64,000 bases of DNA, from the NCBI GenBank assembly GCA_000995965.1, contig LBYD01000002.1, forward strand, positions 135,889-199,888. Reading direction: 5' to 3'. Both the position numbers and the translations under genes were made by a program. Of the stretch, positions 1 through 64,000 are shown one piece after another. The first letter of the stretch is position 1; each line of letters starts with the position of its first letter. The stretch is from Candidatus Moranbacteria bacterium GW2011_GWC2_40_12. Lineage in GTDB: Bacteria; Patescibacteriota; Minisyncoccia; Moranbacterales; UBA11712. The notes under the pieces were generated by a model. That model saw nothing but the letters and a program-made list of their open reading frames with translations. It did not search any database and had not been told where the DNA came from.

Positions 1-127
1 CATACGCGGGCAAGCCATATTTTTTCGAACACAGAAAATGCCCAGCCACATCCAAGCAGGATTGGAAAAGAGACATATTTCTCGTCACCGTAAGTTCCCA
101 ATTTTTATTTCGAAAGCGAATCATATA

Positions 128-1576
128 TTATTTCCTTTTGATTATCCTCACAACCCCCTTATCCGCATCCACTTCCACTAAATCGCCGTCACGCAAAACT
201 TTTGTCGCGATTTTGGTGCCGATGATACAAGGCTTCTTCATTTCTCTTGCGATAATAGCCGCATGACAAGTTATTCCGCCCTCATCTGTTATGAAAGCAG
301 CTGCTTTTTCCATCGCACCTATAAAATCGGGTGTTGTCATGGCCGCGACCAAGATGCACCCTTTTCTGCTTTTTCTAAAATCTGATTTATCCCTAATAAT
401 AACTACTCTTCCTCTAACTTTTCCGCGAAAGGCGACATTGCCTTTGACTTCATGGTTTCCAATATTATCTTCTTCGAAATATTTGTTCTTATACTTTTCT
501 ATTTCTTCTTGATTGGAGGAAAAAATTATCTTATTGGGAGATTTTGAAAAAATAATATAATTCTTCAATCTTTTGGTGAGTTCCGATTTTCTGACTGATC
601 TAATCGATGAAATTTCATTTAGTCTAAACTGAGCAATTTCCCTAAAAGCATATCCCTTTCTTTTCCCTATTTCTGCGAGCAAAGGCCTGATATTAAACAT
701 GGCTAAATTCAAATAATCCGTTCTAAATGTTCGGAAATATACCAATTCCTTTGCGTTTTTAATCAATCGTCTTGCGAATTTATCGGCTTTAATTTGCCTT
801 AAAATTTCCTCTGATTTTTGTTTTAGATTGCGCCTGTTTTTTTCTAGAGTAACTAACTTCTTTGCGCAGTCCTCTTTTACTGATTCTTTCAATCTGACAA
901 ACACGTCTTCTTCAGTCCAAGCATCATCCAAACCGCCTCTTGTCATCCAGCCAAACTTCTTGATGTGTCTTTTGATCCTGACTCGATATTTTTTTGGCAA
1001 ACCAGAGACCAATTGAACGGATATCTTGCCCTTTCTGAACGCAACCGCAATTTTTAGAAGCGCCTCTTGCTCTTTGTTAATAATGTTTTTTTTATATGGC
1101 GAAGACAGAATTGCTAAATCTTCGCCGATATCAATTCTTCTTTTTAATAATTCTCTCAATTTTTCCTCTAAAGGAATCTGCAGACAAAAACCGGCAAGCG
1201 TGACCGAAAAAGTTTCATAATAATCTGTAAATTCATCAAAAATATAGACTAATTCTTCCAAGCTAAGATCTGTTAAATCTATCTTCTTAATATCTGCTGA
1301 TTTTTTTATTAAATCTTCTCCTAACTTATATGTATTCGAAAAAAACTTGTCCAGATAATTTTTTTCTTTCGAATCTTTTTCAAGCAGTCTTTCTCCTAGC
1401 TTCTTGAAGTCTTTGGAATAAAACCAGCGATCAAGAATCACTCCCGATGGTATAAACAAGCTAGAGATAAAGAATATCTTTTCGACCTTTTTTGGCTTAG
1501 AAAAACCTCTGATAAATAATTCGGATGTCAGCACGCCATATTTTCGGGATACGTATTGCTCAAATATTTTTTTCAT
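128..1576 (-). CDS. PEP-utilizing enzyme mobile (phosphohistidine swivel) domain protein, paralog 1
   Basis: 482 aa ORF. The C-terminal ~95 aa (GKVRGRV..TTPDF..AAAFITDEGGITCHAAIIARE..P..GTKIATKVL.DGDLVEVDADKGVV) matches the PEP-utilizers mobile domain of PpsA/PPDK/rifampin phosphotransferase, with the catalytic His in TCHAAI. The N-terminal ~380 aa is an unrecognised domain shared with five paralogs downstream. Confidence 0.75.
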   Translation of the reverse strand: MKKIFEQYVSRKYGVLTSELFIRGFSKPKKVEKIFFISSLFIPSGVILDRWFYSKDFKKLGERLLEKDSKEKNYLDKFFSNTYKLGEDLIKKSADIKKIDLTDLSLEELVYIFDEFTDYYETFSVTLAGFCLQIPLEEKLRELLKRRIDIGEDLAILSSPYKKNIINKEQEALLKIAVAFRKGKISVQLVSGLPKKYRVRIKRHIKKFGWMTRGGLDDAWTEEDVFVRLKESVKEDCAKKLVTLEKNRRNLKQKSEEILRQIKADKFARRLIKNAKELVYFRTFRTDYLNLAMFNIRPLLAEIGKRKGYAFREIAQFRLNEISSIRSVRKSELTKRLKNYIIFSKSPNKIIFSSNQEEIEKYKNKYFEEDNIGNHEVKGNVAFRGKVRGRVVIIRDKSDFRKSRKGCILVAAMTTPDFIGAMEKAAAFITDEGGITCHAAIIAREMKKPCIIGTKIATKVLRDGDLVEVDADKGVVRIIKRK

Positions 1577-2628
1577 CTGTATCTTTTTATTATCTTCACA
1601 ACCCCCTTATCCGCATCAACTTCCACTAGATCACCGTCGTGCAAAACTTTGGTGGCAATTTTCGTGCCAACAATGCAAGGTTTCTGTATTTCTCTTGCTG
1701 TTATAGCCGCGTGGGAGAGCGTGCCGCCAGCGTCAGTTATAAATGCCGACGAATTCATAATCAGGGACAAAAACGCCGGCCTTGTCATTCCAGTAACCAG
1801 TATTTCTCCTTTTTTAATCGTCTGAAGCGTAGGATCTAAGATGATTCTGACTCGACCTCTAACTTTTCCGCGAAAGGCTGGATGTCCTTTTAGAATTTTG
1901 GTAATTTGTTTTCCAATAATTTTATTTTCGTAAAGTTCAGCTTTCTTGCCAGACAGTATTCTGTATTCGCCTCGTTTAAATATCATCGCTATTTTTCTGA
2001 ATCTTTCTTCAAGTATTTTCATCATAGGGACGACATTTTCTTTGTGATAACAATCTATTTCATCCTCTGTTAATTCATTGATTAAAAAAACAGGATATGA
2101 AGTTTTCCGAGAAATCCCAAGGAAATATCTTTGAAAAAATTTTTCTGATTCAACATAAATATGTTCGGAATAAACTCGAGCCTTACTAAATTCTAAAAGC
2201 AACTTCCCATAATCTTTTTTCAAAAGAAAATCGCTAGAAAATTTTATTGCCGCATGCCAAGCGACATAATTTTTCATCGCCTCTAATACTGTGAAATAAT
2301 GTTTTTCTGTTAACTTTTTTTCTTTATGTATTTCCTTTAACATTTTATCTATATAATCGGTTTGCTTTCTAATATTTTTTATCCAAAGAAAAGCTATTTT
2401 TCTGTTTGATTCTATTTTTCGAGCTAGCTTATCGCCAAATTTGGTTATTTCTATTTCTGGCACGAAACCGGCGCTTAAGCCTTTAGCGCCTATTACAAGA
2501 TAATTATCAAAAGAGGTTCCTAGATATTTCCTCATACCTTTAGTATAAAGAAATCCAGGAAATGAAGATGACAACATTCCCCATTTTCCATCCCAAGTCT
2601 TTGTCCACTTCTTATCTTTTTCCATCAT
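1573..2628 (-). CDS. PEP-utilizing mobile domain protein, paralog 2 (short N-terminal domain)
   Basis: 351 aa. Same C-terminal swivel-His domain (TLSHAAITARE, HDGDLVEVDADKGVVKIIKR). Its 3' DNA is ~80% identical to paralog 1, and a 4-nt ATGA overlap couples it to paralog 1. Confidence 0.75.
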   Translation of the reverse strand: MMEKDKKWTKTWDGKWGMLSSSFPGFLYTKGMRKYLGTSFDNYLVIGAKGLSAGFVPEIEITKFGDKLARKIESNRKIAFLWIKNIRKQTDYIDKMLKEIHKEKKLTEKHYFTVLEAMKNYVAWHAAIKFSSDFLLKKDYGKLLLEFSKARVYSEHIYVESEKFFQRYFLGISRKTSYPVFLINELTEDEIDCYHKENVVPMMKILEERFRKIAMIFKRGEYRILSGKKAELYENKIIGKQITKILKGHPAFRGKVRGRVRIILDPTLQTIKKGEILVTGMTRPAFLSLIMNSSAFITDAGGTLSHAAITAREIQKPCIVGTKIATKVLHDGDLVEVDADKGVVKIIKRYR

Positions 2629-3086
2629 ACTTTATTTATCATCATAAGCGCCGCCTCAGCCGCTTCGCGGCCTTTGTTTTCTTTACCGCGGGAGCGGACT
2701 TGGGCTTGCTTCAGATTGTTGCACGTTAGCACTCCAAATCCGATCGGGATATCGAATTTTAGCATCACGTCCATGATGCCTCGCGAGGATTCATTGCAAA
2801 TATAATAATAGTGATCGGTCTGGCCTTTGATGACACAGCCGATAGCGACAAGCGCGTCGTATTTTTTTGTTTGCGCCAGCCTTTGGCAAGCCAGCGGGAT
2901 TTCAAAAGACCCTGGAACCCAAACAGTTTTTATATTTCCCGCCTTAACTTTATTTTCCTTGAGCGTTTCCAGCGCGCCATCAAGCATTGATTTCGTGATA
3001 TTGCTATTGAACTGCGAAACCACAATTCCAATTTTCAATTTTGACCCGTCATTTTTTTTCGAGTGCCCTTTTTTAGCATTTAGCAT
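2625..3086 (-). CDS. ribH: 6,7-dimethyl-8-ribityllumazine synthase
   Basis: 153 aa with KIGIVVSQFN.., GSFEIPLA and VIKGQTDHY motifs typical of RibH. Confidence 0.85.
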   Translation of the reverse strand: MLNAKKGHSKKNDGSKLKIGIVVSQFNSNITKSMLDGALETLKENKVKAGNIKTVWVPGSFEIPLACQRLAQTKKYDALVAIGCVIKGQTDHYYYICNESSRGIMDVMLKFDIPIGFGVLTCNNLKQAQVRSRGKENKGREAAEAALMMINKV

Positions 3087-3675
3087 GTCCGGTATTTTTT
3101 AAAATATTAAAAATATATTTCGCGATTGCATCCGTCTCAATATTCACTTTTGCGCCGACTTTGATTTTTCCGAGATTGGTGTTTTCAAGCGTATAGCTCA
3201 CGAGCGAGACCGTAAACCAGTTTTTCTTTGACTCAACGATTGTGAGGCTGATTCCATCAATGGAAACCGACCCCTTCGGCGCCATAAATTTCATAAATTC
3301 TTTCGGAACTTTTATTTTTATCACTATCGATTCTTTCACTTTTTTTATTTCAATAATTTTACCCACACAATCCACGTGCCCCTGCACAATGTGCCCGTCC
3401 ATGAGATCCCCAACCCGCAAACTTCGCTCAAGATTAACTTCTTTACCTTTTTGAAAATCTCCGACAGTAGTTTTTTTGACTGTTTCCGGCATATATTCGA
3501 CCGTAAAATTACCACGGCTTATTTTATTGACCGTCGAGCAGACACCATTCACTGAAATACTTTCGCCAAGTTTAATATCCCAGCCTCTTGGAATTTTTAT
3601 CTCAACAAAAAGACTTCCCTTTTGCCAAGATATTCTGTCGACTTTCGATAATTTTTTGATTATTCCTGTAAACAT
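3073..3675 (-). CDS. ribE: riboflavin synthase alpha subunit
   Basis: 200 aa starting MFTGII.., with SISVNGVCSTV and GDLMDGHIVQGHVD lumazine-binding repeat motifs. Confidence 0.85.
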   Translation of the reverse strand: MFTGIIKKLSKVDRISWQKGSLFVEIKIPRGWDIKLGESISVNGVCSTVNKISRGNFTVEYMPETVKKTTVGDFQKGKEVNLERSLRVGDLMDGHIVQGHVDCVGKIIEIKKVKESIVIKIKVPKEFMKFMAPKGSVSIDGISLTIVESKKNWFTVSLVSYTLENTNLGKIKVGAKVNIETDAIAKYIFNILKNTGHAKC

Positions 3676-3705
3676 AAGCGACTCGCGAATTTGAGCAAAT
3701 TATAG

Positions 3706-4485
3706 CTAATATAAGCGAACTCTTGGATTTACGATTCGTTTATACTGCAGTTTATTCAACTTGAAATTTATTATTATGCCGAGCTTTAAACCTGTTGCGT
3801 CTAGATATCTTAGCACTTGTTTAACGTCATTGTAATGTATAAAATTCACCCGCTTGAACTCCAGCAAAATTTTATTATCTATAACAAAATCTGCAAAAAA
3901 TTCTCCTATTTCAGAATTATCTTTGGTTTTTACCACCATTTGTCTTTCTTTCTCATAAGGCATTTTGAGCTTTTTTAGTCTTTCCTCAAACAATTTCTGA
4001 TAATGCTTTTCCTGATAAATATTTCCAAGTTCATTGTGCACTTCCATAGCCAAACCGACTATTTTATAACTTAACTCCGGATAAACCAAACCTTTATTCG
4101 CTCCCATTCGCTTTTCATTAGCTCCATATTCGCGAGTTATTCTTTCAATATCTTTTTTTATCTGCCTTTTCAACTCTTCCTCGCTTTTGAATTTCATGAT
4201 GTTTCTAATCTTCTCCCCAATCTCTATTTCAATTTCTTTTCCGTATAAATCCCCCTTGAATCCGATAAGATGCGCTTCGAGCAATTTCCCATCCTGACTC
4301 ACAAAAATCCCAGCCAACCACTCATTCGCTCCGATTCGCTTTCCATTCGCTCCTAATTCGCGAGTTATTACTTTCCCCGCATAAACCCCGTTTTCAATTT
4401 TTTCATGAAGCTTAATATTAGCCGTTGGAAAATCAAGTTTTTTTCCTTTTCCCTTGCCATGAATTACTGTTCCGCATATTTTCAT
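3706..4485 (-). CDS. riboflavin kinase domain fused to GxxExxY-family domain, with repeat-encoded in-frame insertions
   Basis: N-terminal GKGKGKKLDFPTANI..EAHLIGFKGDLYGKEIEIEI resembles the RibF kinase domain. C-terminal IVGLAMEVHNELGNIYQEKHYQ...LGIIINFK resembles GxxExxY proteins. Two segments, RELGANGKRIGANEW and REYGANEKRMGANKG, are encoded by copies of the dispersed attcgc repeat. Confidence 0.6.
   Translation of the reverse strand: MKICGTVIHGKGKGKKLDFPTANIKLHEKIENGVYAGKVITRELGANGKRIGANEWLAGIFVSQDGKLLEAHLIGFKGDLYGKEIEIEIGEKIRNIMKFKSEEELKRQIKKDIERITREYGANEKRMGANKGLVYPELSYKIVGLAMEVHNELGNIYQEKHYQKLFEERLKKLKMPYEKERQMVVKTKDNSEIGEFFADFVIDNKILLEFKRVNFIHYNDVKQVLRYLDATGLKLGIIINFKLNKLQYKRIVNPRVRLY
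4096..4138 (-). repeat. attcgc-family repeat copy inside coding sequence (encodes ..TREYGANEKRMGANKG..)
   Basis: Sequence attcgctcccattcgcttttcattagctccatattcgcgagtt; related copies at 4323-4366, 3686-3745, 12881-12960, 13416-13522 and 50706-50810. Confidence 0.7.
4323..4366 (-). repeat. attcgc-family repeat copy inside coding sequence (encodes ..RELGANGKRIGANEW..)
   Basis: Sequence cattcgctccgattcgctttccattcgctcctaattcgcgagtt, in the same orientation as the copy at 4096, ~230 bp away. Confidence 0.7.
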
Positions 4486-5951
4486 GATTTTCTTTTCAAT
4501 ATTTTTACGACGCCGTGATTCGCCCGCACTTCCACCAAATCTCCATCATGCAAAACTTTTGTCGCAATTTTTGTTGCCACAATCCCGGGAATTTTGAGCT
4601 CGCGTGAAACAATCGCCGCGTGGCAAGTCATTCCGCCTTCATCGGTCACAACTGCAGAGGCTTTCCTCAAAGCGACTATGTAATCAGGAGTTGTCATGGT
4701 TGTAACGAGAATATCGCCTTTTTTCATTTTCCCAATTTCTCTGGGACTAAGCACAATTTTTACTCTTCCCGTCACGTTTCCCCGGTTGACAACCAATCCC
4801 CTGAGTTCCTGTATATTTTTTTCCACACTTTTCTTCGCATACCGCTGAAATGTTTTTTGAGCAGCTATTCCCGAAAACAAATGGATCATTTCTTCGCCCG
4901 GATCCGCGTAGACCAAAAATCCTTTCTTTCTTCTCACGATTTCATCTTCGCTTACTGCCCGTCCGCTTACCAAACTTTCCAGATCCCCGACTGTATAAAA
5001 AAATAAGTTGTCGCTCTTTACTCTATACCTTCCGGAAAATTCCTTGAGAAACAAACTTATGACATAATTCGCCTGGAAAATGAATGATTTCCGGAGATCC
5101 TGCCACCAAATGCAAAAAGCCAGTTGTCGGCCTATTGTCAGGATTGTTTTTGGCAGTTTATGTCTTTTTGCTGTTTTTTTCTTATTTTTAATCGTCTCTT
5201 TTTTTATTTTTTCAATTTCCCTTATCTTCTTTCTCGCCCGCTCCGCAGTTATCCCGCCTAAATTTTTCCCGAAGAAAGAAATAGGCAATATTTGAACATG
5301 ATGGTAACTGTTGAGCATCCAAAAATATTTCTTCTGGTGCTCCGCCAGCCTTTCACCTCTTTTTTTATTATCTTTTTCAAGCGCTATTGCCAGCAAATCC
5401 ATACTTTCTTTTTGATAAAAAGAAAGGTCTTCCGGAGCAGTCAAGCTTTCAAGGGCCTGAATAAAATCGCTTTCGTCTCTTATTCTATTTCTCAATTCTT
5501 TCACGAGCAGCTGCTCGCCGCCCCAGCCGGCCATTTCCGGCAGAAGCCCATTTCGCCAAAAATTTCTATTATAAATTGAAATGAATTTTGAAAATAGTTT
5601 TCTCAAATCAACGTCCGCCAACGAAGAAAGATTCGTTTTTTCGATTTTATTTTTGATCAGGATAAAATTCTTCAAATCTTTTTGCCATTTCGCATAAGCT
5701 TTTTTGAATCTCGTTTTGCTCAAAACATATTTTTTGAAAATTTTCTCCCCGTCATCGTGCAATTTTTTGTGGTCGCATACAAAAACCAGTTTTCCTTTTT
5801 CATAAAAGATAACGTTGGGAGGCCACCCGGGTTGATAAATCCGGCTGAAAATAAACGTTCCCAAATTCCAAAAATCGGGGAACACCGGCTGGCCATCAGC
5901 CGGTCCCCAATAAAATATTTTTCTTTTTGGATCAATCTTGATCTTGATCAT
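4482..5951 (-). CDS. PEP-utilizing mobile domain protein, paralog 3
   Basis: 489 aa with C-terminal swivel-His domain (GGMTCHAAIVSRELKIPGIVATKIATKVLHDGDLVEVRANHGVVKILKRK). Confidence 0.75.
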   Translation of the reverse strand: MIKIKIDPKRKIFYWGPADGQPVFPDFWNLGTFIFSRIYQPGWPPNVIFYEKGKLVFVCDHKKLHDDGEKIFKKYVLSKTRFKKAYAKWQKDLKNFILIKNKIEKTNLSSLADVDLRKLFSKFISIYNRNFWRNGLLPEMAGWGGEQLLVKELRNRIRDESDFIQALESLTAPEDLSFYQKESMDLLAIALEKDNKKRGERLAEHQKKYFWMLNSYHHVQILPISFFGKNLGGITAERARKKIREIEKIKKETIKNKKKTAKRHKLPKTILTIGRQLAFCIWWQDLRKSFIFQANYVISLFLKEFSGRYRVKSDNLFFYTVGDLESLVSGRAVSEDEIVRRKKGFLVYADPGEEMIHLFSGIAAQKTFQRYAKKSVEKNIQELRGLVVNRGNVTGRVKIVLSPREIGKMKKGDILVTTMTTPDYIVALRKASAVVTDEGGMTCHAAIVSRELKIPGIVATKIATKVLHDGDLVEVRANHGVVKILKRKS

Positions 5952-7426
5952 TATAATTTTCTTATCAGCCCCTTTTCCGCATCGACTTCAATGGTATCTC
6001 CGTCTTTTATGACGGACAAAATTCCTTGCACGCCGACAATGCAGGGAGTCTTGAGCTCCCGCGAAACAATGGCCGCGTGGCAGGTGATGCCTCCTTCTTG
6101 CGAAATAATCGCTCCCGCGATTTTCAAAACGGGGAGAAATTCGGGGCGGGGGTTGGGAGCCACCAATATATCGCCCTTTTTCATTTTGTGAAAATCATTT
6201 TGGTCCCGGATGATTTTCACTTTTCCCTCGACAATCCCCGCGTAAGCCGGCATGCCACTAAGCCCCGAATATTTGCCAACTTGCTCTTTGAGAAATACAT
6301 TGAGTCTTTCGGCCTGTTTTCCCTTCATGGCCGAAAATTTTTCGAGGCCGGTTTTGAAATATAGCCAGCCTTTCGGCCGCGATTCAATTTCGCGTATTCT
6401 TTGTTTGTTCAGCTTGAACAAGTTTTTCATTTCCCAGTGGAACATATATTCCACTGCGTTTATCTCAAGTCCGGACTTGCGGCTGAATTCTTCCGCAAAT
6501 TTTCGCAAGGTGTTCCCGGCCATCTGGTTGAAACTTTTTCGCGCGTCACGGAAATTCCCCAGTATCGCCAGAAAATTTATCACGTTAATAAATTCTTTTG
6601 AAAGCCTATATTTTTTCGCTATTCTTTTTTTTCTGCTTTCTAAATTGGCAAGCGCTCTTCGCATTTCTTTTTCCTCCCGAAGTTTCTTTTTATCTTGAAT
6701 AATTTCTTTGATTTTTTTGAGGAAATGCCGCTGGTCCAGATAATGGACTTTCGCAAAATCATTCTGCAGCCAATAATAGTTTGCGACGATACTTCGCAAA
6801 TATTTGTTTCTCCCGTCTTCTGAAATATTTTTCTTCAACATTATCTCCGCCAGTTTCAGCAGGTCCATCCTTTCCTTTTGCAAAAATGACGGTCCCGGGG
6901 GAGTTAGCAAGATTTCCAAATCACTCCCATCAATATTTTTCTTTTCCCTGTCCATGGCCTTCCGCAATATTTCTTCTCCAAAATAGTCGAAGGAATCAAG
7001 AAAAATGGCTTCATACCAAACAGCAAGGTAGATATCGGTAAATTTTTTAAATAAAGCTAAAAGTTCGGCGTCTGAATATTTCGACAAATCTTGGCCAAAT
7101 GTTTTTTTGTTTAAGTTCAAATATGGGTTGACGTATTTTTTGTGCCAGTTGTTGATTAGCTTGGAAATAAATTTTTTATCCCTCTTTTGTCTTTCATAAT
7201 AATATCTTCCTCCGCTCTCCAAAGAGCGTTTAGAGATATAATCGTCCATAAAATCATTTTTTATATAGACAAAAAGTTCGTATTTCGGCGGAATCTTTTT
7301 CCCGAATATTTTCATGAGAGAACATGCGTGCCACGGATAGGAAATATAAAGCGGCTTCACCGCCGCTCCCTGCTGGTACCATTCGATTTTCCCGATTTTT
7401 TCCCTTATTTCTTTGCAGTTCATCAA
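5951..7426 (-). CDS. PEP-utilizing mobile domain protein, paralog 4
   Basis: 491 aa with C-terminus GGITCHAAIVSRELKTPCIVG..DGDTIEVDAEKGLI. Confidence 0.75.
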   Translation of the reverse strand: MMNCKEIREKIGKIEWYQQGAAVKPLYISYPWHACSLMKIFGKKIPPKYELFVYIKNDFMDDYISKRSLESGGRYYYERQKRDKKFISKLINNWHKKYVNPYLNLNKKTFGQDLSKYSDAELLALFKKFTDIYLAVWYEAIFLDSFDYFGEEILRKAMDREKKNIDGSDLEILLTPPGPSFLQKERMDLLKLAEIMLKKNISEDGRNKYLRSIVANYYWLQNDFAKVHYLDQRHFLKKIKEIIQDKKKLREEKEMRRALANLESRKKRIAKKYRLSKEFINVINFLAILGNFRDARKSFNQMAGNTLRKFAEEFSRKSGLEINAVEYMFHWEMKNLFKLNKQRIREIESRPKGWLYFKTGLEKFSAMKGKQAERLNVFLKEQVGKYSGLSGMPAYAGIVEGKVKIIRDQNDFHKMKKGDILVAPNPRPEFLPVLKIAGAIISQEGGITCHAAIVSRELKTPCIVGVQGILSVIKDGDTIEVDAEKGLIRKL

Positions 7427-7427
7427 T

Positions 7428-8861
7428 TTATAGCTTGATTATTTTTGCCACGCCCTTTGTCGCATCAACTTCAACAATGTCATTGTCCTCAAATATTTTC
7501 GTGGCAATTTTCGTCCCCACGATACACGGGATTTTCAATTCCCGCGAAACAATTGCGGCATGGCAAGTGAGCCCGCCCTCATCCGTAATAATTGCAGCCG
7601 CTTTTTTCATTACCGCGATATAGTCTGGGGTAGTCATGCCGCAGATCAACACATCTCTCCTTTTAATCTTCCTCAATGCGTCTTCTAGCCCATTACAGAC
7701 TTTCGCTGTTCCGGTCACTTTGCCCGGCATAGCTCCGAAGCCTTTAACTTCATTGCCGTTCTCAATATTTTCTTTAATCTCTGATCTGAATTTTTTTACA
7801 GCAGCCTTCCCTCTAAAAACCTTTAGTCCGTTGCCGTCTATAAGCGTAAGCGTTGCCTGTTTGCCTTTGATAATTTCTTTACGGTTAAACTTGCCTTTTT
7901 GCAGCGCTTCAAAAACCTCGTTGCCCCAAAGCCAGTTCAGGTCCTCTTCATCAATTTTGAGACGCCTGGACATTTCCAGCATAATCAAATAAAGGGCATG
8001 GTTTGTCTTTACCTGCATCTCTTTTCGCGCCTCGTGATAGTATGCATATTTATCTAAAAATTCGAGCCAAATCGAAATTTTTTCCAGCTTATATTTTTTT
8101 GTTAATCTTGACCGATTGTTTTTTATCTCCCGTTGCTGCGCTCTGATTTCTTTCAATTTTTTCTTTGCCCTGGCTTTATCTGAAATCCTTTTTATTCGAG
8201 AAATAAAATATTTTTCCGAGTGCGGCGTCAAATTTTCCCAGCCAAGACCCGTCCACCAATACCGCTTATATAGCCCCGTATAATCTTTTTCGGTTATATT
8301 TTTTTTCAGGGCAAGCTTCAGCACGGCTTCTTCCTCTTGGTTCAGATACGTTTTGTATGCGGGAATCGATATTGCCTCGAAGAATTTCTGGAATTCTTCT
8401 TCGTTTATTGGTTTTTTCAGATTCTCTTTTATTTTATTTCGAAGAAAATCTTCAAAGTGTACATCAAACGCATCGATGTCCACGTTTAGGAGCCCATGCG
8501 CGGGTCCCGCTTCTCTAATCAGAAAAATATAAAGATTGATTAATTCACCATTTGAACAATCGCGAAGATTGTACTCATAAATCTTTTCAGCCGCAATTAT
8601 TGCTTTTTTAATAAGTTTGTCGAACCGATGAAAGTGTTTTTTTCTTCCAAGGGAAGTGGCGCAAAGCTTCATCGTATGGCGGCCCAAGACGCGGATTCGT
8701 TTTTCTCCCCAAGCGAAGATGAGTTTTGGCCCATGATCAAAGAAAATAGACTCTACGACAGGCGCGCCGGTGAGTTTAGCCGAATACTCATGATGCCCCA
8801 GTAGCGCAAGCGTAAACCAATTTGGATAAATTGTTCCCCTTGAATAAGTTAACCAATCCAT
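7428..8861 (-). CDS. PEP-utilizing mobile domain protein, paralog 5
   Basis: 477 aa with C-terminus GGLTCHAAIVSRELKIPCIVGTKIATKIFEDNDIVEVDATKGVAKIIKL. Confidence 0.75.
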   Translation of the reverse strand: MDWLTYSRGTIYPNWFTLALLGHHEYSAKLTGAPVVESIFFDHGPKLIFAWGEKRIRVLGRHTMKLCATSLGRKKHFHRFDKLIKKAIIAAEKIYEYNLRDCSNGELINLYIFLIREAGPAHGLLNVDIDAFDVHFEDFLRNKIKENLKKPINEEEFQKFFEAISIPAYKTYLNQEEEAVLKLALKKNITEKDYTGLYKRYWWTGLGWENLTPHSEKYFISRIKRISDKARAKKKLKEIRAQQREIKNNRSRLTKKYKLEKISIWLEFLDKYAYYHEARKEMQVKTNHALYLIMLEMSRRLKIDEEDLNWLWGNEVFEALQKGKFNRKEIIKGKQATLTLIDGNGLKVFRGKAAVKKFRSEIKENIENGNEVKGFGAMPGKVTGTAKVCNGLEDALRKIKRRDVLICGMTTPDYIAVMKKAAAIITDEGGLTCHAAIVSRELKIPCIVGTKIATKIFEDNDIVEVDATKGVAKIIKL

Positions 8862-8959
8862 TTGAAGGAATAATCAAGCTGAATTACTAGCCAAATGTTA
8901 GCTTAAAAAGGCCTTTTTTACAAGAGATTTCGCAATTGTTTCACGGAAACACACCGAAC

Positions 8960-8988
8960 TTGACATTTAGAGAAAAAGAGGCTATAAT
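8960..8988 (+). promoter_or_regulatory. consensus sigma70-type promoter (TTGACA-17-TATAAT) driving the high-GC cassette gene
   Basis: ttgaca at 8960-8965, a 17-nt spacer, then tataat at 8983-8988; a perfect match to both hexamers. Confidence 0.6.
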
Positions 8989-9131
8989 TATACGTTATTG
9001 TTCTTTGAAAGCGGGTTTCACGCATTTGCCTGCCGATTAGTTAACTCCAATGTGGTCGCAAAAAAATAATCTTGCGTTTACTTTGAGTTAACTAACGGCA
9101 CCTGGTGCCGATCATTTTGAAGAAGGATGAC

Positions 9132-9779
9132 ATGAACGACAAACCCCAAGTAACGATTGAAACGGTTGAGGTTAATATCCACGGCATGCGCCATGGGGAC
9201 AAGGACGGCGATACCCTGACTGAAAAAGGCAAGGAACAAGTCGCGAAAAGTGCGCGGAAAAACCTGGCCGGTATTTCGATTGACGCCTACTATTCTTCCC
9301 TGCGTACTCGCGCCTTCGAGACGGCTGATGTCGTCTATGAAACCATCGGCTCGAAGACCGAGGTCGAAATCGCCCATCGCCGCGCCGCTTTCGATTTCTG
9401 TGGCGCACCCGGCATCACCAACACCAAGGCTGTAACGGAGGGCGAAAAAGCCTACCGCGAAGAGCACGGCATCGAGAAAGAAACGGTAGGCACCTGGAGG
9501 CAAGGCGCTCCTGCCTGGACGGATTTCCTCCGCGGCCGCGTTTACCAGGGACTCAAAGATGTGGCCACCGAGCAGGCCTTCGACGCCAAGGGCAACGCGG
9601 TGAAAAACGTTTTTATCGGTTCCCACAGCCCGACCATCGAGTTGGCCGTGGCCGACCCCAATTTTCCCCGGCTCCGGGAAGCGGACATGGTGCTCTACCG
9701 TTTCATCGTCGTGAAGACGAACGGCGAAATTACCTCTGTGAACCTGGAAACCGTCGACTACATCGACCGCGGGTTCTAA
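9132..9779 (+). CDS. histidine phosphatase (phosphoglycerate-mutase-like) family protein, in a high-GC horizontally acquired cassette
   Basis: IHGMRHGDKDGDTLTEKGKEQ fits the RHG...LTE.G..Q signature, and FIGSHSPTIE the C-terminal SH motif. GC is ~58% against ~38-40% in the flanks. ATG 9132 has an aagga RBS. The ORF track starts at GTG 9105, which lies inside a cggcacc/ggtgccg palindrome. Confidence 0.6.
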   Translation: MNDKPQVTIETVEVNIHGMRHGDKDGDTLTEKGKEQVAKSARKNLAGISIDAYYSSLRTRAFETADVVYETIGSKTEVEIAHRRAAFDFCGAPGITNTKAVTEGEKAYREEHGIEKETVGTWRQGAPAWTDFLRGRVYQGLKDVATEQAFDAKGNAVKNVFIGSHSPTIELAVADPNFPRLREADMVLYRFIVVKTNGEITSVNLETVDYIDRGF

Positions 9780-9822
9780 ACTCGCACCAACCAGGCCGGC
9801 TAAACCAAAGCCCGTGCCTGCG

Positions 9823-9859
9823 AAAGCCCAGTCTTCGGATTGGGCTTTCTTCTTTTTTG
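9823..9859 (+). terminator. rho-independent terminator (possibly bidirectional)
   Basis: Stem aaagcccagtc, loop ttcg, stem gattgggcttt, followed by cttcttttttg; lies between convergent genes. Confidence 0.7.
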
Positions 9860-10054
9860 AAAAAAAATCGGCACACATCTGAAATATGCCGACATTATTC
9901 ATTCTATTTTTGGTCATTAATTATTGTTTTTTTCTTAATTTTTCCATCCCTTCTTCCGCGATTTTGCGAAATTCGTCATAAAATAAATTTTCCATCATCT
10001 TTTCCAGAAGATCGAGCAGTTTTTTTCGGTTTTTGTAAACAAATGCCATATTAG

Positions 10055-10522
10055 TTATTCTCTCTTCCGTATATCTGCCAAAGCGTCCATGTCATGAAAA
10101 AATTTCTTATTCGGCGTGTCATAAACTTTTTTCCATTCAACGTCCTTGAGCTGATCAAAATCGTTAATGGTGATTATATCCACAACCTCTTTCGTTTTTT
10201 TCTTGTCATATCCCACTGAATCCAAAATGTCTTTGGCTATTTTAGCGCCGGCCAGCATATGCACCAGTTTCGCGTTGACGATTTTTTTTGGTCCAGTCAC
10301 ATAGGCAAAATGTTCCGGAAGAAGCAACGCATGACCAATGTCGTGCATCATTGCAACTGGAATGATCACGTCTTTGTCATGCTTTATATTTCCCTGGTAG
10401 CTTAATACTAATTTTACAGTTTCTTTCGCATGCACGTCATCACCCGGACGGCCTTTTTTCAAGATCGGCAAAGCCTTTTTCCAGATTTTTTCGTATTTCT
10501 CCGGAAGGTTCTCGATTTTCAT
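10055..10522 (-). CDS. HD-domain phosphohydrolase
   Basis: 155 aa with HAKETVKL and MMHDIGHALL, an H..HD metal-binding signature. Confidence 0.65.
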   Translation of the reverse strand: MKIENLPEKYEKIWKKALPILKKGRPGDDVHAKETVKLVLSYQGNIKHDKDVIIPVAMMHDIGHALLLPEHFAYVTGPKKIVNAKLVHMLAGAKIAKDILDSVGYDKKKTKEVVDIITINDFDQLKDVEWKKVYDTPNKKFFHDMDALADIRKRE

Positions 10523-10526
10523 AAAA

Positions 10527-12074
10527 TTACGCTTTCCTTAAAATTTTAACGATCCCCCTATTGGCATCAACCTCGACTAGATCGCCGTCTTTCAAAATTT
10601 TCGTGGCAATTTTTGTTCCGACGATGCAGGGTTTCTTGAGTTCCCGAGAAACAATCGCCGCGTGCGAGATAATTCCTCCTGTGTCCGTCACGATCGCTGC
10701 CGCTCTTTTGAGACCCATAATCAAATCCGGATTAGTTGCCGAGGAAACCAATATATCCCCGTCTTTTACTTTGGCTGCATCTTTAGCGACAAGAACTATT
10801 TTCACCATTCCTTTAGCTTTTCCTTTATACGCCATCATCCCTTTGAGTTCACCAGTTTTCTCCTGGTCGAACTCTTTGTCGCTTTCTATTTTCAGTTTAG
10901 TAATAATTTCTTTTGCCTCCTTGCCTTCAAAAACTTTTATTCCCCCATTTATTGCGATATAACAACAGCGCCTTGTCCTTTCTTTCGCAATCTTTCGGTA
11001 TTTTTTTGCTTTCCTGTTATTAATCGCATCCTTGATATCTTCGAGCACTAAATATTTAATCTCCTTGGATGTCATCACTAATCTTCTCGCGATCTCATTA
11101 ATTATTTTATCCATGGCGACATATGATTTCTGATAAATTCCTTTTCGGAAATCCTTGATGAACATCATTTCCGCTGAAACTTGAAACGCATACTTCAAAT
11201 TTTCTGGCAGTTTTATTTTTTTTTGAATCCTCTGTTTCTCTTTCCTAATATTTTCATAATGATTCAGTATTATATTTTTCTGCTTCTTGGCGTCCCCTGT
11301 TTTCAGATTTTCGGCAAGCGCCCCAAGAAGATATTCCGCAGTCATGGCCGGTCCGGCATAGGCATATGTCAGCCAACCAAAATCTTTGAGATGTTTTTGA
11401 AATAGCTTATCAACCGACGGATACTTTTCGCTAAAATTTTTGTAATTGTTCTTTTCAATGTCCTGAATGACATTTTTTGATTTTTTGTCGGCCATTATTT
11501 TCAGGAGTAAATCCAACCTGGCAATTTCTTCTTCCTGAACTTCACTTTTCTTTTCGCTGGAGCTAAGAACCGTATAGTAATCACTAAACTTTTTCTCCTG
11601 CCCAAGTTTTTCAAGATACTTTCTAAACTCTGCTATGAGATAATCGCTCAAATAGGCTTTCTCCATCCCATCCATTGACGAAGGGATCCAACCCCAAACT
11701 CTCAAGGTCCGCAGTTTCCCCATATAATCAAGATACAATTGTAATAATTGCTTATCGCTTAATTTTTTTACGTTGGCTATTCTGTCAATGCGTTTGCAGA
11801 ATTTCATCAGTTCATCGCTATACTGATAAATGTTCTTGATAGATTTTCGGAAGAATGCTTTATCATCGATTAACTTTTTCAAAAAACCTTCTCCGACAGC
11901 ATTTGCCGATTCGCGATCATAATACATATGAATTCGGTCCTTTTCAAAATAGACGACAGCTTTTTTCACCACTGCCCTGGAAATTTTTCCTATATCTTTG
12001 GTAATCGTGAGGTCAGAAATATACCATGGGTAGATATACATATTGTCCCGCTCAAAAAGAAGTTTGAGAGCCAT
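10527..12074 (-). CDS. PEP-utilizing mobile domain protein, paralog 6
   Basis: 515 aa with C-terminus GGIISHAAIVSRELKKPCIVGTKIATKILKDGDLVEVDANRGIVKILRKA. Confidence 0.75.
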   Translation of the reverse strand: MALKLLFERDNMYIYPWYISDLTITKDIGKISRAVVKKAVVYFEKDRIHMYYDRESANAVGEGFLKKLIDDKAFFRKSIKNIYQYSDELMKFCKRIDRIANVKKLSDKQLLQLYLDYMGKLRTLRVWGWIPSSMDGMEKAYLSDYLIAEFRKYLEKLGQEKKFSDYYTVLSSSEKKSEVQEEEIARLDLLLKIMADKKSKNVIQDIEKNNYKNFSEKYPSVDKLFQKHLKDFGWLTYAYAGPAMTAEYLLGALAENLKTGDAKKQKNIILNHYENIRKEKQRIQKKIKLPENLKYAFQVSAEMMFIKDFRKGIYQKSYVAMDKIINEIARRLVMTSKEIKYLVLEDIKDAINNRKAKKYRKIAKERTRRCCYIAINGGIKVFEGKEAKEIITKLKIESDKEFDQEKTGELKGMMAYKGKAKGMVKIVLVAKDAAKVKDGDILVSSATNPDLIMGLKRAAAIVTDTGGIISHAAIVSRELKKPCIVGTKIATKILKDGDLVEVDANRGIVKILRKA

Positions 12075-12162
12075 AAATTTTGCTTTTATTTGAAATATTT
12101 CCTTAATCCCCCTACTATATAGAGTAAAGGCAAATAGCTAATAAATCAATCATCTACATCTT

Positions 12163-12879
12163 ATGTCCGGACACTCACATTTCGCGGGAATAAAGCATAA
12201 AAAAGCCGCCCAGGACGCCAAGCGCGCGGGAGTTTTCACCAAGGTCGCGCGACTGGTGACTCTGGCCGCCAAAGAGGGAGGAGGCGACCCGGTCACGAAC
12301 TTCAAGCTGCGCCTCGCCATTGACCAGGCGCGGGCGGTGAATATGCCCAAAGACAATATCGACCGGGCGATAAAGCGAGGAACAGGCGAGCTAAGGGACC
12401 AAGCCGCGATCGAGGAAGTTGTGTATGAAGCCATGGCGCCGGGGAATATCGCCATGCTTGTGAAAACCGCGACCGACAACAAAAACCGGACTCTTGGAGA
12501 AATCCGGAACATCGTGGAAAAATCCGGCGGCAAAATGGCGTCAGCCGGAAGCTTGCAATATCTTTTCAAAAATATAGGGGTGATATACACGACGACAAAC
12601 AAAGATAATGCAAATGATGTCGAACTCAAGGCCATCGATGCCGGAGCAGCAGACACAGCCTTTCAAGGGGAGATTCTGCAAATTTTCACCGACCCGCGCG
12701 ATCTCAAAGGGATCAAAGAAGATCTGGAGCAAAAAGGAATTCAAATTGACAATGCCGGGCTGATATTCATGCCCCTTTCCCCAATTCAAATTGACATGGA
12801 AACAAAAATTGACTATGAAAAACTTTTAGAAAAATTGGATGAGTTGGATGACGTTCAAGAAATATACGATAACTTGTAA
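12163..12879 (+). CDS. yebC: YebC/PmpR-family probable transcriptional regulatory protein
   Basis: MSGHSHFAGIKHKKAAQDAKRAGVFTK..KEGGGDP..N.KLR is a canonical YebC/TACO1 N-terminus, and the conserved yebC-ruvC synteny is present. Confidence 0.85.
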   Translation: MSGHSHFAGIKHKKAAQDAKRAGVFTKVARLVTLAAKEGGGDPVTNFKLRLAIDQARAVNMPKDNIDRAIKRGTGELRDQAAIEEVVYEAMAPGNIAMLVKTATDNKNRTLGEIRNIVEKSGGKMASAGSLQYLFKNIGVIYTTTNKDNANDVELKAIDAGAADTAFQGEILQIFTDPRDLKGIKEDLEQKGIQIDNAGLIFMPLSPIQIDMETKIDYEKLLEKLDELDDVQEIYDNL

Positions 12880-12880
12880 A

Positions 12881-12960
12881 AACTCGCGAATGCGGAGCTA
12901 ATGCAATGCGAATAAGTGCGAATTCGCTCAAGTTAGCTTTAATTCGCTCAAATTAGCGAG
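12881..12960. repeat. attcgc-family palindromic repeat element (intergenic yebC-ruvC)
   Basis: aactcgcgaatgcggagctaatgcaatgcgaataagtgcgaattcgctcaagttagctttaattcgctcaaattagcgag, made of left-arm gcgaat units and right-arm attcgc units. Confidence 0.65.
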
Positions 12961-13466
12961 TGCGTATTATTGGAATCGACCCGGGAACGGCCACGACAGG
13001 CTGGGCCGTCGTTGAGGAAGTGAAAAAAAATCCGCGGCTCATTGCTTGCGGGTGCATCAACACGAGCAAATTTAACTCCGACGCGGAGCGGCTGGTTGAA
13101 ATTGGGCGTGATATCGGTTCGCTCATCAAAAAATACAAGCCCGATGAAGCAGCCATTGAGGATCTTTTCTTTTTCAAAAATTTGAAAACCGCCATCACTG
13201 TCGCCCAAGCGCGCGGAGTAATTCTCTACGAAATAAAAAAAAACGGGGTGTCCCTTTCAAATTATACTCCGCTTCAAGTGAAACAAGCCCTCACCGGATA
13301 CGGCCGGGCTGAAAAAAAACAAATTCAGATCATGGTAAAAAATATTTTGAAGCTCCGCTCGGCTCCAAAACCGGACGACGCCGCCGACGCGGTCGCGATT
13401 GCGATATGTCATCTTAACTCGCGAATGAGAGAGCGAATTAATCGCGAATCGGAGCGAACTCGATAA
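12960..13466 (+). CDS. ruvC: crossover junction endodeoxyribonuclease RuvC (GTG start; C-terminal tail encoded by a repeat element)
   Basis: RIIGIDPGTATTGWAVVE.., AIEDLFF.KN and ADAADAVAIAICH motifs. The last ~16 aa (SRMRERINRESERTR) are read from the attcgc repeat at 13416-13522. Confidence 0.85.
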   Translation: MRIIGIDPGTATTGWAVVEEVKKNPRLIACGCINTSKFNSDAERLVEIGRDIGSLIKKYKPDEAAIEDLFFFKNLKTAITVAQARGVILYEIKKNGVSLSNYTPLQVKQALTGYGRAEKKQIQIMVKNILKLRSAPKPDDAADAVAIAICHLNSRMRERINRESERTR

Positions 13467-13522
13467 CAAGACACACTGTTATTCGCTCGTATTCGTTTCA
13501 CATTTGCTCAAATTCGCGAGTT
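13416..13522. repeat. attcgc-family palindromic repeat element (full-length, with terminal inverted repeats)
   Basis: aactcgcgaatgagagagcgaattaatcgcgaatcggagcgaactcg...ttattcgctcgtattcgtttcacatttgctcaaattcgcgagtt; termini aactcgcgaat and attcgcgagtt. Confidence 0.7.
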
Positions 13523-13594
13523 TTTTGTTGACAAAACCGCCCAAAAGCGGTATTTTTTAATCAGTATTTTACCTAAATTTAAGCCAAAAACCAT

Positions 13595-14248
13595 ATGGAC
13601 AACGTAAATCCGTTCGTCACCTTGGCGGCCACTAGCGGAGTGCCCCTTGACACCCTGGTTCTAGTGTTGATTCTTCCCATCATCGTCACAATGATCGCTT
13701 TCTTCCGCCAAGTGATCGGGATCAAAGCTTTCGGCATCTATACGCCGGCTATCATCACTTTTGCCTTGCTTGCCACCAGCCAGCTGAAATACGGAATCAC
13801 GATTTTCGCTACTGTCATTGTCGTTGGAACAATCACTCGTTATCTTCTCAAAAAGGCGAGGCTCCTTTATCTTCCTCGCGTAGCCATCATGATCACCGTG
13901 GTCGGATTTTCAATCCTGCTTCTTCTTTTTGTGGGAGGAGCCTGGAACCGGACCGGGCTTGCGGGCGTGTCCATCTTCCCGATTCTCATTATGATAACAC
14001 TGGTTGAAAAGTTCATCGCCGTTCAAATCGAAAAGGGAAACCGGGCCGCTGTCATCCTCTCGCTCGAGACGCTTTTCATTTCGGTTATCGGCTACTATAT
14101 CGCGAGCTGGCCGCAACTAATCAGAATGATTTTGCACTATCCGTGGATCAGCCTGCTTACCATTCCGATAAACATTTTTTTAGGAAAGTGGACCGGCCTT
14201 CGCCTATCAGAATATTTTCGTTTTAGGCAGATTATCAAACCTAAATGA
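13595..14248 (+). CDS. 7-transmembrane membrane protein (7TM partner of RimK-like ATP-grasp systems)
   Basis: 217 aa with seven hydrophobic segments; sits immediately upstream of, and translationally coupled to (ATGA overlap), the alpha-L-glutamate-ligase-like gene. Confidence 0.5.
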   Translation: MDNVNPFVTLAATSGVPLDTLVLVLILPIIVTMIAFFRQVIGIKAFGIYTPAIITFALLATSQLKYGITIFATVIVVGTITRYLLKKARLLYLPRVAIMITVVGFSILLLLFVGGAWNRTGLAGVSIFPILIMITLVEKFIAVQIEKGNRAAVILSLETLFISVIGYYIASWPQLIRMILHYPWISLLTIPINIFLGKWTGLRLSEYFRFRQIIKPK

Positions 14249-15651
14249 TTTCATATTTCAAGGCTCGACGAAATATATTGGGAATGAACGCCCGCAATCT
14301 TCGGTTTATCCGCCCGAACAATCTTCGGCGAGCCAAAAAAATCGCCGACGACAAGCTTTTGAGCAAAAAAATTCTTGAGAAGGCCGACCTTCCCGTTCCG
14401 AAACTAATCGCGAAAATAGGAAACTTCGAAGAACTTGAAAATTTCGAATGGGGAATTCTTCCGGAAAGCTTTGTCCTGAAGCCCAACCGCGGATTCGGCG
14501 GAGAAGGAATTTTGGTCGTTTACGGAAAGAAGAAACATCTCGAAAATACCTGGATCAAGGCCGACGGTTCAATCGTGACGGCGAATGACATAAAGACGCA
14601 CGTGAGAAATATCTTAGACGGGAGTTTTTCCCTGGCCGGCGTTCCCGACGTTGCTTTTTTTGAGGAAAGACTCAAACTTCTCAAGCTTTTCAAAACTTAT
14701 GCCTACAAAGGAATTCCGGATATCCGAATAATCGTATACAATAAGGTGCCCGTGATGGCGATGCTGCGCCTTCCGACGCGCGAATCAGACGGAAAAGCCA
14801 ATCTCCAGCAGGGAGCGATCGGCGTGGGAATTGATATGGCCACAGGCGTGACTACCACGTCTGTCCTCGGAAAAGGAAAAATGATTGACTATATACCGGG
14901 AACGCGTCTTCTTCTTTCCGGAATCAAAATTCCCTACTGGAAAGATATGCTCCGAATGGCTGTCCGGGCGCAGGAAATTTCCGGCCTGGGGTTTTTGGGC
15001 GCCGACGTTGCCATTGACCGGGACCGGGGACCGGTCTTTTTGGAGCTCAATGCCCGACCGGGGCTTTCCATCCAAATTGCGAACACCGACGGATTGCTGG
15101 GGCGCTTGCGCCGGGTCGAAGATCTCAAGATAAAAACTGTCGAAAAAGGCGTGGCAGTTGGGATGAATCTTTTCGGCGGTGAAATCGAAGATGAGATTGA
15201 AGGAATTTCAGGAAAGAAAATAATTGGAATAATCGAGAAAGTAAGGCTGATCGGAAAAAAGGAAAAAGAAGTCGAAGTCGAGGCGAAAATCGACACAGGC
15301 GCGCAATCATCATCACTGGATATCGACATTGCAACTCAACTGGGTTTTGGAGAAATCGCTGATAAATTTTCAAGCATTGATCTTTCCTCTTATGAAATAG
15401 CCCCTGAAAATGAGAGCCGCATCAAGAAAGATATCCTGGAAAAATACAAGGATTTTGTCCCGGGGCTTGAAGATGTCGCTGTTATTTTTTCCGCCAGCGG
15501 AAATTCGATCCGCCCGGTAGTAAAAATAGAATTTGAGATGGACAAAGAAAGAATTATCTCAAAGATGAATTTGGTGGATCGGAAAAATCTCAAATATCCG
15601 ATGATTATCGGAAAACGCGACCTGAAAAAATTTTTAATCGAAGTGAAATAA
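14245..15651 (+). CDS. alpha-L-glutamate ligase-like (RimK-related) ATP-grasp fused to DUF785 retropepsin-like aspartic protease
   Basis: N-terminus MNARNLRFIRPNN..ADDKLLSKKILEKADLPVP...FVLKPNRGFGGEGILVV...FLELNARPG is RimK-related. C-terminal EVEAKIDTGAQSSSLDIDIA carries the D-T-G-A aspartyl protease motif of the RimB/DUF785 family. Confidence 0.65.
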   Translation: MISYFKARRNILGMNARNLRFIRPNNLRRAKKIADDKLLSKKILEKADLPVPKLIAKIGNFEELENFEWGILPESFVLKPNRGFGGEGILVVYGKKKHLENTWIKADGSIVTANDIKTHVRNILDGSFSLAGVPDVAFFEERLKLLKLFKTYAYKGIPDIRIIVYNKVPVMAMLRLPTRESDGKANLQQGAIGVGIDMATGVTTTSVLGKGKMIDYIPGTRLLLSGIKIPYWKDMLRMAVRAQEISGLGFLGADVAIDRDRGPVFLELNARPGLSIQIANTDGLLGRLRRVEDLKIKTVEKGVAVGMNLFGGEIEDEIEGISGKKIIGIIEKVRLIGKKEKEVEVEAKIDTGAQSSSLDIDIATQLGFGEIADKFSSIDLSSYEIAPENESRIKKDILEKYKDFVPGLEDVAVIFSASGNSIRPVVKIEFEMDKERIISKMNLVDRKNLKYPMIIGKRDLKKFLIEVK

Positions 15652-16625
15652 TGAAAAAAGTTTTGATATTATTCAGCAAAAGCGATTGGAAGACCAGTAC
15701 TCCCCCCAAAGATAAAGCTTACCGTTATTCGTATGAATATTTTTACACGCTTTGCAGAAAAAACAACATTCAAGTGTACCGAGCTTCTTATGAATGGTAT
15801 GACTTCAAGAAAAAGATTTTCAAATATGCTTGGATTTTTGAAAGTGCCGGAAACAATTGGCAAAGAGTCCGGAACATCAAGCCGGACTTTATTTATGACA
15901 AGACAAAGGCACGTCCCGAAATATTTTATAAAAAGGATTTGATAGGTCTAGATTATCCTTTCATAAATCATCTTGAATTCACAAAGATTGTTGACAACAA
16001 GTATACCAACAGCCTTATGTTTTTTAGGTGGAGCAAAAAAGCTTGGCTGGCCCATAATCAAAAGGAGATGAAAAAAATTATTAGGAGCATAAAGACCAGC
16101 AAAATTGTGCTAAAGCCATTGCGCCAGAGCGGGGGTGAAGGTGTTCAAATATTAAATAAGGCGGATGCGTCGAAGTGCCCTAATTTCAATCAGACGCACC
16201 TGTTGCAGGAATTTATCGATTCCTCAGAAGGAGTTCCGGGAGTGGTAAAAGGCATTCATGATCTGAGGCTTATTATGGTTAACAATGAGCTCATATATTC
16301 GTTAATCCGGCAACCTGCCAAAGGCAGTTATCTCGCTAATCTGGCTCAAGGAGGAACAGTGACGTTCATACCATTAAATAAGGTTCCCAGATCTGTCTTT
16401 CCTATTATTAACCAAGCAAAAAAACTTTTTGAATCATTCCGACCTCGAATTTTTTCCATTGATGTTATGTTCGATAAGAAAAAAAAGCCTTGGGTCGTGG
16501 AATTAAATTCAATGCCAGGGCTATATTTTTCTCCAAAAGGAAACCGCTACATGGAAAAGATGTATGCAGCGTTATTAAAAGTTTTTCAGGCTCGCTTAAA
16601 AGATTTATCTGGGAAAAAAATATGA
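15651..16625 (+). CDS. ATP-grasp ligase, YheC/YheD-like (tandem copy A)
   Basis: KIVLKPLRQSGGEGV.., GIHDLRLIMVN.., RQPAKGSYLANLAQGGTV and ELNSMPGL. Confidence 0.6.
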   Translation: MKKVLILFSKSDWKTSTPPKDKAYRYSYEYFYTLCRKNNIQVYRASYEWYDFKKKIFKYAWIFESAGNNWQRVRNIKPDFIYDKTKARPEIFYKKDLIGLDYPFINHLEFTKIVDNKYTNSLMFFRWSKKAWLAHNQKEMKKIIRSIKTSKIVLKPLRQSGGEGVQILNKADASKCPNFNQTHLLQEFIDSSEGVPGVVKGIHDLRLIMVNNELIYSLIRQPAKGSYLANLAQGGTVTFIPLNKVPRSVFPIINQAKKLFESFRPRIFSIDVMFDKKKKPWVVELNSMPGLYFSPKGNRYMEKMYAALLKVFQARLKDLSGKKI

Positions 16626-17581
16626 AAAAAGTTCTCATTCTATATGGGAAAAAAGGCGTAAAGCGACCTCCCTTTGAAAATGATTCCTACCGGATTTCTT
16701 ATGAAATCCTTTACGCCCTTTGTGAGAAAAGAGGAATAAAAATGTTCCGTGCTCCTTATCAAGAATATGACCACAAAAAAAAATATTTCAAGCGGGCTTG
16801 GTTTTTTGACGCGAAACATAAACGCTGGAGCATAACAAAAAATGTCATACCCCATCTTATTTTCGACAAAACTGCGGCAAACTCTCAAGCCGACTGCGAA
16901 AAAGAATCGATCGGGAAAGATTATTTATTTTTCAATGCGCTTGAATTTTCCCAGCTGGTAAGAAATAAACTCGCGATTAGCCTGTTATTTAGCAAATGGA
17001 GCAAAAAAAGCTGGCTCATCGAAAACAAACGCGACTTAAAAAAAATATTACTCAAAATTACCACCGGTAAACTGGTCATCAAGCCGCTAAGGGGCGGCGG
17101 GGGCAAAAATGTCCAGGTACTCGAAAAAAAGGACGCCCTCAAAAACGCTCGCCTAAAAGGTACCTATTTGATTCAGGATTATATTGACTCTTCAGCCGGC
17201 ATTTCCGGCATTAGCAAATCCATGCACGATTTACGGTTAGTTATGATTAACGATAAGATTATCTATTCTTTCGTCCGAGAGCCAAAAGCAGGATGTTTTC
17301 TCGCAAATTGTTCGCAAGGAGGAACTTTGAAAATTGTCCCTTTGAAAGATATTCCGAGGTCTGTTTACCCGATCATTAGCCATGCAACAAAAATGTTCAA
17401 TACTTTTTCTCCCCGATTTTATTCAATTGATCTAATGTTTGACAAAACAAAAAGGCCATGGGTAGTCGAGCTCAATGCCATGCCCGGGCTTAACATATGC
17501 GCTAAGGAAGAGAAGCCATATATTTTACGGTTGTATAAGGAACTAGCCAAGGTTTTTAAGGCTAAAGCAGAATTATGCTAA
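16622..17581 (+). CDS. ATP-grasp ligase, YheC/YheD-like (tandem copy B)
   Basis: Paralog of the preceding gene (KLVIKPLRGGGGKNV, HDLRLVMIN, REPKAGCFLANCSQGGT, ELNAMPGL). Start set at ATG 16622 (MKKVLILYGKKG), which is coupled to the upstream stop; the track ORF begins further upstream at 16490. Confidence 0.6.
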   Translation: MKKVLILYGKKGVKRPPFENDSYRISYEILYALCEKRGIKMFRAPYQEYDHKKKYFKRAWFFDAKHKRWSITKNVIPHLIFDKTAANSQADCEKESIGKDYLFFNALEFSQLVRNKLAISLLFSKWSKKSWLIENKRDLKKILLKITTGKLVIKPLRGGGGKNVQVLEKKDALKNARLKGTYLIQDYIDSSAGISGISKSMHDLRLVMINDKIIYSFVREPKAGCFLANCSQGGTLKIVPLKDIPRSVYPIISHATKMFNTFSPRFYSIDLMFDKTKRPWVVELNAMPGLNICAKEEKPYILRLYKELAKVFKAKAELC

Positions 17582-20136
17582 AAAAAAGACCAAAAATTAT
17601 CAAACGCTGGTTCCTTGAAGGACCAAATAGATACGGAGACCATCCCTCCTTCAGAATCGAGGTACCGGCGCGAAAGGTATCACGGAACTTTGTTCTGATG
17701 AAATCAAAAAAATTGTCGCTCGACGCGAAAGATATGGTTTTCTCAACGAAATCCGATATTTCTTCCTGGATGTTTTCAGTAAAAACTCTCACGCGTCTCG
17801 CGGGCATTGCACTCGAATATCATGAACACTCCGCCATTCAAACAGGAAATGTTTTTGTGGTTTTTAGGGCAGATTCGGCGGAAATAGGAAACACAATCGC
17901 TTGCGAAGCCGCAGCATGGATCAATTCCGGTTTCCAAAAAAACGTTTCTCCATTCGTGACAAGATTGAAAATTGCCGCAAAAAAATATAGCACGGGACCA
18001 ATCACAGGAAGATACCTGCTCCAAGCGAAAAGAAGAGGCATCCCCTCTATCATACTTGCCAAAGAACCAAATTTACTTCAATTTGGATATGGAAGGCGGC
18101 TCAAGAAAGCATTGTCAGCTTCCACCAGCAACACCTCGAGAATCGGATCAAAAATCACCTCGAATAAAAACACGCTCAATGTTTTGCTAAATAAAATTGA
18201 TATTCCGGTTTCATTATCTGAGAAAATTTCCAATCTTTCCGAATTATATTCACTACTCAAAAAATTTAATCTTCCAGTTGTAATAAAACCGGCTGACTCT
18301 ACCGAAGGAAAAGGTGTTTCACTGAACATCCGGGATATTGGAGCTGCAAAAAAAGCATACCGCCGCGCAAGAAAGTTCAGCCGAAATGTCATAATGGAAA
18401 ATCAAATCGAAGGCCGATATTACAGGATAACGTTTGTCGGCGGCAAGATGATAGCATGTGCTAAGGCTAGTCCAGCCTGCGTGATCGGCAATGGAAGAAA
18501 AAAGCTTTCTCATTTAATCAGGGAAGAAAACGCAAAGCCATATCGCCAAACAAACAACAAAGACGCCGCTTTTTACAAAATTGAACTGACGCATAAACTT
18601 AAAACCATTCTTTCTTTCCAGGGAGTTGACTTGAATTCAATTATCCCGAAAATGCGAAAGATATTTCTTTCCTACTCGGGCGTTGACGGCGGAGAATGGA
18701 TAGAAGACAACGCTTCAGTTCATCCTGAAAATATTGATCTGATCAAACGCGCGCTGTTATTTGCCGAACTAGACATTGCCGGAGTGGATATTATCTCGCC
18801 GGATATTTCCAAGCCGCTGGCGTCCAACGGAGGAAAAATAATTGAGATCAATGCTGGCCCCGACACAAACATCCACGCCAACGTTAACCGCGGCAAAAAA
18901 ATATTCGTTGAAAAAGCAATCTTAGATTACCTGTATCCTTATCCCGAAAAAGGACGTATTCCTATTGTGAGCGTCACCGGAACAAACGGAAAAACGACCA
19001 CTTCTAAGCTCATTGCCCATCTCATTAATAATCCCTCCCGGTGGACTGTGGGCCTTGCCACTTCGGATAACAAATATATTAACGGCGAGCTTGTGGCGAA
19101 AGGTGACAAATCAGGCTTTCTCAGCGCCCGCTCACTTCTTATTAATCCTGAAATTGACGCGGCTGTCCTTGAAACTTGCCATATCTTGGGCATAGACATG
19201 CGGGGTTTGGGATATGACTGGAGTGATGCAAGTGTTATAACAAATGTAACTGACGACCATATTGGAACTTTCTGCACTCGAACTGCCGGAGATTTGTTTA
19301 GGATAAAGTCGGTCGTGGCAAAACGAACAAAAAAGAAAGGGTATCTTATTCTTAACGCCGACGACAAAAATGCGCCTCGAATGGCAAGACACACAAAAGC
19401 TACGATCGCTTATTTTAGCTTGGATTCCCATAATCATCAAATAAAATCACATTCCGCCAAGGGGCTACCCGTCTATTACCTGCGGAATGAAAAACTTTGG
19501 GAAGAGCGCGAGGGAAAGAAGACCTTATTGGCTGAGGTAAGTTGTATTCCTATTGCTTTTTCTGGAAAAGCCGAGTTTAATATCCAAAATTGTCTTGGAG
19601 CTCTAGCGGCCGTCAGATTGGTTTTTGGATCTCGTTTTCCTATCGAGAAAATTCGAAACAAATTATATTCTTTTGGCCGACATCCTCAATCCAATCCGGG
19701 ACGCTTCAATCTAATAAGAAAAAAAAATTATCACGTAGTTGTTGACTATGCTCATAATCCCGACGGTTATAAAAAGACCATAGAACTGGCAAGCAAAATC
19801 CCCCATAAAAGATTTGTCGGAATAATTAAGTCGGCCGGCGACCGTCCCGAAGGTTTTATTCACGAACTGGGAAAAATTTCCGGAAACAGCTTCGACTATA
19901 TTTTCATTAAAGAACCATCACCTGAAAAAATTAGGAACAGAGAAAAAGGGGTAGTCTCAAATCTTTTGCAAAAAGGCGTTCTTTCTACCGGATTTCCAAA
20001 AAAATTGACACGGATTATCCATGACGAAAAAACCGCTGTCAACAAAGCTCTGCAGCAATCCCGAGGCGGCGATCTTTTGGTTGTATTTGCACATGATATT
20101 GATAATGTAATTGAACAAATAAACAAATATCCCTAG
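17575..20136 (+). CDS. cphA: cyanophycin synthetase-like (ATP-grasp + Mur-ligase domains)
   Basis: 853 aa. N-terminus ..LEGPNRYGDHPSFRIEV. ATP-grasp: LPVVIKPADSTEGKGVSLN...RITFVGGKMIACAKASPACVIGNGRKKLSHLI. Mur-ligase: YPYPEKGRIPIVSVTGTNGKTTT...DYAHNP. Confidence 0.65.
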   Translation: MLKKRPKIIKRWFLEGPNRYGDHPSFRIEVPARKVSRNFVLMKSKKLSLDAKDMVFSTKSDISSWMFSVKTLTRLAGIALEYHEHSAIQTGNVFVVFRADSAEIGNTIACEAAAWINSGFQKNVSPFVTRLKIAAKKYSTGPITGRYLLQAKRRGIPSIILAKEPNLLQFGYGRRLKKALSASTSNTSRIGSKITSNKNTLNVLLNKIDIPVSLSEKISNLSELYSLLKKFNLPVVIKPADSTEGKGVSLNIRDIGAAKKAYRRARKFSRNVIMENQIEGRYYRITFVGGKMIACAKASPACVIGNGRKKLSHLIREENAKPYRQTNNKDAAFYKIELTHKLKTILSFQGVDLNSIIPKMRKIFLSYSGVDGGEWIEDNASVHPENIDLIKRALLFAELDIAGVDIISPDISKPLASNGGKIIEINAGPDTNIHANVNRGKKIFVEKAILDYLYPYPEKGRIPIVSVTGTNGKTTTSKLIAHLINNPSRWTVGLATSDNKYINGELVAKGDKSGFLSARSLLINPEIDAAVLETCHILGIDMRGLGYDWSDASVITNVTDDHIGTFCTRTAGDLFRIKSVVAKRTKKKGYLILNADDKNAPRMARHTKATIAYFSLDSHNHQIKSHSAKGLPVYYLRNEKLWEEREGKKTLLAEVSCIPIAFSGKAEFNIQNCLGALAAVRLVFGSRFPIEKIRNKLYSFGRHPQSNPGRFNLIRKKNYHVVVDYAHNPDGYKKTIELASKIPHKRFVGIIKSAGDRPEGFIHELGKISGNSFDYIFIKEPSPEKIRNREKGVVSNLLQKGVLSTGFPKKLTRIIHDEKTAVNKALQQSRGGDLLVVFAHDIDNVIEQINKYP

Positions 20137-20140
20137 TGTT

Positions 20141-21634
20141 ATGGAAAAAAAGGCAAAGCCGAGTGGTACTTTCATTCGCGATATTGAAAACCTCAAAACG
20201 CTATTTTCGAGAAACAAAATAAAGATTTTTGGAATCGGGGCTTACCCTTCAACGCGAAGCGAGATCCGCCCCTTGATAGATGATTCCGAAATCATCTGCG
20301 CGAATCAGACCGGCGAATTCGCTTCGGTAAGCCAAAAAATAAAAGTGTCCTGCTTTCGGATAAAAAACAGGCTATCCAGTCTATATCCCGTGCAAAATCC
20401 AGAAGAAATCCTTTCAAAAAAAAGCGTAATCGCCCATATCAGGAAAAATTCAGCGGGCAAAAGAATCGGGATATACATATACAAACCGTCTTTAAAAATA
20501 GAAAAGATTTGTCGGGCAAATGGCTGGATTTTGATCGCAAACCGAATTTCCGTTTTTGACAAACTGGCTGGTAAAGACGAGGCTTGCCGCATTTTCCAAA
20601 AAATAGGAAAAAATCGAGATTTTCAAACAGTACCCCTAAACAGTCTTGAGAAAAAATTACCCGGTTTATTTTCAAGATTTGGAGACAAGATTGTTTTGCA
20701 ATTCCCGCGAGAGGGCGGAGGACGAGGCACTTTCTTTTTCCGCCGCGAAGATTCGAAAAATATAAGTTCGGAAATAGCAAAAAAAAGGAAAGGTTCGGAG
20801 ATAAAAAATTTTTCAAATAGAGTTTTGGTCAACGCTTATATTAAGGGGCCTTCTTTGAGCATCAGCGGCTGCATAACAAAAAGCAACGGCATTCTTTGCG
20901 ACAGCCTTCGCTATCAGCTGATCGACATCGCCGAGGCGAAAAAGATCAACTCCGCCGGAGTATTTTGCGGAAACGACTGGACGCTTGCGAAAAATATTCC
21001 CGCTTTCCTCGACAAACAAGCAAAAAAAATCGCCGTCCTAGTCGGCAATGTCCTAAAATCTGAAGGAGCACTCGGCATGTTTGGAATAGATTTTATCCGA
21101 TGCCGAGAAAGCGATACTCTGGTTCCTATTGAAATAAATCCTCGCCTGCTCGGCACGACCCCTGTTTCAGTTTATGTCCATTTACAAAAAGAACAAATCC
21201 CTCTTGAGGCTTTCCATCTGCTGGAATTCTTGAACATACCCTACAGAAAATTAAAAACTTTACCCAAGGAAAGTTTTTTATCGGCTCATGGGTGCCATTT
21301 GATACTATATAATCAGACTAGCGGCCGCGTTCGCGTCGGCAACGAGTTAAAGGGCGGCGTCTACGCGTTAACGAGGGCTTCGCGGCCCGCGCTCAAATAT
21401 TTGCGCCCTGGTTTTGAGCTTAGCGATATCAAGAATATGAATGAGTTTATTCTTACGGATGGAATGCCTCTTAAGAAGCTGGTCTACCAAAAAAATAAAA
21501 AACTTTTGAGGATTATTTCCAAAAAATCTCTAGTTAAAAAAAGCGCCGCCGAATTAAACTCCTGGGGGAAAAAAGTAGTCAGCCAAGTGCGGAGCAACCT
21601 TAAGATTCATCCGCTAAAAAAAATCAATAGGTAA
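20141..21634 (+). CDS. ATP-grasp domain protein (fifth ATP-grasp of the cluster)
   Basis: 497 aa with GMFGIDFI...PIEINPRLLGTTP, a typical ATP-grasp C-terminal Mg/ATP region. Confidence 0.5.
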   Translation: MEKKAKPSGTFIRDIENLKTLFSRNKIKIFGIGAYPSTRSEIRPLIDDSEIICANQTGEFASVSQKIKVSCFRIKNRLSSLYPVQNPEEILSKKSVIAHIRKNSAGKRIGIYIYKPSLKIEKICRANGWILIANRISVFDKLAGKDEACRIFQKIGKNRDFQTVPLNSLEKKLPGLFSRFGDKIVLQFPREGGGRGTFFFRREDSKNISSEIAKKRKGSEIKNFSNRVLVNAYIKGPSLSISGCITKSNGILCDSLRYQLIDIAEAKKINSAGVFCGNDWTLAKNIPAFLDKQAKKIAVLVGNVLKSEGALGMFGIDFIRCRESDTLVPIEINPRLLGTTPVSVYVHLQKEQIPLEAFHLLEFLNIPYRKLKTLPKESFLSAHGCHLILYNQTSGRVRVGNELKGGVYALTRASRPALKYLRPGFELSDIKNMNEFILTDGMPLKKLVYQKNKKLLRIISKKSLVKKSAAELNSWGKKVVSQVRSNLKIHPLKKINR

Positions 21635-21647
21635 CTCTATTTTTCTT

Positions 21648-23036
21648 ATGGAAAAGCCAAGTATTTTCAGTCAATCATATCTGGAGAGACGTGATCCGAA
21701 AGCTTACGATAAACAATGGCGCCATTTAATTAACCTTTGTCGTTCCTATAACGATCCTTTTACTTATTTAGGGGGCGAAGAAAAATACCGCAAACAGCAG
21801 AAAGATGATTTTTTATCTGGTAAAATTGAAAATCCGGTTCTTGATTATCCGGATATCAATATCGAAGATATAGACAGACGAGAAAAAAAGCTCCTTGAAA
21901 TAAAAGAATACATACTGAAAAAGGAGAAGAGGGAATTCGTTCGCCAGGCATATAAATGGAGAATAAATGAATTAGTGGCCGGCTTTAGAATGCTAAAGGC
22001 CACCGCCTCGGGAAACATGAAAAGATTCCAGCGCTATACCGAATATATCTACGGCAATCCTTCCCGAGATATTTTTTCCTATTCGGTAGAAAAGATTAGA
22101 GCCAACCTGGAAAATTATCTTGACTCGGATAATCTGGACCTGCAGAGCGCTGCCCAAAATCTTTTTGACGCGCTTCCGAAAGATCTTCCCGAGGCTAAAG
22201 TGATTCATTTGCCTGGCCAAGACGTGATTTCTAACGCGAAAAAAATTATCGATGAAGAATTCAGCAATCTATTCGAAATGCCTTCGGAAAAAAAAGAGCT
22301 CGACGCTGAAGATATTTGTCTCATCGCTTCTCAAATTATTAAAGATAAAAAGGCTTTCGACTGGAAAGCGATACTAATCGACGGAGGCAGCGGAAGCAGT
22401 CTGTCAGTGGATCAAGAAAGAAAACAATTTAAAATTCCAAAAGCAAAGACTGTTTCGCCTTCCGAATTTACAGGCACCGCTCGTCATGAAGCGGGCCGTC
22501 ATTTTTTCAGAAGAATTGAGGGTGATCGGAGCCGCTTGCGGCTGTTGGGAATAGGTCTCGACAGATATGACCGAGGGGAAGAAGGAGTCGCCACTGCCAC
22601 AGAACAAGCGGCAGAAGAACGAATGGATGATTTTGCTGGTCTCGCGAGCCATCTCGCGATCAGTTTGGCCATCGGACTTGACGGCAAACCACGAAACTTT
22701 AGGGATACTTATGAATGGATGAAAAAATACTTTACATTTCTCAAAGTTAAAAACGGAAAGAGTTTTTCCTCCGCTGAAACCGAAGCGCGATCGAATGCCT
22801 GGGCAATTTGCATTCGAACCTTTCGCGGAACAAATTGTTCCACTCCCGGCGTTTGTTTCACGAAGGATATCGTGTACAGAGAAGGCAACATAGAAACATG
22901 GGGAATCCTTGAAGAAAATCCTGAAGAAGCTCATCGTTTTAGTGTGGGGAAATACGACCCAGCCAATATGCGGCATCTCTGGATTCTTGATCAAATGGCT
23001 ATAGAAGATCAGGATTTAGAATATTTAGAGAAATAG
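21648..23036 (+). CDS. DUF1704 / QEGLA-family (MATCAP-like) putative metallo-carboxypeptidase
   Basis: 462 aa with an HEAGRH (H-E-x3-H) motif and a GEEGVATATEQ segment resembling the EEGLA signature. Confidence 0.5.
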   Translation: MEKPSIFSQSYLERRDPKAYDKQWRHLINLCRSYNDPFTYLGGEEKYRKQQKDDFLSGKIENPVLDYPDINIEDIDRREKKLLEIKEYILKKEKREFVRQAYKWRINELVAGFRMLKATASGNMKRFQRYTEYIYGNPSRDIFSYSVEKIRANLENYLDSDNLDLQSAAQNLFDALPKDLPEAKVIHLPGQDVISNAKKIIDEEFSNLFEMPSEKKELDAEDICLIASQIIKDKKAFDWKAILIDGGSGSSLSVDQERKQFKIPKAKTVSPSEFTGTARHEAGRHFFRRIEGDRSRLRLLGIGLDRYDRGEEGVATATEQAAEERMDDFAGLASHLAISLAIGLDGKPRNFRDTYEWMKKYFTFLKVKNGKSFSSAETEARSNAWAICIRTFRGTNCSTPGVCFTKDIVYREGNIETWGILEENPEEAHRFSVGKYDPANMRHLWILDQMAIEDQDLEYLEK

Positions 23037-23150
23037 TGTATTATATTGACATAGGCTCAATTTTGATAGAAAATTGAGACTTACCGAATTCGTAATATAT
23101 CCCAAGCCATAGTAATATCTATTTTATCCTGTGGTACGGGATCAGCAAGA

Positions 23151-25385
23151 ATGAAAAACGAACTCGTGGATAACACGAAAAATGCTTTGAAAAAGCCAAA
23201 AAAGAAGCGGAAATGGCTTCGGCGGATTTTCAAAATTTTTGTTTGGTGCTTTGTCGCCGGGCTGCTTTTAGCTATAGGCGTTTTTGCCTATTATGCCAAA
23301 GATTTGCCTAGTCCCGGAAAACTCAACAAGAGGCAAGTCGTCGAATCTACCAAGATATACGACCGCACGGGAGAGCACCTTCTCTATGAAATCCACGGCG
23401 AGGAAAAACGCACCACTATCCCCCTAAAAGACATGGGCGAAGTCATCAAGGCCGCCACTCTTTCTGCCGAAGACCAGAGCTTTTATCAGCATCACGGAAT
23501 TTATTTCAAATCTATCGCGCGGGCCGCGATTTATGATCTTATCGGCCGCCAAGTCAGCCAGGGAGGATCGACCATCAGTCAGCAGCTAATCAAAAACACG
23601 GTACTTACAAACGAAAAAACTTTCACCCGCAAAGTAAAAGAAGTGATTCTTTCGGTCGAGCTCGAGCAAAGATTTTCCAAAGACGAAATTCTCGAGATGT
23701 ATCTCAACGAGATTCCTTATGGCTCCAATGCCTATGGGGTTCAGGCGGCTGCTCAGACTTTTTTCGGAAAAGACGCTAAGAGCCTTACTCTGGCTGAAGC
23801 AGCCCTTCTTGCTTCCCTTCCGAAAGCTCCAACCTATTACTCCCCTTATGGCTCAAACACAGATGACTTGAGAGGCCGGCAGGAGTACGTCTTGGACCAG
23901 ATGGCAAAACTTGGCTACATCACCAGAGAAGAGGCAGAAGGCGCCAAAGAAATTGATATAATTTCCGAAGTCAGACCCTTTCAGGAAAGCATCCAAGCGC
24001 CCCACTTTGTGATGTATGTGAAAGATCTTTTAGTGAACAAGTACGGCGAACAGCAAGTTGAAGAGGGCGGAATGAAAGTATTTACCACTCTTGATTGGGA
24101 CAAGCAGCAAATTGCAGACGAGGCGGTAAAAAAGGGAGTCGCGAATAACTCCAAGTATAAAGCCTCAAACGCGGCTCTCGTCGCTATTGATCCAAAGACG
24201 GGACAAATCCTGGCCATGGTCGGTTCCCGCGATTATTTTGACAAAACCATTGACGGAAACGTGAATGTTGCTATCCGCGACCGTCAACCTGGATCAAGTT
24301 TCAAGCCCTATGTTTACGCAACCGCTTTCAAAAAAGGCTACACCCCGAATACCATGCTTTTTGATGTTGAAACAAATTTTGGGACGAAGGAGAAGCCTTA
24401 TGCTCCTCAAAATTATTCGAATAATTTCAGCGGTCCGGTGAAAATGAAAGAGGCGCTTGCGAGATCCTTGAATATCCCGGCTGTGAAAACCCTTTACCTG
24501 GCCGGCGTGCAAAATTCGGTCAATACGGCCCAATCAATGGGAATCACTACTCTCAAGAACCCAAGCCGCTACGGTCTGGCTTTGGTTCTCGGCGGCGGGG
24601 AAGTCAAGCTCGTTGACCACGTGAACGCGTTCGGGACATTCGCGACAGGAGGAGTCAGACATGACAAGACAGCCATTCTCAAAATCACCTACTCTCAGGG
24701 AAACCTTCTGGACGAATATAAAAATTCAGCCGGGGAAAAAGTGCTGGATCAGGATATTTGCGCCAAAATTGATTCTATTCTTTCCGATAACAGCCTGCGC
24801 TCATCTGTTTTCGGCTCGAACAGCCCTCTCCGATTCGACAGCCGCCCAGTAGCCGTGAAAACCGGGACTACCAATGAATGGCGGGATGCCTGGACAGTTG
24901 GATATGCGCCAAATCTCGTAGCCGGCGTTTGGGCGGGAAACAACAACAACGCACCGATGGCACAAGGGTCCGATGGAGTGTATGTCGCCGCGCCAATTTG
25001 GCGGGAATTTATGGATAGGGCGTTTTCCAATATGGCCATTGAAAAATTTCCTGAAGTGAAAGACGAAAAAACCGGAAAAGCTATTCTCGACGGGACGGTG
25101 CAGGGAGAGGAGAAAGAGGTAACTGTTTGCAAAATCAGTGACGGAAAATATTGCCTTGCCAACGATAATTGTCCAGACAACGAAAAGAGGCGACACAAAA
25201 AATTCTTTTCGGCCCATTCCATCTTATATTGGATTGACAAAGACAACCCCCGCGGAGATGCCCCTAAACAGCCTCAAAAGGATCCTCAGTTTTCCGCTTG
25301 GGAAAAGGGAGTTCAGAAGTGGGCAGAGAAAAAAGAACTTGATGTTCAAGAAAATGTTGAGGAATGCAAGTCCAGTGATTTTTAA
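23151..25385 (+). CDS. class A penicillin-binding protein (PBP1A; transglycosylase + transpeptidase)
   Basis: EDQSFYQHHGI...GGSTISQQLIKN is a GT51 transglycosylase; SGSSFKPYVY is the transpeptidase SxxK motif; an N-terminal TM anchor is present. Confidence 0.9.
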   Translation: MKNELVDNTKNALKKPKKKRKWLRRIFKIFVWCFVAGLLLAIGVFAYYAKDLPSPGKLNKRQVVESTKIYDRTGEHLLYEIHGEEKRTTIPLKDMGEVIKAATLSAEDQSFYQHHGIYFKSIARAAIYDLIGRQVSQGGSTISQQLIKNTVLTNEKTFTRKVKEVILSVELEQRFSKDEILEMYLNEIPYGSNAYGVQAAAQTFFGKDAKSLTLAEAALLASLPKAPTYYSPYGSNTDDLRGRQEYVLDQMAKLGYITREEAEGAKEIDIISEVRPFQESIQAPHFVMYVKDLLVNKYGEQQVEEGGMKVFTTLDWDKQQIADEAVKKGVANNSKYKASNAALVAIDPKTGQILAMVGSRDYFDKTIDGNVNVAIRDRQPGSSFKPYVYATAFKKGYTPNTMLFDVETNFGTKEKPYAPQNYSNNFSGPVKMKEALARSLNIPAVKTLYLAGVQNSVNTAQSMGITTLKNPSRYGLALVLGGGEVKLVDHVNAFGTFATGGVRHDKTAILKITYSQGNLLDEYKNSAGEKVLDQDICAKIDSILSDNSLRSSVFGSNSPLRFDSRPVAVKTGTTNEWRDAWTVGYAPNLVAGVWAGNNNNAPMAQGSDGVYVAAPIWREFMDRAFSNMAIEKFPEVKDEKTGKAILDGTVQGEEKEVTVCKISDGKYCLANDNCPDNEKRRHKKFFSAHSILYWIDKDNPRGDAPKQPQKDPQFSAWEKGVQKWAEKKELDVQENVEECKSSDF

Positions 25386-25430
25386 AAAGGGCTATATCCT
25401 GAAATCCCTCCCGTATATCTGGGGGGATTT

Positions 25431-25718
25431 TTATTTTACTTTTATTTCTTCTACGCTTTCGCTTTCCAGAAAGTTATTAATTTCTTTTTTCAGCCCCTCT
25501 CTTTTCCTCCAAATTTCACTGGCAATCGCCGGATGGGCAGTTTTGATATATATTTTTTTTTCCTCCAGCCTGAAATCAAGAATATCTACTCGCGCGATAC
25601 TTGGTATTTTTTTTTCAAGCAGGCCAAAAAAAACGCTTTCGATGGATTTTTCATCAATTTCCCGCGCGTAATTTCTGCGACTCTTTTTTTTTGCCAGCAA
25701 GTCAGCTATAGCCTTCAT
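25431..25718 (-). CDS. DUF721 (DciA-like) protein
   Basis: 95 aa located immediately downstream of dnaN in the origin neighbourhood, with an IASEIWRKREGL.. pattern typical of DUF721. Confidence 0.45.
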   Translation of the reverse strand: MKAIADLLAKKKSRRNYAREIDEKSIESVFFGLLEKKIPSIARVDILDFRLEEKKIYIKTAHPAIASEIWRKREGLKKEINNFLESESVEEIKVK

Positions 25719-25788
25719 TTTATGTCTAAAGTTCGATTTTTTTCTTTGCCAGCTGACGCTTGCAGTTCATCAAAGTCGAACTTTTTTT

Positions 25789-26940
25789 CTAGTTTCGAAT
25801 CGGCATTATGATATGAAGATAATTTTCATCCAATTTTTCTTTTTCCAGCACCTCCCGGAAAATTACCGGCCCGAAACTGTCATTAAAACCGATATAGACC
25901 ATGTTATTTGAAAAAGAGTTGAGGGCGTCCACAAGATAACGGTTATTAAAAGCTATTATATTTTCTCCCTTGGACTTGCCTTGACAAGGAACTTCGGCAA
26001 TATTTTCACCGGTTTCAACTGACTGGGATTCGATTTTCATTTTGCCGCTGTCTCCTTTTATGCAAAGTTTCACTTCGCGGCTTTTGCTGTCAGAAAAAAT
26101 ACTGGCTGTCCGAACCGCTTTGACTAAATCATCCCGCCCGACAAATACGCTCGAAGAAAATTCTTTTGGTATGACTTGCTTGTATTCTGGGTATTTTCCA
26201 TCAATCAGCCGTGAAACAAACACAACTTCATCGATTTCAAAAAAAATCTGGCTTTCACCGATATAAACCTTTATGCGGCCGCTTTCTTCGCTTATGCTCC
26301 TCGTCACCTCCTGCAAAGTTTTGGCTGGCACAATGATGGAGGAGTTTTTTGAAATAAATTTTTGGTAATTTGCTCCTATATCATTTTTTTCCAGCTTTAT
26401 TTTGGCCTCCGCCAAACGAAAGCTATCCGTAGCCGCAAGAACGAGGCCATCTTTCTCAAAACCGAAATAAACTCCTGTCAATTCTTGCCTCGTCTCTGAA
26501 ATTGCGGCCGAAGCAATCACTTTAGCGGCTTTATTTTGAAAAACCGGCCCATCAATTTCAAAAAGATGCTCTGATTGGGGCTTGGGTATGATTGGAAAAT
26601 CTTTGGCATCAACCCCTTTTATAACCGCCCGACTTCCTTCGCTTGTCAGATATAGCGTTTGATTTTTTGCTTCAATACTCATTTTTGATCCATCTGGAAT
26701 ATTACTCAAATAACTTCCCGCAATTCTTCCCGGAACAGCGATTTTTCCTTCTTTTTCAATTTTTGCCCGAAGCGAACAAACTACGCCAATTTCAAGATTT
26801 GTCGCTGATACTTTTAGCCGGCTTTTTTCCACTTCCAGCAGGATATTTGATAAAATAGGCAGAGTGAGATTTTTGCCTATTATTTTTTCAGCAATTAAAA
26901 TCCCTTTTTTAAAATTTTCTGACAAAGATTGCAATTTCAT
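25789..26940 (-). CDS. dnaN: DNA polymerase III beta sliding clamp
   Basis: 383 aa; the N-terminus reads NLTLPILSNILLEVEKSRLKVSATNLEIG. Confidence 0.9.
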   Translation of the reverse strand: MKLQSLSENFKKGILIAEKIIGKNLTLPILSNILLEVEKSRLKVSATNLEIGVVCSLRAKIEKEGKIAVPGRIAGSYLSNIPDGSKMSIEAKNQTLYLTSEGSRAVIKGVDAKDFPIIPKPQSEHLFEIDGPVFQNKAAKVIASAAISETRQELTGVYFGFEKDGLVLAATDSFRLAEAKIKLEKNDIGANYQKFISKNSSIIVPAKTLQEVTRSISEESGRIKVYIGESQIFFEIDEVVFVSRLIDGKYPEYKQVIPKEFSSSVFVGRDDLVKAVRTASIFSDSKSREVKLCIKGDSGKMKIESQSVETGENIAEVPCQGKSKGENIIAFNNRYLVDALNSFSNNMVYIGFNDSFGPVIFREVLEKEKLDENYLHIIMPIRN

Positions 26941-27213
26941 TTTAGTAGTTAATAATAATTATTAAAGTTATATTAGTTATTTATTATATTAGGCGAGATG
27001 TTGTGGGGGTAAATTGTATTTTCGGCTTAAATAAAAATAATTTAGCGCGGTAAAATTGTGAATAGGGTTGTGGATAATTGTGGATAAGTTGAGTATATTT
27101 GTTTCAATTTCAGCACCATGGACTTTCTCCCAAGTTTATCAACTGTTTTTTCCTCTGTTATTTTTGTTAAAACAGGAACTCAGGGACACTTTTCCTCAGT
27201 TTATCCGCAGTTT
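26941..27213. promoter_or_regulatory. oriC-like region: AT-rich unwinding element plus DnaA boxes (dnaA-dnaN intergenic)
   Basis: An AT-rich tract at 26941-26995 (ttagtagttaataataattattaaagttatattagttatttattatatta), then two perfect tgtggataa boxes (the complement of ttatccaca) at 27069-27077 and 27079-27087, plus a tgtgaatag variant. Confidence 0.6.
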
Positions 27214-28608
27214 TTAGCCATTATTATATATTTTCGCTTTAATATTTTGAAGCTCCTGCTCCAAAGTTTCGTCTTGTTCAACTTCCCGGCTGATTTTTTC
27301 GTAGGCATGCATGGCTGTTGAATGGTCTCTTCCTCCCAGTTGGTCGCCTATTCCCGGAAAAGAGGCTCGGAGCTCTTCTCGCATCAGATACATGGCCACC
27401 TGGCGTGGCCTAACAATATCTTTTCTCCTCGACCGATTCACAAGTTCCTGATGGTTAACGTTATAAAAATCAGCTACGGCTTCAAGTACCTGCTTAAACC
27501 CAATCCCCTTTTTTCTGCCAGAGTGAATAATGTCAGAGAGAGTTTTTTTCACATAGCCCAATGTGGGCTCGGCGTTTTTTAGCTCACAGGTGACAATTAT
27601 GCGGCTTAAGGCCCCCTCGAGCTCTCTGATGTTATGCTGGATGTTCGAGGCTATATAGTTGAGGGCTTCATTTTCAATTTCGAAATCTTTTTGGGCGGCT
27701 TTATGCTGTAATATGGCAATTCTGGTCTCAAGATCTGGTCGCGATACGTCGGCGATCATTCCTCCTTCAAAACGGGACCGGAGACGATCTTCCAGAGTCG
27801 CGATGGCTTTCGGCGGACGGTCGCTTGACAATATAATCTGCTTGTTTAGCTGGTAAAGAGTGTTGAAAATATGGAAAAATTCTTCCTGAGTCTTTTCTTT
27901 TCCGGCAATAAACTGAATGTCATCAATAATAAGGAGATCGGTGTTGAGGTATGATTTTTTGAATTCACGGGCCTGCTGGTTTTTCACCATATCAATATAA
28001 CGGTTAGTGAAAAATTCAGCGGTAGAATAGATTATCCTTTTTTTTGGGTCTTGGGTGAGAATTGAATTGGCGACTGACTGAAGAAGATGGGTTTTCCCAA
28101 GTCCGACACCTCCATAAATGAAGAGAGGGTTGTATGTTCGGCCGGAATTTCTCGAGACTGCGAGACAGGCCGCGTGAGCAAGTTCATTGTTCGAACCAAC
28201 AATGAAATTTTCAAAAGTGTAGCGATGGTTGAGGCCGATATGGCCTCCTTCAGCTTGCTGGAAAGATGTTTCTGTGTTTCGCAGGTCAATAAGGCTTTCT
28301 TCGCCCCCGGAAAGAACTGAATCAACTTCTTTTTTCTGAGAGCGAGGCACTCCCTGCATATTTTTTGCTGAAACAACGCAACGGACTTTTCGGATGTTTT
28401 CCCGGAAATTTCTAAGAGCTTTCAGGATAAACTGATTATATTTGTTTTCCAGCCATTCCTTGGCAAAGCCGTTGGGGACGCTTACGATCACGGCGTCATC
28501 TTTAAATTCAATTATGGAAGTATTTCTAAACCAAGTAGTGAAACTAGCTGGAGAAACAGCCAGTTCAACTTCCCCTAGGACAGCCTGCCAAATTTCATTG
28601 TTGGTCAT
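27214..28608 (-). CDS. dnaA: chromosomal replication initiator DnaA
   Basis: 464 aa with Walker [15 protein letters not shown], the AAA+ domain and a C-terminal DNA-binding domain. Confidence 0.95.
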
Positions 28609-28807
28609 TGTTTAATATATTGAGTTCCCTAATTATAGCACAAAGGAAATCGGGAAGATGTGAGATCTGTTGATAATAATGTTGATAACCTGTTGAAATG
28701 GTAGCGGAGAGGGGTGAAAAAATCAAGATATTTAACGAATGCGTTGACCAAAGTGTTTTTTGCTGGTAAACTTTCAAGAGTTAATAAGAACTTATAAGAC
28801 GAAAAAG
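28609..28807. promoter_or_regulatory. dnaA-rpmH intergenic region with DnaA-box variants and candidate rpmH promoter
   Basis: tgttgataa at 28668-28676 and 28680-28688 (the complement of ttatcaaca, one mismatch from consensus); ttgacc at 28744, 17 nt, then taaact. Confidence 0.45.
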
Positions 28808-28942
28808 ATGAAGAGGACATATCAGCCAAAAAAGAAGAAAAGAGTGAGAAGGCATGGTTTTCGAAAAAGAATGCGGACCAAAGATGGTCGGGCAGTTTTG
28901 GCGCGGAGGCGCAAAAAAGGCCGGAAGAAATTAAGTGTTTAA
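28808..28942 (+). CDS. rpmH: 50S ribosomal protein L34
   Basis: [44 protein letters not shown]. Start set at the internal ATG 28808; the track ORF starts at 28760. Confidence 0.9.
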
Positions 28943-28944
28943 AA

Positions 28945-29292
28945 ATGCTGCCAGCCAAATTCAGATTGAAAAATAAGAAGGATTTCAACAATGTTTTTCA
29001 GCGAGGAAAGACGGTGTCTGACGAAGCTCTTGTGATGAAACACAAAAAAACCGAGGGCAGTATGCTTCAAATTGGTTTTTCTGTCGGTTTAAAGCTTTCT
29101 AAGAAGTCATCAGAAAGAAACCGGGTGAAGAGATGGATGCGGGAGGCAGTCAGACAACTTCTGGGCAAGATAAAAACGGGCCGTCAAATTATTTTTTTGA
29201 TTAATTCTAAGTTTCCATACGAGCAGATAAACTACGAACTTGTTAGGAAAAAAACAGAAGATCTGCTTATGCGGGCTAAGCTAATTAAATGA
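28945..29292 (+). CDS. rnpA: ribonuclease P protein component
   Basis: 115 aa; the RLKNKKDF..VFQRGK pattern and the position after rpmH. Confidence 0.85.
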   Translation: MLPAKFRLKNKKDFNNVFQRGKTVSDEALVMKHKKTEGSMLQIGFSVGLKLSKKSSERNRVKRWMREAVRQLLGKIKTGRQIIFLINSKFPYEQINYELVRKKTEDLLMRAKLIK

Positions 29293-30011
29293 GCCAAGTC
29301 TTTCATTCTTTAGTATTCCAGCCAATCTATAATGCGCTGATATTGCTATATAATATCATCCCGGGCCATGATTTGGGCGTGGCTATCATCTTGCTGACCG
29401 TTGTTGTCCGTCTGTTGCTTTACCCTATCTCGAAAAAGCAGATAGAATCTCAGAAAAAACTTCAAGACCTTCAGCCGGAAATCAAAAAACTGCAAGACAA
29501 ATATAAGGGTGACAAAGAAAAGCAGGGGCGGGCCCTAATGGATTTCTACAAGGAAAAGAAGGTCAATCCCGCTTCCGGCTGTCTCCCGCTGGTTGTCCAG
29601 ATAGTTTTTTTCATTGCTCTCTATCAGGCATTTATCGCGGGAATCAATTTCAATTCGGCCTGCAGCGATCTTTATAAATCGGTCGCCTGTCCGGACAGTA
29701 TTAATGTGAACTTTTTCGGAATATTGGACCTTGCAAAGCCAAATATTGTCCTGGCAATTATCGCCGCGGCCGGACAGTTTATACAGACTAAAATGATGAT
29801 GACCAAAAATCCCGTTCCGGCAAAGAAGGGCGATTTCTCGTCAATTATGACCCAGCAAATGCTTTATCTTGGCCCTCTGCTCACCCTTTTTATCGGGATG
29901 AGATTTCCGGCCGGCTTGGCTCTTTATTGGGTGGTGAATACTCTCTTCGCGATAGTTCAGCAGTATCTGACGATGAAAAAATCGGAATTGGCAACCAGCG
30001 ATAATAAGTAG
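29289..30011 (+). CDS. yidC: membrane protein insertase YidC (short form)
   Basis: 240 aa, multi-TM, with LYPISKKQ..SQKKLQ.LQPEIKKLQ.KYK.D and GCLP..VQ motifs, in the conserved rnpA-yidC-jag order. Confidence 0.85.
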   Translation: MSQVFHSLVFQPIYNALILLYNIIPGHDLGVAIILLTVVVRLLLYPISKKQIESQKKLQDLQPEIKKLQDKYKGDKEKQGRALMDFYKEKKVNPASGCLPLVVQIVFFIALYQAFIAGINFNSACSDLYKSVACPDSINVNFFGILDLAKPNIVLAIIAAAGQFIQTKMMMTKNPVPAKKGDFSSIMTQQMLYLGPLLTLFIGMRFPAGLALYWVVNTLFAIVQQYLTMKKSELATSDNK

Positions 30012-30025
30012 CTTTTGATAAAATT

Positions 30026-30514
30026 ATGGCGAAACCGGAAAACATAGAAATGCTCAAGAAGCTTGTCGAAGAAACGCTTGGGAAAATGACTTTTTCCGAT
30101 TTTTCGCTGGATGTTCGGGATGAAGCAGGATCGGATGGAGAAAATATAGTTTTCAACATAAGCTCTCGGGAGTCAGATCTTCTCATTGGCCAATACGGAG
30201 TGAATCTTCGGGCTCTCCAGCACATTATCCGGGCAATAGCCCGGAAAAAAACCGATGAGAAGCTGAAATTTTCGGTGGATGTCAATGATTATAACAGAAG
30301 CAAAATCGGAACTCTCGAGGATTTGGCAAAAAATATGGCCCGGCAAGCCACAAATGATAAGCGCCCGGTGGTTTTGAGGCCAATGACCGCCTATGAGCGG
30401 AGAATTATCCATTTAGCTCTTGCGGAGAATGACCAAGTGCAGACAGAAAGTATCGGAGAAGGAGAAGAAAGGAAGGTCGTTATCAAACCGGTGGGAAATA
30501 TCGAGAGCGAATAA
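30026..30514 (+). CDS. jag: Jag/KhpB-like KH + R3H domain RNA-binding protein
   Basis: 162 aa with MTAYERRIIHLAL (R3H) and LIGQYG.NLRALQHI (KH). Confidence 0.8.
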   Translation: MAKPENIEMLKKLVEETLGKMTFSDFSLDVRDEAGSDGENIVFNISSRESDLLIGQYGVNLRALQHIIRAIARKKTDEKLKFSVDVNDYNRSKIGTLEDLAKNMARQATNDKRPVVLRPMTAYERRIIHLALAENDQVQTESIGEGEERKVVIKPVGNIESE

Positions 30515-30627
30515 TGCAAAATTAAAAAATCAAAATGAAAAATGACATTGTAAAATGCTAAAATTTAGAACATTTTTACAGTTTAAATTGCAATTTTGAT
30601 TTTTGACTTTTGTATTTTACATTATTT
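30515..30627. repeat. AT-rich palindromic 'caaaatg' intergenic element
   Basis: aatcaaaatgaaaaatgacattgtaaaatg ... ttgcaattttgatttttgacttttgtattttacatt form inverted arms; related elements are at 49017-49143, 49845-49900 and 50255-50290. Confidence 0.55.
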
Positions 30628-32076
30628 ATGTCTCTTCCTCGGCGCATTGCTTATAATGCTATTTTCACATCAGCTGCCAAAATTCTTGGCACAATTTTAT
30701 CGCTGGTCAGCATAGGATTCATCACCCGCTATTTGGGCAGGGAGGGGTTTGGAGATTATTCTACGGTTCTCGCTTTCTTCGCTTTTTTCTCAGCCATTGC
30801 CGATCTTGGACTTTATGTCATTTCAACAAGGGAAATATCCAGGCCGGAAAGCGATGAGAAGAAGATTCTCGGAAATGTTTTTGCCATCCGGATCGCCGTT
30901 TCTTTTTTCATCCTTCTCGTCTCTCCCCTTCTCATTCTTTTTTTCCCCTACTCCGGGGATGTGAAGGTAGGGGTGGTAATCGCTGCCTCGGCCTATTTTT
31001 TCGCTTCGGGATACTCAGTCCTTATTGGTCTTTTCCAGAAGAGGCTGGCCATGGACAAGGTGGCTATCGGGGAATTTGTTGGAAAAATGGTTCAGCTTGC
31101 CATAGTCGTGATAGCAGTCAAAAGCAATTTTGGATTTTTGGCGATCACGAGTTCTCTTCTTTTTAATATGCTGGCGAGTTTTTTCGTCGTATATCTTTTT
31201 TCGAAAAAATATATCACCTTTTCCCTCCGTTTCGACTGGCAGGCTTGGAAAAAATTCTTGAAGGAATCATATCCTGTCGGGGTCTCAGCGATTATCGTGT
31301 TTGCCTATTTTAAGCTGGATACGATCATCCTCTCAATTCTCAAAACAAACGCGGATGTGGGGATTTATAATGCGGCCTATAAAGTGGTCGAAAACGTGGC
31401 TTTTTTCCCAGCAATGTTTGTGGGTCTTGTCATGCCGATAATGTCCCGCTACATTTTTCACGAACGGGAGAAATTTGAAAAAGTAGCTGACAAAACCTTC
31501 AAAGTTTTTTTAGTTCTGGTTGTGCCTCTTCTGGTCGGCATGATTTTTTTTGCCAAAAATATCATCGGACTAATCGGCGGAGCGGGCTATGAAGATTCAG
31601 TGCTGGTTCTCAAAATATTGGCCTTTGCTATGGCGTTTATATTTTTTGGAAGCTTCTTTACGAATGTGATAATCGCCGGAAATCAGCAACGAAAATTGAT
31701 TGCCATTTTGCTTTTCTGCGCGGTTTTCAATATTACGCTTAACTTGTATATGATACCCCGGTTTTCCTATAAAGGCGCGGCGGTCACATCGAGTCTTACG
31801 GAGTTTTTGGTCGCTGTTCTTTCGGGAGCGGCCTGCTGGAGATTGCTAAAGTACACGCCTTCTTTTGAAAAATCTTTTGCCATTATTTTTTCGGGCATTG
31901 CGATGGGAGGATTTTTATATATTTTTTCGAATCTCCATTTTTTAGTGCGGGCGGTGGCGGGAGCAGCTCTCTATTTTGTGCTGCTTTGGGTTTTCCGGGC
32001 GGTCAGCACCAATGAAGTTCTAAGTCTCATTAGCCGGAAAGGGCCGGAGATGAGGGAATACGAACCGTTGGCTTAG
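30628..32076 (+). CDS. polysaccharide biosynthesis protein / Wzx-like flippase (MOP superfamily)
   Basis: 12 or more TM segments. Start set at ATG 30628; the track begins at TTG 30610. Confidence 0.6.
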   Translation: MSLPRRIAYNAIFTSAAKILGTILSLVSIGFITRYLGREGFGDYSTVLAFFAFFSAIADLGLYVISTREISRPESDEKKILGNVFAIRIAVSFFILLVSPLLILFFPYSGDVKVGVVIAASAYFFASGYSVLIGLFQKRLAMDKVAIGEFVGKMVQLAIVVIAVKSNFGFLAITSSLLFNMLASFFVVYLFSKKYITFSLRFDWQAWKKFLKESYPVGVSAIIVFAYFKLDTIILSILKTNADVGIYNAAYKVVENVAFFPAMFVGLVMPIMSRYIFHEREKFEKVADKTFKVFLVLVVPLLVGMIFFAKNIIGLIGGAGYEDSVLVLKILAFAMAFIFFGSFFTNVIIAGNQQRKLIAILLFCAVFNITLNLYMIPRFSYKGAAVTSSLTEFLVAVLSGAACWRLLKYTPSFEKSFAIIFSGIAMGGFLYIFSNLHFLVRAVAGAALYFVLLWVFRAVSTNEVLSLISRKGPEMREYEPLA

Positions 32077-32091
32077 CTAATATTCAATAAA

Positions 32092-32880
32092 ATGCTCCTT
32101 ACGATTCAAATTGTAAACTACAACAGCCGCGACAATCTTCATGCCTGCCTTCGTTCGATACGAGAAAATATTCCCGAACAAATAAACCTTCAGATCATAG
32201 TCATCAACAATGACAAAGAGAAGCTGGAAGTATATTCAGAAGAATCCAGAGTCGAATTAATCGAGAAAAATGAGAATATAGGATTCGGGAAAGCTCATAA
32301 TATCGGATCTCAGGCGGCAAAAGGAAAGTATGTCTTGTTTCTCAACCCGGACACGAAACTTTTTCCATCAGCGGTAGAAAAACTTCTAAGCGTTTTTTCA
32401 AAAGATGAAAAAATCGGCATAGTTGGCCCGGTTCATATGGGAGAAAATGATATTTCGGAAGAAGAATATTTTGGTTGGCAAAGGACGCCGCTTTCGGTAA
32501 TCAGAGCAAAAATATGGAGGAAAAGACAGCCAATTCCAAACGATGTTTTTGAAACGGATTGGGTAAGCGGCGGGGCACTGATGGCAAAAAAAGATTTATT
32601 TTTGGATCTTGGCGGATTTGACGGGAATTATTTCATGTATTTTGAGGATGTGGACCTCTGTCTTCAGGCCAAGAAGAAAGGATGGAAAATAGTCGTCCAC
32701 CCGGAAGCTAAAATATTTCACAAAAGCGGACAAAGTTTTTCCTGCAATCGAAAGAAAAAAAAATACTACTACGATTCGCAGGCTTACTATATAAAAAAGA
32801 ATTTCGGGCCTTTTTGGTCCTGGTTTGTGAAAATATTACGTTTTCCCCTGTATGTTCGGAATGTATATTGCAAGAGGTAA
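32092..32880 (+). CDS. family 2 glycosyltransferase
   Basis: LTIQIVNYNS.., LFLNPDT.. and YFEDVDLC are a GT2 DxD-type signature. Confidence 0.75.
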   Translation: MLLTIQIVNYNSRDNLHACLRSIRENIPEQINLQIIVINNDKEKLEVYSEESRVELIEKNENIGFGKAHNIGSQAAKGKYVLFLNPDTKLFPSAVEKLLSVFSKDEKIGIVGPVHMGENDISEEEYFGWQRTPLSVIRAKIWRKRQPIPNDVFETDWVSGGALMAKKDLFLDLGGFDGNYFMYFEDVDLCLQAKKKGWKIVVHPEAKIFHKSGQSFSCNRKKKKYYYDSQAYYIKKNFGPFWSWFVKILRFPLYVRNVYCKR

Positions 32881-34190
32881 TGAAAAAATATATTTTTTTA
32901 GGCATCGTTGCTCTTCTCCCCCTCCAGTTCGCGCTTAACGCGGGCAGCAGTGTTGACTTGGTTACGACTCGTTTGCTGGTCCCGGCAATTTTATTGCTAT
33001 GGCTTTTGGACGGATTTTCCAGAAAAAATATTTGGGTGGCAAACAAGGCGGAAACTTGGCTGATTATATTGTTTTTATTTTTGCCCGCGTTTTCTCTGTG
33101 GATCGGATTGGATCCGGGGAAGGGCGTGAGGAAAATCCTGTATCTTTTCTCAATTTTTCCGATATACTTTGTGGCGGCGGATTTTGCCCGGGATGAAAAA
33201 TTTCGTGCCGGGATAGTCAAAGCAATTTGGGCGAGCGGAGCGTTGGCGGCCGCGGTTGGAATCGGGCAATTTCTGCTCCCCTTTTTGGTCGGCCTCGATC
33301 CGACGCTTGCCGCTTGGCGAAAAATAACCCCGTTTTTTTTGGGGAGTTCTTTTGGCAAGTTAGTCACGGACAATCCAAGCTGGCTGGTGAATATTTCCGG
33401 TGAAACCTGGATGCGGGCTTTTGGCTTTTTCCCCGATCCGCATACGTTTTCTTTCTTTGTGAGCTTGTGTTTTTTCGCCGGTCTGGGATACTTTGCTTGG
33501 GAAAGGAATAGGAAATGGAAAATAGTGGCGGGCGTTTCTGTCGCTCTCATGTTTTTTGCGATAGTGCTTTCATTTTCAAGGGGGGCGTATCTTGGCGTGA
33601 TAATCGGAGGGCTGTTTTTCCTTGCCGTGTTGCTGCACGGATCAAGGAGTGCGGGAAGGGTCGTGGTGATAGGAGCTGTTTCTTTTTTTCTGGCGGCCAT
33701 TTTTTTTCAGGGGACATTTCAAAACCGGCTCGTGTCCGCGTTTGATCTCAAGGAAGGATCAAACGCTGAGCGAATGAAAAATTGGCAGCAGGCAATAAGT
33801 GTGGTCAGGGAATATCCTCTTTTTGGGATCGGATTGGGGAATTATTCATCATATGTAGATCCGGCTTCGGGGGAACGTTCTTCAATTTACGCCCACAATA
33901 CTTTGCTGGATATTTCTTCGGAAACGGGAATCATAAACGGGTTTGTATTCTTAGCTTTGATATTGGCTAGTTTTTGGCGGAACGCCGACTCAAAAAATAT
34001 GCTGAATCTCGGGTTAGCTTCAGGGTTGGTATATTTTCTCGTTCATGGCATTTTTGACACGGCGATTTGGTCGCCGCAAGTGATGGTGATCTTGCTGGTT
34101 ATATTGGCGGTGGGATTACACAAAAATAATGAAAAGTTCAAATATCCCGCCGACGCTAAATCTTTGGCGGGCAAGCAAAATTCAAAATGA
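32880..34190 (+). CDS. O-antigen ligase/polymerase-like membrane protein (Wzy_C family)
   Basis: Multi-TM with YAHNTLLDISSETGIINGF, the H-N..L...E.G. signature. Start set at ATG 32880, which overlaps the upstream stop. Confidence 0.6.
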   Translation: MKKYIFLGIVALLPLQFALNAGSSVDLVTTRLLVPAILLLWLLDGFSRKNIWVANKAETWLIILFLFLPAFSLWIGLDPGKGVRKILYLFSIFPIYFVAADFARDEKFRAGIVKAIWASGALAAAVGIGQFLLPFLVGLDPTLAAWRKITPFFLGSSFGKLVTDNPSWLVNISGETWMRAFGFFPDPHTFSFFVSLCFFAGLGYFAWERNRKWKIVAGVSVALMFFAIVLSFSRGAYLGVIIGGLFFLAVLLHGSRSAGRVVVIGAVSFFLAAIFFQGTFQNRLVSAFDLKEGSNAERMKNWQQAISVVREYPLFGIGLGNYSSYVDPASGERSSIYAHNTLLDISSETGIINGFVFLALILASFWRNADSKNMLNLGLASGLVYFLVHGIFDTAIWSPQVMVILLVILAVGLHKNNEKFKYPADAKSLAGKQNSK

Positions 34191-35461
34191 CAATTCAAAA
34201 TTTCAAATTGATAAAAGCAAATATTCAGGAGGTTTTAATTTTGGCTGTTTTGTTTCTTCTGCCTTTTTATTTCATAAAGCTTAAATATGGCTGGGTTTCT
34301 TTGAATTTGATTGAAATTTTGATAATAGCGCTTTTTTTTGTTTGGTTTTTTAATAAAGATAAAAAATTCTCAATTCTCAATTCTCAATTCTCAATTCCTG
34401 CTGGATTAATCCTACTTGGTGTCGCATCCTCAATTCTGGTAAACAAAAACTACTATATTGGGCTTGGCATCCTCAAGGGCTGGTTTATCCTTCCGATAAT
34501 TTTTGCGGTGATTTTATATAATAATCTCAAAAAAGATGAAAAGCTGCTGGAAAAAATATTCATTGCTCTTTTCGCTTCCGGCGTATTTGTTGCGGCAGAG
34601 GGAATATATTTTTGGTTTTCAGGACTTCTGACATACGACGGGCGCCTGCGAATATTTTTTGATTCGCCTAATCAGCTGGCGATGTTTCTTGCGCCGGCGT
34701 TTCTGATCGGAATATTACAGCTTGGCAAAAGCTTGGCTTTGATGAATTGTTCCGGCTTAGACGGGACAAGAGAAAAGCCGATCTTTGGAAAAAAGGCCGA
34801 GCTTTGGAAAAAAGTTCTTGCAATCGCTGGGATGTTATTTATTTCATTCAGCTTATATCTCACAAAATCATATGGAGCATGGCTCGCGACTGGCTTGACG
34901 CTTGTTGCCGTATTTTGGCTTAAATATAGGGAAAAATGGTCAAAAAAATATCTTTCTATAATTATTATATTATGCATAATTCTTATATCTCTGGCTGGCT
35001 TTGGGAAATTTGAAAACATAAAAAAACTTGGCGATCGCTCCTCGCTGGCGTCGCGAGAGATGATCTGGAAATCAGCCGGGCTGATGATCGAGAGGAATCC
35101 TGTTTTTGGAATCGGGCCGGGAAATTTTCAAAAGACCTATCTCGAATACCAAAAATATTTTCCACCTTATCTCGAGTGGGCGGTGCCCCAGCCGCACAAT
35201 TTATATCTCGCTTTTTGGCTTGAGTCAGGGCTGTCAGGCCTCATCGGATTTATTTGGCTATTGGTTTTATTTTTCCGCGACAACAAAAAAGCCCGTGAAT
35301 ATAATCTTGAAACGGGCTTGCTGTGCCTCGCGATAATTCTCTATTTTCTTATTCACGGACTTGTTGACACGACATATTGGAGAAACGATATGGCGGTGAT
35401 TTTTTGGGCGGTGATTGTGGCGAATTTATATATTTCGAAACAATCCGATAAAGTTGATTAG
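34187..35461 (+). CDS. O-antigen ligase/polymerase-like membrane protein, second copy
   Basis: PQPHNLYLAFWLESGLSGLIGF signature. Contains a 7-bp repeat (ttctcaa, four copies) at 34367-34398. Confidence 0.6.
   Translation: MTIQNFKLIKANIQEVLILAVLFLLPFYFIKLKYGWVSLNLIEILIIALFFVWFFNKDKKFSILNSQFSIPAGLILLGVASSILVNKNYYIGLGILKGWFILPIIFAVILYNNLKKDEKLLEKIFIALFASGVFVAAEGIYFWFSGLLTYDGRLRIFFDSPNQLAMFLAPAFLIGILQLGKSLALMNCSGLDGTREKPIFGKKAELWKKVLAIAGMLFISFSLYLTKSYGAWLATGLTLVAVFWLKYREKWSKKYLSIIIILCIILISLAGFGKFENIKKLGDRSSLASREMIWKSAGLMIERNPVFGIGPGNFQKTYLEYQKYFPPYLEWAVPQPHNLYLAFWLESGLSGLIGFIWLLVLFFRDNKKAREYNLETGLLCLAIILYFLIHGLVDTTYWRNDMAVIFWAVIVANLYISKQSDKVD
34367..34398 (+). repeat. heptanucleotide tandem repeat (ttctcaa x4.3) inside coding sequence
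   Basis: ttctcaattctcaattctcaattctcaattcc; the unit length is not a multiple of 3. Confidence 0.8.
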
Positions 35462-35582
35462 CCAATTATTTTCTATAAATTAAATATCCGATTTCGCCGG
35501 ATGTTTCCAGCGCGGCTGATGGGGCAACATACTAAAGCATAAGCACACTATACTTTTGTGATACTATTCGTTAAGTATATTT

Positions 35583-36833
35583 TTATTTTTCCAACATCCA
35601 CTTCCAAATCGGCATAACCGTTATAGTTTTGCCATTTTCTTTCATAGCAGACTCTTCTTCGTGTGTCAGGATGAGTCCCTTCTCCAGCTTGTAGGTTTCC
35701 ATCGCTTCTCTCAATCCTGCCAGCTCTCTTTTCTTTGTTTCCGCGGGAGCGATTGTTTGAGCCACTTGTATCGCTTCTTCAATCTTTCCATATTCGCGCA
35801 CGACAAAGTCGCACTCCCTTTTGCCGCGGTGATAATAAACTTCCTTTTTTCTCCTCTTTAGTTCCAAAAAAACCGCGTTTTCCAAAATCTTCCCGGCGTT
35901 GCCGGAGAATTTGAAAGATACGGCATTAACAACGCCCGTGTCAATCGCGTAGACTTTTCTGTCGTTGACTATTTGCTTTTTCACGGAATAATCGAACTTG
36001 GGAATCGCGAAAAAAAGATAAGCCTCTTCCATAAAATCAATATAATTTTTCACCGTGGTAACGCTTTTAACTCCCAGAACATCGCGAACTTTGTGAAAAC
36101 TGATCGGGGAGGAAATATTGGAAAGAAGAAAAAGCGCCGTCTCTCTGAAAGATTTTGTCTCTCTGATCCCGAATCTGACAAGCAGGTCTTTTATGAGAAT
36201 ATCCTGATACAGCTGTTTGAGCTCCTCGATGTTTTCGCTGATAACAATTTCGGGAAAACCGCCGAGCCGAAGATATTCGTTGAATTGCTTCAGTATTGTT
36301 ATTTTTTCCTTCGTATCCAATGTGTTTTTCGCCGCTAAATTGTGGTATGTCAGAAATTCCGCGAAGCTAAAAGGAAAAAGTTCGAGTTTCAAGTGCCTTC
36401 CCGACAATGTGGTCGCGAGCTCGGAACTTAATATCTTAGCATTGCTGCCGGTGATAAAAAGCTTCTTTCCGTCTTCAAAAAGTCTCCGGGCAAACTTTTC
36501 CCAGCCAAAAATATTCTGGATCTCGTCGAAAAGAAAGGCCCTTTGTTCTCCGTGGAGTTCGAGAAAAACTTCGTAGAGCTTGTTGAAATCGCGAAAAGTG
36601 AAATCCAAGAACCGTTCGTCTTCAAAATTAAGATAATGATAGGATTCGAAAGTTTGCGCGATCTCCTTGAGAAGCGTTGATTTCCCGCTGCGTCTTATGC
36701 CGCTGATGACGGAAATTTTCCTGGTTTTCAAAAAATTAGAGGGGATATCCCGCTTAATTATGCTCATCTTTTTCTCAAAAATTTTCCTCTGCTCGATCAC
36801 AGCCAGCTTTATGATGTTTTTGTCCATTAGCAA
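35583..36833 (-). CDS. AAA+ ATPase (AAA_14 + DUF4143 family)
   Basis: ISGIRRSGKSTLL Walker A, LFDEIQ Walker B, and a typical COG1373 layout. Confidence 0.8.
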   Translation of the reverse strand: MLMDKNIIKLAVIEQRKIFEKKMSIIKRDIPSNFLKTRKISVISGIRRSGKSTLLKEIAQTFESYHYLNFEDERFLDFTFRDFNKLYEVFLELHGEQRAFLFDEIQNIFGWEKFARRLFEDGKKLFITGSNAKILSSELATTLSGRHLKLELFPFSFAEFLTYHNLAAKNTLDTKEKITILKQFNEYLRLGGFPEIVISENIEELKQLYQDILIKDLLVRFGIRETKSFRETALFLLSNISSPISFHKVRDVLGVKSVTTVKNYIDFMEEAYLFFAIPKFDYSVKKQIVNDRKVYAIDTGVVNAVSFKFSGNAGKILENAVFLELKRRKKEVYYHRGKRECDFVVREYGKIEEAIQVAQTIAPAETKKRELAGLREAMETYKLEKGLILTHEEESAMKENGKTITVMPIWKWMLEK

Positions 36834-36966
36834 TGTATGCTATTTAGGATTATTGAACATTTCAAATGTATAATATCTGAATTTATTTGTCAAATATTGT
36901 TGTTCGGAGTTGTCTCTTTGGCAAGCCAACTATCACATAATAGTTGTGTAGCGAATAACACAGCTA

Positions 36967-37710
36967 TTAGTATGTTTGCTTCTTGACTTCCCTATACCTT
37001 CTCCAAAGCCAGAATCCTAAACTGGCGAGGACAAGAATTATTCCGGCAGCGATGAGAATCCATTTGCCTGGCGCCGTGGAGTTATTTTCCGTGTCAGTTT
37101 GCACGATGCCGGCTTTTTCCATCAAAACCGGATCAAGTTTCGTCTCCCCTTTCACGCAATCCCGGGGGCAATTTTCGCTGTCCTCAATCGGTGTGTCGCA
37201 CTTTCCATTCTCATTGCAGGTGGCTTTGGAAGCGAGATCAATCGTCAAAACCTTTTTCCCGAATGGGTCGTAGATGTCGGCGTATTTCCCGTTGGGGAAA
37301 TATGGCATATCAATAGTGAGCTCTCCTTCAGTAAGATCGCTACACCCGCCGCTTATCTTTTCAGAGGCCATATCAAAGTGATCTTCACAGAGCGTAGAAG
37401 ATAAATTATTGGCTACCGGAAAAAATCCCAGAGAATTCCCCACGAAAGATACGATTACTCCATTGGTTATTTTTCCTTTGTAAGAACTGTAATCTTTGCT
37501 ATATGAACAGCTCCCCAATATAATCTCAAATTTCTTCACCTCAAGCTGCTTTTCATTTTTAAATATACTAACTTTAACTTCTCGTTCTGTTTGATAAGAA
37601 GGTGGAGCAATGTTTTCCGAGACCGCAGATACTCGAATGCTATAAATCAGAAAAAACAGTATGCCCATAGTAATGTCTAAAAAAGCTAAGTCTCTTTGTT
37701 TCAAAGTCAT
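36967..37710 (-). CDS. secreted/membrane-anchored hypothetical protein
   Basis: N-terminal signal/TM, Cys-containing ectodomain (CPRDC), C-terminal TM anchor. Confidence 0.4.
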   Translation of the reverse strand: MTLKQRDLAFLDITMGILFFLIYSIRVSAVSENIAPPSYQTEREVKVSIFKNEKQLEVKKFEIILGSCSYSKDYSSYKGKITNGVIVSFVGNSLGFFPVANNLSSTLCEDHFDMASEKISGGCSDLTEGELTIDMPYFPNGKYADIYDPFGKKVLTIDLASKATCNENGKCDTPIEDSENCPRDCVKGETKLDPVLMEKAGIVQTDTENNSTAPGKWILIAAGIILVLASLGFWLWRRYREVKKQTY

Positions 37711-37749
37711 AAGCGTTACAAAAAATAGCTGTTTCCTCTTGTGTTTAAT

Positions 37750-39474
37750 CTAGTATTCTATAATAATGGTCTCTTTAACTGGTGAGATTAAGTCGCCCAG
37801 CTCATTCCACGGACCTTTAGGCCATTGAATAGCCCAGTATTTTAAGATAAATGTGTTTACAGATCCGAATGTTGCGTTAGAATCACTTTTCATAATACTG
37901 CTACTGGAAGATCTATAAAATTCGGTTGTTGAGTATAAGCATCCGGGGACACATTCTTGGCTTAAATTCCGATTTTTCCATTTAGGACAATTTTTGTCGG
38001 GCGTGCAATTCAAAGTATATCCGAACGAGTTTTGGAAATAATTTCTATAATCTTTCCCTAAATTAGTATATTCGTCATCTAAATGTCCAAAAGAATGACC
38101 TATTTGTTCATGGGAGAAAACATTAGGCTGTATTAGCGCATCTTCGCAATATTGCGCAGACCCATTAATTATGGCTCTTGCTTTTTTGCCCGTCCCCGAA
38201 AAGATATAGCCGTAGCTTGAATATTTTGCTTCCGGGCAGTTTTCATCTTTTTCGTTCACATCTAATATTTTACTGCTCCAATATATCGCAAATTTTGAAT
38301 CAAAATATGGAAGATTTTGCTCGGACTCGTTTTCAGCAATCTGCGCTGCAACTGGTGGTTCGATAATATGGGAACCATCCTCTTCCCAGTCAGATTGTGA
38401 AAACGGACATAGTTTATTTCTGACATTTGTGTCATTGCTTCGAACAAGAATGAAAATAAACTCTGCAGACGGATTGCCGCCAGAAAAGTGACAGGTGTTG
38501 TTTTCGCCACAAGATGTGCAGCCCTCAGTATTAAACGTTGGCTTCCCCGGGACTTGCGCATTCACTTTCGGAATGTTTAAACTATTTCCTAAAAAAGAAA
38601 ATTTATCTTTCGTTTCCGCGCCGGCGGTTTCCGTATTCGGGCACGAATTTATATAAACCTTCGCCTGATTCGAATTTTTTTCCTGATATTTCGCTTCGAC
38701 ATACGGCGGGCTTTCAGATGATGATCCAAGCGAGGTCGTCACGGCCTGAACGAGGCCTTTCGCCACTTTGATTTGCGTTTCGTCGCTGGCTTTCCATTCA
38801 GCTTGCGCCGTTATATTCTCTTCGCTTGTTTCAGTCGAGCCGTCGCTTTTCTGGCAGGTGTATTTTGCGACGGCTTTGAGCTGTTTCGTTTTTCCTTTGT
38901 CGTCTTCAGAAAGCGTATCGAGGACAATATAAAATCCGGTTCCGTCTCCTTCCAGCTTGAAATCTTTTTCGTCGCATTGGATTTTGATTGAATCAAGCTT
39001 CCTGTCTTTCTGGTCGCATTTGGTTTCGGCCTTTTTCTCCCCGTCTTCGCTCGCAGTCTGGCTTTCGTTGCTGGCTATGTCAGCGCTGCCCTGGCAGTCA
39101 AACTGCCACCAGTTGGTGACTTTGTTGTATCCTGTCGCTTTGAGGATCGCGTCGACGACCAGCCAGGAGAAATGATAAAGTAAAAAGCCGGCGAGGACGG
39201 TGATAAACGTTTTTTTTGCGAGCTCCATCAAATTCTTGCTTCCGCTTGAGAACATATACAGTATTCCGGCGATGATGATGAAAACAGTCACGACGGCGAC
39301 AATAATAATCCCGAGATAGTCAAAAATCCTTTTCATGCCCGATATGATGTCGCAGAGATTGCAATTGTCCTTGCAGGGGACAAGTTCGAGCGCATGAGCG
39401 CAAAAAGGCGACGCGAAGATAAGCGCGAAAAAAATCAATAAGAAGATTGTTTTCTTACTCTTGATCTGGCTCAT
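37750..39474 (-). CDS. VirB2/TrbC-like pilin-domain protein with large extracellular C-terminal domain
   Basis: Signal peptide, Cys-rich segment, then two TM helices (IIIVAVVTVFIIIAGILY / FITVLAGFLLYHFSWLVV), followed by a ~450 aa Cys-rich domain that includes SHEQIGHSFGH. Confidence 0.45.
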   Translation of the reverse strand: MSQIKSKKTIFLLIFFALIFASPFCAHALELVPCKDNCNLCDIISGMKRIFDYLGIIIVAVVTVFIIIAGILYMFSSGSKNLMELAKKTFITVLAGFLLYHFSWLVVDAILKATGYNKVTNWWQFDCQGSADIASNESQTASEDGEKKAETKCDQKDRKLDSIKIQCDEKDFKLEGDGTGFYIVLDTLSEDDKGKTKQLKAVAKYTCQKSDGSTETSEENITAQAEWKASDETQIKVAKGLVQAVTTSLGSSSESPPYVEAKYQEKNSNQAKVYINSCPNTETAGAETKDKFSFLGNSLNIPKVNAQVPGKPTFNTEGCTSCGENNTCHFSGGNPSAEFIFILVRSNDTNVRNKLCPFSQSDWEEDGSHIIEPPVAAQIAENESEQNLPYFDSKFAIYWSSKILDVNEKDENCPEAKYSSYGYIFSGTGKKARAIINGSAQYCEDALIQPNVFSHEQIGHSFGHLDDEYTNLGKDYRNYFQNSFGYTLNCTPDKNCPKWKNRNLSQECVPGCLYSTTEFYRSSSSSIMKSDSNATFGSVNTFILKYWAIQWPKGPWNELGDLISPVKETIIIEY

Positions 39475-39485
39475 GAATCAGATAA

Positions 39486-40649
39486 TTATATAGACAGCTT
39501 GTGAAGTTTTCCATCACTCTTTGAGACAAAGAAGAGTGATTTTTCATCCGGGGAAAGGAAAGGGTTGAGGACGTCGTAGGAGCTGCCGATTTTCTCCGGA
39601 TCAACCAGTCTCTCTTTTTTGCCGCTTGTTATGTCGATTTTCCAAAATGTATCTGAAGTCGTGACTTTTCCCTCTTGCCAGTCGTTGGGAAGAATGGCCG
39701 AATCCGGAATATCTCCGGGCATGGCGCAATATAAAGTTTTTGAATCAGACGACCAGGCGCATTTCGCCGCAAAGGTAGGAAAAACCAATGACTGAATCTC
39801 GCCTCCCTGCCGGCTCATAAGGAGAAGATCAATCTTATGGCCCCCTTTTTCATCTGAAGCGCTTAAAGCGGCCTGGTCTCCATTGGGGGACCAAAGAAGG
39901 TCAACTCCATAACGGTCCTTGAAAAGCTCTTTTTGGTTTTCTCCACCGAACGTCACAGAAGCTACAAAAGCAGCGGTAAAGGCATTGGGGCTGGGCCAGA
40001 AAGAAATATCGGATGAGCCTGGGATGGGGGCCATTTCAGCGCTGCGATAGCTCATTTCGGCAACCGTATGCCAGTTTTTGCCATCCGGATCAGCGACATT
40101 TACGGTTCGCTTTTTTGTTTTTGGATCATAGTGTTTATAGATAATCTTGTCTCCAAGATTGGACCAGGAAACTGAGTCAATATTTCCTTTGAGCACGGAC
40201 ACTTTTTTCCCGGAAATGTCAAAATAGAGAAATTTCGCCATGCCCGGCGCGGGTTCTGTTTTGATGATCGCCTTGTTTCTTGGCTTGTTCCAAGTGATTT
40301 TTTTGATATCTTCAAATTTTTCAGTGGAGAGAACCTTTTCCAATTTTCCGGAAAGGTCGAATTGGTTAAGCTGTCCGTTGCTCGCCAAAAAAGCGTAAAG
40401 AAAATTCCCGTCTGGCGAGAGAGTCGCGCCAAAAACGGGCTCATCAGAAATAGCTTGGATGGACGCGTTTTTTTCGGCTGTTTTTCCCGAAGAATCCGTT
40501 GCGTTGAGTTTCCCCTCCTCGCTGATCTTCGCGTTGTCCAAACCCTCCTCCTGGGAAGCCGGTTTTTTGAAAAGAAAATTATAGGCAAAAATGGCCCCAA
40601 TCACGAGCACCAGAAGAAGAGTCGAAATGGCGAATATTTTTTTAGTCAT
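39486..40649 (-). CDS. secreted beta-propeller (TolB/PD40-like) protein
   Basis: N-terminal TM plus repeated ..SPDG..LY.. / WSPNGD.. / LSPDEKSLFF segments. Confidence 0.5.
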   Translation of the reverse strand: MTKKIFAISTLLLVLVIGAIFAYNFLFKKPASQEEGLDNAKISEEGKLNATDSSGKTAEKNASIQAISDEPVFGATLSPDGNFLYAFLASNGQLNQFDLSGKLEKVLSTEKFEDIKKITWNKPRNKAIIKTEPAPGMAKFLYFDISGKKVSVLKGNIDSVSWSNLGDKIIYKHYDPKTKKRTVNVADPDGKNWHTVAEMSYRSAEMAPIPGSSDISFWPSPNAFTAAFVASVTFGGENQKELFKDRYGVDLLWSPNGDQAALSASDEKGGHKIDLLLMSRQGGEIQSLVFPTFAAKCAWSSDSKTLYCAMPGDIPDSAILPNDWQEGKVTTSDTFWKIDITSGKKERLVDPEKIGSSYDVLNPFLSPDEKSLFFVSKSDGKLHKLSI

Positions 40650-40670
40650 ATAGTTGAGAACAAAGCCTTT

Positions 40671-41222
40671 TTATTCATTTTGATAATAATCAATCAGCAA
40701 ATTTCTGATCTCTTCATCGGGATTGCCTAGAATTTTATATTCTTCTCCCGAAGAAGTTTCTTCCGAAAGCAGATAAACTCGGCTACCAGATTTATCATAG
40801 GCGATAACAATTCCCGTCCCGCCGCAATTGTGTTCCGTGCATCCGAATAGAAGGAGGATTTCCCGGCCATCGTTCAGTACGATGTTTGATGCCGGTGTTG
40901 ACACGGCCATTTTAGCGATTGAAAAATCAGACATCAGCTCTTTGGTTTGTCCGACTATGTTCGGGCTGTCCTTCAGAATATCATGGGAATATTGCTCCAA
41001 TCTGTAGGGCTGGTACTTATTTTCCTGTTTCCTTTTTTCCCATTCAGAGGAAAAAGAAGAAGGCGGGAGCGGGATGGGCTGGTCGATTTCTTCCGGAGCC
41101 TTTTTTTCCTCGGGACGATTTGCGTTCTTTTTTGAGATGAAAAAAATCAAAGTCAGCGCAAGGGCGAATATCGTCAAGGAAATAAAAATAATTGAAAAAT
41201 ATTTTTTTGTTGCGCCACTCAT
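40671..41222 (-). CDS. small secreted/membrane-anchored hypothetical protein
   Basis: 183 aa with an N-terminal TM. Confidence 0.4.
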   Translation of the reverse strand: MSGATKKYFSIIFISLTIFALALTLIFFISKKNANRPEEKKAPEEIDQPIPLPPSSFSSEWEKRKQENKYQPYRLEQYSHDILKDSPNIVGQTKELMSDFSIAKMAVSTPASNIVLNDGREILLLFGCTEHNCGGTGIVIAYDKSGSRVYLLSEETSSGEEYKILGNPDEEIRNLLIDYYQNE

Positions 41223-41310
41223 ATTTTTTTAGCGAGGCGATTATACCATTATGGATTATCTTTGGAAAGAGGCGAACAGACGACCGGGAAATTTCCAGTT
41301 TTTTCAGTTT

Positions 41311-42222
41311 CTATTTGACGGTGCACGGTTCATTTTTGTATGATTCGGATTTTCCCATGACACTGGGGATGTATTTTTTGGTTTCGTTGGGCATTGGCTG
41401 TCCCTTTTTGCCTAGTCCTGTTTTCAAAAAAGAATCCATGTTTCCCGTTCCCCAATTGTATGCTCCTAAAGCATTTTCCCAATTGCCGTATTTGCTGTAC
41501 ATCTGGGATAAATATTTGGTTCCTCCCATGATGTTTTGGTATGGATCAGCACTGTTCGTAACGCCAAGCCCGCTGGCTGTTCCTGGCATAAGCTGCATCA
41601 AGCCAAAAGCACCGGCAGGGCTTTTAGCATTGTAAATCCCCATGCTCTCCTGGTCGATAACGGCCTTTATTATGTATTCGGGCACTCCAAATTTTGCGGA
41701 AGCTTCCATGATGATATCGCAATATGAATTTACCCGTTCCTTGACCGATCCTTTGAGAGAAATGGCGTCATATTTTCCGCTAGTCGTTCCTGTCGCTACT
41801 GTCCCCGTTGGCGTTTCCGCGATGTTGATAGTGCAGGGAACTGTTTCGCCGAGGCTCACTTTCACGAGATTGGGGTTGATGGTGTAGAGGATTATCCAGG
41901 AAAGAAGCCCAAGGAAGAGACCCAGTATGGCGTAGTTGACGGTGTTCTTGGCGCTGGTCATCTTGGCCGTGTTTCCGATGGAGACAATATACTGGAAAGC
42001 GCCGATGCCCAGCATGAACATGGTCAGGATTCCGATGGTCGCGTAGCCGAAACAGATGATTTGCTGGATATAAGTGGATATGTCGCAAGTCCTCGAAGTA
42101 GCTCCGGGAATCATCTGCTGATTGGAATAGAGGTTTACTTCCGCGGAGAAAACAGGCCGGAGAATAAAAATACTCACAAAAAAAATAGCGAACGCCAGCA
42201 AAATTGTTTTTTTGTTTTTCAT
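41311..42222 (-). CDS. VirB2/TrbC-like pilin domain fused to SLT-family lytic transglycosylase (VirB1-like)
   Basis: N-terminus IPGATS..CFGYATIGILTMFMLGIGAFQYI..AILGLFLGLLSWIIL is paralogous to 42376-42765. C-terminus ..DQESMGIYNAKSPAGAFGLMQLMPGTA..AYNWG is an SLT domain. Start set at the internal ATG (MKNKKTILLAF). Confidence 0.6.
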   Translation of the reverse strand: MKNKKTILLAFAIFFVSIFILRPVFSAEVNLYSNQQMIPGATSRTCDISTYIQQIICFGYATIGILTMFMLGIGAFQYIVSIGNTAKMTSAKNTVNYAILGLFLGLLSWIILYTINPNLVKVSLGETVPCTINIAETPTGTVATGTTSGKYDAISLKGSVKERVNSYCDIIMEASAKFGVPEYIIKAVIDQESMGIYNAKSPAGAFGLMQLMPGTASGLGVTNSADPYQNIMGGTKYLSQMYSKYGNWENALGAYNWGTGNMDSFLKTGLGKKGQPMPNETKKYIPSVMGKSESYKNEPCTVK

Positions 42223-42375
42223 TTTTCCAATTCCAAAAATGTCTTGAAAAAATTCTTCGATTTCTGGGATAAAATTACCAACCGGTTCCTGATCCTCCTC
42301 CTCCGCTGCCGGTTCCCCCGGCATTTCCCGTGCCGGTACTCCCACTTTGCGAGCCTGGTGGTGAGCTGCTCTGAT

Positions 42376-42765
42376 TTACTGCCCCCCCACAGAGATATTC
42401 TTGAAGGCCACGAGATCAGGATGGATTTTGGAAAGGATTATCCAGGAAAGAAGCCCAAGCACAAGGCCGAAAACGGCCGAACCAATCGTTTCCCGGGCGC
42501 TTTCCGCTTTGCCAATGTTCCCGGCGGCCATCAGATACTGGTAAGCTCCGATACAGAGCATAAACATGGCCAAAATTCCAATCGTCGCGTAGCCGAAACC
42601 GATTATATCTTTGACATACGGAATAAATTCCGATTGCTGACTGGAGGCTCCCGGAATTTTTTCCTGGTTTTGGTACTGATACTGAGCCAGAGCCGATGAT
42701 CCGAAAAGAATAGCAATGCACAAGAAAGCGGAAACATTCAGAAATAATTTTCTAATTATTTTCAT
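42376..42765 (-). CDS. VirB2/TrbC-like pilin
   Basis: 129 aa: signal peptide then IPGASS..IGFGYATIGILAMFMLCIGAYQYL..AVFGLVLGLLSWIIL. Confidence 0.55.
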   Translation of the reverse strand: MKIIRKLFLNVSAFLCIAILFGSSALAQYQYQNQEKIPGASSQQSEFIPYVKDIIGFGYATIGILAMFMLCIGAYQYLMAAGNIGKAESARETIGSAVFGLVLGLLSWIILSKIHPDLVAFKNISVGGQ

Positions 42766-45700
42766 GGCCTGTGAACTTTTGAATTAGGGAATAAAGCCAA
42801 AAACTGGCAAAAAGCATGATAAGAACGGTGAGTGCCAAACGAAGATTATACATTACATAATGCGGCAGGTGGGTTCCGATGGCGGCCAGGAGCTGGGTCG
42901 GTTTACCCGAACTGATTATGTCAGTCACCGGTTCTTCGACGGTCGTGACGGTGATAGAGCGGTCGCTTTCGAGAGGACGCGGGACGATGTCCCAAGCGTT
43001 GAGCATAATATTCACTTCATCTTCTGACCAATATTTTTTCAGGTTGACCGAGATATTCAAGTAGGCGCCAACGCTTTCGGGAGCGACGAAAATCAAATCG
43101 TCTCCTTCAACTGTGAGCACATTGAGGTCTCCGTATGTTTCTTCAAAGCTTTCATCGCTGATGCTCAATCCTCCAAATTGCCAGTCAATGACGGTGTTTT
43201 CGTCTTCCGCGAGAAGATAATAGGGCACAAAATCAAGATAAAGGGAAACATTTGAGCCTGGAAAAGTTTCGAGCATATTGAGATTTTCCACAACCTGGTA
43301 CGAATCCTTTGTTGAGCCGACTTTTACGTTTTCGGACTTGGGCCAGGCAGTAAGTTTGTCTGACGATCGGATGAGCGCTACCGGTTCTACAACCGTGATA
43401 AGCCGGCTAGATTTCACCGGCTCAAGTTTATCCTTTGGAGTCACGGTAACGGAAACCTCTTCAATCTGCTGCTCATTTTTGGTGATCGGGAAAAAAACGG
43501 TAGTGTTTGACCAGCCGTTGAAATATTCGGAAACATTCGTTGGCGTGTTGAGGGGATTTCCGTTCGTCTGCCAGGCAAATTCACTGTTGCTGGTATTGTA
43601 GCGATCACCGGAAATTTTGGCGGCAAGCATCTGGCCTTTGACAGCTGGGCAAAGAGCGGCATAGAGCCCCTCCGTGCAAATTTTGTCGGGGCTGCTGCTT
43701 CCGCTGTCAAAACCGGCTTTTTTGTCAGTGATAACCACTCGATATAGGTCAATTTTAACGCCATCCTTGTTTACGGGAATGATGACGCTCGATCTGCCGC
43801 GATTTGCTTCAACGCCGGAGGTTTGGGCAACCGTGGCCGTGACTTTGAAATAAATGATATTATCTGCGGAAGCCTCCAGAGCCTTTTCCTTTGGAGTGAA
43901 ATTGAAATCGGTCAGTCCCAGTCCGGATGATTTGGAAGTCGTCGTGAAATTGTCGCTGATATCCAGGGCATCCCCCCAAGTGTCGGTTTTTGGGTCTCCC
44001 CTTTGGATTTGCCAGGTATAATAGAGAAAATTTGGATTGAGCTGGGTGTTGTCAAGGGAAGAAGAAACCGAGATTTTGTCAGCGTCAAGAATATTTCCAT
44101 TCTCGTCAATATTTTCAGCGTTTGCATCGCTGGGGTCTGCCACGGGATTGTCGGGAGAAAAAGAAAGGGAAATCTTCAATTTAACATTGCTCTGTTCATT
44201 CGGAGACCTTGTCGCCATAAATCCATAATTGTAATCACCAGAATTGTCGCAAAGGTCGCCGTCCAAAAGCTTGGTTTTTGTCGGATCGCAGACATCGAGA
44301 TAGCCCCACATAATCTTATAATAAGCGTTCTGCTCGTCAGTCGGGATCATGGAGGTTCCTTCAACGATGACTCCGACGCGATCGCCCGGTTGGTAAGTCC
44401 AGGTGAAATCCTGCTGACCGAGGCCAATGACATCGGCTTCGTCATTGAAGCCGTCGCCGTCCGTGTCGGGGTCAATCGGATCGGTTTTCCAGTATTGTTC
44501 TTCGCCAGTCGGAAATTTTCCGGAGCCGCTTTTGTAGCCAGGCGCGTTTTCCCATCGGTGCTTGCAATCCGTGCGGAAGTCCTGTCCTGAGGGATCCCCC
44601 CCGTAATCATTGGACGATCCGGAATATCCCTGATAGCCCAGGGGATCATAACTTGTTCCAAAATTATGTTCGAAGCACCTTGAATAGGAAGTATTGTCGC
44701 CGTATATGTTTCTCGCTTCTGCGGAGCCAACCGTAAAACTGCTTTCGTGGATAGCATCCCACTCTGCAACGCAGGCGCTATATTGGCTGTCGAGGCAACT
44801 TGCGAGCAGGCTTGTGTTTGTCGATTGAAGGGCACTGTAATCATAGCAACTTTCATAGGCTGCATCGTAGGAGCTGGGACAATAATTTGCGGCGCTGTCG
44901 TATTCTGAATAATCCGTATCCTCTGGGGCAGTAACAAGATAACAGCATTGGTTGTTTGAAGACAGAGTTGAGGAAAAAGTGATATTTGCTTGGCAATAGG
45001 TGCAATACTCGCCTGACTGGCTGGGCTGCATGGCGTAATAGCTGTTGAAACTGCTTTTTTCGGTATAAAGATTGCAGCTGCCCACAGAATGAGCCCCTTT
45101 GTCGTTGCAATAACCAGCGGCCGTGTTATAGGGCTCAAAATTATCGCTTTCTTCAGTCAATCCCCCGACACCGTCAGCTCCTCCCATTGGAGCCGCAGTC
45201 CTGCCTTCGTCATAGCTGTCGTCAATTGCCGGCCAGCCATCCCCGTCAGGGTCATCACTGGCGCTAGATGCGTAGTGTTGGCCGTCAAGGATGGGGTCAT
45301 AATCCCCCCGGGACATGATTCTGGCGGCTTCCCTTTTTCCGGAGTCGACTGAATTGGTGGCGGTTTGGGATGTGCCGTCTTCAGTATGGATCAAATACCA
45401 GGTGTAATAGAGATTCTGCGGATCATTCTTGAAAAATTCCGGCATTGCATGAGCCGTCACTTTCTCGCCGGCTTTCGGATTAGTATTGTCGAAAAACAGT
45501 TCCACCTTGGGAGGCGTGGTCTTTCGCTGGGCTGTTCGCCAGACATTTTCATTGATTCCGTACCTATTTTCGGAAGAACTCAGAAAATTTTCCGTGATGT
45601 CATTTGTGCGGGTCAAGGTTTGGTTTATGGCGTTGTTTGTTTCTTCGGCCACGTTGACCGTGCACCCATCCCAGAGAGAGCAGGAAAAAGCCTCGGCTGT

Positions 45701-45814
45701 TTTCGGGCTGAACGAAACAAGATTCAGAAAAATAAAGACAGATGTTGTTATGGTGGAAATTAGTTTTCTGTTTTTTTTCATTTTCATATATTTAAAGCGC
45801 TTAAAAACCTCCAA
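42752..45814 (-). CDS. very large cell-surface protein with thrombospondin-type-3-like Ca-binding repeats
   Basis: 1020 aa with signal peptide, DPDGDGWPAIDD and DPDTDGDGFNDEAD motifs, many Cys/Tyr/Ser, and a C-terminal TM anchor. Confidence 0.6.
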   Translation of the reverse strand: MEVFKRFKYMKMKKNRKLISTITTSVFIFLNLVSFSPKTAEAFSCSLWDGCTVNVAEETNNAINQTLTRTNDITENFLSSSENRYGINENVWRTAQRKTTPPKVELFFDNTNPKAGEKVTAHAMPEFFKNDPQNLYYTWYLIHTEDGTSQTATNSVDSGKREAARIMSRGDYDPILDGQHYASSASDDPDGDGWPAIDDSYDEGRTAAPMGGADGVGGLTEESDNFEPYNTAAGYCNDKGAHSVGSCNLYTEKSSFNSYYAMQPSQSGEYCTYCQANITFSSTLSSNNQCCYLVTAPEDTDYSEYDSAANYCPSSYDAAYESCYDYSALQSTNTSLLASCLDSQYSACVAEWDAIHESSFTVGSAEARNIYGDNTSYSRCFEHNFGTSYDPLGYQGYSGSSNDYGGDPSGQDFRTDCKHRWENAPGYKSGSGKFPTGEEQYWKTDPIDPDTDGDGFNDEADVIGLGQQDFTWTYQPGDRVGVIVEGTSMIPTDEQNAYYKIMWGYLDVCDPTKTKLLDGDLCDNSGDYNYGFMATRSPNEQSNVKLKISLSFSPDNPVADPSDANAENIDENGNILDADKISVSSSLDNTQLNPNFLYYTWQIQRGDPKTDTWGDALDISDNFTTTSKSSGLGLTDFNFTPKEKALEASADNIIYFKVTATVAQTSGVEANRGRSSVIIPVNKDGVKIDLYRVVITDKKAGFDSGSSSPDKICTEGLYAALCPAVKGQMLAAKISGDRYNTSNSEFAWQTNGNPLNTPTNVSEYFNGWSNTTVFFPITKNEQQIEEVSVTVTPKDKLEPVKSSRLITVVEPVALIRSSDKLTAWPKSENVKVGSTKDSYQVVENLNMLETFPGSNVSLYLDFVPYYLLAEDENTVIDWQFGGLSISDESFEETYGDLNVLTVEGDDLIFVAPESVGAYLNISVNLKKYWSEDEVNIMLNAWDIVPRPLESDRSITVTTVEEPVTDIISSGKPTQLLAAIGTHLPHYVMYNLRLALTVLIMLFASFWLYSLIQKFTGHENN

Positions 45815-46481
45815 AATTTATGTACCTTATTAGCATTATATCCAAGCCCAAGGAAATTAGCCACATTGCCGCGGCGGAATAATATAATGATCGGCTTTTT
45901 TGAACCACAAAACCGGAGAAAAGTGATGACCCCAAAACGAGAAAAATCATAGGCCACGGTCCCCTGATGGCAAGCAGAGTTTGAAAAAAGCTTTGCAGAA
46001 AAAGCGAGAATATCCCAAGCTTTTTTTCAAGTCCCAGCTGGATGAACCCCCGAAAGAAAAATTCCCAGAAAAAATGCATGGGAAGGGCGATGATAAGCTC
46101 GAACCAAAGAAAATACCAAAAATTTCTGGCTATTCCGGAAGGGAGGAAGAGCTGGTTGCGCCAAAAGACTTTCGAAACAATGAAATAGCTGGCGGCCGCA
46201 AGGACAAGGAAGGCAATCGCGGCAAGGATCATGCCGTTTCGGGCGTTTCCGATTTTCATTCCGAAATCTTTCAGATTTTCGTTGAGGACAAAACGAATGA
46301 TCAGCAAAGGAAAGACGAAGAATAAGGCCAGGGACATCCAAAAAACCTCGCCGCTCAAGTTTGCCGGGAAGATTAGCCTGACAAGGAGGACAAGGAGGGC
46401 GCAAAAACCGATCAAAAATTCACGCCGATGTTTTTTCAGAAATGGAGCTTGGGGGGATGTGTTTTTTAAGTTTATAGCCAT
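45801..46481 (-). CDS. CPBP (CAAX/Abi)-family intramembrane metalloprotease-like membrane protein
   Basis: Multi-TM with WEFFFRGF resembling the EExxxR motif. Confidence 0.4.
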   Translation of the reverse strand: MAINLKNTSPQAPFLKKHRREFLIGFCALLVLLVRLIFPANLSGEVFWMSLALFFVFPLLIIRFVLNENLKDFGMKIGNARNGMILAAIAFLVLAAASYFIVSKVFWRNQLFLPSGIARNFWYFLWFELIIALPMHFFWEFFFRGFIQLGLEKKLGIFSLFLQSFFQTLLAIRGPWPMIFLVLGSSLFSGFVVQKSRSLYYSAAAMWLISLGLDIMLIRYINFGGF

Positions 46482-46518
46482 TTTGTTAATTGAAATGATT
46501 TTTTATTTAAGCCGCTTC

Positions 46519-47148
46519 TTATTGCGAATAGCCGTCGGCGTATTGGGGCTTGGGCTGGTTTGGTTCATCTTTCTTTTCTTGGGATGAGGTGGCTCTGCCG
46601 AAGAGGACAAAACAATAAATCACAAGTGTATCAATGAACGCGAGAGGCAGCCAGCCGATGGCGGGAAGAGCTTCTAAGACGAATCCAATCCCCAATCCGG
46701 CAAAATATTTTCCGCTTTTCCTTGATGAAAGTTTTTCACCAATAAGCATAAGGCTGATAATTGTAAGAATCGTGAGCATTAATGAGAGGATGAAAAGGAT
46801 AATTGTTCCCAGCCCCGGAAGCATTGCATCTAGAGCGGCGCAACCGAAGTCGAGCAAATCTTTCAGCAGGGAAAACGGCAGGGCCAGGCAAAGATATGGC
46901 CAATCACGGGTCGGCGCAATTTGGCGAAACATGCCAAAAGCTAATTGAGCTGCTTGGCGCATGGCTGATTGAGGATCGGCGGCTATCTTGGCAAGATTTT
47001 TTGTAGCTTGTTTTGTATCGATTTTGCTGCTATTAATTTGCTGTCTTTGCTCGTTTTTCAACGCCTGACTCAATCTTTCTTGGCCTCTGGGATCGACAGT
47101 ATCACCGTCGCCGCCGAATTGATTGTTTTCTCCGGGTGATGAAAGCAT
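46519..47148 (-). CDS. membrane protein, hypothetical
   Basis: 209 aa; soluble N-terminus then 3-4 TM segments. Confidence 0.4.
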   Translation of the reverse strand: MLSSPGENNQFGGDGDTVDPRGQERLSQALKNEQRQQINSSKIDTKQATKNLAKIAADPQSAMRQAAQLAFGMFRQIAPTRDWPYLCLALPFSLLKDLLDFGCAALDAMLPGLGTIILFILSLMLTILTIISLMLIGEKLSSRKSGKYFAGLGIGFVLEALPAIGWLPLAFIDTLVIYCFVLFGRATSSQEKKDEPNQPKPQYADGYSQ

Positions 47149-47171
47149 AACTTATGCCAATATTATCTATA

Positions 47172-49016
47172 TCATTCCGCTTTTTCCACTGCTTCCTCTT
47201 TTCTTCTCAAAATCTGCTCGGGGTTTGTTGTCACCAGCTGGTCTTCCGAATAGGAAGCTACAATCTGGATGGCCACGTGTTTCGTGCCGGCGAAAAATAT
47301 TCCTTCCCCCACGCCGCACTCGAGCAGCATAAACTTTTCCTGGTCAGTAAGATAAAAAGTGTCGCCGATCACGTCAATCGCTGCCGGAGACTGCTTGAGG
47401 AGAAGCTGAATTGAGGAATTGGTGACGATCGGCTTGCCGTAGCGCGAGGCTAAAAAGTCAGAAATGTCCTGAGTGATGGTCGTAAGGCCGGCAAAATATT
47501 TCCGGCAGCGCTTGGCGATGGAAAACATGAAAGATCCAGCGTCCTCATGCTGCATCATCACCCAGGCCTCGTCAACGACAATCATCCGTTTTTTGAGCTT
47601 TGAGCGGATTTCATTCCAGATGAAATCCAATACGACATACATTGCCACCGGCCGCAGCTCTTCTTCCATGTCGCGGATATTGAAGACAACCATTTGGTTA
47701 TCGAGACTGACGTTGCTTTGGTTGTTGAGAAAGCCGGAAAAAATTCCTTGGGTGTATTTTTCAAGGCGCGTGGCGAGATCCTCCCCTCCTTCCATGTTCC
47801 GAAGCACATCGTATAAGTCGGACATTGTTGGAATTTGTTCTTTCGGGAATATCCTAAGTTTGCTTTCCAAAGTGATGTCTTTTATGGCATAAGTCTCGCT
47901 GATGGCCCGGTCAAGTATAGAATCCTCTTCCGGCGTTATATTCCCGAGCATGATGTGGAGCAAGCCGAGGAGGCTCGCGATGTTGCTTCGGAGTATATCG
48001 TTCAAATCCTCGTTCTCTCCAATGTCAGGGAGATCAAAAGGATTGAGGTGATAGTTGGAAGTCAAGGAAATGTTTATGAAGCTTCCTCCGATAGCCTCAC
48101 AAAGAAATTGGTATTCATTTTCCGGATCGATGACAATAACATCCGTTCCGAACATAAGGGAGCGGAGAATCTCGAGCTTCACGGCATAACTTTTTCCCGC
48201 GCCTGACTTGGCGAAAATGACCATATTGGCGTTTTCCATTTCAAACCGGTCGAAAAGGACCAAGCTGTTGTTGTGCCGGTTGATTCCATAGAGAATGCCG
48301 CTTGAAGAAGAGAGGTCTGAGGAGACGAAAGGGAAAGTGGTCGAAAGCGGCTGGCTGTTCATGTTGTTCGAAACGTTCAGCTCGTCATTGGCCAGCGGCA
48401 ATGTGGAGGAAAAGCCCTGCTCGGAACGGAAAACGGCTTCTTTGACATAAGTCAGCCTGGACTCCAGGAGGGACTCGATGAACTGGGCGGATTTTTCCGC
48501 CTCAAGCTTGCTTTTCCCGTATATTGTGATATATAGACCGAATCGGAAAAAGCGCTCGGTTCCCTGCTGAAGCTGGTCGCGAAGCTGTTCGATGTCCTGA
48601 AGAGCGGTTTCGAGGGCCGGATCACGGACCTTTCCGGCTTCGGCTTCGAGATGAATTTCCGATTCGACTTGGGTGATCCGGCGCCGCAGGCTCTTCATCA
48701 CGGTGACACTTTCCACCGGATAAATGGACATGGAGATATCCATCGGGATATCGAGGTTGATGATCGGAGAAAACCAGGCCGTGTGGAGAAATCTCGGATA
48801 AGTGGTGACGAAAATTGTTTTAGCGAATGTCTCGCCAACTTGGATGAAATTTGAGCCAATATCAAGTGCCGACGGGGCGATAAGATCGGTGATGGTGGCA
48901 AGCCCTTCGCGGAATATTTTTTCCACGTCGGATCCCTCAACGAAGAGTTCCGCGGGTTTCTTTTTTTCTTCCTTTATATTTTTGAGAAAATCTAGCATGA
49001 AAAATTGAAAATGCAA
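47172..49016 (-). CDS. virB4: VirB4/TraE-like type IV secretion ATPase
   Basis: 614 aa with Walker A FAKSGAGKSYAV and Walker B MIVVDEAW; length and layout fit the VirB4 family. Confidence 0.8.
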   Translation of the reverse strand: MHFQFFMLDFLKNIKEEKKKPAELFVEGSDVEKIFREGLATITDLIAPSALDIGSNFIQVGETFAKTIFVTTYPRFLHTAWFSPIINLDIPMDISMSIYPVESVTVMKSLRRRITQVESEIHLEAEAGKVRDPALETALQDIEQLRDQLQQGTERFFRFGLYITIYGKSKLEAEKSAQFIESLLESRLTYVKEAVFRSEQGFSSTLPLANDELNVSNNMNSQPLSTTFPFVSSDLSSSSGILYGINRHNNSLVLFDRFEMENANMVIFAKSGAGKSYAVKLEILRSLMFGTDVIVIDPENEYQFLCEAIGGSFINISLTSNYHLNPFDLPDIGENEDLNDILRSNIASLLGLLHIMLGNITPEEDSILDRAISETYAIKDITLESKLRIFPKEQIPTMSDLYDVLRNMEGGEDLATRLEKYTQGIFSGFLNNQSNVSLDNQMVVFNIRDMEEELRPVAMYVVLDFIWNEIRSKLKKRMIVVDEAWVMMQHEDAGSFMFSIAKRCRKYFAGLTTITQDISDFLASRYGKPIVTNSSIQLLLKQSPAAIDVIGDTFYLTDQEKFMLLECGVGEGIFFAGTKHVAIQIVASYSEDQLVTTNPEQILRRKEEAVEKAE

Positions 49017-49143
49017 ATGTCAAAAATCAAAATGACAATTAAAAATGTAAAATTAATTTTAGCGTCCGTTAAGGAAAATTTATAATTTAATGTATATTTT
49101 AATTTCGTATTGTCATTTTCCATTTTGATTTTTTAATTTTGAA
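49017..49143. repeat. AT-rich palindromic 'caaaatg' intergenic element
   Basis: tcaaaaatcaaaatgacaat ... attgtcattttccattttgatttttt inverted arms flanking a ~70 nt AT-rich core. Confidence 0.55.
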
Positions 49144-49866
49144 TTAAATGCGGTTTATCTCCAATTTCTCCGCTTCTATTTTTTCCGCTGACTCGGTCAC
49201 TTTCGGATTATAAGCGTTGTAGAAAAGCTCGACTAGCTCTTCCGTCTCAAGCGGAGCGATTTTTATTCCGGTTCCGGAAAGTCCGGCGACAATGTGGTCC
49301 ACTCTCTGCCAAAGCTGGCTCCTATAATTCTCAAACTCCATTTCTCGTTCGATTTTGGCTTGCTTTGGATTAAGGGCTATTTTCAGCTTTTCCAAAAAAC
49401 CGTCTTTTTTTCCTTCTGTCAGGGCGAAGGGAACGACAATATAGAAATTTTTGGCCATAATATTCGAGGTGTTGACCAGGTTTTTGATAAAAGCGTGATA
49501 CTCGCTGATTTGGAAACGGAGCAGGTCATTGGGCTGGGTATGCTCTTTCTCCGAGAGCAGTTCGAGATAGGGATTGATATCCAGCTTCCGGGTGCTGATG
49601 AGTATCTGAAGCGGAAAATCGAGAGAATTCAAGAAGCCCTGGTAGGCGGCGACAATCGCCTCCTGCTCCTGCGTGGCTTTCAGGTCAAAATTTATGGAAG
49701 ATACCATCAAGACCGCTCGGAGCGAATTATTCTTGAGAATAACCACTCCGTCTTTGATTTCAGAAATATCAACAAAATCCTGGGTTGATTTCCCGAGAGC
49801 ATCGTTTTTGGTTAAATTTTTGGAATGTAAGCTTTCCATGATAGAAATGTAAAATGTAAATCTCAA
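49144..49866 (-). CDS. hypothetical protein (T4SS-locus associated)
   Basis: 240 aa with no recognisable motif; sits between the virB4-like and prgI-like genes. Confidence 0.4.
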   Translation of the reverse strand: MRFTFYISIMESLHSKNLTKNDALGKSTQDFVDISEIKDGVVILKNNSLRAVLMVSSINFDLKATQEQEAIVAAYQGFLNSLDFPLQILISTRKLDINPYLELLSEKEHTQPNDLLRFQISEYHAFIKNLVNTSNIMAKNFYIVVPFALTEGKKDGFLEKLKIALNPKQAKIEREMEFENYRSQLWQRVDHIVAGLSGTGIKIAPLETEELVELFYNAYNPKVTESAEKIEAEKLEINRI

Positions 49867-49896
49867 AATGGAAAATGATAGTGTAAATTGTCAAAA

Positions 49897-50265
49897 TCAT
49901 TTTTCCTTTAGCGTTATAATGCCCTTAGCTATAATATTTGATATTTCAATTAATTCTTGCAGAAGCCACTCTAGTTCTTTTCGGTCGCCTTTTTCAGTGT
50001 CCCGAAGCAGTGTCAACCAAACTTTTGATTCATTCGAAGATTTCAGAGAATGGGTGAAAAAATTAATGAAATCTTTTTTAGAACTCGCCGAGTTTGCTTC
50101 AATATAGTTCGCTAAAATACTTGTCCCGCTTCTCAGAAGCTGTTTTCCCATGACGCCGCATACAGAATCTTTTGGCAGCTTATCTATGAATTTAATAAGT
50201 CTCAAAACCCAATTATATAATCTCTTTTTGAATTCATTTTTAAACTTTGCCTTGTCATTTTGCAT
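49897..50265 (-). CDS. four-helix-bundle protein (23S rRNA intervening-sequence protein family)
   Basis: 122 aa with LRSGTSILANYIEA and KDFINFFTHSLKSSNESKVWL; flanked by AT-rich caaaatg elements. Confidence 0.65.
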   Translation of the reverse strand: MQNDKAKFKNEFKKRLYNWVLRLIKFIDKLPKDSVCGVMGKQLLRSGTSILANYIEANSASSKKDFINFFTHSLKSSNESKVWLTLLRDTEKGDRKELEWLLQELIEISNIIAKGIITLKEK

Positions 50266-50282
50266 TTTTATTTTTCAATTTT

Positions 50283-50699
50283 TCATTTCTTCGTGTCCAG
50301 CACCCACGCGATCCTTTTCAGTTGGCTTTGGCTGGGGATGCGTTTTATCTGCGCCGCGGGAGCGGCCTGTTTTTTCCTGGCCTCGTGGAGAGATTTGGAA
50401 AAGGTCGATTCTTTCGCGTTATACATTCTTCTCCAGACATATTTTTTTGGGCTGGCGAAATACTGGACCATGTATCCGAAAAAAGATAAAAAAGTAATCC
50501 CTTGCGGCCGGTAAAAAGTAAAAGTCCCAAAAATAATAATTACGAAAATGGCAGCGAAAAGGAAAACTTTGCGATCGACGAGGCTATAGAGAATGATGAG
50601 GCAACCAGCCATTCCGCCCATCCACAAAAGCTGCTTCGAGGTGAGCCCGAAAGCAATTTTGTCTTCAATGTCTATGAATTGGGGGACATTTACATGCAT
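50283..50699 (-). CDS. PrgI-like (VirB3 analogue) small membrane protein
   Basis: VPQFIDIEDKIAFGLTSKQLLWMGG plus two TM helices, placed ahead of virB4. Confidence 0.5.
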   Translation of the reverse strand: MHVNVPQFIDIEDKIAFGLTSKQLLWMGGMAGCLIILYSLVDRKVFLFAAIFVIIIFGTFTFYRPQGITFLSFFGYMVQYFASPKKYVWRRMYNAKESTFSKSLHEARKKQAAPAAQIKRIPSQSQLKRIAWVLDTKK

Positions 50700-50705
50700 A
50701 ATATT

Positions 50706-50810
50706 GACTCACGAATGAAGAGCGAATTAGAAACGAATTAGAGCGAATATTTTTCCATGCTAGCAAGTTCGTTCACATTCGCTTTCCATTCGTTCTTTAA
50801 TTCGCGAGTT
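50706..50810. repeat. attcgc-family palindromic repeat element
   Basis: gactcacgaatgaagagcgaattagaaacgaattagagcgaat...attcgctttccattcgttctttaattcgcgagtt. Confidence 0.65.
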
Positions 50811-50813
50811 ATT

Positions 50814-52271
50814 TTATTCATCTCCGCTCAAATCAACGATATTCCCCTCAACCCTTGGTTCCGGCTTTTCTTCCCTTTGAGGTCCATAATGGGGATAAAA
50901 GATATTTTTTGGACGGCTGGGAGCGTAGGGCTTTAGAGGCTCGGTAGGAGCTAAAGCTTGATTTTGAGGAACCCCGACGTTACGTCGGGGGGGAGAAGTC
51001 GAACCTTGATTAGCAGGTTGAACCTTGGACGATACAGGAGGAACCGAACCTTGATTATCCCTTGAAATCCCCTCCGAAAATCCCTTGAGTTTCACGGGCG
51101 CTTCGCCAGCCACTTCGTGGCTTTCCGGCGCCGGAAAGGGATTTACAAACTGTATCGCTTTGCGAGAATTGGGAATATTTTTTTGAATTGGCCGGGGCAA
51201 AGTTGGCGGTTTTGCTGGAGCAGCGGACCTGTCCGCCGCATTTCCCGCAGGGCGGGATACGGGTGGATAAGGCCTGATGAAGCTGTTTTCAACTGGTTTA
51301 AGGGGAGATGTTGGCCTTGGCACAACTTTCGGGTATGCCCTAATGAATGATTCTTGCGCATGACTTTGGCTTGGGATCGAAGTTCTGCGTTCTGCGTTCT
51401 GCGTTCCTAGATTCTCAAACACCACCTCATTGTTCTCCGTGTCAATCGGAAGCGGCGTGTTTTCGTCAAAGGACTTCAGTATTATACCCAATTTATCCCG
51501 TTCTGACGAGGACAAGTTCTTCGCGTTTTCCGACCGGAAAAGATAATTTGTCCTTTGTATTGAATCGTGAGCCCCTTGCCCGAGAATGGAAGTATAATCA
51601 TAAAGCCAGTTTTTGATCGAAGGCCGGACGGGACGGTCGAAACTTTTGATTTTCAACGGCGACGAGGTAATTCCCTGCTCGCCGATTTTGGGATATTGCT
51701 GGATAGCTTGTTTGATTGTGTATTTTTCCAACTTTTTCGTAGAGGTGGCAGCTTTTTTTCCGAGTGCCGGAAGCATTTCTGCTTTTATTTCTTGCAATGA
51801 TTGGGAAAGATACATCGGAAATTTCATGATATATTCAACTGCTGTGTCATCCAAGTCCACAATCGGTTCGATCAGGAAATAGTCGTAAAGGCGGAAAATC
51901 CGCATAAGCCTGATTTGATCTTTTTCGTTCAATCTTTGAATCTCCGGATTGTTCATTGAATATTCAAGAAAAGTATTTGGCTCCCGGGGAGTCCTCCGTT
52001 GCTTGTCCAGGTATCTCTTGAGCCAAACGTTCACCGGCATTCCTCCAATGTTTTGAGTATTTTTCTTCAAATAGAAATTCAGAAGCCTGATCAAAGATTC
52101 TCTCGCGGAATAATCAACACTGATGAATTTATTCATAACTTCCCACTCCAAATATGTCGGGTCTTCGACTTCAAGAGTCTCCAAAAGATGTCCTTGAAGC
52201 AACAGGCCGCACTCCTGATCGGAAAGTCTCGAAAAATTAGCTAAAGTTTTTTCCATCTTTTCATTGGGCAT
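50814..52271 (-). CDS. hypothetical protein with proline-rich low-complexity C-terminal half
   Basis: 485 aa. C-terminus PRPTSPLKPV..PPVSRPAGN..APAKPPTLPRP. Contains a tgcgttc x3 repeat at 51386-51406. Confidence 0.45.
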   Translation of the reverse strand: MPNEKMEKTLANFSRLSDQECGLLLQGHLLETLEVEDPTYLEWEVMNKFISVDYSARESLIRLLNFYLKKNTQNIGGMPVNVWLKRYLDKQRRTPREPNTFLEYSMNNPEIQRLNEKDQIRLMRIFRLYDYFLIEPIVDLDDTAVEYIMKFPMYLSQSLQEIKAEMLPALGKKAATSTKKLEKYTIKQAIQQYPKIGEQGITSSPLKIKSFDRPVRPSIKNWLYDYTSILGQGAHDSIQRTNYLFRSENAKNLSSSERDKLGIILKSFDENTPLPIDTENNEVVFENLGTQNAERRTSIPSQSHAQESFIRAYPKVVPRPTSPLKPVENSFIRPYPPVSRPAGNAADRSAAPAKPPTLPRPIQKNIPNSRKAIQFVNPFPAPESHEVAGEAPVKLKGFSEGISRDNQGSVPPVSSKVQPANQGSTSPPRRNVGVPQNQALAPTEPLKPYAPSRPKNIFYPHYGPQREEKPEPRVEGNIVDLSGDE

Positions 52272-52297
52272 TTATTCTGGCTTCAACAATAAAATAT

Positions 52298-54457
52298 TTA
52301 ATAATCCATATCATATTCATCCTTGAGTTCTCGATTGCCTTTCCCCTGCCCTTTGCCGCCAGCTTTAGTTTGTTTTTCCTTGTAGACATCAGTAATGAGA
52401 CTCACAAAATGTTCTCTCCCCTGCCCTCTCAAAATTTCAGCGGCATCCATGTTCTTAGTGGGGAAATCAGGTCGGCAACGATTCAGATGCAAGCCATTTG
52501 CATTTTCAATCACATCCATTACTTTTGGTCCGACTAAGCCATTCATGTTTACGGGATTACCTTTCGCGTCAACTTCCAAAGTCGCTTCGGGGTGAATGTT
52601 TATCATCAGGTGCTGTATATTGGCGTTCTTGAGTTTTCCTGCAACATCCTCTGCTTGTTCCCATTCCTCTGTCAATCTCAATGTGCCATCGGCATTTCTT
52701 CTTGTCATTCCATATAAATGATAATCTCCTTTCCCCCAAGCTTGGTCGCTGAATTTTTCCATCTCTTCAAGAGCTGCTTGTTCGTCCATTCCGCTGTTTA
52801 TGAAAAGATCATACATGGCCTTTTTCGCGTTTTCTGAAGACATATGTATGCCAAGCCCCTGTTTAAGCCATTCGTTCCAGTTTCTTCCGTCCTCTAGGAT
52901 TTGAGAATAGGCAACAAGCATTTCTTGGGATTCGCTGTCAGTTCTGCCTTGCAGAGCTTTGATGCCTGCGACGCAAATCTTGTCCGTAGTGCCCATAACT
53001 TCCAATTCTTTTTTACGTCTTGCGATATTTTCCGCGCGCCTCTTCTTTGGATAATAACCAGCCGGCTTCTGGCCTTTTTTGAAGGTTTGACTCAATGTTT
53101 CTTGTGCATCCGCTTGCGCGTCTCCGTATATTTTTTCGTCAATTTCTTTTTTCCTGGTGTCCCAAGCTTGTTTCAAGGCTTTTGGACTAAGAGGTATCTT
53201 CTTCCCTCCGATTGTGATCGATTTCTGCGCCAATTTTCTGTCAGCTGCTTCCCAACCCTTCTTCGCCCCCCATTTCGTTCCCTTCCAGCCTTTTTGCGGG
53301 AAGAATGACATAGCCTTGTTTGCCCGGCTGGTGATGGCGCCGGCGAAAGCAACGCCAAATTTTTGGGAAATGATGAGGCCGGCATAGAGGAAAACAAGGA
53401 CGACGAAATAAGGAACGATAGACACCACAACAAAAGCAAACACGGGATCTGCATTGCTGGATCTTTGGGCTTCCAGTGTCTTGAAAAGGGATGAATCTAG
53501 CAAAAATGTGGAAAGCCAGAGAAAGAAAGCAATGGCCGGGCCGACATAGGAATATTTGAAAAGGGCGTCCCACCAGTCGGAGGACATTTTTTTGAAATCA
53601 GGAATGGCGTTGAACAAGAAAGCGAAAGGAGAGACGATTATCAAGAGCCACAAGGCGATGATACGAATGAGGAGATAGATGGCCATTACAAAAAGAGCGG
53701 TTCCAAACATAAACAAAAAAACAATCGTAAAGAGATATTTCACGGCCAGAGAAAGCCAGCCTTGTCCGTATGAAATAGTGAGCTGCTCGTTGCTCCAGAT
53801 CGTTTTCGCAATCTTTGAAGTATTGGCAATCGTGGTTGCATATGAAGAGCCTCCGCCTGACAGTTTGTTCAGAAAAAAATTCATGAGAAGCTGGGAGCCG
53901 TCGAAAATGAAGATGGCGATGGGCTTGGAAAAATTGACGAGAAGGGCCATCAGGATGAAGGTGAGAAGGATTTTCTTGGCATGATATCTTTCAATTTGGA
54001 GAATAGTGCAAAAAGCGATGAAGAGAAGGATGAGGAGAAAAAAAAGATTGCAGACGTCCCGCACGGCTATCCAACCGGTAGTGATCATTGATTCTCCCGT
54101 GAAATTATACAGGCTGGGGCTGAGCATCGACTCCAAAAAATAGGCGGCAATATTAACGAACAAATAGCAAAAAGACGCGATAATCCATAATACGGCGATA
54201 ATTGGGGCAAAAAAAGCAGTTCCAAGGAAATTCGCAACTTTTTCCCATACCCTTTTTTCTATGTTGGATAACGGGGTGTTGACTTGTGGATCCAGGTCTG
54301 TTCCTTGCGCCAGGCACAATTTTGAAAAGGAAAAAAACATCGTTGAGACTACGATGACAAAGAATAGGAGAAATAATATATTTTTAGAAGTCAGAATGTT
54401 AGCAAATTTTTTTTTGATGATTTTTGACATCAACTGTATATTTCTATTATTCTTCAT
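52298..54457 (-). CDS. VirB6/TrbL-like polytopic membrane protein with Lys-rich cytoplasmic tail
   Basis: 719 aa: signal peptide, about seven TM segments over ~380 aa, then a charged tail; sits in the T4SS-like locus. Confidence 0.4.
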   Translation of the reverse strand: MKNNRNIQLMSKIIKKKFANILTSKNILFLLFFVIVVSTMFFSFSKLCLAQGTDLDPQVNTPLSNIEKRVWEKVANFLGTAFFAPIIAVLWIIASFCYLFVNIAAYFLESMLSPSLYNFTGESMITTGWIAVRDVCNLFFLLILLFIAFCTILQIERYHAKKILLTFILMALLVNFSKPIAIFIFDGSQLLMNFFLNKLSGGGSSYATTIANTSKIAKTIWSNEQLTISYGQGWLSLAVKYLFTIVFLFMFGTALFVMAIYLLIRIIALWLLIIVSPFAFLFNAIPDFKKMSSDWWDALFKYSYVGPAIAFFLWLSTFLLDSSLFKTLEAQRSSNADPVFAFVVVSIVPYFVVLVFLYAGLIISQKFGVAFAGAITSRANKAMSFFPQKGWKGTKWGAKKGWEAADRKLAQKSITIGGKKIPLSPKALKQAWDTRKKEIDEKIYGDAQADAQETLSQTFKKGQKPAGYYPKKRRAENIARRKKELEVMGTTDKICVAGIKALQGRTDSESQEMLVAYSQILEDGRNWNEWLKQGLGIHMSSENAKKAMYDLFINSGMDEQAALEEMEKFSDQAWGKGDYHLYGMTRRNADGTLRLTEEWEQAEDVAGKLKNANIQHLMINIHPEATLEVDAKGNPVNMNGLVGPKVMDVIENANGLHLNRCRPDFPTKNMDAAEILRGQGREHFVSLITDVYKEKQTKAGGKGQGKGNRELKDEYDMDY

Positions 54458-55466
54458 TGAAATAAATGGACTCCCTCATTCCCGATTGGATGTCGCTTTG
54501 GGTCTGGTTGATGCTCGTTCCGACTTTGTTTCGGACATCCGTGATGGATTTGTCAATCGGATCGGTCACTTGGCGGATGCCGTTGCTGATGAGGTTGGTG
54601 AGGGTCTGGGCCACCATGTTGGCGACCACTTCGGGGATAGATCGGGCAAATTCAGTCATTTTCACGCCCATGAGAGAAATTTCTGACGTGATATCTTTCA
54701 TAATCGAACCGGGGAGAGAAGTAAGCCCGTCTTCGGAAACCGATGCGGAGTCTTCCCCTTCCGTTCCGTATCCCCCTGGGCCGTATTTTCCGGCGGCATA
54801 TGAGGAGCTTGAAGATTTTTTCTCTGTTCCGGTGAATCCTTCAAAGGCGATGGCCTTTGTCTCACGAATCTTTTCTTGCGATTCACGGGAAATTTTATCC
54901 AGGGCGGCCGCTCGAAGGAAAAAAGAAGCTTCGGCATTCTGGGGAGCGAAGGCCATTCGGCCAGCCTGCCAGGAACTGGTTGATTTTGTTGGGTCAAATA
55001 TGAAGGCTGCTTTTCCTTCGCTGACATAATTCTGAAGGTCGGATTTTTGTGTTATGGCATCGGCACCCATTGCTTTTTCCGCGTTGTTCACCACCCTCTC
55101 CATTCCTGAGCTGATGCCGCTTCGCATGCCGTTGAAAAAAGTATTGACGGTGTTATCGGCTGTTCTTTGCGCCGAGCCGAATATATAATCCTGCCAGTCG
55201 GTGATGAATCCCGATGAGCCGCCGATGCAATAGGCGCCGCAGGATCCGGTGAGAAGCACTTGGAGCCTTCCCTGGATGACGCGGATAGCCATGATTTTGA
55301 GATTAGCGACCATTGTTTTCTCAATCGTGTCGAGCATATTGGTGAGATTCACTCCTTCGATGGCGGCGGCCAAATTTGTCCCCCAGGCCTCAGCCGAAGC
55401 TCGCTTTGGCGCGAATAAGAAAAGAGTTGAAATAATTAGCAATGTAACAAGGGCTTTCTTTGGCAT
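54447..55466 (-). CDS. secreted hypothetical protein
   Basis: Signal peptide MPKKALVTLLIISTLFLFAPKRASA. Confidence 0.4.
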   Translation of the reverse strand: MPKKALVTLLIISTLFLFAPKRASAEAWGTNLAAAIEGVNLTNMLDTIEKTMVANLKIMAIRVIQGRLQVLLTGSCGAYCIGGSSGFITDWQDYIFGSAQRTADNTVNTFFNGMRSGISSGMERVVNNAEKAMGADAITQKSDLQNYVSEGKAAFIFDPTKSTSSWQAGRMAFAPQNAEASFFLRAAALDKISRESQEKIRETKAIAFEGFTGTEKKSSSSSYAAGKYGPGGYGTEGEDSASVSEDGLTSLPGSIMKDITSEISLMGVKMTEFARSIPEVVANMVAQTLTNLISNGIRQVTDPIDKSITDVRNKVGTSINQTQSDIQSGMRESIYFNEE

Positions 55467-55505
55467 TTTTTTATTTTAGTTTATAAATGGCCTAAAACAA
55501 TTCTC

Positions 55506-56612
55506 CTAGGGGAAATTTATAAGGCTGATTCCATACTGTTCGGCGACTGATTGCATCTCCTGGCCGAGTTTCATGGCCGCATCCCCCACCGCTCGGATTG
55601 AACTGAAAGCAGCCAGGCTTTTCAAGGGGTCATTGGGATCAACAACAGCCTTGTCTTTGAGGTCGAGAGTATATATCGCGAGTTGCAATGCCGACTTGTG
55701 AAGGTCTTCGAGGACATAAGGCACCTCAATTTTTTTGATTTGATCGATTCCGGCGCGGGCTTTTTGGGCGTATTCGTCCACTTTGGCCTTGTTACCGCTG
55801 GTGAGGGCCGTGAGCAAATTTCCCTGCTCTTTTTCAAGACTCGAGACGAGATTTTCCGGCTCATCAATTGAAAAAGGAGAGTTTGAGGCAAAGACAAAAG
55901 CCAGAGACACCAGGTATTTTTCAATTTCTTTTTTCTGCTCCTCCTTCACTTCCTCGGGCTCGAGCCCCTTTTCATCAACGGGCGGCAGAAGCTTGATTTC
56001 ATCTTCCCGAATGGCAGGCAGTTCTTTGGTGATATCAGTAGATCGAAGGGCGTTTTGGGCGACCAATGAAAGGTCATCGGCAGAAAAATTCGGGTTGCTG
56101 GCAAAATCTTCGGAACTCCCGGCTTTGTCTTTGGTCAGGCTCATCAGCTGCCCGATCATCTCATTGGTCAGATTCGGATTTTCAGGGTCAGAGGACAAAT
56201 CGCCCAAAGTGTCATTGGTCAGATTCTGGCTGTTGAGGTCCACAAGGCTGGTTGAGCCGGAAATATTTCTGGGGTCGGAAGCCGTTGACGCCGCAGCTGG
56301 ATTTTGGGTAGCGGCAAGGTCGGCTCCAGCCACGATCTGGTCTCCCGGCGCGGCCTTCAGGGGATTATAGCCGCTTGCCACTTCTTTTCCGTCGGAATAT
56401 CCGTCTTTGTCACTGTCCGCTTTCAGGGGGTCGGTGCCGATCATTCTTTCCTCCTGGTCTGTCAGTCCATCCTGGTCGGAGTCGAGAAAAAGAGAATTTG
56501 CGTTCTTGTTTTCGGCGACGGCAAAAAGCGTCCAGAAAAACACGGTGAAAGTGGCGATTCCCGTTCCGATGATTTTTATCTTATTCACTTTTTTTGCTTC
56601 GCTTGAAAGCAT
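55506..56612 (-). CDS. membrane-anchored protein with Ca-binding TSP3/dockerin-like D-x-D repeats
   Basis: N-terminal TM plus DSDQDGLTDQEE...DSDKDGYSDGKE. Confidence 0.45.
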   Translation of the reverse strand: MLSSEAKKVNKIKIIGTGIATFTVFFWTLFAVAENKNANSLFLDSDQDGLTDQEERMIGTDPLKADSDKDGYSDGKEVASGYNPLKAAPGDQIVAGADLAATQNPAAASTASDPRNISGSTSLVDLNSQNLTNDTLGDLSSDPENPNLTNEMIGQLMSLTKDKAGSSEDFASNPNFSADDLSLVAQNALRSTDITKELPAIREDEIKLLPPVDEKGLEPEEVKEEQKKEIEKYLVSLAFVFASNSPFSIDEPENLVSSLEKEQGNLLTALTSGNKAKVDEYAQKARAGIDQIKKIEVPYVLEDLHKSALQLAIYTLDLKDKAVVDPNDPLKSLAAFSSIRAVGDAAMKLGQEMQSVAEQYGISLINFP

Positions 56613-56866
56613 GTTTTTGTTTTGGTTAATTTCTTTTTATGTCCCTGGCAAAATTCCCCCGCTAATCTTTTCCCATGAGGAAATGCTAACGGGTTTGATA
56701 TGGAAAAATTATACCATATTTTTTTATTGTCAACAAAGGAAAATATTGATAAATGGCAATCTCTATGCTAGTTTGTGGATAAGTCAGAAAGAAACGTCAA
56801 AAAAAGAATAGAAAATATGCTGAACAAAAGCTAAAATTTCAATGTTTTTGCCTTTTTGCTGCTATT

Positions 56867-58555
56867 TTGCGCTTTTCGATTCCAGTGTGTAATTTTTTTA
56901 TGAAAATGCTCCAAAAAATCAAGAAAATAGTCGATGCCATCGAAAACTTCCCCCTCTCACTCTCCCGATTTATCCTCGCTTTCTCGGCCCTTATCGCTCT
57001 TCGGGTGCTGGGCGAAAACTTTTTGTCGCATTTTGGAAGCCGGCCGGCCGAGTTTATTGCTGGCTCAATCCTTGCCACATATCTCTTTTTCCTTTTTTCG
57101 ATAATCCTTTTGATTTTGTTTTTAGGCGCATATCTCCAGGAATCTTCCAAGAAAATTGCCAATCTCCTTCTTTGGGGTTTTTTCTTGGTCATTTCTCCTC
57201 CGCTTCTCGATAAATATTTCTGCGGAGACCAGCGGTGCTGGAGCTTCTATGCTTTTGACAGTCTGGCGGGGCTCGGGAAAAGATTTCTCACTTTTTTCGG
57301 AAGCGACCCGGTGATCGGGATCACCTACGGCGTCCGGATTGAAGTGGCGCTGGCGGTTTTGTTCCTGATAATCTATATATTTGTCAAAACCAAAAACGCT
57401 CTCAAGGCTTTTTTAGGGGGATTTTTTGCGTACACGATCCTTTTCATTCTTGGCTCATTCCCTTCCTGGCTCGCGTTCCTCTTTTTAGCGCCTGAAAAAA
57501 GCATTGCTCGCGTCGAAGGGCTTGATATAGCCGGGCTTTTTCTCTCCCCGATACGCTACTTTTCTTTTTCCGGGACTGAAATCTTGAACGCGCTCAACGC
57601 CAAGATGAATTTGATCTACGCTTTTCTTTTGGTTCCAGCAATTGTTTTCTTTTTTTGGCTCAACTTCAGAGAGAAATTCTGGGCGGTGGCGAAAAACGTC
57701 CGCTGGATCCAGATTCTGATTCACGCGGGACTCGTTCTTTTTGGCGCGGGTTTGGGGGCGTTCTATTTTCCAAAAAATATCACGTTTGACGCGTTCTCTT
57801 TTTTTGCCCTTGCAAACCTCATTCTGGCGGCCGTTTTTGCTTGGATCGCCTCGGTATTTTTGAACGATATCGCTGATATTGAAATTGATAAAATAACCAA
57901 CAAAAAAAGGCCGACGGCCACGGGAGAAGTTCCAACAGAAGATTATTGGCAGCTCTTTCTGGCCAGCTTTCTCATATCCCTTGTTCTAGCGCTCACAGTC
58001 GGGGTGAAATTTTTTCTTTTGATTCTTGTCTACCAAATCATTGGCTGGGCGTATTCCTGCTGGCCCTTTCGTCTCAAAAGATTTCCGGGAGTGGCCGGGT
58101 TTCTCTCGGCTTTTGCCCTCGCTCTCCTTTTTTCGGACGGATTCATGCTTCTTGCCGATGATCAGGACATTTCCCGTCTTCCGGCCAAGGTTTTTTGGCT
58201 GCTCATCATTGCCTTCATGATTTCCCTTCCGATAAAAGATTTGAAAGACATCGAAGGAGATCAAAAAAATGGAATTTGGACGATTCCCGTTCTTCTCGGC
58301 GAAACTTGGGCGCGGTTCGCAATCGGCTTGGGAATCTTTGTATCCTACGCTTTGAGCGTCGTCTGGCTCAACGCCAAAGTTTTGTTTTTTCCGGCCATGG
58401 TTCTGGGAGCTGTGTCTTTTTGGATTTTGCAGAATAAAAAAATATCGCCCCGAAGGGTGCATATCTTTGTTTTTGGGTTGTTGTTTCTTTACGTTTTGCT
58501 TATGGCCTATTTTCTTTTCTGGAAAAATATGCAATTAGTAATTAGTAATTTGTAA
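56867..58555 (+). CDS. polytopic membrane protein with C-terminal UbiA-family prenyltransferase domain
   Basis: NDIADIEIDKITNKKRP is the UbiA NDxxDxxxD motif, with a second Asp-rich region further downstream; the N-terminal ~300 aa is an extra multi-TM domain. Confidence 0.55.
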   Translation: MRFSIPVCNFFMKMLQKIKKIVDAIENFPLSLSRFILAFSALIALRVLGENFLSHFGSRPAEFIAGSILATYLFFLFSIILLILFLGAYLQESSKKIANLLLWGFFLVISPPLLDKYFCGDQRCWSFYAFDSLAGLGKRFLTFFGSDPVIGITYGVRIEVALAVLFLIIYIFVKTKNALKAFLGGFFAYTILFILGSFPSWLAFLFLAPEKSIARVEGLDIAGLFLSPIRYFSFSGTEILNALNAKMNLIYAFLLVPAIVFFFWLNFREKFWAVAKNVRWIQILIHAGLVLFGAGLGAFYFPKNITFDAFSFFALANLILAAVFAWIASVFLNDIADIEIDKITNKKRPTATGEVPTEDYWQLFLASFLISLVLALTVGVKFFLLILVYQIIGWAYSCWPFRLKRFPGVAGFLSAFALALLFSDGFMLLADDQDISRLPAKVFWLLIIAFMISLPIKDLKDIEGDQKNGIWTIPVLLGETWARFAIGLGIFVSYALSVVWLNAKVLFFPAMVLGAVSFWILQNKKISPRRVHIFVFGLLFLYVLLMAYFLFWKNMQLVISNL

Positions 58556-58590
58556 TTCGGATATTATTATCCAGATTACAGCAAGTGCAA

Positions 58591-59382
58591 CTAGCGAAAT
58601 TGCTCATTACCAATTACTTCGTATAGCTTCACCCAATCCTCCACCCCCAGTTTCTCTGCCCGCACTCCCGGCTCAAGGCCGGATTTTTTCATCCATTCCA
58701 AAATTTTATCTTTGGAAATTTGAAAACTCGAAGACAGATTATTGACGAGCATTTTGCGCTTGGATGAAAATCCGGCGCGGACGAGAGAGAAAAATTGTTT
58801 GATATCGATATCCGGAATATTTTCTTTTCTTTTTATCCTAATCACCGCTGAATCTACCTCCGGAGAGGGATCAAAATTTTCCCGGGAAACGTCAAAAAGC
58901 AATTCCGGATCGGCGTAGAATTTCACGGATATGGACAGGATGCTTTCTTTGCCGTCGAGCGCGACGATTCTCTCCCCGACTTCTTTTTGGACCATCAAAA
59001 CCATCTCTTGAGGCGTATATTTTGTCTCAAGAAGCAGGCGGATGATTTTCGAAGTGATGTAATAGGGCAGATTTGCGACGACTTTATATTCTTTGAAATT
59101 ATTTTCTTCAATCAAGCGCGGCAAGTTTATTTTCAAAATATCTCCCTCGATTATTTTCGTGTTTTTATATTTTTCTTTTTGCAACTTGCCGGCTAAATCG
59201 CGGTCTATTTCCAGCGCCAAAACTTTCGCAGCCTTTTTGGCGAGATATTTTGTCAGGATTCCCGTTCCCGGGCCGATTTCAAGGACGTTTTCACGGGATG
59301 AAAAATTTGCGGAATTCGCAATCCGTTCAGCGATGGAATCGTTGGCGAGAAAATTTTGACCCAGTGATTTTTTCGGTTGCAT
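58591..59382 (-). CDS. rsmA: 16S rRNA (adenine1518/1519-N6)-dimethyltransferase
   Basis: KSLGQNFL and LEIGPGTGILT motifs. Confidence 0.9.
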   Translation of the reverse strand: MQPKKSLGQNFLANDSIAERIANSANFSSRENVLEIGPGTGILTKYLAKKAAKVLALEIDRDLAGKLQKEKYKNTKIIEGDILKINLPRLIEENNFKEYKVVANLPYYITSKIIRLLLETKYTPQEMVLMVQKEVGERIVALDGKESILSISVKFYADPELLFDVSRENFDPSPEVDSAVIRIKRKENIPDIDIKQFFSLVRAGFSSKRKMLVNNLSSSFQISKDKILEWMKKSGLEPGVRAEKLGVEDWVKLYEVIGNEQFR

Positions 59383-59390
59383 AGTCAGAT

Positions 59391-60431
59391 TTAGCTCAAA
59401 ATACGGACTAAAATGCGTCCAAGAAGTCTTATCCTGACGCCGATAGCGACTAAATCGAAAACAAAATTTCGCAATGGGCCGGAATAGTAGACAATTCTCA
59501 AAAGCAAATGGTGCCAGTCGCGCTCTTGCAGAGCCTCTTTTATCAGTCTTGGCTGGTAGTTCTTTTCCAAAATTATGCGGGCGATCTCTTCACCGGAAAC
59601 CAACGCCTGATATATTCCTTCCCCGGTGAATCCGGAAGCGAGTCCAGCCGCGTCGCCCGCTAAAAAAATATTTTTGAATTTATATCCTCGAAAATCACAG
59701 TTTATTGGAAATGATTGAAGGGCAATATTATCAAGGCAAATGTTATTTTTTCGAGCCCAATAGCTAAATCCCCCCCTTATTTTAACCGGGTCAATTTTTT
59801 TTAAATTATGGGATTTTGACGGATGGCCGTAGCCGACAGAGACATAATCATGGCGCGGGAAAATCCAGGCATACCAACAGCTGAAAAGGACCGAGTCGAA
59901 ATGCAGCTCAAGATCTTCAAATTTATTTTGAGGGACAAGATATTGGATTGCCACGCCATATATTTTGGTCGGAACTTTCAAATAGCGTCGGACAATCGAG
60001 GCTGATCCGTCCGCGCCAATCAGATATTTGTAACCTGTTTTTTCTCCGTTATTAATAATCAAGGAATCTTCCATAATTTTTGTTACCCGGGCTTTGGTTC
60101 TCACGGTTACGTTTTGGCGATTTATTTTTGCCAGCTGCCACTGCCCGAGTTTTTCTCGGTCAACGAGAAAAAAATAATCTTTTTCCAGGCGGATTTTTGT
60201 TTTGAAATGCGGGGATCGGAAAATTATGGAAGAAAAACTTTTCTCGATGAGATTATCCGGCAGTCCAAGATATTCTCGGCTTTTTCGGGTCAATCCGCCT
60301 GCGCATATTTTTGGCCCGATCCTCTCATTTTTTTCGAGGAGCAAAACTTTTTTTCCGGCATTACCCAAAATTTCGGCGGCTCGCAATCCAGCTGGTCCGG
60401 CTCCTGCAATAATAACGTCAAATATTTGCAT
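59391..60431 (-). CDS. geranylgeranyl reductase-family FAD-dependent oxidoreductase
   Basis: DVIIAGAGPAGLRAAE..KVLLLEKN..KICAGGLT FAD fold in a GGR-like arrangement. Confidence 0.6.
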   Translation of the reverse strand: MQIFDVIIAGAGPAGLRAAEILGNAGKKVLLLEKNERIGPKICAGGLTRKSREYLGLPDNLIEKSFSSIIFRSPHFKTKIRLEKDYFFLVDREKLGQWQLAKINRQNVTVRTKARVTKIMEDSLIINNGEKTGYKYLIGADGSASIVRRYLKVPTKIYGVAIQYLVPQNKFEDLELHFDSVLFSCWYAWIFPRHDYVSVGYGHPSKSHNLKKIDPVKIRGGFSYWARKNNICLDNIALQSFPINCDFRGYKFKNIFLAGDAAGLASGFTGEGIYQALVSGEEIARIILEKNYQPRLIKEALQERDWHHLLLRIVYYSGPLRNFVFDLVAIGVRIRLLGRILVRILS

Positions 60432-60435
60432 AAAT

Positions 60436-61371
60436 TTAATTCAATATCTCCTCCACTTTCACATTGATCACTCCCGCTCCGATGTCCCCTATTTTTTGGA
60501 AAGCTTTTTTATTGAGATCAATGACGCGGCCTTTGCCGTAGGGGCCGGAGTCGTTCACCTGGACAATCACCGATTTCCCATTCGACCGGTTCGTCACGCG
60601 GAGATATTTTCCTTGCGCGAAGTCGAGACTGGCGCAGGTCAGGCCATCGCCATAGACATACCAAGTGGCGGATCCGGTTTGGGTTTTTCCTACGATGATT
60701 TTTGTCCCGACGACTTCGATTTGGGAAACGGGTGTCTTCGTGATCTTGCTTCCCAGCAATTGCCGGTTGGTTTCTTTGCCGTTGGTATAAGTGATTTTGT
60801 ATGTTTTTTCACGAATTCCTTTTTCCCCTTTCTGTTTTGTTTCCTTTTTTCTCCAGAGAACAGTTTTATCTTCTTTTTCGACCGTTTGGAAAGGAATATC
60901 TTCCTCGAGCGTAATTTCTTCGAAATTTATTCTTGTGACAATAATATCGGCATTGGGTTTGAGGAGGGAATCAAGAGCCGGATTGATTTTATCGGCATGC
61001 GACAAAATCAGATCAGCTTCATTTATTGCATCTCTCACTGTTATGCCAAGAGTATCCATTTTAATCTTTTGTCCGTCAACTGAAATCCCTACCGGCATGG
61101 CCCGGCGGACGGCGATTTTGCTTCCCGGAAAAATTTTCGTATCCAGTGCGGGAAAAATATAGTCCCCTTCGCCGAGCGCAATATTTTCTTCAGCGAGAAA
61201 TTCGGAAACGGTTATTTTTTCGGTGATTGCGTGAAAAACCACTCCATTGTCAGAAATTTCCACCGCGAAAGCCTTTTTTTGGTCAAATATCCTCTTCTCG
61301 AAAGGCCAAAAGAAATATATCAGTATTGCCGCAACCACTGCCAGCAGAAATATTTTGAAATAAAAACGCAT
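60436..61371 (-). CDS. DUF348/G5-domain protein with RlpA-like double-psi beta-barrel (RpfB-like architecture)
   Basis: N-terminal TM; a G5-like stretch (..VEKEDKTVLWRKKETKQKGEKGIREKTYKITYTNGKE..); C-terminal ATWYVYGDGLTCAS..VIVQVNDSGPY..VIDL DPBB domain. Confidence 0.5.
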   Translation of the reverse strand: MRFYFKIFLLAVVAAILIYFFWPFEKRIFDQKKAFAVEISDNGVVFHAITEKITVSEFLAEENIALGEGDYIFPALDTKIFPGSKIAVRRAMPVGISVDGQKIKMDTLGITVRDAINEADLILSHADKINPALDSLLKPNADIIVTRINFEEITLEEDIPFQTVEKEDKTVLWRKKETKQKGEKGIREKTYKITYTNGKETNRQLLGSKITKTPVSQIEVVGTKIIVGKTQTGSATWYVYGDGLTCASLDFAQGKYLRVTNRSNGKSVIVQVNDSGPYGKGRVIDLNKKAFQKIGDIGAGVINVKVEEILN

Positions 61372-61373
61372 AA

Positions 61374-62105
61374 CTAAATGTTTCTTCTCATAAATTTTAC
61401 GAAGTTTCGCTGAAGATCCGCTATTTCGGGATTTTCAATTATAACACCAACGAGATTAACAAGCGAGAGCATGGCAACCTTATTTCCGGCGACCATGAGA
61501 TCAACCGATAATTCAAAATCTTTCGGCAAGATTTTGGGTGTGCCAATTCCAGTATAAAATTCTCTTTTTGCATGTTTCTTGCCAGTCGAGCTGTTTTCAA
61601 TCAGATCTTTTATCTTTCCTCCGCTCTCTCGGATATTTTGGAAAAACTTCTCATTGTCTTCATTGTTAAAAATGGCAAAATATTTTTCGGCCGAAAAAGC
61701 TCCGTAAATTGTGTGCGAGGTTTTTGTCATCTCGTCGTATATCGTTCGCAATCCTTCGATGCCTTCGTAAAATCTTATTTGCGGATGGTGGCGCGAAACG
61801 GCGTATATTTCTTTGAGCTGCGGCAGAATGGACGAGATCTTCCTTTTCCTTTTTTCCAGTATCTTCACAAGCTTATCGGGATTTTCGGCGGCATAAAAAA
61901 TTCTTTTCTTCCGGATGGTTTTGTAAAGCAGACTTTCGCTTGTCAGCTTGTCCAGATACTCATAGATCGTTGTTCTCTTGATTCCCGACTTTCGGGAGAT
62001 ATCCGAAACCGTCGCTTTCCCCAATTCCAAAACCGCCAAATATATTTCAGCCTCCTTTTCTTCGAATCCAGCTTCTTTGAGCTGTTTTAGAATGCTTTCA
62101 TGCAT
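61374..62105 (-). CDS. TrmB-family transcriptional regulator
   Basis: LKEAGFEEKEAEIYLAVLELGKATVSDISRKSGIKRTTIYEYLDKL is a winged HTH. Confidence 0.7.
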   Translation of the reverse strand: MHESILKQLKEAGFEEKEAEIYLAVLELGKATVSDISRKSGIKRTTIYEYLDKLTSESLLYKTIRKKRIFYAAENPDKLVKILEKRKRKISSILPQLKEIYAVSRHHPQIRFYEGIEGLRTIYDEMTKTSHTIYGAFSAEKYFAIFNNEDNEKFFQNIRESGGKIKDLIENSSTGKKHAKREFYTGIGTPKILPKDFELSVDLMVAGNKVAMLSLVNLVGVIIENPEIADLQRNFVKFMRRNI

Positions 62106-62297
62106 AGCGAGAGATTAACATTTCCTTATTAAAGTGTCAATATATTCGTCATATTATTTATTATTTTTTTATTTATTAGCTTATATAAAGTATATTATGA
62201 TAATTAATCTAAATATATTTGTCTCATATTTTTCTTTATTATATTCTAATTTATTCCCTATTATGGGATAGCTATTTAACAACTTGGGAGGAATGTT

Positions 62298-62555
62298 ATG
62301 AAAATCACCAAAATCGCTTTTTGGATTTCTTGGGGAATCCTGCTTGTGGGGGTGATTTCAACTCTTGGAGCTTGGATTTATGCAACATTACTGGCAACCG
62401 CGGGAAATACGAACCAATATCTTTTTTGGAAGAACATCAGTGACAAATCTTTGGCATCATTGCCTCTGGGAAGTATACTGCTACTGATTTTTTCTGCAGT
62501 CCATGTTGTGAAGCTAAATGAAATTAACAGGAGAGGGAAAAATGAAAAAGAGTAA
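62298..62555 (+). CDS. small membrane protein, hypothetical
   Basis: 85 aa with two TM segments. Confidence 0.35.
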   Translation: MKITKIAFWISWGILLVGVISTLGAWIYATLLATAGNTNQYLFWKNISDKSLASLPLGSILLLIFSAVHVVKLNEINRRGKNEKE

Positions 62556-62877
62556 AAATAACACCTTCGACTTTAGTTTTGCGTACTGGATTACTATTTT
62601 TATTATAATCCAGCTGTCATTTAACTTTTTCACCACTTTAGTTTTCTCTTTAGCTCTGGCAAATCTCCACCACAACACCATAGCCAATTTCCAAATTGGA
62701 TGGTGGCAAATAGCTGGCATTGCAACCTCATTAATTTCATTCATATACGCTATTGCTGCCTTAGTCTTGATGTTTATTCCCTTGGTACACTTTTCAGTTG
62801 GTCGGCAGCAACAAAAAGAAAGGATGGAAAGGGAGGGGGCAGGAGCTGGAGTAACTGAAGAAAAAGATGAAGGCTAA
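62518..62877 (+). CDS. small membrane protein, hypothetical
   Basis: 119 aa with three TM segments and a charged C-terminus. Confidence 0.35.
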   Translation: MKLTGEGKMKKSKNNTFDFSFAYWITIFIIIQLSFNFFTTLVFSLALANLHHNTIANFQIGWWQIAGIATSLISFIYAIAALVLMFIPLVHFSVGRQQQKERMEREGAGAGVTEEKDEG

Positions 62878-62937
62878 GGTGAAGATTTGGGAGAATCGCG
62901 AAACTGCGCGGTTATCAAAACCACTTAGGGATTCTCT

Positions 62938-62978
62938 GGGAGACTGTCAACGCGCAGTTCTCCCTCTTTTTATTTCCC
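62938..62978 (+). terminator. rho-independent terminator with upstream near-duplicate arm (possible alternative structure)
   Basis: gggagactg tcaacgcg cagttctccc followed by tctttttatttc; an upstream copy gggagaatcgcgaaactgcgcgg at 62889-62911 can pair with the same 3' arm. Confidence 0.5.
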
Positions 62979-63112
62979 GCAATTTTTCCACAAATATAAT
63001 TTACAAAAACCAAGTTCCTTCTTGCCGAACGCATTACACATGTTTGCGATCGTCATCATATGTAATATAATGAATGCATAGAAATAATGATAAATTTTGT
63101 TAATACGAAACC

Positions 63113-63697
63113 ATGCCAAGCCAAAAAATGCTTTCGTCTCTCGCCAAGAGCATAATGAGCGGAAGCTACAGGACATCTAGTTTTATTTGCACCACTCTAT
63201 TTGAATTGGGAGAAATATATCTGGAAATCTTTTTCAATCCGAAATATGCCTTCACCCGTCCCTCGCGGAGATTGTTTGATTTGGATCAGAACTGGCAGCC
63301 GAGCCGGAACTCCCTCCAGGTTGAGGTTAAAAGGCTGATCGATCAGGGTATTGTTGGAAAAAAGAACTCTAAGCTGGGTCTCACGAAAGAAGGCCGCTCA
63401 ATTATCAGCGGCTTGGTGGCTAAGCGAAAAATATTGGACAAGAAATGGGACGGAAAATATCGGCTGGTGATATTTGACATTCCTGAAATAAAAAAAGCAT
63501 CCCGAAGATGGCTGCGTGAAGAATTGTATCTTTTGCAATATATTCAGCTTCAAAAAAGCGTTTTCATCGGTAAATATCCTTTGAGTCAGAATATCATAAG
63601 AGATATAAAAAAGTCGAGGCTAAGCGATTTCGTGAATTATCTACTGGTGGATAAAATTTATGATGAGAGAAAATTGAAACTTTTCAATCCGCATTAA
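63113..63697 (+). CDS. PaaX-like transcriptional regulator family protein
   Basis: WDGKYRLVIFDIPE...RRWLREEL...GF..LQKSVFIGKYP resembles the PaaX C-terminal region. Confidence 0.4.
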   Translation: MPSQKMLSSLAKSIMSGSYRTSSFICTTLFELGEIYLEIFFNPKYAFTRPSRRLFDLDQNWQPSRNSLQVEVKRLIDQGIVGKKNSKLGLTKEGRSIISGLVAKRKILDKKWDGKYRLVIFDIPEIKKASRRWLREELYLLQYIQLQKSVFIGKYPLSQNIIRDIKKSRLSDFVNYLLVDKIYDERKLKLFNPH

Positions 63698-63820
63698 CCG
63701 TTTCCAGCGTGATTGCGAATATGCTTTGTATTACACTTGTTGACGATCGTAAATAAGTGTAATATGAGATACTGGAAAGCGCAGGATATTTATTTGCGAA
63801 TCAAATATATCTTTCAATAC

Positions 63821-64000
63821 TTATATCTGTCTCTGCCGATATTGGATTGCTTCGGCGAGGTGCGGGACTTCGATATTTTCGCTGTCCGCGAGGTCCGCGA
63901 TGGTGCGGGCGATTTTTATTATTCTGTGAAAAGCCCGGGCGCTAAGATGGAGAGAGTCGACGGCTTGGCGGAGAAGTGCCATTTCTTTTTCACCGAGCGG
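63821..64000 (-). CDS. ComM/YifB (Mg-chelatase-like) family protein, C-terminal fragment (runs off window)
   Basis: The reverse translation ..[38 protein letters not shown] matches the conserved YifB C-terminus. Confidence 0.55.

What the first reader, a model, noticed from the sequence alone, without database searches (positions are those of the whole stretch)
128..12074. Six tandem paralogs of a 'novel N-domain + PEP-utilizing swivel-His domain' protein, interleaved with riboflavin genes
Six minus-strand genes share a near-identical C-terminal phosphohistidine mobile domain (the PpsA/PPDK/rifampin-phosphotransferase type). Their ~300-400 aa N-terminal domains are strongly diverged and show neither PPDK_N ATP-grasp motifs nor a PEP-binding TIM barrel. 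The 3' ends are also conserved at DNA level (copies 1 and 2 are ~80% identical over ~150 nt), which would allow gene conversion or recombination between copies. ribH, ribE and a riboflavin-kinase fusion are embedded in the same operon. This could be a family of His-phosphotransfer enzymes with diversified substrate-recognition domains.
Basis: partly seen in the sequence, partly recalled or inferred. Interest (0 to 1): 0.6.

Follow-up and report, generated by a model that had tools for sequence, protein, structure and literature searches.

The report
Split dikinase array sharing one ATP-grasp
The six genes are real and belong to a nine-gene array of substrate-binding plus phospho-histidine modules that most likely all draw phosphate from one separately encoded ATP-binding protein, a one-to-many version of a known two-part kinase that is common in tiny-genome bacteria and archaea and appears undescribed.

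Summary
Six minus-strand ORFs each end in a PF00391 swivel-His domain (E 1e-21 to 1e-26), and their N-domains are only 13-25% identical.

The N-domain is not a new fold. An AlphaFold model (pLDDT 93.8) matches the rifampin-binding plus swivel domains of rifampin phosphotransferase (RPH) (Foldseek E 5e-14, TMq about 0.6). That is the architecture of HpeH, PpsA and CreH, the substrate subunits of two-component small-molecule dikinases.

The array continues past the window's left edge. It has nine modules in all, and the cluster ends with a stand-alone 338-aa PPDK_N ATP-grasp gene, the expected HpeI-like partner.

Of 71 species-level loci from Patescibacteria and DPANN archaea that carry such a stand-alone ATP-grasp, 60 have 1-7 module genes within 10 kb. 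All 171 modules lie on the ATP-grasp's strand.

The paralogs are ancient, each with its own orthologs elsewhere. The 3' DNA similarity (c1/c2 83% over 131 nt) is real but shows no gene-conversion tract.

Riboflavin kinase (RFK), RibE and RibH genes recur beside these arrays in divergent lineages.

Substrates are unknown. I rate it a new variant of a known kind: one ATP-grasp, many substrate modules.

The parts
1..124 (-). 5' end (first 41 codons) of a seventh module gene, c7 (492 aa, PF00391). The rest lies beyond the window's left edge.
   Evidence: Window 1-127 reverse-complemented equals L006 11450-11576. c7 is L006 11453-12931 and hits PF00391 at E 8.5e-24.
128..1576 (-). Module c1: helical substrate domain plus swivel-His domain. 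Catalytic His438 is the codon at 263-265.
   Evidence: PF00391 E 5.1e-26. Best N-domain ortholog is in L084 at 188 bits.
1573..2628 (-). Module c2: short variant (351 aa) with a truncated helical domain plus swivel-His (His306, codon 1711-1713).
   Evidence: PF00391 E 1.8e-21. The AlphaFold model has pLDDT 74.7, with residues 1-56 poorly predicted. Its best Foldseek hits are RPH, E 1.4e-10 over 262-377 columns. Modules of 340-390 aa recur in other loci.
2625..3086 (-). ribH, lumazine synthase.
   Evidence: PF00885 E 7.4e-56.
3073..3675 (-). ribE, riboflavin synthase.
   Evidence: PF00677 E 8e-49, two repeats.
3706..4485 (-). Riboflavin kinase domain fused to a PD-(D/E)XK / GxxExxY domain.
   Evidence: PF01687 E 2.2e-27 (aa 2-117) and PF13366 E 5.9e-26 (aa 137-251). 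TIGR04256 E 7.6e-27.
4482..5951 (-). Module c3 (His444, codon 4620-4622).
   Evidence: PF00391 E 7.1e-24. N-domain orthologs in L052, L021 and L010 score 216-265 bits.
5951..7426 (-). Module c4 (His450, codon 6077-6079). The ORF starts at a TTG; gene callers use the next codon, an ATG at 7423.
   Evidence: PF00391 E 1.1e-22. Ortholog in L017 scores 318 bits. Called as 490 aa.
7428..8861 (-). Module c5 (His434, codon 7560-7562). First gene of the long downstream transcription unit.
   Evidence: PF00391 E 2.6e-25. Identical to a protein annotated in a Candidatus Moranbacteria MAG (P0002).
8960..9849 (+). Opposite-strand histidine-phosphatase (PGAM/SixA superfamily) gene at 9105-9779. It has a perfect sigma-70 consensus promoter-like site (8960-8988) and a 12-bp-stem terminator-like hairpin (9822-9849). 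It interrupts the array.
   Evidence: PF00300 E 5.7e-8. Promoter and terminator scan. Local GC is 0.448 against 0.36-0.42 for the flanking bins.
10055..10522 (-). Small HD-domain protein downstream of c6, followed by a minus-strand terminator-like hairpin (9893-9867).
   Evidence: PF01966 E 2.7e-4, 21.6 bits against a cutoff of 22, so marginal. Terminator scan. A homolog sits inside the array of L063.
10527..12074 (-). Module c6 (His471, codon 10662-10664). This is the copy modelled at high confidence.
   Evidence: PF00391 E 3.8e-24. AlphaFold pLDDT 93.8, pTM 0.90. Top six Foldseek PDB hits are all RPH-Lm, E 5e-14 to 1e-11, TMq 0.41-0.63. In the profile alignment, K307-D308-x-R310-K311 aligns with RPH R666-E667-Y-P-K670.

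Best explanation
The six genes (nine in the full cluster) encode the substrate-binding plus phospho-carrier component of a split, ATP-dependent small-molecule dikinase of the RPH / HpeHI / phenylphosphate-synthase type.

Each module has a helical domain homologous to the rifampin-binding domain of RPH, followed by a C-terminal swivel phospho-histidine domain. None has an ATP-grasp domain. That domain is supplied in trans by one stand-alone 338-aa PPDK_N protein encoded as the last gene of the same-strand cluster, about 9.4 kb beyond the window's left edge.

Proposed cycle, inferred from RPH and HpeHI:
1. The ATP-grasp protein binds ATP and the module's swivel His attacks the beta-phosphate, giving AMP, Pi and His~P.
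2. The swivel domain returns to its own helical domain.
3. A basic-acidic-x-(R)-K motif there, aligned to RPH R666/E667/K670, positions the phosphoryl group for transfer to a hydroxyl of a bound small molecule.

Because the helical domains are only 13-25% identical while the swivel domains and the ATP-grasp are well conserved, one ATP-charging subunit most likely serves many modules of different substrate specificity (hub and spoke).

Shown here: domain content, fold homology, gene linkage, and conservation across lineages. Inferred: the trans phosphotransfer, the one-to-many sharing, and small-molecule rather than protein substrates. The substrates are unknown. Recurrent RFK-ribE-ribH genes and phosphatase-like genes in these clusters hint at flavin or cofactor-precursor handling and at phosphorylation/dephosphorylation pathways.
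For: **Domains**
- PF00391 in all copies, with no PF01326 or PF02896.
- Catalytic His and the T/SxxGGxxxH motif are invariant in all nine copies.

**Fold**
- The c6 model (pLDDT 93.8) has RPH-Lm as its top six PDB hits, aligned over about 560-590 columns. PPDK, pyruvate kinase and EI match only through the swivel domain (TMq 0.20 or less). c2 gives the same ranking.

**Sequence**
- phmmer and profile hits to RPH extend about 150 residues upstream of the swivel domain into the RIF-binding domain: query 254-509 against chain 614-866, E 4e-26.
- NCBIfam PRK06241 (RPH-like) matches also extend into the N-domain.
- In the profile alignment, c6 K307-D308-x-x-K311 aligns with RPH R666-E667-x-x-K670. 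Those residues are required for phosphotransfer in RPH (PMC4844700). The acidic residue is kept in 7 of 9 copies and the Lys in 8 of 9.

**Partner gene**
- The stand-alone PPDK_N protein P0080 hits PF01326 at E 3e-95, covering profile positions 3-310 of 328. It ends right after the ATP-grasp domain and is the last gene before convergent genes.
- It matches the isolated RPH ATP-grasp domain (5hv6) at E 1.6e-58.

**Conservation of the arrangement**
- 71 of 80 species-level loci have a stand-alone 280-400-aa ATP-grasp. Of these, 60 have at least 1 module gene within 10 kb, 45 have at least 2 and 23 have at least 4. All 171 modules are on the ATP-grasp's strand.
- Three further loci found through metagenomic contigs show the same arrangement.
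- The ATP-grasp is 54-78% identical across these lineages, while paralogous N-domains are 13-25% identical.

**Precedent**
- HpeHI is a two-component dikinase. HpeI corresponds to the RPH ATP-grasp domain, and HpeH to the swivel plus RIF-binding-like domains. Mutating the HpeH His abolishes activity. CreHI and PpsAB are homologous (PMC12167813).
Against: - There is no biochemical evidence for any member of this clade.
- No solved or modelled complex shows that the ATP-grasp docks on these swivel domains.
- I could not check whether the genome encodes other ATP-grasp (PPDK_N) proteins elsewhere, so exclusive sharing of one hub is unproven.
- 11 of 71 loci have a stand-alone ATP-grasp with no module within 10 kb. 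Some of these loci are short contigs.
- The motif equivalence to RPH R666/E667/K670 rests on a low-confidence stretch of a profile alignment. A single-sequence alignment placed it 3 residues away. c1, c2, c8 and c9 deviate at one or more motif positions.
- All NCBIfam scores are far below the curated cutoffs, so this is not an ortholog of any characterised enzyme and its substrate class cannot be transferred.
- The helical domain could bind proteins, as the helical subdomain of PTS Enzyme I does, rather than small molecules.
Confidence: 0.72

Rival explanations
1. The genes are decayed pieces of ppsA or ppdK left by duplication and pseudogenisation, with no coherent function.
For: Public annotations call them 'phosphoenolpyruvate synthase' or 'PEP-utilizing enzyme'. 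The best PDB sequence hit for the swivel domain is PEP synthase 8a8e.
Against: All are intact ORFs of 351-526 aa. The N-domains have no PPDK_N or PEP-binding-barrel signal. They fold confidently into the RPH substrate-domain fold. The N-domain profile finds 4,545 cluster representatives at 50% identity, most of them about 470-520 aa. Each copy has conserved orthologs in other genomes. NCBIfam PEP-synthase scores are 93-119 bits against a cutoff of 598.
Confidence: 0.02
2. The array is kept similar by gene conversion between the conserved 3' ends and recombines to shuffle N-domains, that is, concerted evolution or diversity generation.
For: c1/c2 are 83% identical over 131 nt, c2/c7 80% over 101 nt, and c1/c9 84% over 63 nt at the 3' ends. 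In the last 35 codons, codon identity at identical residues is somewhat raised for c1/c7 (70%) and c1/c2 (61%).
Against: The longest exact match between any pair is 25 nt. Over the whole His domain, codon identity at identical residues is 28-57%, about the same as in the unrelated N-domains (26-55%). His domains are as similar to orthologs in other genomes (c3 to L010_8529 67%, c1 to L010_10964 67%) as to their closest paralogs. Each N-domain has an ortholog scoring 84-318 bits elsewhere (c9 excepted, 45 bits), against 82 bits or less between paralogs. The c1/c7 excess would not survive correction for 36 pairs (my estimate, not formally tested).
Confidence: 0.06
3. The modules are RPH-like antibiotic or xenobiotic-inactivating kinases, a multi-drug resistance battery protecting an episymbiont from compounds made by its hosts or neighbours.
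For: The closest solved structure is an antibiotic-resistance kinase. RPH belongs to a wide family of small-molecule dikinases, some of which act on antibiotics (PMC12167813). A CPR resistome survey reported rph-like hits (PMC8651080). Many diversified substrate domains would suit many toxins.
Against: RPH NCBIfam scores are 51-76 bits against a cutoff of 999. The RIF-contacting residues were not examined. The neighbours are metabolic genes (rib genes, a split asparagine-synthase-like gene, a methyltransferase, phosphatase-like genes) rather than efflux or resistance genes. Near-universal conservation next to a conserved ATP-grasp across Patescibacteria and DPANN looks more like core physiology than accessory resistance.
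Confidence: 0.12
4. The modules are protein-directed phosphocarriers, like Enzyme I / HPr, that relay phosphate to proteins for regulation or transport rather than to metabolites.
For: The swivel domain also matches PTS Enzyme I, whose N-terminal half pairs a His domain with a helical HPr-binding subdomain. A SixA-superfamily phosphatase gene lies inside the array; the sixA model itself hits only weakly, at E 7e-4.
Against: Foldseek TMq to EIN is about 0.15, against about 0.6 to RPH. The RPH phosphotransfer motif is largely conserved. No HPr-like or EII-like genes were seen in the cluster.
Confidence: 0.06

Closest known systems
Two-component small-molecule dikinases: HpeHI (Rhodococcus), AcvAB (Sphingobium), CreHI (Corynebacterium), phenylphosphate synthase PpsAB (Thauera/Aromatoleum)
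   Same: The architecture is split in the same way. One gene encodes only the ATP-grasp (HpeI-like; here P0080). Another encodes a RIF-binding-domain-like helical domain followed by a C-terminal swivel His domain (HpeH-like; here c1-c9). The genes are adjacent and co-directional, and the T/SxxGGxxxH motif is conserved (PMC12167813).
   Different: - Known systems are 1:1 pairs. Here one ATP-grasp gene accompanies nine modules, and 1-7 modules lie within 10 kb of it in other genomes.
- The modules are about 100 aa shorter than HpeH, whose catalytic His is at 581.
- They match the roughly 600-aa PRK08296 NCBIfam models only through the swivel domain. That those models represent the HpeH family is my inference.
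- No carboxylase or aromatic-catabolism genes are present. The hosts are Patescibacteria and DPANN with minimal metabolism.
Rifampin phosphotransferase (RPH-Lm; PDB 5FBS/5FBT/5FBU/5HV1)
   Same: It is the best structural match over the whole module, helical substrate domain plus swivel domain. The stand-alone ATP-grasp matches the RPH ATP-grasp domain at E 1.6e-58. The R-E-x-x-K phosphotransfer motif aligns with a largely conserved motif in the modules.
   Different: RPH is a single 867-aa chain with the ATP-grasp fused at the N-terminus. Identity is only 15-16% in the structural alignment. NCBIfam RPH scores are 51-76 bits against a cutoff of 999. Nothing indicates rifamycin as a substrate. 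A fused, RPH-like 836-aa form does occur in one related locus (L085).
PEP synthase (PpsA) and pyruvate phosphate dikinase (PPDK)
   Same: They share the swivel phospho-His domain (PF00391) and the ATP-grasp family (PF01326) of the partner protein. The presumed ATP to AMP + Pi dikinase chemistry is the same.
   Different: There is no PEP/pyruvate TIM-barrel domain. The His domain is C-terminal rather than central. The substrate domain has a different fold. The subunits are separate.
Prodigiosin ligases PigC / RedH / HapC
   Same: They belong to the same superfamily (ATP-grasp, a middle helical domain, and a C-terminal swivel His). NCBIfam hits to PigC and RedH reach into the N-domain of c6 and c3.
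   Different: They are single-chain enzymes of about 880 aa that condense pyrrole precursors. Scores are 47-75 bits against cutoffs of 1300-1350.

Membership tests
PEP-utilising enzyme mobile (swivel phospho-His) domain, PF00391 | Pfam score above the gathering threshold. | tested here: met
   76-90 bits against a cutoff of 23.1 for c1-c6. 78-83 bits for c7-c9.
PEP-utilising enzyme mobile (swivel phospho-His) domain, PF00391 | Catalytic His in a T/S-x-x-G-G-x-x-x-H motif. | tested here: met
   Invariant in all nine copies. In c6 these are T463, G466, G467 and H471; c4 has Ser at the first position. The motif is as defined in PMC12167813.
PEP synthase / PPDK | N-terminal PPDK_N ATP-grasp (PF01326) in the same polypeptide. 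| tested here: not met
   No PF01326 hit in c1-c9 at E up to 0.1 for c1-c6 and up to 0.01 for c7-c9.
PEP synthase / PPDK | C-terminal PEP/pyruvate-binding TIM barrel (PF02896). | tested here: not met
   No hit in any copy or in any neighbouring gene.
PEP synthase / PPDK | Score above the NCBIfam equivalog cutoff (NF005057, TIGR01418). | tested here: not met
   93-119 bits against a cutoff of 598, and 84-114 bits against 739.75. Only the swivel region matches.
Rifampin phosphotransferase (RPH) | Helical rifampin-binding-domain fold preceding a C-terminal swivel domain. | tested here: met
   c6: Foldseek E 5.3e-14, TMq 0.58-0.63. c2: E 1.4e-10. Profile hit spans query 254-509 against chain 614-866.
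Rifampin phosphotransferase (RPH) | ATP-grasp, substrate domain and swivel domain in a single chain. | tested here: not met
   The ATP-grasp is a separate gene.
Rifampin phosphotransferase (RPH) | Phosphotransfer residues equivalent to R666, E667 and K670. | tested here: inconclusive
   The profile alignment puts K307/D308/K311 of c6 opposite R666/E667/K670. Across the nine copies the basic residue is kept in 6, the acidic residue in 7 and the Lys in 8. That stretch of the alignment has low posterior confidence, and a single-sequence alignment is shifted by 3 residues.
Rifampin phosphotransferase (RPH) | NCBIfam equivalog score (NF041857, cutoff 999) and rifamycin as substrate. | tested here: not met
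   51-76 bits. The substrate cannot be tested with these tools.
Two-component small-molecule dikinases (HpeHI / AcvAB / CreHI / PpsAB) | A separate ATP-grasp-only subunit encoded next to the substrate/swivel subunit. | tested here: met
   P0080 (338 aa, PF01326 E 3e-95) is the last gene of the same-strand cluster. The linkage is conserved in 60 of 71 loci.
Two-component small-molecule dikinases (HpeHI / AcvAB / CreHI / PpsAB) | The substrate subunit is a RIF-binding-domain-like domain plus a C-terminal swivel His. | tested here: met
   The architecture is as described for HpeH (PMC12167813).
Two-component small-molecule dikinases (HpeHI / AcvAB / CreHI / PpsAB) | One substrate subunit per ATP-grasp subunit. 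| tested here: not met
   Nine modules to one ATP-grasp in this cluster. The median is 2 and the maximum 7 within 10 kb elsewhere.
Two-component small-molecule dikinases (HpeHI / AcvAB / CreHI / PpsAB) | Both subunits are required for ATP-dependent phosphorylation, with AMP + Pi as products. | not testable with these tools
   Needs biochemistry.
Two-component small-molecule dikinases (HpeHI / AcvAB / CreHI / PpsAB) | Placement in a phenolic-catabolism context (a carboxylase and a phosphatase downstream). | tested here: not met
   No carboxylase genes in the cluster or the window. Phosphatase-like genes are present.

The most novel reading that the evidence does not exclude
Patescibacteria and DPANN archaea carry a previously unrecognised hub-and-spoke phosphorylation system. 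One highly conserved stand-alone ATP-grasp charges the swivel histidines of up to nine anciently diverged substrate modules, giving these minimal-genome symbionts a broad ATP-to-AMP driven battery for trapping or activating scavenged small molecules. Flavin or cofactor precursors may be among the substrates, given the recurrent RFK-ribE-ribH linkage. The module family has at least 4,500 clusters at 50% identity and none of it has been characterised.
Probability: 0.45. Interest if true: 0.8.

Novelty: new variant of a known kind. Interest (0 to 1): 0.62.

Why it matters
Candidate Phyla Radiation (CPR) bacteria and DPANN archaea have minimal metabolism, and what their conserved but unannotated genes do is largely unknown. 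Here a very large protein family turns out to be the substrate half of a split dikinase. Databases label it only 'PEP-utilizing enzyme' or mislabel it PEP synthase.

It sits in multi-copy arrays around a single conserved ATP-grasp. This matters in three ways:
- **Annotation.** It corrects a systematic misannotation that can create false PEP-synthase or gluconeogenesis calls in metabolic reconstructions of CPR genomes.
- **Enzymology.** It extends the recently defined two-component dikinase subfamily from 1:1 aromatic-catabolism enzymes to a one-to-many architecture. That raises testable questions about how one ATP-grasp recognises many swivel domains.
- **Physiology.** It yields a defined set of orthogroups whose substrates could reveal what these symbionts scavenge.

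The conserved adjacency to the last riboflavin-pathway genes gives a concrete first hypothesis to test.

Tried and rejected
- **N-domain profile against PDB sequences.** The six-sequence profile A2 gave nothing significant. The link to RPH appeared only with full-length queries and by fold.
- **Gene conversion.** I tested pairwise nucleotide identity, codon identity at identical residues, longest exact matches, and within-genome against between-genome similarity. None showed a conversion tract or concerted evolution.
- **Homologs of the c2 N-domain.** The search returned only 6 proteins, so the c2 model rests on a mixed alignment and is only moderately confident (pLDDT 74.7, residues 1-56 unreliable).
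- **A RibH-linked module type.** I asked whether the module next to RibH in other genomes is an ortholog of c2. It is not, so the flavin linkage is at the neighbourhood level, not tied to one module type.
- **Two ORFs that look like histidine phosphatases.** L006 12931-13854 and 17678-18610 carry 'RHG' and 'RHS' motifs by eye. They have no Pfam hit and no significant similarity to each other or to the His_Phos_1 gene, so I do not count them as phosphatases.
- **Window-wide RNA scans.** The Rfam (gathering threshold) and tRNA scans found nothing. In particular there is no FMN riboswitch ahead of the rib genes.
- **Missing pathway genes.** No PPDK_N, PEP-binding barrel, ribA, ribB or ribD genes were found among the 41 larger window ORFs scanned.

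Full report

Yes. The window has six intact minus-strand ORFs:

| Copy | Coordinates | Length |
|---|---|---|
| c1 | 128-1576 | 482 aa |
| c2 | 1573-2628 | 351 aa |
| c3 | 4482-5951 | 489 aa |
| c4 | 5951-7426 | 491 aa |
| c5 | 7428-8861 | 477 aa |
| c6 | 10527-12074 | 515 aa |

- Each has a single C-terminal hit to PF00391, the mobile domain of PEP-utilising enzymes, at E 1.8e-21 to 5.1e-26. None hits PF01326 or PF02896, and the N-terminal 245-410 residues have no significant Pfam hit.
- Between the copies lie ribH, ribE and a flavokinase fused to a PD-(D/E)XK (GxxExxY) domain.
- A small, marginal HD-domain gene follows c6.
- Most neighbouring genes overlap or abut, which fits co-translation.
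- N-domains are 13-25% identical between copies and swivel domains 41-66%.
- The DNA-level claim also holds: c1 and c2 are 83.2% identical over 131 nt at their 3' ends.

**2. What the window does not show.**

An exact-protein look-up places the window on a 124.6-kb contig of a Patescibacteria (Moranbacteria-like) MAG, GCA_001784895.1 MFSI01000013.1. The same locus appears in two other assemblies. The window starts inside a seventh copy: window 1-124 is the 5' end of c7.

Beyond the left edge, on the same strand, the genes run in this order:
- c7 (492 aa)
- a 307-aa ORF with no Pfam hit
- c8 (526 aa)
- an asparagine-synthase-like gene split into two ORFs
- two unknown ORFs
- c9 (471 aa)
- a SAM methyltransferase
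- last, a stand-alone 338-aa protein that is nothing but a PPDK_N ATP-grasp domain (P0080; PF01326 E 3e-95, profile positions 3-310 of 328). It is followed by convergent genes.

So the cluster holds nine modules and one ATP-grasp. It is not a single uninterrupted operon. A plus-strand His_Phos_1 gene (9105-9779, PF00300 E 5.7e-8) sits between c5 and the HD gene. A perfect TTGACA-17-TATAAT site lies upstream of it, with hairpin terminators on both strands around 9822-9893. c6-HD is therefore probably a separate transcription unit.

**3. What the N-domain is.**

- An AlphaFold2 model of c6, built from a 56-sequence alignment, is confident (pLDDT 93.8, pTM 0.90).
- Against the PDB, the six best Foldseek hits are all rifampin phosphotransferase from Listeria (E 5e-14 to 1e-11, TMq 0.41-0.63, about 560-590 aligned columns). 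The match therefore covers the helical domain as well as the swivel domain. PPDK, pyruvate kinase and PTS Enzyme I match only through the swivel domain (TMq 0.20 or less).
- Sequence agrees. phmmer and profile hits to RPH run from about 150 residues upstream of the swivel domain to the C-terminus. NCBIfam RPH-like models (PRK06241) also reach into the N-domain.
- In the profile alignment, c6 K307-D308-x-R310-K311 lies opposite RPH R666-E667-Y-P-K670. Those are the residues that hold the phosphate during the second transfer (PMC4844700). The motif is largely kept across the nine copies. That part of the alignment is weak, so I treat the equivalence as probable, not shown.
- The short copy c2 gave a moderate model (pLDDT 74.7, first 56 residues unreliable). 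It still ranks RPH first, with 262-377 aligned columns. It looks like a module with a truncated helical domain. Modules of similar size (340-390 aa) recur in other genomes.

**4. How it most likely works.**

RPH is a three-domain dikinase. The ATP-grasp loads the beta-phosphate of ATP onto the swivel His, releasing AMP and Pi. The swivel domain then carries the phosphate more than 40 Å to the substrate domain (PMC4844700).

A two-component version was characterised in 2025. In HpeHI, HpeI is the ATP-grasp and HpeH is the RIF-binding-like plus swivel part. CreHI and phenylphosphate synthase PpsAB are homologs (PMC12167813).

The modules here have the HpeH architecture, and P0080 has the HpeI architecture. 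P0080 matches the isolated RPH ATP-grasp domain (5hv6) at E 1.6e-58. I therefore read the cluster as a split dikinase in which one ATP-grasp charges many modules. The trans transfer and the sharing are inferences. The domain content, the fold and the linkage are shown.

**5. Is the arrangement conserved?**

- The N-domain profile finds 4,545 cluster representatives at 50% identity (3,053 at E 1e-10 or better). Most are 470-520 aa.
- Stand-alone ATP-grasp proteins of about 312-345 aa are abundant and well conserved.
- I scanned one genome per species for relatives of the ATP-grasp and searched the flanks with local HMMs. Of 80 loci, 71 carry a stand-alone 280-400-aa ATP-grasp.
- Of those 71, 60 have at least one module gene within 10 kb, 45 have at least two, 23 have at least four, and the maximum is seven. 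All 171 modules are on the ATP-grasp's strand.
- The hosts are Falkow-, Buchanan-, Doudna-, Kuenen-, Komeili-, Magasanik-, Uhr- and Sungbacteria, Saccharimonadales and other Patescibacteria, plus DPANN archaea (Iainarchaeum, Nanoarchaeota).
- Variants exist. There is a fused RPH-like 836-aa form (L085). There are giant 1,500-2,000-aa fusions of the ATP-grasp with several modules (L077, L082, L089, L091). Stand-alone 104-115-aa swivel domains occur beside or near the ATP-grasp (L009, L023, L025, L047, L048).

**6. Gene conversion?**

I found no support for it.
- The longest exact nucleotide match between any two copies is 25 nt.
- Codon identity at identical residues is 28-57% in the swivel domain and 26-55% in the N-domain, which is background.
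- Eight of the nine N-domains have an ortholog elsewhere that outscores any paralog in this genome:

| Copy | Best ortholog locus | Bits |
|---|---|---|
| c4 | L017 | 318 |
| c3 | L052 | 265 |
| c6 | L063 | 245 |
| c1 | L084 | 188 |
| c7 | L082 | 122 |
| c5 | L017 | 118 |
| c2 | L084 | 84 |

  Paralogs score 82 bits or less against each other. c8 is no exception in substance: its best ortholog hit (74 bits in L063) is below its best paralog score, and c9 has only a 45-bit hit.
- Swivel domains track those orthologs.
- The paralogs are therefore ancient. The conserved 3' ends are best explained by purifying selection on a domain that must dock on a shared partner, plus AT-biased codon use.

**7. 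The riboflavin genes.**

RFK, ribE and ribH are not a quirk of this genome.
- ribE-ribH pairs sit directly beside the array or the ATP-grasp, on the same strand, in six of the 80 loci. RibH identities to the window copy run from 79% down to 41% (L012, L042, L058, L061, L068, L083).
- RFK alone is present in three more loci.
- HAD-like hydrolases (9 loci), an RHx-motif protein family (8 loci) and a cytidylyltransferase-like protein (6 loci) also recur.
- No particular module type is tied to ribH.
- This is a lead on function, possibly flavin or cofactor-precursor handling with paired phosphorylation and dephosphorylation. It is not evidence of it.
- No FMN riboswitch was detected. No ribA, ribB or ribD genes were found among the 41 larger window ORFs scanned.

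**8. Comparison with what is known, and novelty.**

- These are not PEP synthase or PPDK. They have no ATP-grasp and no PEP barrel in cis, and scores are far below the cutoffs.
- They are not RPH orthologs. They score 51-76 bits against a cutoff of 999, and the architecture is split.
- They work like, and are architecturally members of, the two-component small-molecule dikinase subfamily. They differ from it in four ways: one ATP-grasp serves many modules, the modules are shorter, there is no aromatic-catabolism context, and the hosts are different.
- Full-text searches found no paper describing these arrays in CPR or DPANN. One resistome survey merely lists rph-like hits.
- I rate it a new variant of a known kind.

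**9. Verdict.**

- The finding is real.
- The 'novel N-domain' and 'gene conversion' parts are not supported.
- The key missing piece, the shared ATP-grasp, lies just outside the window.
- Interest is moderately high: a very large, misannotated, uncharacterised family with a clear and testable mechanism, in organisms whose physiology is obscure.

Noticed in passing
window 13595-23036 (+ strand): A co-directional cluster of peptide-ligase-type genes: 7TM_transglut, ATPgrasp_ST with a Zn_protease-like tail, two RimK-like ATP-grasps, an 853-aa ATP-grasp + Mur-ligase protein (cyanophycin-synthetase-like layout), an ATP-grasp_3 protein and a MATCAP-like carboxypeptidase. It looks like a system for making or trimming a peptide tag or polymer.
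   Followed up: no
window 8960-9849 (+ strand): A histidine-phosphatase-superfamily gene (PF00300; weak sixA and dPGM NCBIfam hits) lies on the opposite strand in the middle of the array. It has a 12/12 sigma-70 consensus promoter-like site and a strong hairpin terminator, and its GC is higher than that of its neighbours. JGI and ENA gene callers instead called a 279-aa ORF on the other strand.
   Followed up: partly
window 3706-4485 (-): The riboflavin kinase domain is fused to a PD-(D/E)XK_3 / GxxExxY domain. The PDDEXK part had no homolog in the 80 related loci. In L041 the kinase is fused to what looked by eye like an EamA-type membrane transporter (431 aa; no domain search was run).
   Followed up: partly
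L012, L042, L058, L061, L068, L083 (ribE-ribH); L041, L059, L067 (RFK only): RFK, ribE and ribH genes recur directly beside the dikinase array or its ATP-grasp in divergent Patescibacteria (RibH 41-79% identical to the window copy). This suggests a conserved linkage between flavin genes and this system.
   Followed up: partly
L077 5565-11624, L082 9986-15700, L089 9959-14584, L091 247-6230; proteins P0200-P0203: There are giant single ORFs of 1,500-2,300 aa. The four locus ORFs fuse the ATP-grasp with several substrate/swivel modules, and three of the four loci are from DPANN archaea. P0200-P0203 carry 3-4 N-domain stretches each. They may be true fusions or read-through gene calls.
   Followed up: no
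L009 10987-11325, L023 8570-8902, L025 8124-8471, L047 9316-9630, L048 1648-1980: Stand-alone swivel-His domains of 104-115 aa are encoded next to or near the ATP-grasp gene (abutting it in L009, L047 and L048). In L009 one is followed by a 365-aa ORF with no Pfam hit. That may be a fully three-way split version of the enzyme.
   Followed up: no
L006 15433-15774 and 15788-16981 (outside the window, same cluster): The asparagine-synthase-like gene is split into a 113-aa GATase piece and a 397-aa piece in all the assemblies where it was seen (three, a fourth; Pfam). It could be a frameshifted pseudogene, a programmed frameshift, or a genuinely split enzyme.
   Followed up: no
L006 12931-13854 and 17678-18610 (outside the window): Two ORFs of about 310 aa inside the array carry RHG or RHS motifs near the N-terminus, as histidine phosphatases do. 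They have no Pfam hit and no significant similarity to each other. The second has a homolog directly upstream of the ATP-grasp gene in L013 (E 4e-54).
   Followed up: partly
window 25789-28608 (-) and 29289-30514 (+): dnaN, dnaA, yidC and a KhpB/Jag-like gene mark the replication-origin region about 14 kb from the array. In L009 the array also lies next to dnaA and dnaN.
   Followed up: no
window 42752-52271 (-): A VirB4/TraG-type P-loop ATPase (47172-49016) and a PrgI-family protein (50283-50699) are surrounded by large ORFs with no Pfam hit, including one of 1,020 aa. This looks like a type-IV-secretion or competence-like apparatus. ORFs that looked by eye like these PrgI-type and membrane proteins also recur beside the arrays in 14-17 other loci; I did not compare them with the window genes.
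   Followed up: no

Follow-up and report, generated by a model that had tools for sequence, protein, structure and literature searches.

Why should the gene for a riboflavin kinase (RFK) carry two in-frame copies of a repeat and run on, with no stop codon between them, into a nuclease domain of the GxxExxY family? In the window analysed here, which is the whole stretch of 64,000 nucleotides from Candidatus Moranbacteria bacterium GW2011_GWC2_40_12, a member of the candidate phyla radiation (CPR), these parts make up one unbroken ORF of 259 aa on the minus strand (3706..4485), consisting of RFK, a linker encoded by a repeat array (hereafter an arm) and the GxxExxY nuclease, according to the ORF listing and the Pfam and NCBIfam matches. 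The downstream neighbour, in the ORF listing and in relatives, is ribE (riboflavin synthase; 3073..3675, minus strand). The most likely answer is that a selfish, homing-like nuclease cassette, whose mechanism we infer, has settled at this site.

Both halves of the ORF match known families and keep their catalytic cores. The RFK domain (aa 1–117; 4135..4485, minus strand) is, by its PF01687 match and by ortholog alignment, a standalone type without the FAD-synthetase half, and its orthologs are likewise standalone kinases of 110–130 aa. Pfam Flavokinase (PF01687, the RibF C-terminal domain type) covers aa 2–117 in one stretch (E 2e-27) and scores 96.1 bits on the 259-aa ORF against a cut-off of 19.6, while the bifunctional RibF profile TIGR00083 is matched at model positions 170–284 only, with 90 bits where the cut-off is 184; by this profile, the N-terminal FMN adenylyltransferase domain of the bifunctional RibF is absent from the ORF. 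Residues G10, G14, P20, T21, N23, G33 and E70, and likewise F76, L80, Y81, R94, F99, I109 and D112, are invariant in 28 aligned sequences, the window's included. We take P20, T21 and N23, together with A22, to be the PTAN motif, and E70 presumably serves catalysis. The GxxExxY domain, also known as PDDEXK_3 (3730..4077, minus strand), is matched by PF13366 at aa 137–251 (E 6e-26; 91.6 bits, cut-off 22) and by NCBIfam TIGR04256 over all of the model (positions 1–116 of 116; 94 bits, cut-off 35), in agreement with the joining of RFK to a C-terminal PD-(D/E)xK domain that a preliminary description of this DNA had reported. Counted from M127, its residues E33, D73 and E83-x-K85 are intact, and among 67 sequences, again with the window's included, G28, E33, D73, E83 and K85 are invariant and Y36 is at least 90% conserved. 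The two halves were modelled apart, because RFK sequences were placed wrongly when RFK and GxxExxY homologs were aligned together with the fusion protein, and the AlphaFold pLDDT was about 90 for RFK and 91.8 for the nuclease domain. The best PDB fold matches of the nuclease model were Cas4 SSO0001, lambda exonuclease, RecE and MGME1 (E about 4e-4, TM at most 0.59), and as modelled the domain is a PD-(D/E)xK fold of the Cas4/RecB-like kind. No solved structure related to it by sequence was found. A survey of the superfamily gives the function of GxxExxY as unknown (PMC3424549), and our searches with the domain were uninformative, yielding a single sub-threshold match in PADLOC for defence systems (E 0.08) and, in PHROGs for phages, one borderline hit (E 0.009) whose family has no known function.

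The two in-frame repeat copies that had been described in the RFK ORF are real, forming a 56-nt direct repeat (4086–4141 and 4314–4369) that is 84% identical and 228 nt (76 codons) apart, with a 46-nt core pattern that has exactly two matches in the 64 kb and none expected (100 shuffles). That one copy sits in the kinase fold and the other forms the linker also holds, but in the reverse order, since the ORF reads on the minus strand and the kinase copy therefore has the higher coordinates. Translated in frame, the copy at 4324–4369 gives TRELGANGKRIGANEW (aa 41–56) and the one at 4096–4141 gives TREYGANEKRMGANKG (aa 117–132). Each contains an arm of four GCGAAT-type units on the minus strand: a solitary arm (4324..4365, in repeat block 4314–4369), which encodes TRELGANGKRIGAN at a beta-hairpin tip of RFK, and the left terminal arm of the cassette described below (4096..4137, in repeat block 4086–4141), whose translation in the RFK frame, TREYGANEKRMGAN, is the linker. 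The solitary arm is a true insertion, as had been proposed, since alignment with standalone orthologs of 109–112 aa gives 16 residues in place of 6; in the AlphaFold model it extends a beta-hairpin (strands 33–44 and 50–62, pLDDT 81–90). The same insert is found in the RFK DNA of four relatives (L001, L002, L086 and L006), and it is 96% identical to that of L006 at the nucleotide level, against 77% for the flanking RFK.

Beyond the nuclease ORF lies an inverted counterpart of the arm that makes the linker. This right terminal arm of four units (3681..3720, minus strand), identified by inverted-repeat pairing, holds the stop codon of the nuclease (3706–3708), and its end is 5 nt short of the ribE ATG. 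The arms have a common structure, with three to four GCGAAT-type units phased at 10–11 bp, and face each other as inverted copies across the nuclease ORF; the whole cassette of arm, nuclease ORF and arm measures 457 bp (3681..4137, minus strand; delimited by steps in identity to L006) and occupies the exact RFK/ribE junction. In relatives, this junction is found in several states. It is empty in L001, where the RFK stop overlaps the ribE start with neither arm nor nuclease, and L002 has no nuclease ORF there but a 15-nt spacer with two ATTCG motifs, which could be the remnant of an arm; GxxExxY is a separate gene at the site in L004 and L086, and it is fused to RFK in the window, in L003 and in L006. 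The ICSRE* tails of RFK orthologs were also considered as arm-encoded and were rejected, since they arise where RFK overlaps the start of ribE. The fusion is explained by two things together: the cassette was inserted where the RFK stop and the ribE start overlap, and its arm is free of stop codons in the frame of RFK.

These observations bear on the earlier suggestion that the repeat is an independent mobile palindrome that joined two genes, that is, an autonomous element like the Rickettsia palindromic elements (RPE), inserted twice in RFK, one copy of which fused a pre-existing GxxExxY neighbour. Such an element would account for the ORF-less palindromes dispersed in the window and for a solitary arm in RFK with no nuclease attached. 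It does not account for the inverted partner of the fusion-point arm, by which that arm belongs to a GxxExxY cassette, nor for the arms of GxxExxY genes in many phyla, within which these genes start and stop, and the L001 and L002 junctions also speak against it. We consider it very unlikely.

Whether the two genes are read as one appears to be a matter of arm register. An in-frame ATG (M127; 4105..4107, minus strand) lies within the last unit of the left arm and is the usual start of the standalone GxxExxY genes of relatives, the close ones beginning with MG(A/T)N or MR(A/T)N, i.e., with an ATG within the arm, and ending within the opposite arm. A separate nuclease could start at M127 or at a TTG further on, and the M127 codon is gone in L006 (CGG ATT) and L003 (CGA ATA). 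A single nucleotide, ATAACTCGC versus ATACTCGC, distinguishes fused from unfused relatives, and on the available sequences one nucleotide of arm register would decide between fusion and separation of the two genes. A difference this small is also what a sequencing or assembly frameshift could produce, which had been named as a possible refutation of the fusion. However, the same unbroken fused ORF is present in the window, in P0001 (an identical ENA contig), in L006 (263 aa; a GenBank MAG with about 82% nucleotide identity) and in L003 (248 aa; a Logan contig), and four independent assemblies agree on the frame despite 12–30% nucleotide divergence, so that a false fusion is extremely improbable.

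The cassette and its host gene have diverged to very different degrees. Between the window and L006, pS is 0.067 for the cassette, a value from one genome pair, compared with 0.47–0.62 for RFK, 0.56 for ribE, 0.70 for ribH and 0.55 for yebC, and nucleotide identity jumps from about 70–80% to 93–100% at about 4145 and 3680, i.e., at the arm ends. The contrast is weaker with L003 (0.40 vs 0.63). Taken together, the comparisons show what appears to be a cassette history separate from, and much younger than, that of the flanks. In Flavobacteriaceae and Acidobacteriota, GxxExxY genes at syntenic sites are diverged about as much as their flanks, a pattern that looks like long-term vertical residence and not like active mobility.

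RFK is not the only protein that the nuclease is joined to. In CPR genomes, the cassette, nuclease included, lies in frame within essential proteins, namely GatB, LepA, enolase, RecG and AsnB, with the D...ExK residues kept, and a Pfam search of the cassette-bearing proteins returned host domains and PDDEXK_3 only, with no Hint splicing domain. It could be argued that RFK–GxxExxY is an adaptive bifunctional enzyme with GAN-rich peptides selected as linkers, since the fusion is kept in three diverged genomes, two of which have lost the internal ATG, and both catalytic cores are intact. Joining to such unrelated hosts is hard to reconcile with this argument, as are the separate or overlapping genes, or the lack of a nuclease, at the same site in relatives. 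The arms are moreover conserved at synonymous sites, which indicates a constraint at the level of DNA and not of the peptide, and we regard the adaptive enzyme as highly improbable.

The association of nuclease and arms extends over the family, for which PF13366 and TIGR04256 matched 30,158 cluster representatives (50%-identity clusters). Flanking inverted repeats with a score of at least 30 were found at 57/83 GxxExxY loci from many phyla, with no shuffle above 29, and arrays lie no more than 130 nt from an end of a GxxExxY gene in 67/86 cases (564 kb), against one in shuffled sequence. The bracketing units are inverted and CACGAAT-like in most phyla and of the GCGAAT type in the window; their spacing has a mode of 10 nt, with CGAAT enriched at −60 to +20 of the domain start and ATTCG at −20 to +40 of the domain end. 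The outermost unit of the arm is conserved, as TTAGCCACGAAT in several phyla and as AACTCGCGAAT in the window. On the protein tree, the variant of the array unit tracks the GxxExxY clade, although plain co-inheritance would equally produce this co-variation. Two other searches were empty: concatenated arm-encoded peptides found nothing in a protein search, and a metagenome scan with ACTCGCGAATNNNGAGC (14 specified bases) gave 119 stretches, of which 80 were checked; neither arrays nor GxxExxY genes were present in any of these, and the matches were rejected as family members and attributed to chance.

Copies without an ORF are more numerous in the window than the single copy that contains one. 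The dispersed repeat family that had been described was recovered as the right arm (3681–3720) and three ORF-less palindromes, none assigned a strand: one of 4+3 units that fills the yebC–ruvC spacer (12881..12957), one at the ruvC 3' end (13417..13522), whose left arm codes for the final approximately 15 residues of RuvC, and one (50707..50813) between the 3' end of a 485-aa ORF (50814..52271, minus strand) and the start of the gene that follows downstream on the same strand (50283..50699, minus strand). The second of these forms a long imperfect hairpin (z −5.9) and the third a hairpin with z −7.3. In L007, a full GxxExxY cassette lies in the same yebC|ruvC spacer, and ORF-containing and ORF-less states alternate at identical sites there, at GatB sites 1 and 2 and at LepA site 1. 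The change could run either way, with palindromes acquiring the ORF or full cassettes losing it.

Long hairpins in ORF-less copies would be expected if the arms acted in RNA, pairing in the operon transcript into a stem that is cut (e.g., by RNase III) so that the nuclease mRNA is insulated or released, in the manner of 23S rRNA intervening sequences. The strong bias toward sense orientation in operons, with 62/72 GxxExxY genes co-directional with both neighbours, is in keeping with such a module, and the four-helix-bundle genes that Pfam names 23S rRNA intervening sequences are similarly bracketed. The arm mismatches show no G·U excess (78 vs 79) and are mostly transversions (343), and by this test an RNA stem was rejected as the main constraint on the arms. 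What is conserved is the phased units, not the pairing, the array motifs but not the spacers being kept in a syntenic set from Flavobacteriaceae; partnerless single arms persist in coding sequence, and the youth of the cassette relative to its flanks would be left unexplained. No Rfam family matched the 64-kb window, which also means that no intron ribozyme was found. An RNA-level module is therefore unlikely.

A cut-and-paste or MITE-type transposon would treat the arms as terminal inverted repeats, with the nuclease or an outside transposase moving the cassette and the ORF-less palindromes as non-autonomous derivatives. The conserved outermost unit, the excess of ORF-less derivatives over full copies in the window and the occurrence of cassettes at many different sites all fit. 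On the other hand, no consistent target-site duplication was seen at 30 well-defined element ends, a TA dinucleotide occurring at some Moraniibacteriota ends only, a conserved cut site was sought and not found, and the sole ORF inside the unit is a 125-aa PD-(D/E)xK protein and no recognised transposase. We know of no precedent for such a protein as the sole transposase. Recurrence at the same host-protein sites across genomes fits homing better than random transposition, and GxxExxY genes are nearly absent from plasmids (5/72,556 records). For these reasons a transposon of this kind seems doubtful.

We therefore return to the selfish nuclease cassette, and consider it likely that a standalone RFK gene was colonised by one family of DNA elements. 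The anatomical and evolutionary part of this explanation is highly likely. The element is a cassette of about 460 bp with a GxxExxY nuclease gene of approximately 125 aa between two inverted arms, each built of three to four heptamer copies phased at about one DNA helical turn and enclosing the start and stop codons. A complete cassette occupies the RFK/ribE junction and, as the left arm is stop-free in the RFK frame, translation of RFK would run on across the arm to the end of the nuclease; a further, solitary arm occupies a surface beta-hairpin of RFK. The homing mechanism is put forward tentatively: the arrays may be phased double-stranded DNA binding sites for a putative nuclease multimer, the ORF may spread or be renewed when the nuclease stimulates gene conversion between sites that carry arrays, with the arms as homology, for which the low divergence confined to the cassette is indirect evidence, and stop-free arms and sense orientation in operons would make insertions tolerable to the host. 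It is also possible, though we would not favour it as yet, that GxxExxY genes (PF13366, about 30,000 50%-identity clusters) supply the coding core of selfish cassettes that form one class across the bacteria, of which we found no description, homing into ORF-less arrays via their own 10-bp-phased heptamers. Readable arms and ORF would let such cassettes colonise operon junctions, those inside essential proteins of CPR bacteria would act like inteins that never splice, and the four-helix-bundle 'IVS' proteins, bracketed by arrays of different units, would form a sister class. No description of arms around GxxExxY, PDDEXK_3, PF13366 or TIGR04256 was found in our search of the literature accessible without subscription.

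The fixed partnership of GxxExxY and array gives the large PF13366/TIGR04256 family a concrete, testable substrate, and GxxExxY could be a source of compact sequence-specific nucleases. Cassettes are one explanation for the low-complexity insertions and extra domains of CPR housekeeping proteins, and annotators should be aware that RFK-, GatB- and LepA-GxxExxY 'fusions' are cassette insertions. If homing were true, this would be a selfish nuclease element that survives in essential genes by being translated and not by splicing, in contrast to inteins and RPEs.

Several known systems resemble the cassette in part. RPE copies lie in frame in ORFs, where they occupy the surface of proteins that are normal in other respects, and have no gene of their own. 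The repeat family described here is likewise palindromic, dispersed and in frame in ORFs (RFK, the RuvC tail, GatB and LepA), but it serves as terminal arm to a nuclease cassette, is made of phased heptamer arrays and not of one long palindrome, and can be translated inside a host protein with the entire cassette, nuclease included. REPIN/RAYT systems combine REP doublets with a REP-associated HUH/Y1 tyrosine transposase. They share with the cassette a gene between inverted copies of a repeat that is also dispersed as ORF-less, hairpin-forming doublets, yet here the protein is a PF13366 PD-(D/E)xK nuclease and not Y1_Tnp, the arrays are phased at 10 bp, and the gene is multi-copy, operon-embedded and sometimes protein-embedded, so that the layout alone is analogous. 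Eukaryotic foldback-type transposons have terminal inverted repeats of short tandem sub-repeats and an optional central coding region; apart from ends built of short sub-repeats, the kingdom, size and protein differ, and no relationship is implied. A PD-(D/E)xK homing endonuclease is known in I-Ssp6803I. As with homing endonucleases and inteins, the nuclease ORF is met repeatedly at identical positions of conserved housekeeping genes in presence and absence states, with a history decoupled from the flanks; unlike them, it has no ribozyme or Hint domain, the insert apparently stays in the host protein, and the 'empty' state is an ORF-less palindrome in place of an uninterrupted target. Small in-frame repeats in protein genes, RPEs among them, have been reviewed (PMC3184786), and homing endonucleases have been described in CPR rRNA genes (bioRxiv 10.1101/2024.02.27.582315). 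The latter work also names 23S rRNA intervening sequences with a four-helix-bundle ORF (PF05635), which share with the cassette a small ORF between inverted repeats; the element described here differs in lying in protein-coding operons and in that selection on an RNA stem was not detected. The window itself has a four-helix-bundle gene, which is similarly bracketed by inverted repeats of a different unit.

The fusion of riboflavin kinase (RFK) to a nuclease in this window exemplifies a general type of cassette, in which a GxxExxY nuclease gene lies within inverted, phased heptamer arrays. The ORF at 3706..4485 (minus strand, 259 aa) comprises a Flavokinase domain (aa 2-117) and a PDDEXK_3 domain (aa 137-251) according to Pfam, with a full-length NCBIfam match to GxxExxY, which bears out the fusion proposed in the preliminary description. 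It holds a 56-nt direct repeat (4086-4141 and 4314-4369; 84% identity), whose copies share one reading frame because they lie 228 nt apart, and both read in frame, as had been proposed, the copy with the higher coordinates as TRELGANGKRIGANEW (aa 41-56) and the other as TREYGANEKRMGANKG (aa 117-132). Outside these two copies the 46-nt core of the repeat occurs nowhere in the window, and chance predicts no match at all. Since the identical ENA contig, a GenBank Moraniibacteriota MAG (L006) and a Logan contig (L003) carry the same unbroken ORF, an assembly error was ruled out as the source of the fusion, and a sequencing frameshift is a very unlikely origin of the single ORF.

This repeat represents a single arm of a family of palindromes and consists of four units of ~11 nt, each ending GCGAAT or GCTAAT, the outermost being AACTCGCGAAT. 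Full palindromes, in which a short loop separates an arm from an inverted arm, are found at 12881-12957, 13417-13522 and 50707-50813, the latter two forming long imperfect hairpins (z -5.9 and -7.3, respectively). An inverted (right) arm also lies at 3681-3720, just past the end of the nuclease domain (coding strand ending ...ATTCGCGAGT), and the order on the coding strand is RFK, left arm (4137 to 4096), nuclease ORF, right arm (3720 to 3681), five bases and the ATG of the riboflavin synthase gene ribE; therefore, the GxxExxY ORF fills the loop position of one such palindrome. A second case of an arm read as protein in the window is RuvC (12960..13466, plus strand), whose last ~15 residues (SRMRERINRESERTR; 13417-13466) are encoded by the left arm of a palindrome, and whose C-terminal end differs in locus L007. 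This palindrome (13412-13530) folds into a strong hairpin directly followed by TTTTTT, which suggests that copies without the ORF may double as terminators. In L006 (3718..4014, minus strand of the locus), no stop codon interrupts the strand antisense to the RFK region and the two arms over 98 codons, so the arms lack stops in more than one frame on either strand.

Standalone RFK orthologs are 109-133 aa long, with ribE and ribH immediately downstream. In locus L001 the RFK stop overlaps the ribE ATG, with neither arm nor nuclease, and locus L002, also devoid of the nuclease ORF, has 15 nt between RFK and ribE, in which two ATTCG motifs may be what is left of an arm. Loci L004/L005 and L086-L093 carry the arm-nuclease-arm unit at this junction with the genes separate: RFK enters the arm in a different frame and terminates there (ATA CTC GCC AAT AAG AGC TAA), and the start codon of the nuclease is an ATG within the arm. 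In the window, L006 and L003, the register ATA ACT CGC GAA... leaves the arm stop-free and RFK continues into the nuclease, the internal ATG being lost in L006 and L003. A single nucleotide of arm register thus decides between fused and separate genes. At this site GxxExxY is a separate gene in L004/L005 and L086-L093, absent in L001 and L002, and fused in L006 and L003. The earlier suggestion that the repeat mediated the fusion is not supported; the arm belongs to the nuclease cassette and the fusion is a read-through caused by insertion of the cassette at an overlapping gene junction.

The repeat copy at aa 41-56 does interrupt the kinase fold, as the preliminary description held. Orthologs read GVYAGxV-6 aa-YKAGIFV, and the window protein and homologues P0002-P0006 have an arm-encoded segment at this point, in a six-unit version in P0005 and P0006. 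All invariant RFK residues are retained in the window protein, and the DNA of the insert is recognisable as the same arm in L001, L002, L086 and L006. In the AlphaFold model, the insert lengthens the beta-hairpin of strands 33-44 and 50-62 (pLDDT 81-90), while the second arm prolongs the C-terminal helix and continues as a low-confidence linker. What sits at this permissive hairpin tip is a lone arm, and its acquisition was independent of that of the cassette, since P0040 has the C-terminal cassette without the loop insert. In orthologs P0025 and P0028 the same tip holds unrelated insertions 35-50 aa long (e.g., WEIDFNSIPPPLGHLSSSS...), which makes this RFK loop a general insertion hotspot.

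Between the window and L006, synonymous divergence (pS) was 0.47-0.62 for RFK, 0.56 for ribE, 0.70 for ribH and 0.55 for yebC, but 0.067 for the nuclease ORF. The arms are 94-96% identical in nucleotides, the identity profile rises at ~4145 and falls at ~3680, which are the outer arm ends, and the solitary arm within RFK is much better conserved than its surroundings. The contrast is weaker against L003 (pS 0.40 vs 0.63). These divergences indicate that the cassette has a history distinct from that of its flanks. In Flavobacteriaceae and Acidobacteriota, the nuclease gene occupies a syntenic site with divergence about equal to that of the flanks; therefore, many copies are long-term residents.

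Close GxxExxY relatives start with MGAN, MGTN or MRTN, and many have short C-terminal tails (RISSY, AIRSD, NISSN) that fit the codons of the other arm. In a set of 83 GxxExxY loci, taken from species-representative genomes across many phyla, 57 are flanked by inverted repeats with scores of at least 30; shuffling never gave more than 29. The pentamer CGAAT clusters at -60..+20 of the domain start and ATTCG at -20..+40 of its end. The spacing between units is 9-11 nt (mode 10), and their consensus is CAC(G/T)AAT. In 564 kb, 67 of 86 arrays of at least three units have a GxxExxY gene end no more than 130 nt away, against one in shuffled sequence. The unit variant tracks the protein tree: CACGAAT in Bacteroidota, Acidobacteriota and Planctomycetota, TACGAA(T/A) or AACGAAT in sub-clades of the candidate phyla radiation (CPR), GCGAAT in Moraniibacteriota, and CAC(A/G)GATT, CGCAGATT or ACGCYGACT in another clade. 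The same arms are present, unannotated, on a RefSeq Treponema replicon. These data tie the arms to the GxxExxY nuclease gene family-wide. A four-helix-bundle (23S-rRNA-IVS-type) gene at 49897..50265 (minus strand) is likewise bracketed by inverted AAAATG-like arrays (49840-50295), and its homologs in L066 and L020 by inverted arrays of yet other units (scores 36-59 vs shuffle maxima of 21-32).

RNA processing is possible for some or all copies, but where the two arms mismatch, G.U is no commoner than A.C (78 vs 79) and transversions predominate. The three right-arm ATT(A/C)GTG units are conserved across ten syntenic loci of Flavobacteriaceae, in an otherwise unalignable spacer. Helical-turn phasing and inverted symmetry fit recognition of duplex DNA by a protein better than selection for pairing.

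The yebC-ruvC spacer is filled exactly by a full cassette in L007 and by an ORF-less palindrome in the window and L006. The same alternation was seen at GatB site 1 (cassette in L011, palindrome in P0201 and L054), in reverse at GatB site 2, and at LepA site 1 (cassette in L059, palindrome in L060, both of ACGCxGACT units). A GxxExxY profile search gave 30,158 cluster representatives, with many two-domain tandems and internal insertions; many top matches (P0159-P0308) are ~260-275 aa long with two tandem domains, which suggests neighbouring cassettes read through as one ORF. Pfam places in-frame GxxExxY domains inside GatB, asparagine synthase, RecG, enolase and a glycosyltransferase, flanked by low-complexity linkers. 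In-frame N-terminal extensions of more than 60 codons occur in 11/81 genome loci and C-terminal ones of more than 50 codons in 5/81; four loci (L011, L054 [GatB], L059, L060 [LepA]) exceed 90 codons on both sides, and in the L012 and L010 GatB loci the domain is also in frame, the ORF being cut by contig ends. All of these are CPR genomes. P0201, P0290 and L059, the embedded copies that were inspected, retain the D...ExK residues. Essential CPR proteins include, in frame, whole GxxExxY domains and arm-encoded linkers (GatB of P0201/L054/L011, LepA of L059/L060, enolase P0290, RecG P0295, AsnB P0288), and likewise ORF-less palindromes, the L060 LepA having three ORF-less arrays and one full cassette.

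Transposition of some or all copies is also possible. No target-site duplication is evident at the element ends. Plasmids hardly ever carry the gene, which is co-directional with both neighbours in 62 of 72 cases (median domain-to-neighbour distance ~71 nt); in the window's relatives, cassettes lie between various housekeeping genes, and two can be 5 kb from each other. Host domestication of some or all copies is a further possibility. The favoured proposal is that the arrays are binding sites for the nuclease and that gene conversion from one array-bearing site to another renews or spreads the ORF. The nuclease-domain model is confident (pLDDT 91.8) and resembles Cas4 SSO0001 and lambda-exonuclease-type enzymes, with E33, D73, E83 and K85 (numbered from M127) invariant in the GxxExxY alignment. 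We found neither a solved structure related by sequence nor any mention of the arms in the accessible literature, where the function is listed as unknown.

A PEP-utilizers-type C-terminal domain (...GGxxSHAAIVSRELxxPCIVG...) is common to several tandem paralogs of ~350-515 aa (1573-2628, 4482-7426 and 10527-12074, minus strand), an unusual expansion; L004 has three such paralogs in a row upstream of RFK. In L006 the RFK operon adjoins yebC directly, the ~7.7-kb paralog block of the window (4486-12160) being missing or elsewhere.

Follow-up and report, generated by a model that had tools for sequence, protein, structure and literature searches.

The repeat family and its question

The ruvC gene of Candidatus Moranbacteria bacterium GW2011_GWC2_40_12 is entered at both ends by short palindromic repeats, which raises the question of what these repeats are, how far they extend beyond this gene and what could have spread and kept them. 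The window referred to throughout is the whole stretch of DNA analysed, 64,000 nucleotides of contig LBYD01000002.1. In the original prediction, made from the letters of the window, the repeats had been described as a palindromic, MITE/REP-like family present at six places.

The repeat is built of arms. Each arm is 43 nt long and carries four ATTnGY motifs spaced by 10-11 bp, the last of which continues into the terminus ATTCGCGAGTT. Nine aligned arm sequences of the window were made into an nhmmer profile, which returned exactly these nine arms, at six places, with E values of 1e-9 to 2e-13, and the next-best score, a partial match at 16968-16999 (E = 3.9), was weak and was taken as chance. 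With at most one mismatch, ATTCGCGAGTT occurs eight times in the 64-kb window versus 1.98 expected, a count reached by none of 100 shuffled sequences. The six places are therefore upheld by profile and shuffles far beyond chance, and the arms are organized there as three two-arm palindromes of 82-107 bp, one solo arm and one inverted arm pair 375 bp apart. These are listed here with the genes that they enter:

3680-3720, minus strand: arm at the distal end of an ORF-bearing element (nhmmer E = 1.1e-9)
3706-4107, minus strand: GxxExxY / PDDEXK_3 gene (Pfam PF13366, E = 5.9e-26; TIGR04256, E = 8e-28)
3706-4485, minus strand: fused ORF of 259 aa, comprising riboflavin kinase (PF01687, residues 2-117), an arm-encoded linker and the GxxExxY domain (residues 137-251)
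4096-4138, plus strand: arm at the proximal end of the ORF-bearing element (nhmmer E = 1.1e-12)
4324-4366, plus strand: solo arm inside riboflavin kinase (nhmmer E = 2.4e-13)
12881-12962: palindrome of 82 bp without loop, in the yebC-ruvC spacer (arms 12881-12923, minus strand, and 12922-12962, plus strand)
12960-13466, plus strand: ruvC (Pfam PF02075, E = 2.3e-51, the model matched over its whole length, residues 3-151)
13416-13522: palindrome of 107 bp with a 21-nt loop, at the 3' end of ruvC (arms 13416-13459, minus strand, and 13481-13522, plus strand)
50706-50810: palindrome of 105 bp with an 18-nt loop (arms 50706-50748, minus strand, and 50767-50810, plus strand)

The elements end in AACTCGCG/CGCGAGTT, with terminal inverted repeats AACTCGCGAAT/ATTCGCGAGTT. 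The 50706-50810 palindrome makes up a whole intergenic spacer, lying 3 nt from the stop of a 485-aa gene and 6 nt from the ATG of a PrgI-family gene. Full-length copies had been thought to be hairpin-forming palindromes of about 100 bp; palindromes of about that size they are, but the folding z-scores of the three as single-stranded DNA (-1.7, -4.3 and -4.4) give them only a moderate hairpin potential. A 23S-rRNA-IVS-type four-helix-bundle gene at 49846-50290 was also observed in the window, bracketed by a second palindrome family of CATTTT/AAAATG units.

Start codon and tail of ruvC

Palindromes supply ruvC with its start codon as well as its C-terminal tail. Alignments of RuvC to PDB entries end at residue 153, and the Pfam and PDB homology taken together ends at residue 151-153, which is the start of the 13416 palindrome. 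The ORF enters this palindrome by 51 nt, the left arm forming its last 16 codons and the loop holding the stop. The read-through that had been predicted for this copy is thus real; the tail, however, is only in part derived from the repeat. In its first nine bases, AAC TCG CGA, the element reads N-S-R and matches the native RuvC motif LNSR, which is kept in nearly all RuvC relatives and followed by variable tails (C-termini, n = 120). In genomes that lack the repeat family, NSR is encoded as AAT AGT CGC (L129) or AAT TCG CGC (L126), and L128, which also lacks it, has AAC ACA CGC (N-T-R) at that position. By this comparison N-S-R is a native RuvC motif, and only MRERINRESERTR is new from the element. 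A TCGCGA (NruI-like) or AACTCGCGAGTT insertion site, proposed to explain why the terminus coincides with the N-S-R codons of RuvC, was rejected; TCGCGA is present in none of four empty sites and is common in the window (38 occurrences), and no ACTCGCGAGT footprint was found.

The upstream copy, 12881-12962, starts 1 nt past the yebC stop. It had been described as abutting the GTG of ruvC, but this codon, at 12960, lies inside the palindrome, within its degenerate right terminus ATTAGCGAGTG, and is the sole start codon that keeps the conserved RIIGIDPG of RuvC. The equivalent yebC-ruvC palindrome of L121 is a full 108 bp long and holds the ruvC ATG within an arm, which gives MHSRVLGIDPG; in L129 the element is absent and the yebC-ruvC spacer measures only 18 nt. 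The 13416 palindrome is 93% identical to the orthologous copy of L121, with flanks that are 82-83% identical, and a sigma-70-like promoter (TTGACA-17-TATTTT) is predicted 6 nt downstream of it. The RuvC of the window is identical to that of GW2011_GWC1_45_18.

An ORF-bearing element in riboflavin kinase

The most informative feature of the locus is that two arms previously counted as separate copies bracket a nuclease gene. The one that had been placed at 3686-3745 does contain an arm, but its true extent is 3680-3720, and together with 4096-4138 it forms the inverted ends of a 459-bp element (3680-4138) whose ends are like those of the short palindromes and whose loop position is taken by a GxxExxY (PDDEXK_3) gene, the only one in the 64-kb window. 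Riboflavin kinase and GxxExxY are joined by a linker, TREYGANEKRMGAN, that the proximal arm encodes, and the distal arm gives the GxxExxY frame its last five codons (RVRLY) and its stop, the ORF ending at 3706. An in-frame ATG inside the proximal arm (4107-4105) would yield MGANKGLVYPELSY..., an N-terminus resembling that of free-standing homologues, and in the window genome GxxExxY is also reached by read-through from riboflavin kinase.

Within riboflavin kinase itself the solo arm 4324-4366 is translated in frame as ITRELGANGKRIGAN, a net insertion of 10 residues in alignments with the element-less kinases of L123, L126 and L129; the reading frame is kept through this loop arm in L121 and L237 as well as in the window. 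The kinases of L123, L126 and L129 stand alone, have 110-121 aa, end where the window arm begins and carry neither the loop arm nor the GxxExxY insert, so that comparison with these relatives identifies the GxxExxY unit at the kinase site as an insertion. Kinase and GxxExxY are separate genes overlapping by 14 nt in L237, so that the window's fusion of the two follows locally from the reading frame. Selection on the repeat as a peptide was rejected, since the majority of copies fall between genes and the reading frame of the arms is not the same in ruvC (NSRMRER) and in the kinase (TRELGAN).

Distribution, architecture and age

The family is dispersed well beyond the window. A search pattern, AACTCGCGAATN{4,6}RCDAATN{4,5}RCDAAT, which matched six window arms and nothing in shuffled sequence, was found in at least 106 metagenome contigs versus about six estimated by chance, in support of a copy number beyond that of the window. 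Viral contigs gave no match to the pattern, and a phage origin was rejected on that account. Loci with 88-89% RuvC identity (L121, L123) carry the family and four more distant Moranbacteria loci (L126-L129) lack it, in agreement with the earlier suggestion that it may be lineage-specific. The palindromes match no Rfam family, by which a known RNA family was rejected as their identity, and literature searches found no description of them, so the view that this is not a described family also stands. The palindromic element is widespread in Moranbacteria, within the candidate phyla radiation (CPR).

Profile searches of metagenome loci, RuvC-anchored loci and the window yielded 58 palindromes (44 unique) and 82 further arms. 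The palindromes are 82-108 bp long (median 87), and their motifs are spaced by 10 bp (98 cases), 11 bp (134) or 12 bp (14), which is near the DNA helical repeat. Of 39 copies with two identifiable neighbours, 33 are placed between genes read in the same direction, and in 27 each end overlaps a gene end or comes within 15 nt of one; this tight fit is largely due to genome compaction, the native spacers measuring only 3-20 nt.

Orthologous sites were found in both states: L212:2906-2992 is filled and the corresponding L168 site is a 3-nt spacer, L229:867-955 (infA-rpmJ) is filled and the corresponding L191 site is a 6-nt spacer, and the yebC-ruvC site and the two riboflavin kinase sites, filled in the window, are empty in other relatives. 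No target-site duplication was evident in the empty-site comparisons, and 29 elements with canonical ends showed flank identities of 2-5 nt no more often than shuffled pairings did (offsets 0-3), so that the MITE part of the earlier label finds no counterpart in its flanks. No excision footprint was found, and the scanned window proteins included no detectable transposase. A faint Y1_Tnp hint was noticed in L126 only, a lineage without the repeat family. The description of the family as dispersed, palindromic and MITE/REP-like holds in substance, REP/REPIN-like being more exact than MITE because neither a target-site duplication nor a transposase was detected.

Occupancy of one and the same site is shared between genomes with flanks of just 72-85% identity, the divergence of orthologous copies is about that of their flanks, and no recent transposition was seen among the copies compared. 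Many copies are thus old and mostly vertically inherited. In other lineages palindromes of a different unit occupy several orthologous junctions (L218 at yebC-ruvC; L186; L222:8130-8246), and L129 has a different-unit palindrome at the 3' ends of both the kinase and ruvC; either a few permissive junctions have been hit repeatedly or one family has replaced another in place.

What is conserved in the arms

When 88 arms are aligned to the profile, conservation is 93-100% at the ATT and G of each unit and at the terminal GAGT, versus 18-51% at spacer positions. Comparison of orthologous copies gave differences at 3 of 254 core positions versus 95 of 309 elsewhere (Fisher p = 2e-24), a contrast that is partly inflated, as a profile search rewards intact cores, yet is too large to be explained by that alone. 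Pairing between the arms follows no such rule. Identity between the two arms of a palindrome is not above that of shuffled pairings (1234 vs 1252 +/- 15 identical positions), the variable fourth position of the unit is anti-correlated between arms (match 0.32-0.35 vs 0.47-0.51 expected) and about 65% of motif pairs have a central mismatch. Since the arms do not covary and their variable position is anti-correlated, pairing is not preserved; the sequence of the motif is preserved instead, along with a phasing of 10-11 bp, in two inverted arrays. Such a pattern fits a protein bound along one face of double-stranded DNA, and it speaks for a motif read as sequence rather than as a hairpin.

An RNA hairpin role was rejected on the lack of covariation. 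A role as intrinsic terminator or promoter was likewise considered, and the palindromes were not picked up as whole terminators; no site reported by the simple terminator scan spanned a whole palindrome, and its sole hits within one were two short stems, both in the 12881 copy, on its right arm.

GxxExxY genes between inverted arrays

The association of GxxExxY with inverted arms is not peculiar to the kinase site. Inverted arrays of RCNAAT/ATTNGY type bracket GxxExxY genes at six independent sites, the window included, and a seventh is partly flanked; of the six places examined beyond the kinase site, five are bracketed and one partly so:

window 3680-4138: bracketed, the kinase site, the same site being found in L121, L227 and L237
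L240:10001-10423: bracketed, between an ABC ATPase and an FtsX-like gene, with termini AACTCACGAAT / ATTTGTGAGTT
L243:3979-4371: bracketed
L214:6362-6757: bracketed
L246:6001-6393: bracketed
L248:6001-6423: bracketed
L240:5297-5731: only partly flanked, with ATCCGC units

The arm motif can also be followed into the proteins. The dipeptide [TA]N corresponds to ACN/GCN-AAT codons, i.e., to the arm motif translated; 74 of 105 GxxExxY homologues with a YPELSY anchor start with a leader containing [TA]N, which is 12 times as dense there as in the body of the protein. Beyond the CPR, close flanking by inverted repeats was also seen for the GxxExxY genes of two plasmids, one from Treponema and one from Bernardetia, the repeats of the latter consisting of CACAGAGA units; a Persicobacter gene has no flanking inverted repeats.

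The function of PDDEXK_3 was given as unknown in the 2012 survey of the PD-(D/E)XK superfamily (PMC3424549). Residues E28, D68, E78 and K80 are invariant in 45-47 GxxExxY homologues, and the AlphaFold model (pLDDT 94.7) has the core alpha-beta fold of that superfamily with its conserved E...D...ExK residues. Foldseek placed the model closest to Cas4 SSO0001 and lambda-type exonucleases, with modest scores (E about 5e-4), and the GxxExxY part has no sequence-level match among solved structures. From the invariant residues and the confident model, the nuclease looks active. At only about 125 residues, the protein lacks a separate DNA-binding domain, which was counted against a role as partner of the repeats, as were the single GxxExxY gene of the window, the age of the copies and the lack of a target-site duplication or excision footprint.

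Proposed mechanism and alternatives

The reading that we favour, and to which we give an even chance, is that of a selfish or semi-domesticated palindromic family with the GxxExxY nuclease as its partner, in the manner of REPINs and RAYTs. The family has two forms, a full one of about 460 bp with the GxxExxY gene in the loop and a common one of 82-108 bp with the same arms and no gene. The GxxExxY protein would be the cognate partner of both, recognizing the motif arrays as double-stranded DNA, and its cutting at these arrays would drive the copying or maintenance of the two forms, as RAYT serves REPINs. We infer this binding and cutting, and the origin of new copies, from co-location, shared ends and the constraint on the motif; the ORF might as well be a passenger, or have entered palindromes that were already there. 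Copies sit in very short operon spacers or slightly within the ends of genes, and can thereby provide the neighbouring genes with start codons, stop codons and peptides. In the window such donations were observed at the start and tail of ruvC, in the riboflavin kinase loop and in the kinase-GxxExxY fusion.

It seems rather unlikely that the copies are instead domesticated host elements in the manner of REP/BIME sequences, acting as protein-binding arrays or as mRNA processing or stability signals that regulate their neighbours, with GxxExxY as a passenger. Their position within operons, tight against stop and start codons, would suit such a role, as would the retention of motif cores between orthologous copies across long divergence and the ruvC copy being better conserved than its flanks; copies that supply a start codon, moreover, could not be lost without cost. 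Relatives nonetheless do without copies at the same sites, and if the signal were an RNA hairpin, its arms should not be as free of covariation and as often mismatched at the centre of their motif pairs as they are, nor should the terminator scan have failed to span a whole palindrome. The systematic bracketing of GxxExxY genes would, in addition, be left without a reason.

A further alternative is that the ORFs (GxxExxY and the 23S-rRNA-IVS-type gene) are invaders of pre-existing palindrome loops, resembling REP-targeting insertion sequences or homing endonuclease genes, and that the palindromes are spread in trans by another enzyme. We regard this as unlikely, given that a scan of window proteins yielded no second candidate for such an enzyme and that CPR-type GxxExxY loci are flanked by ATTCGC-like motifs despite differing termini and spacing, which suggests a specificity between motif and protein. 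The ORF does sit exactly at the loop position of an otherwise ordinary palindrome, as an invader would; the CATTTT/AAAATG palindromes around the 23S_rRNA_IVP gene in the same window belong to an unrelated family, and the inverted repeats flanking GxxExxY on the Treponema and Bernardetia plasmids are of quite different motifs, which also speaks for invasion.

Chance or low complexity, or a guide-RNA array of CRISPR or TIGR type, is highly improbable: profile E values down to 1e-13 and a count that none of 100 shuffles reaches oppose the former, and although short conserved units with variable spacers recall the latter and TIGR arrays have been reported from CPR bacteria, with units of 36 nt, spacers of 8-12 nt and an adjoining Tas gene (PMC12045711), the spacers here are 4-5 nt, each palindromic copy has eight units, the copies are dispersed between housekeeping genes and have no Rfam match, and a long tandem array by an effector gene is absent, so that such arrays were rejected on unit size and context.

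Returning to the partnership of palindromes and nuclease, a wider version of it can be put forward tentatively, with odds somewhat against it: GxxExxY proteins may be the enzymes of unrecognised, vertically persisting replicators that parallel the REPIN-RAYT system, each nuclease lineage having its own phased-motif palindromes. If so, a small ORF in the loop of an inverted repeat would follow the same logic as in ORF-bearing rRNA intervening sequences, on whose origin it could shed light, and the different unit families at the same orthologous junctions of different Moranbacteria would be explained. A real link to the nuclease would give a large protein family of unknown function a testable role and would add a non-HUH case to the enzymes that have long persisted together with their repeats. 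The family takes a sizeable share of the gene junctions in the tiny, tightly packed genomes of Moranbacteria/CPR, and gene prediction and protein families are affected by it, as its elements supply starts, C-terminal tails, in-frame loops and fusions.

Comparison with known systems

Several known classes of repeats share features with the family. Bacterial MITEs such as Correia/NEMIS and ERIC are likewise shorter than 300 bp, with terminal inverted repeats and many intergenic copies that overlap gene ends. The present elements differ from them in having no target-site duplication and a body made almost wholly of phased motifs; as for a parent element, the longer form with the same arms encodes the GxxExxY PD-(D/E)XK protein and no known transposase.

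The intervening sequences of 23S rRNA exist in ORF-less and ORF-bearing forms (about 430-460 bp), are bounded by inverted repeats and are considered selfish (PMC4990558). An inverted-repeat stem around an optional small ORF is found here as well, both at 3680-4138 (GxxExxY) and at 49846-50290 (23S_rRNA_IVP). In contrast to the intervening sequences, however, the copies of the present family lie between or inside protein-coding genes and not in helix 9, 25 or 45 of 23S rRNA (no rRNA was found in the window), and their ORF is GxxExxY rather than S23p. Excision of the palindromes by RNase III is doubtful because their stems are poorly paired.

Rickettsia palindromic elements, compared by description, are also palindromes of about 100 bp in a reduced genome, tolerated in frame and adding peptides to proteins (PMC10969869). 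The in-frame insertions that leave a gene intact, here the kinase loop arm and the tail and start of ruvC, are similar; the present elements belong to a different phylum, are mostly intercistronic and exist in an ORF-bearing form.

The closest likeness is to REPINs and RAYTs. As in that system, short palindromic non-coding repeats are dispersed between genes, without target-site duplication and with long vertical persistence (PMC3337134, PMC3116915), and just as the RAYT transposase gene is itself bracketed by REPs (PMC3337134; bioRxiv 10.1101/2021.07.10.451892), inverted copies of the repeat bracket a single small enzyme gene, here GxxExxY, at six sites and partly at one more. The bracketed gene, however, encodes a PF13366/TIGR04256 protein of PD-(D/E)XK fold and not an HUH/Y1 transposase (RAYT, PF01797), and the arms are 43 nt long with four phased hexamers, whereas a REP is a single hairpin of 20-40 nt with a GTAG/CGTC tag; here the arms do not covary and GTAG/CGTC is absent from the ends. 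The best-supported picture is therefore that of a REPIN-like family in which the association with GxxExxY and the arms of phased motifs are new.

Palindromes around ruvC and at orthologous junctions

The first nine bases of the ruvC palindrome (window positions 13416-13424) encode N-S-R, which is part of the native motif LNSR, widely conserved in RuvC and spelled in other codons in element-free genomes (the relatives' loci L126, L128 and L129 near 10455-10470). None of the target-site models tested explains this coincidence between the element and the native residues. Just 3' of the palindrome lies a sigma-70-like promoter that encloses a short GC hairpin, and a TTGACAA...CCGCC segment is kept downstream of ruvC and upstream of a 7TM_transglut gene in distant relatives (L126, L128, L129).

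13528-13556, sigma-70-like promoter, TTGACA-17-TATTTT

At junctions occupied elsewhere by the ATTCGC family, the orthologous sites of other Moranbacteria hold palindromes built from different short units, including AACG/CGTT, CGAAA, ATGCGAAT and AACGCAAA, among others.

L218:560-661, different-unit palindrome
L186:6319-6424, different-unit palindrome
L222:8130-8246, different-unit palindrome
L129:10455-10540, different-unit palindrome
L129, 3' end of the kinase gene at 8831, different-unit palindrome

Such sites could reflect repeated insertion at the same place, or the replacement of one family by another. In L227 (12800-12870), another relative's locus, the terminus of the solo arm within riboflavin kinase occurs in duplicate (ATTCGCGAGTTATTAAATTCGCGAGTAATAAC).

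Gene neighborhoods in the window

The riboflavin genes ribH, ribE and the kinase are embedded in an array of paralogues that have a conserved segment in common at their C-termini (repeat family D1), and whose counterparts in the related locus L121 carry PF00391 (PEP-utilizers).

128-12074, minus strand, six paralogues in tandem, each about 350-515 aa long

A chromosomal origin-type gene set occupies 25789-30514. Two of its ORFs should be dnaN and dnaA, to judge by their position and size and by the corresponding genes in relatives (L121 and L128), where the Pfam families DNA_pol3_beta and DnaA are present; rnpA, yidC and a KH/R3H (Jag-like) gene, all three scanned, follow on the plus strand, and the window probably spans oriC.

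25789-26940, minus strand, predicted dnaN
27214-28608, minus strand, predicted dnaA

A minus-strand cluster at 37750-56612 resembles a type IV secretion system or conjugation machinery, with three T4SS-pilin-like genes and an SLT transglycosylase, and contains palindromes of both the ATTCGC and the CATTTT/AAAATG families; several of its large proteins (42752-45814, 52298-54457, 50814-52271) have no Pfam match.

47172-49016, minus strand, TraG/VirB4-like ATPase
50283-50699, minus strand, PrgI-family protein

Genes associated with repeat units

In the metagenome locus L240, a second GxxExxY gene on the same contig goes with a different unit, ATCCGC/GCGGAT, also present there as short arrays elsewhere, which hints that each nuclease lineage has its own repeat family.

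L240:5144-5736, 7834-7858 and 13591, second GxxExxY gene and ATCCGC/GCGGAT unit

CATTTT/AAAATG units build a second palindromic family in the window, unrelated to the ATTCGC family, two copies of which fill intercistronic spacers.

30513-30630, 34173-34237, 48996-49146, 49846-49889 and 50219-50290, CATTTT/AAAATG family
49897-50265, minus strand, 23S_rRNA_IVP gene (four-helix-bundle, TIGR02436)

The pair at 49846-49889 and 50219-50290 brackets the 23S_rRNA_IVP gene, its right arm encoding the protein's N-terminus, an arrangement that parallels the GxxExxY gene between its own arms.
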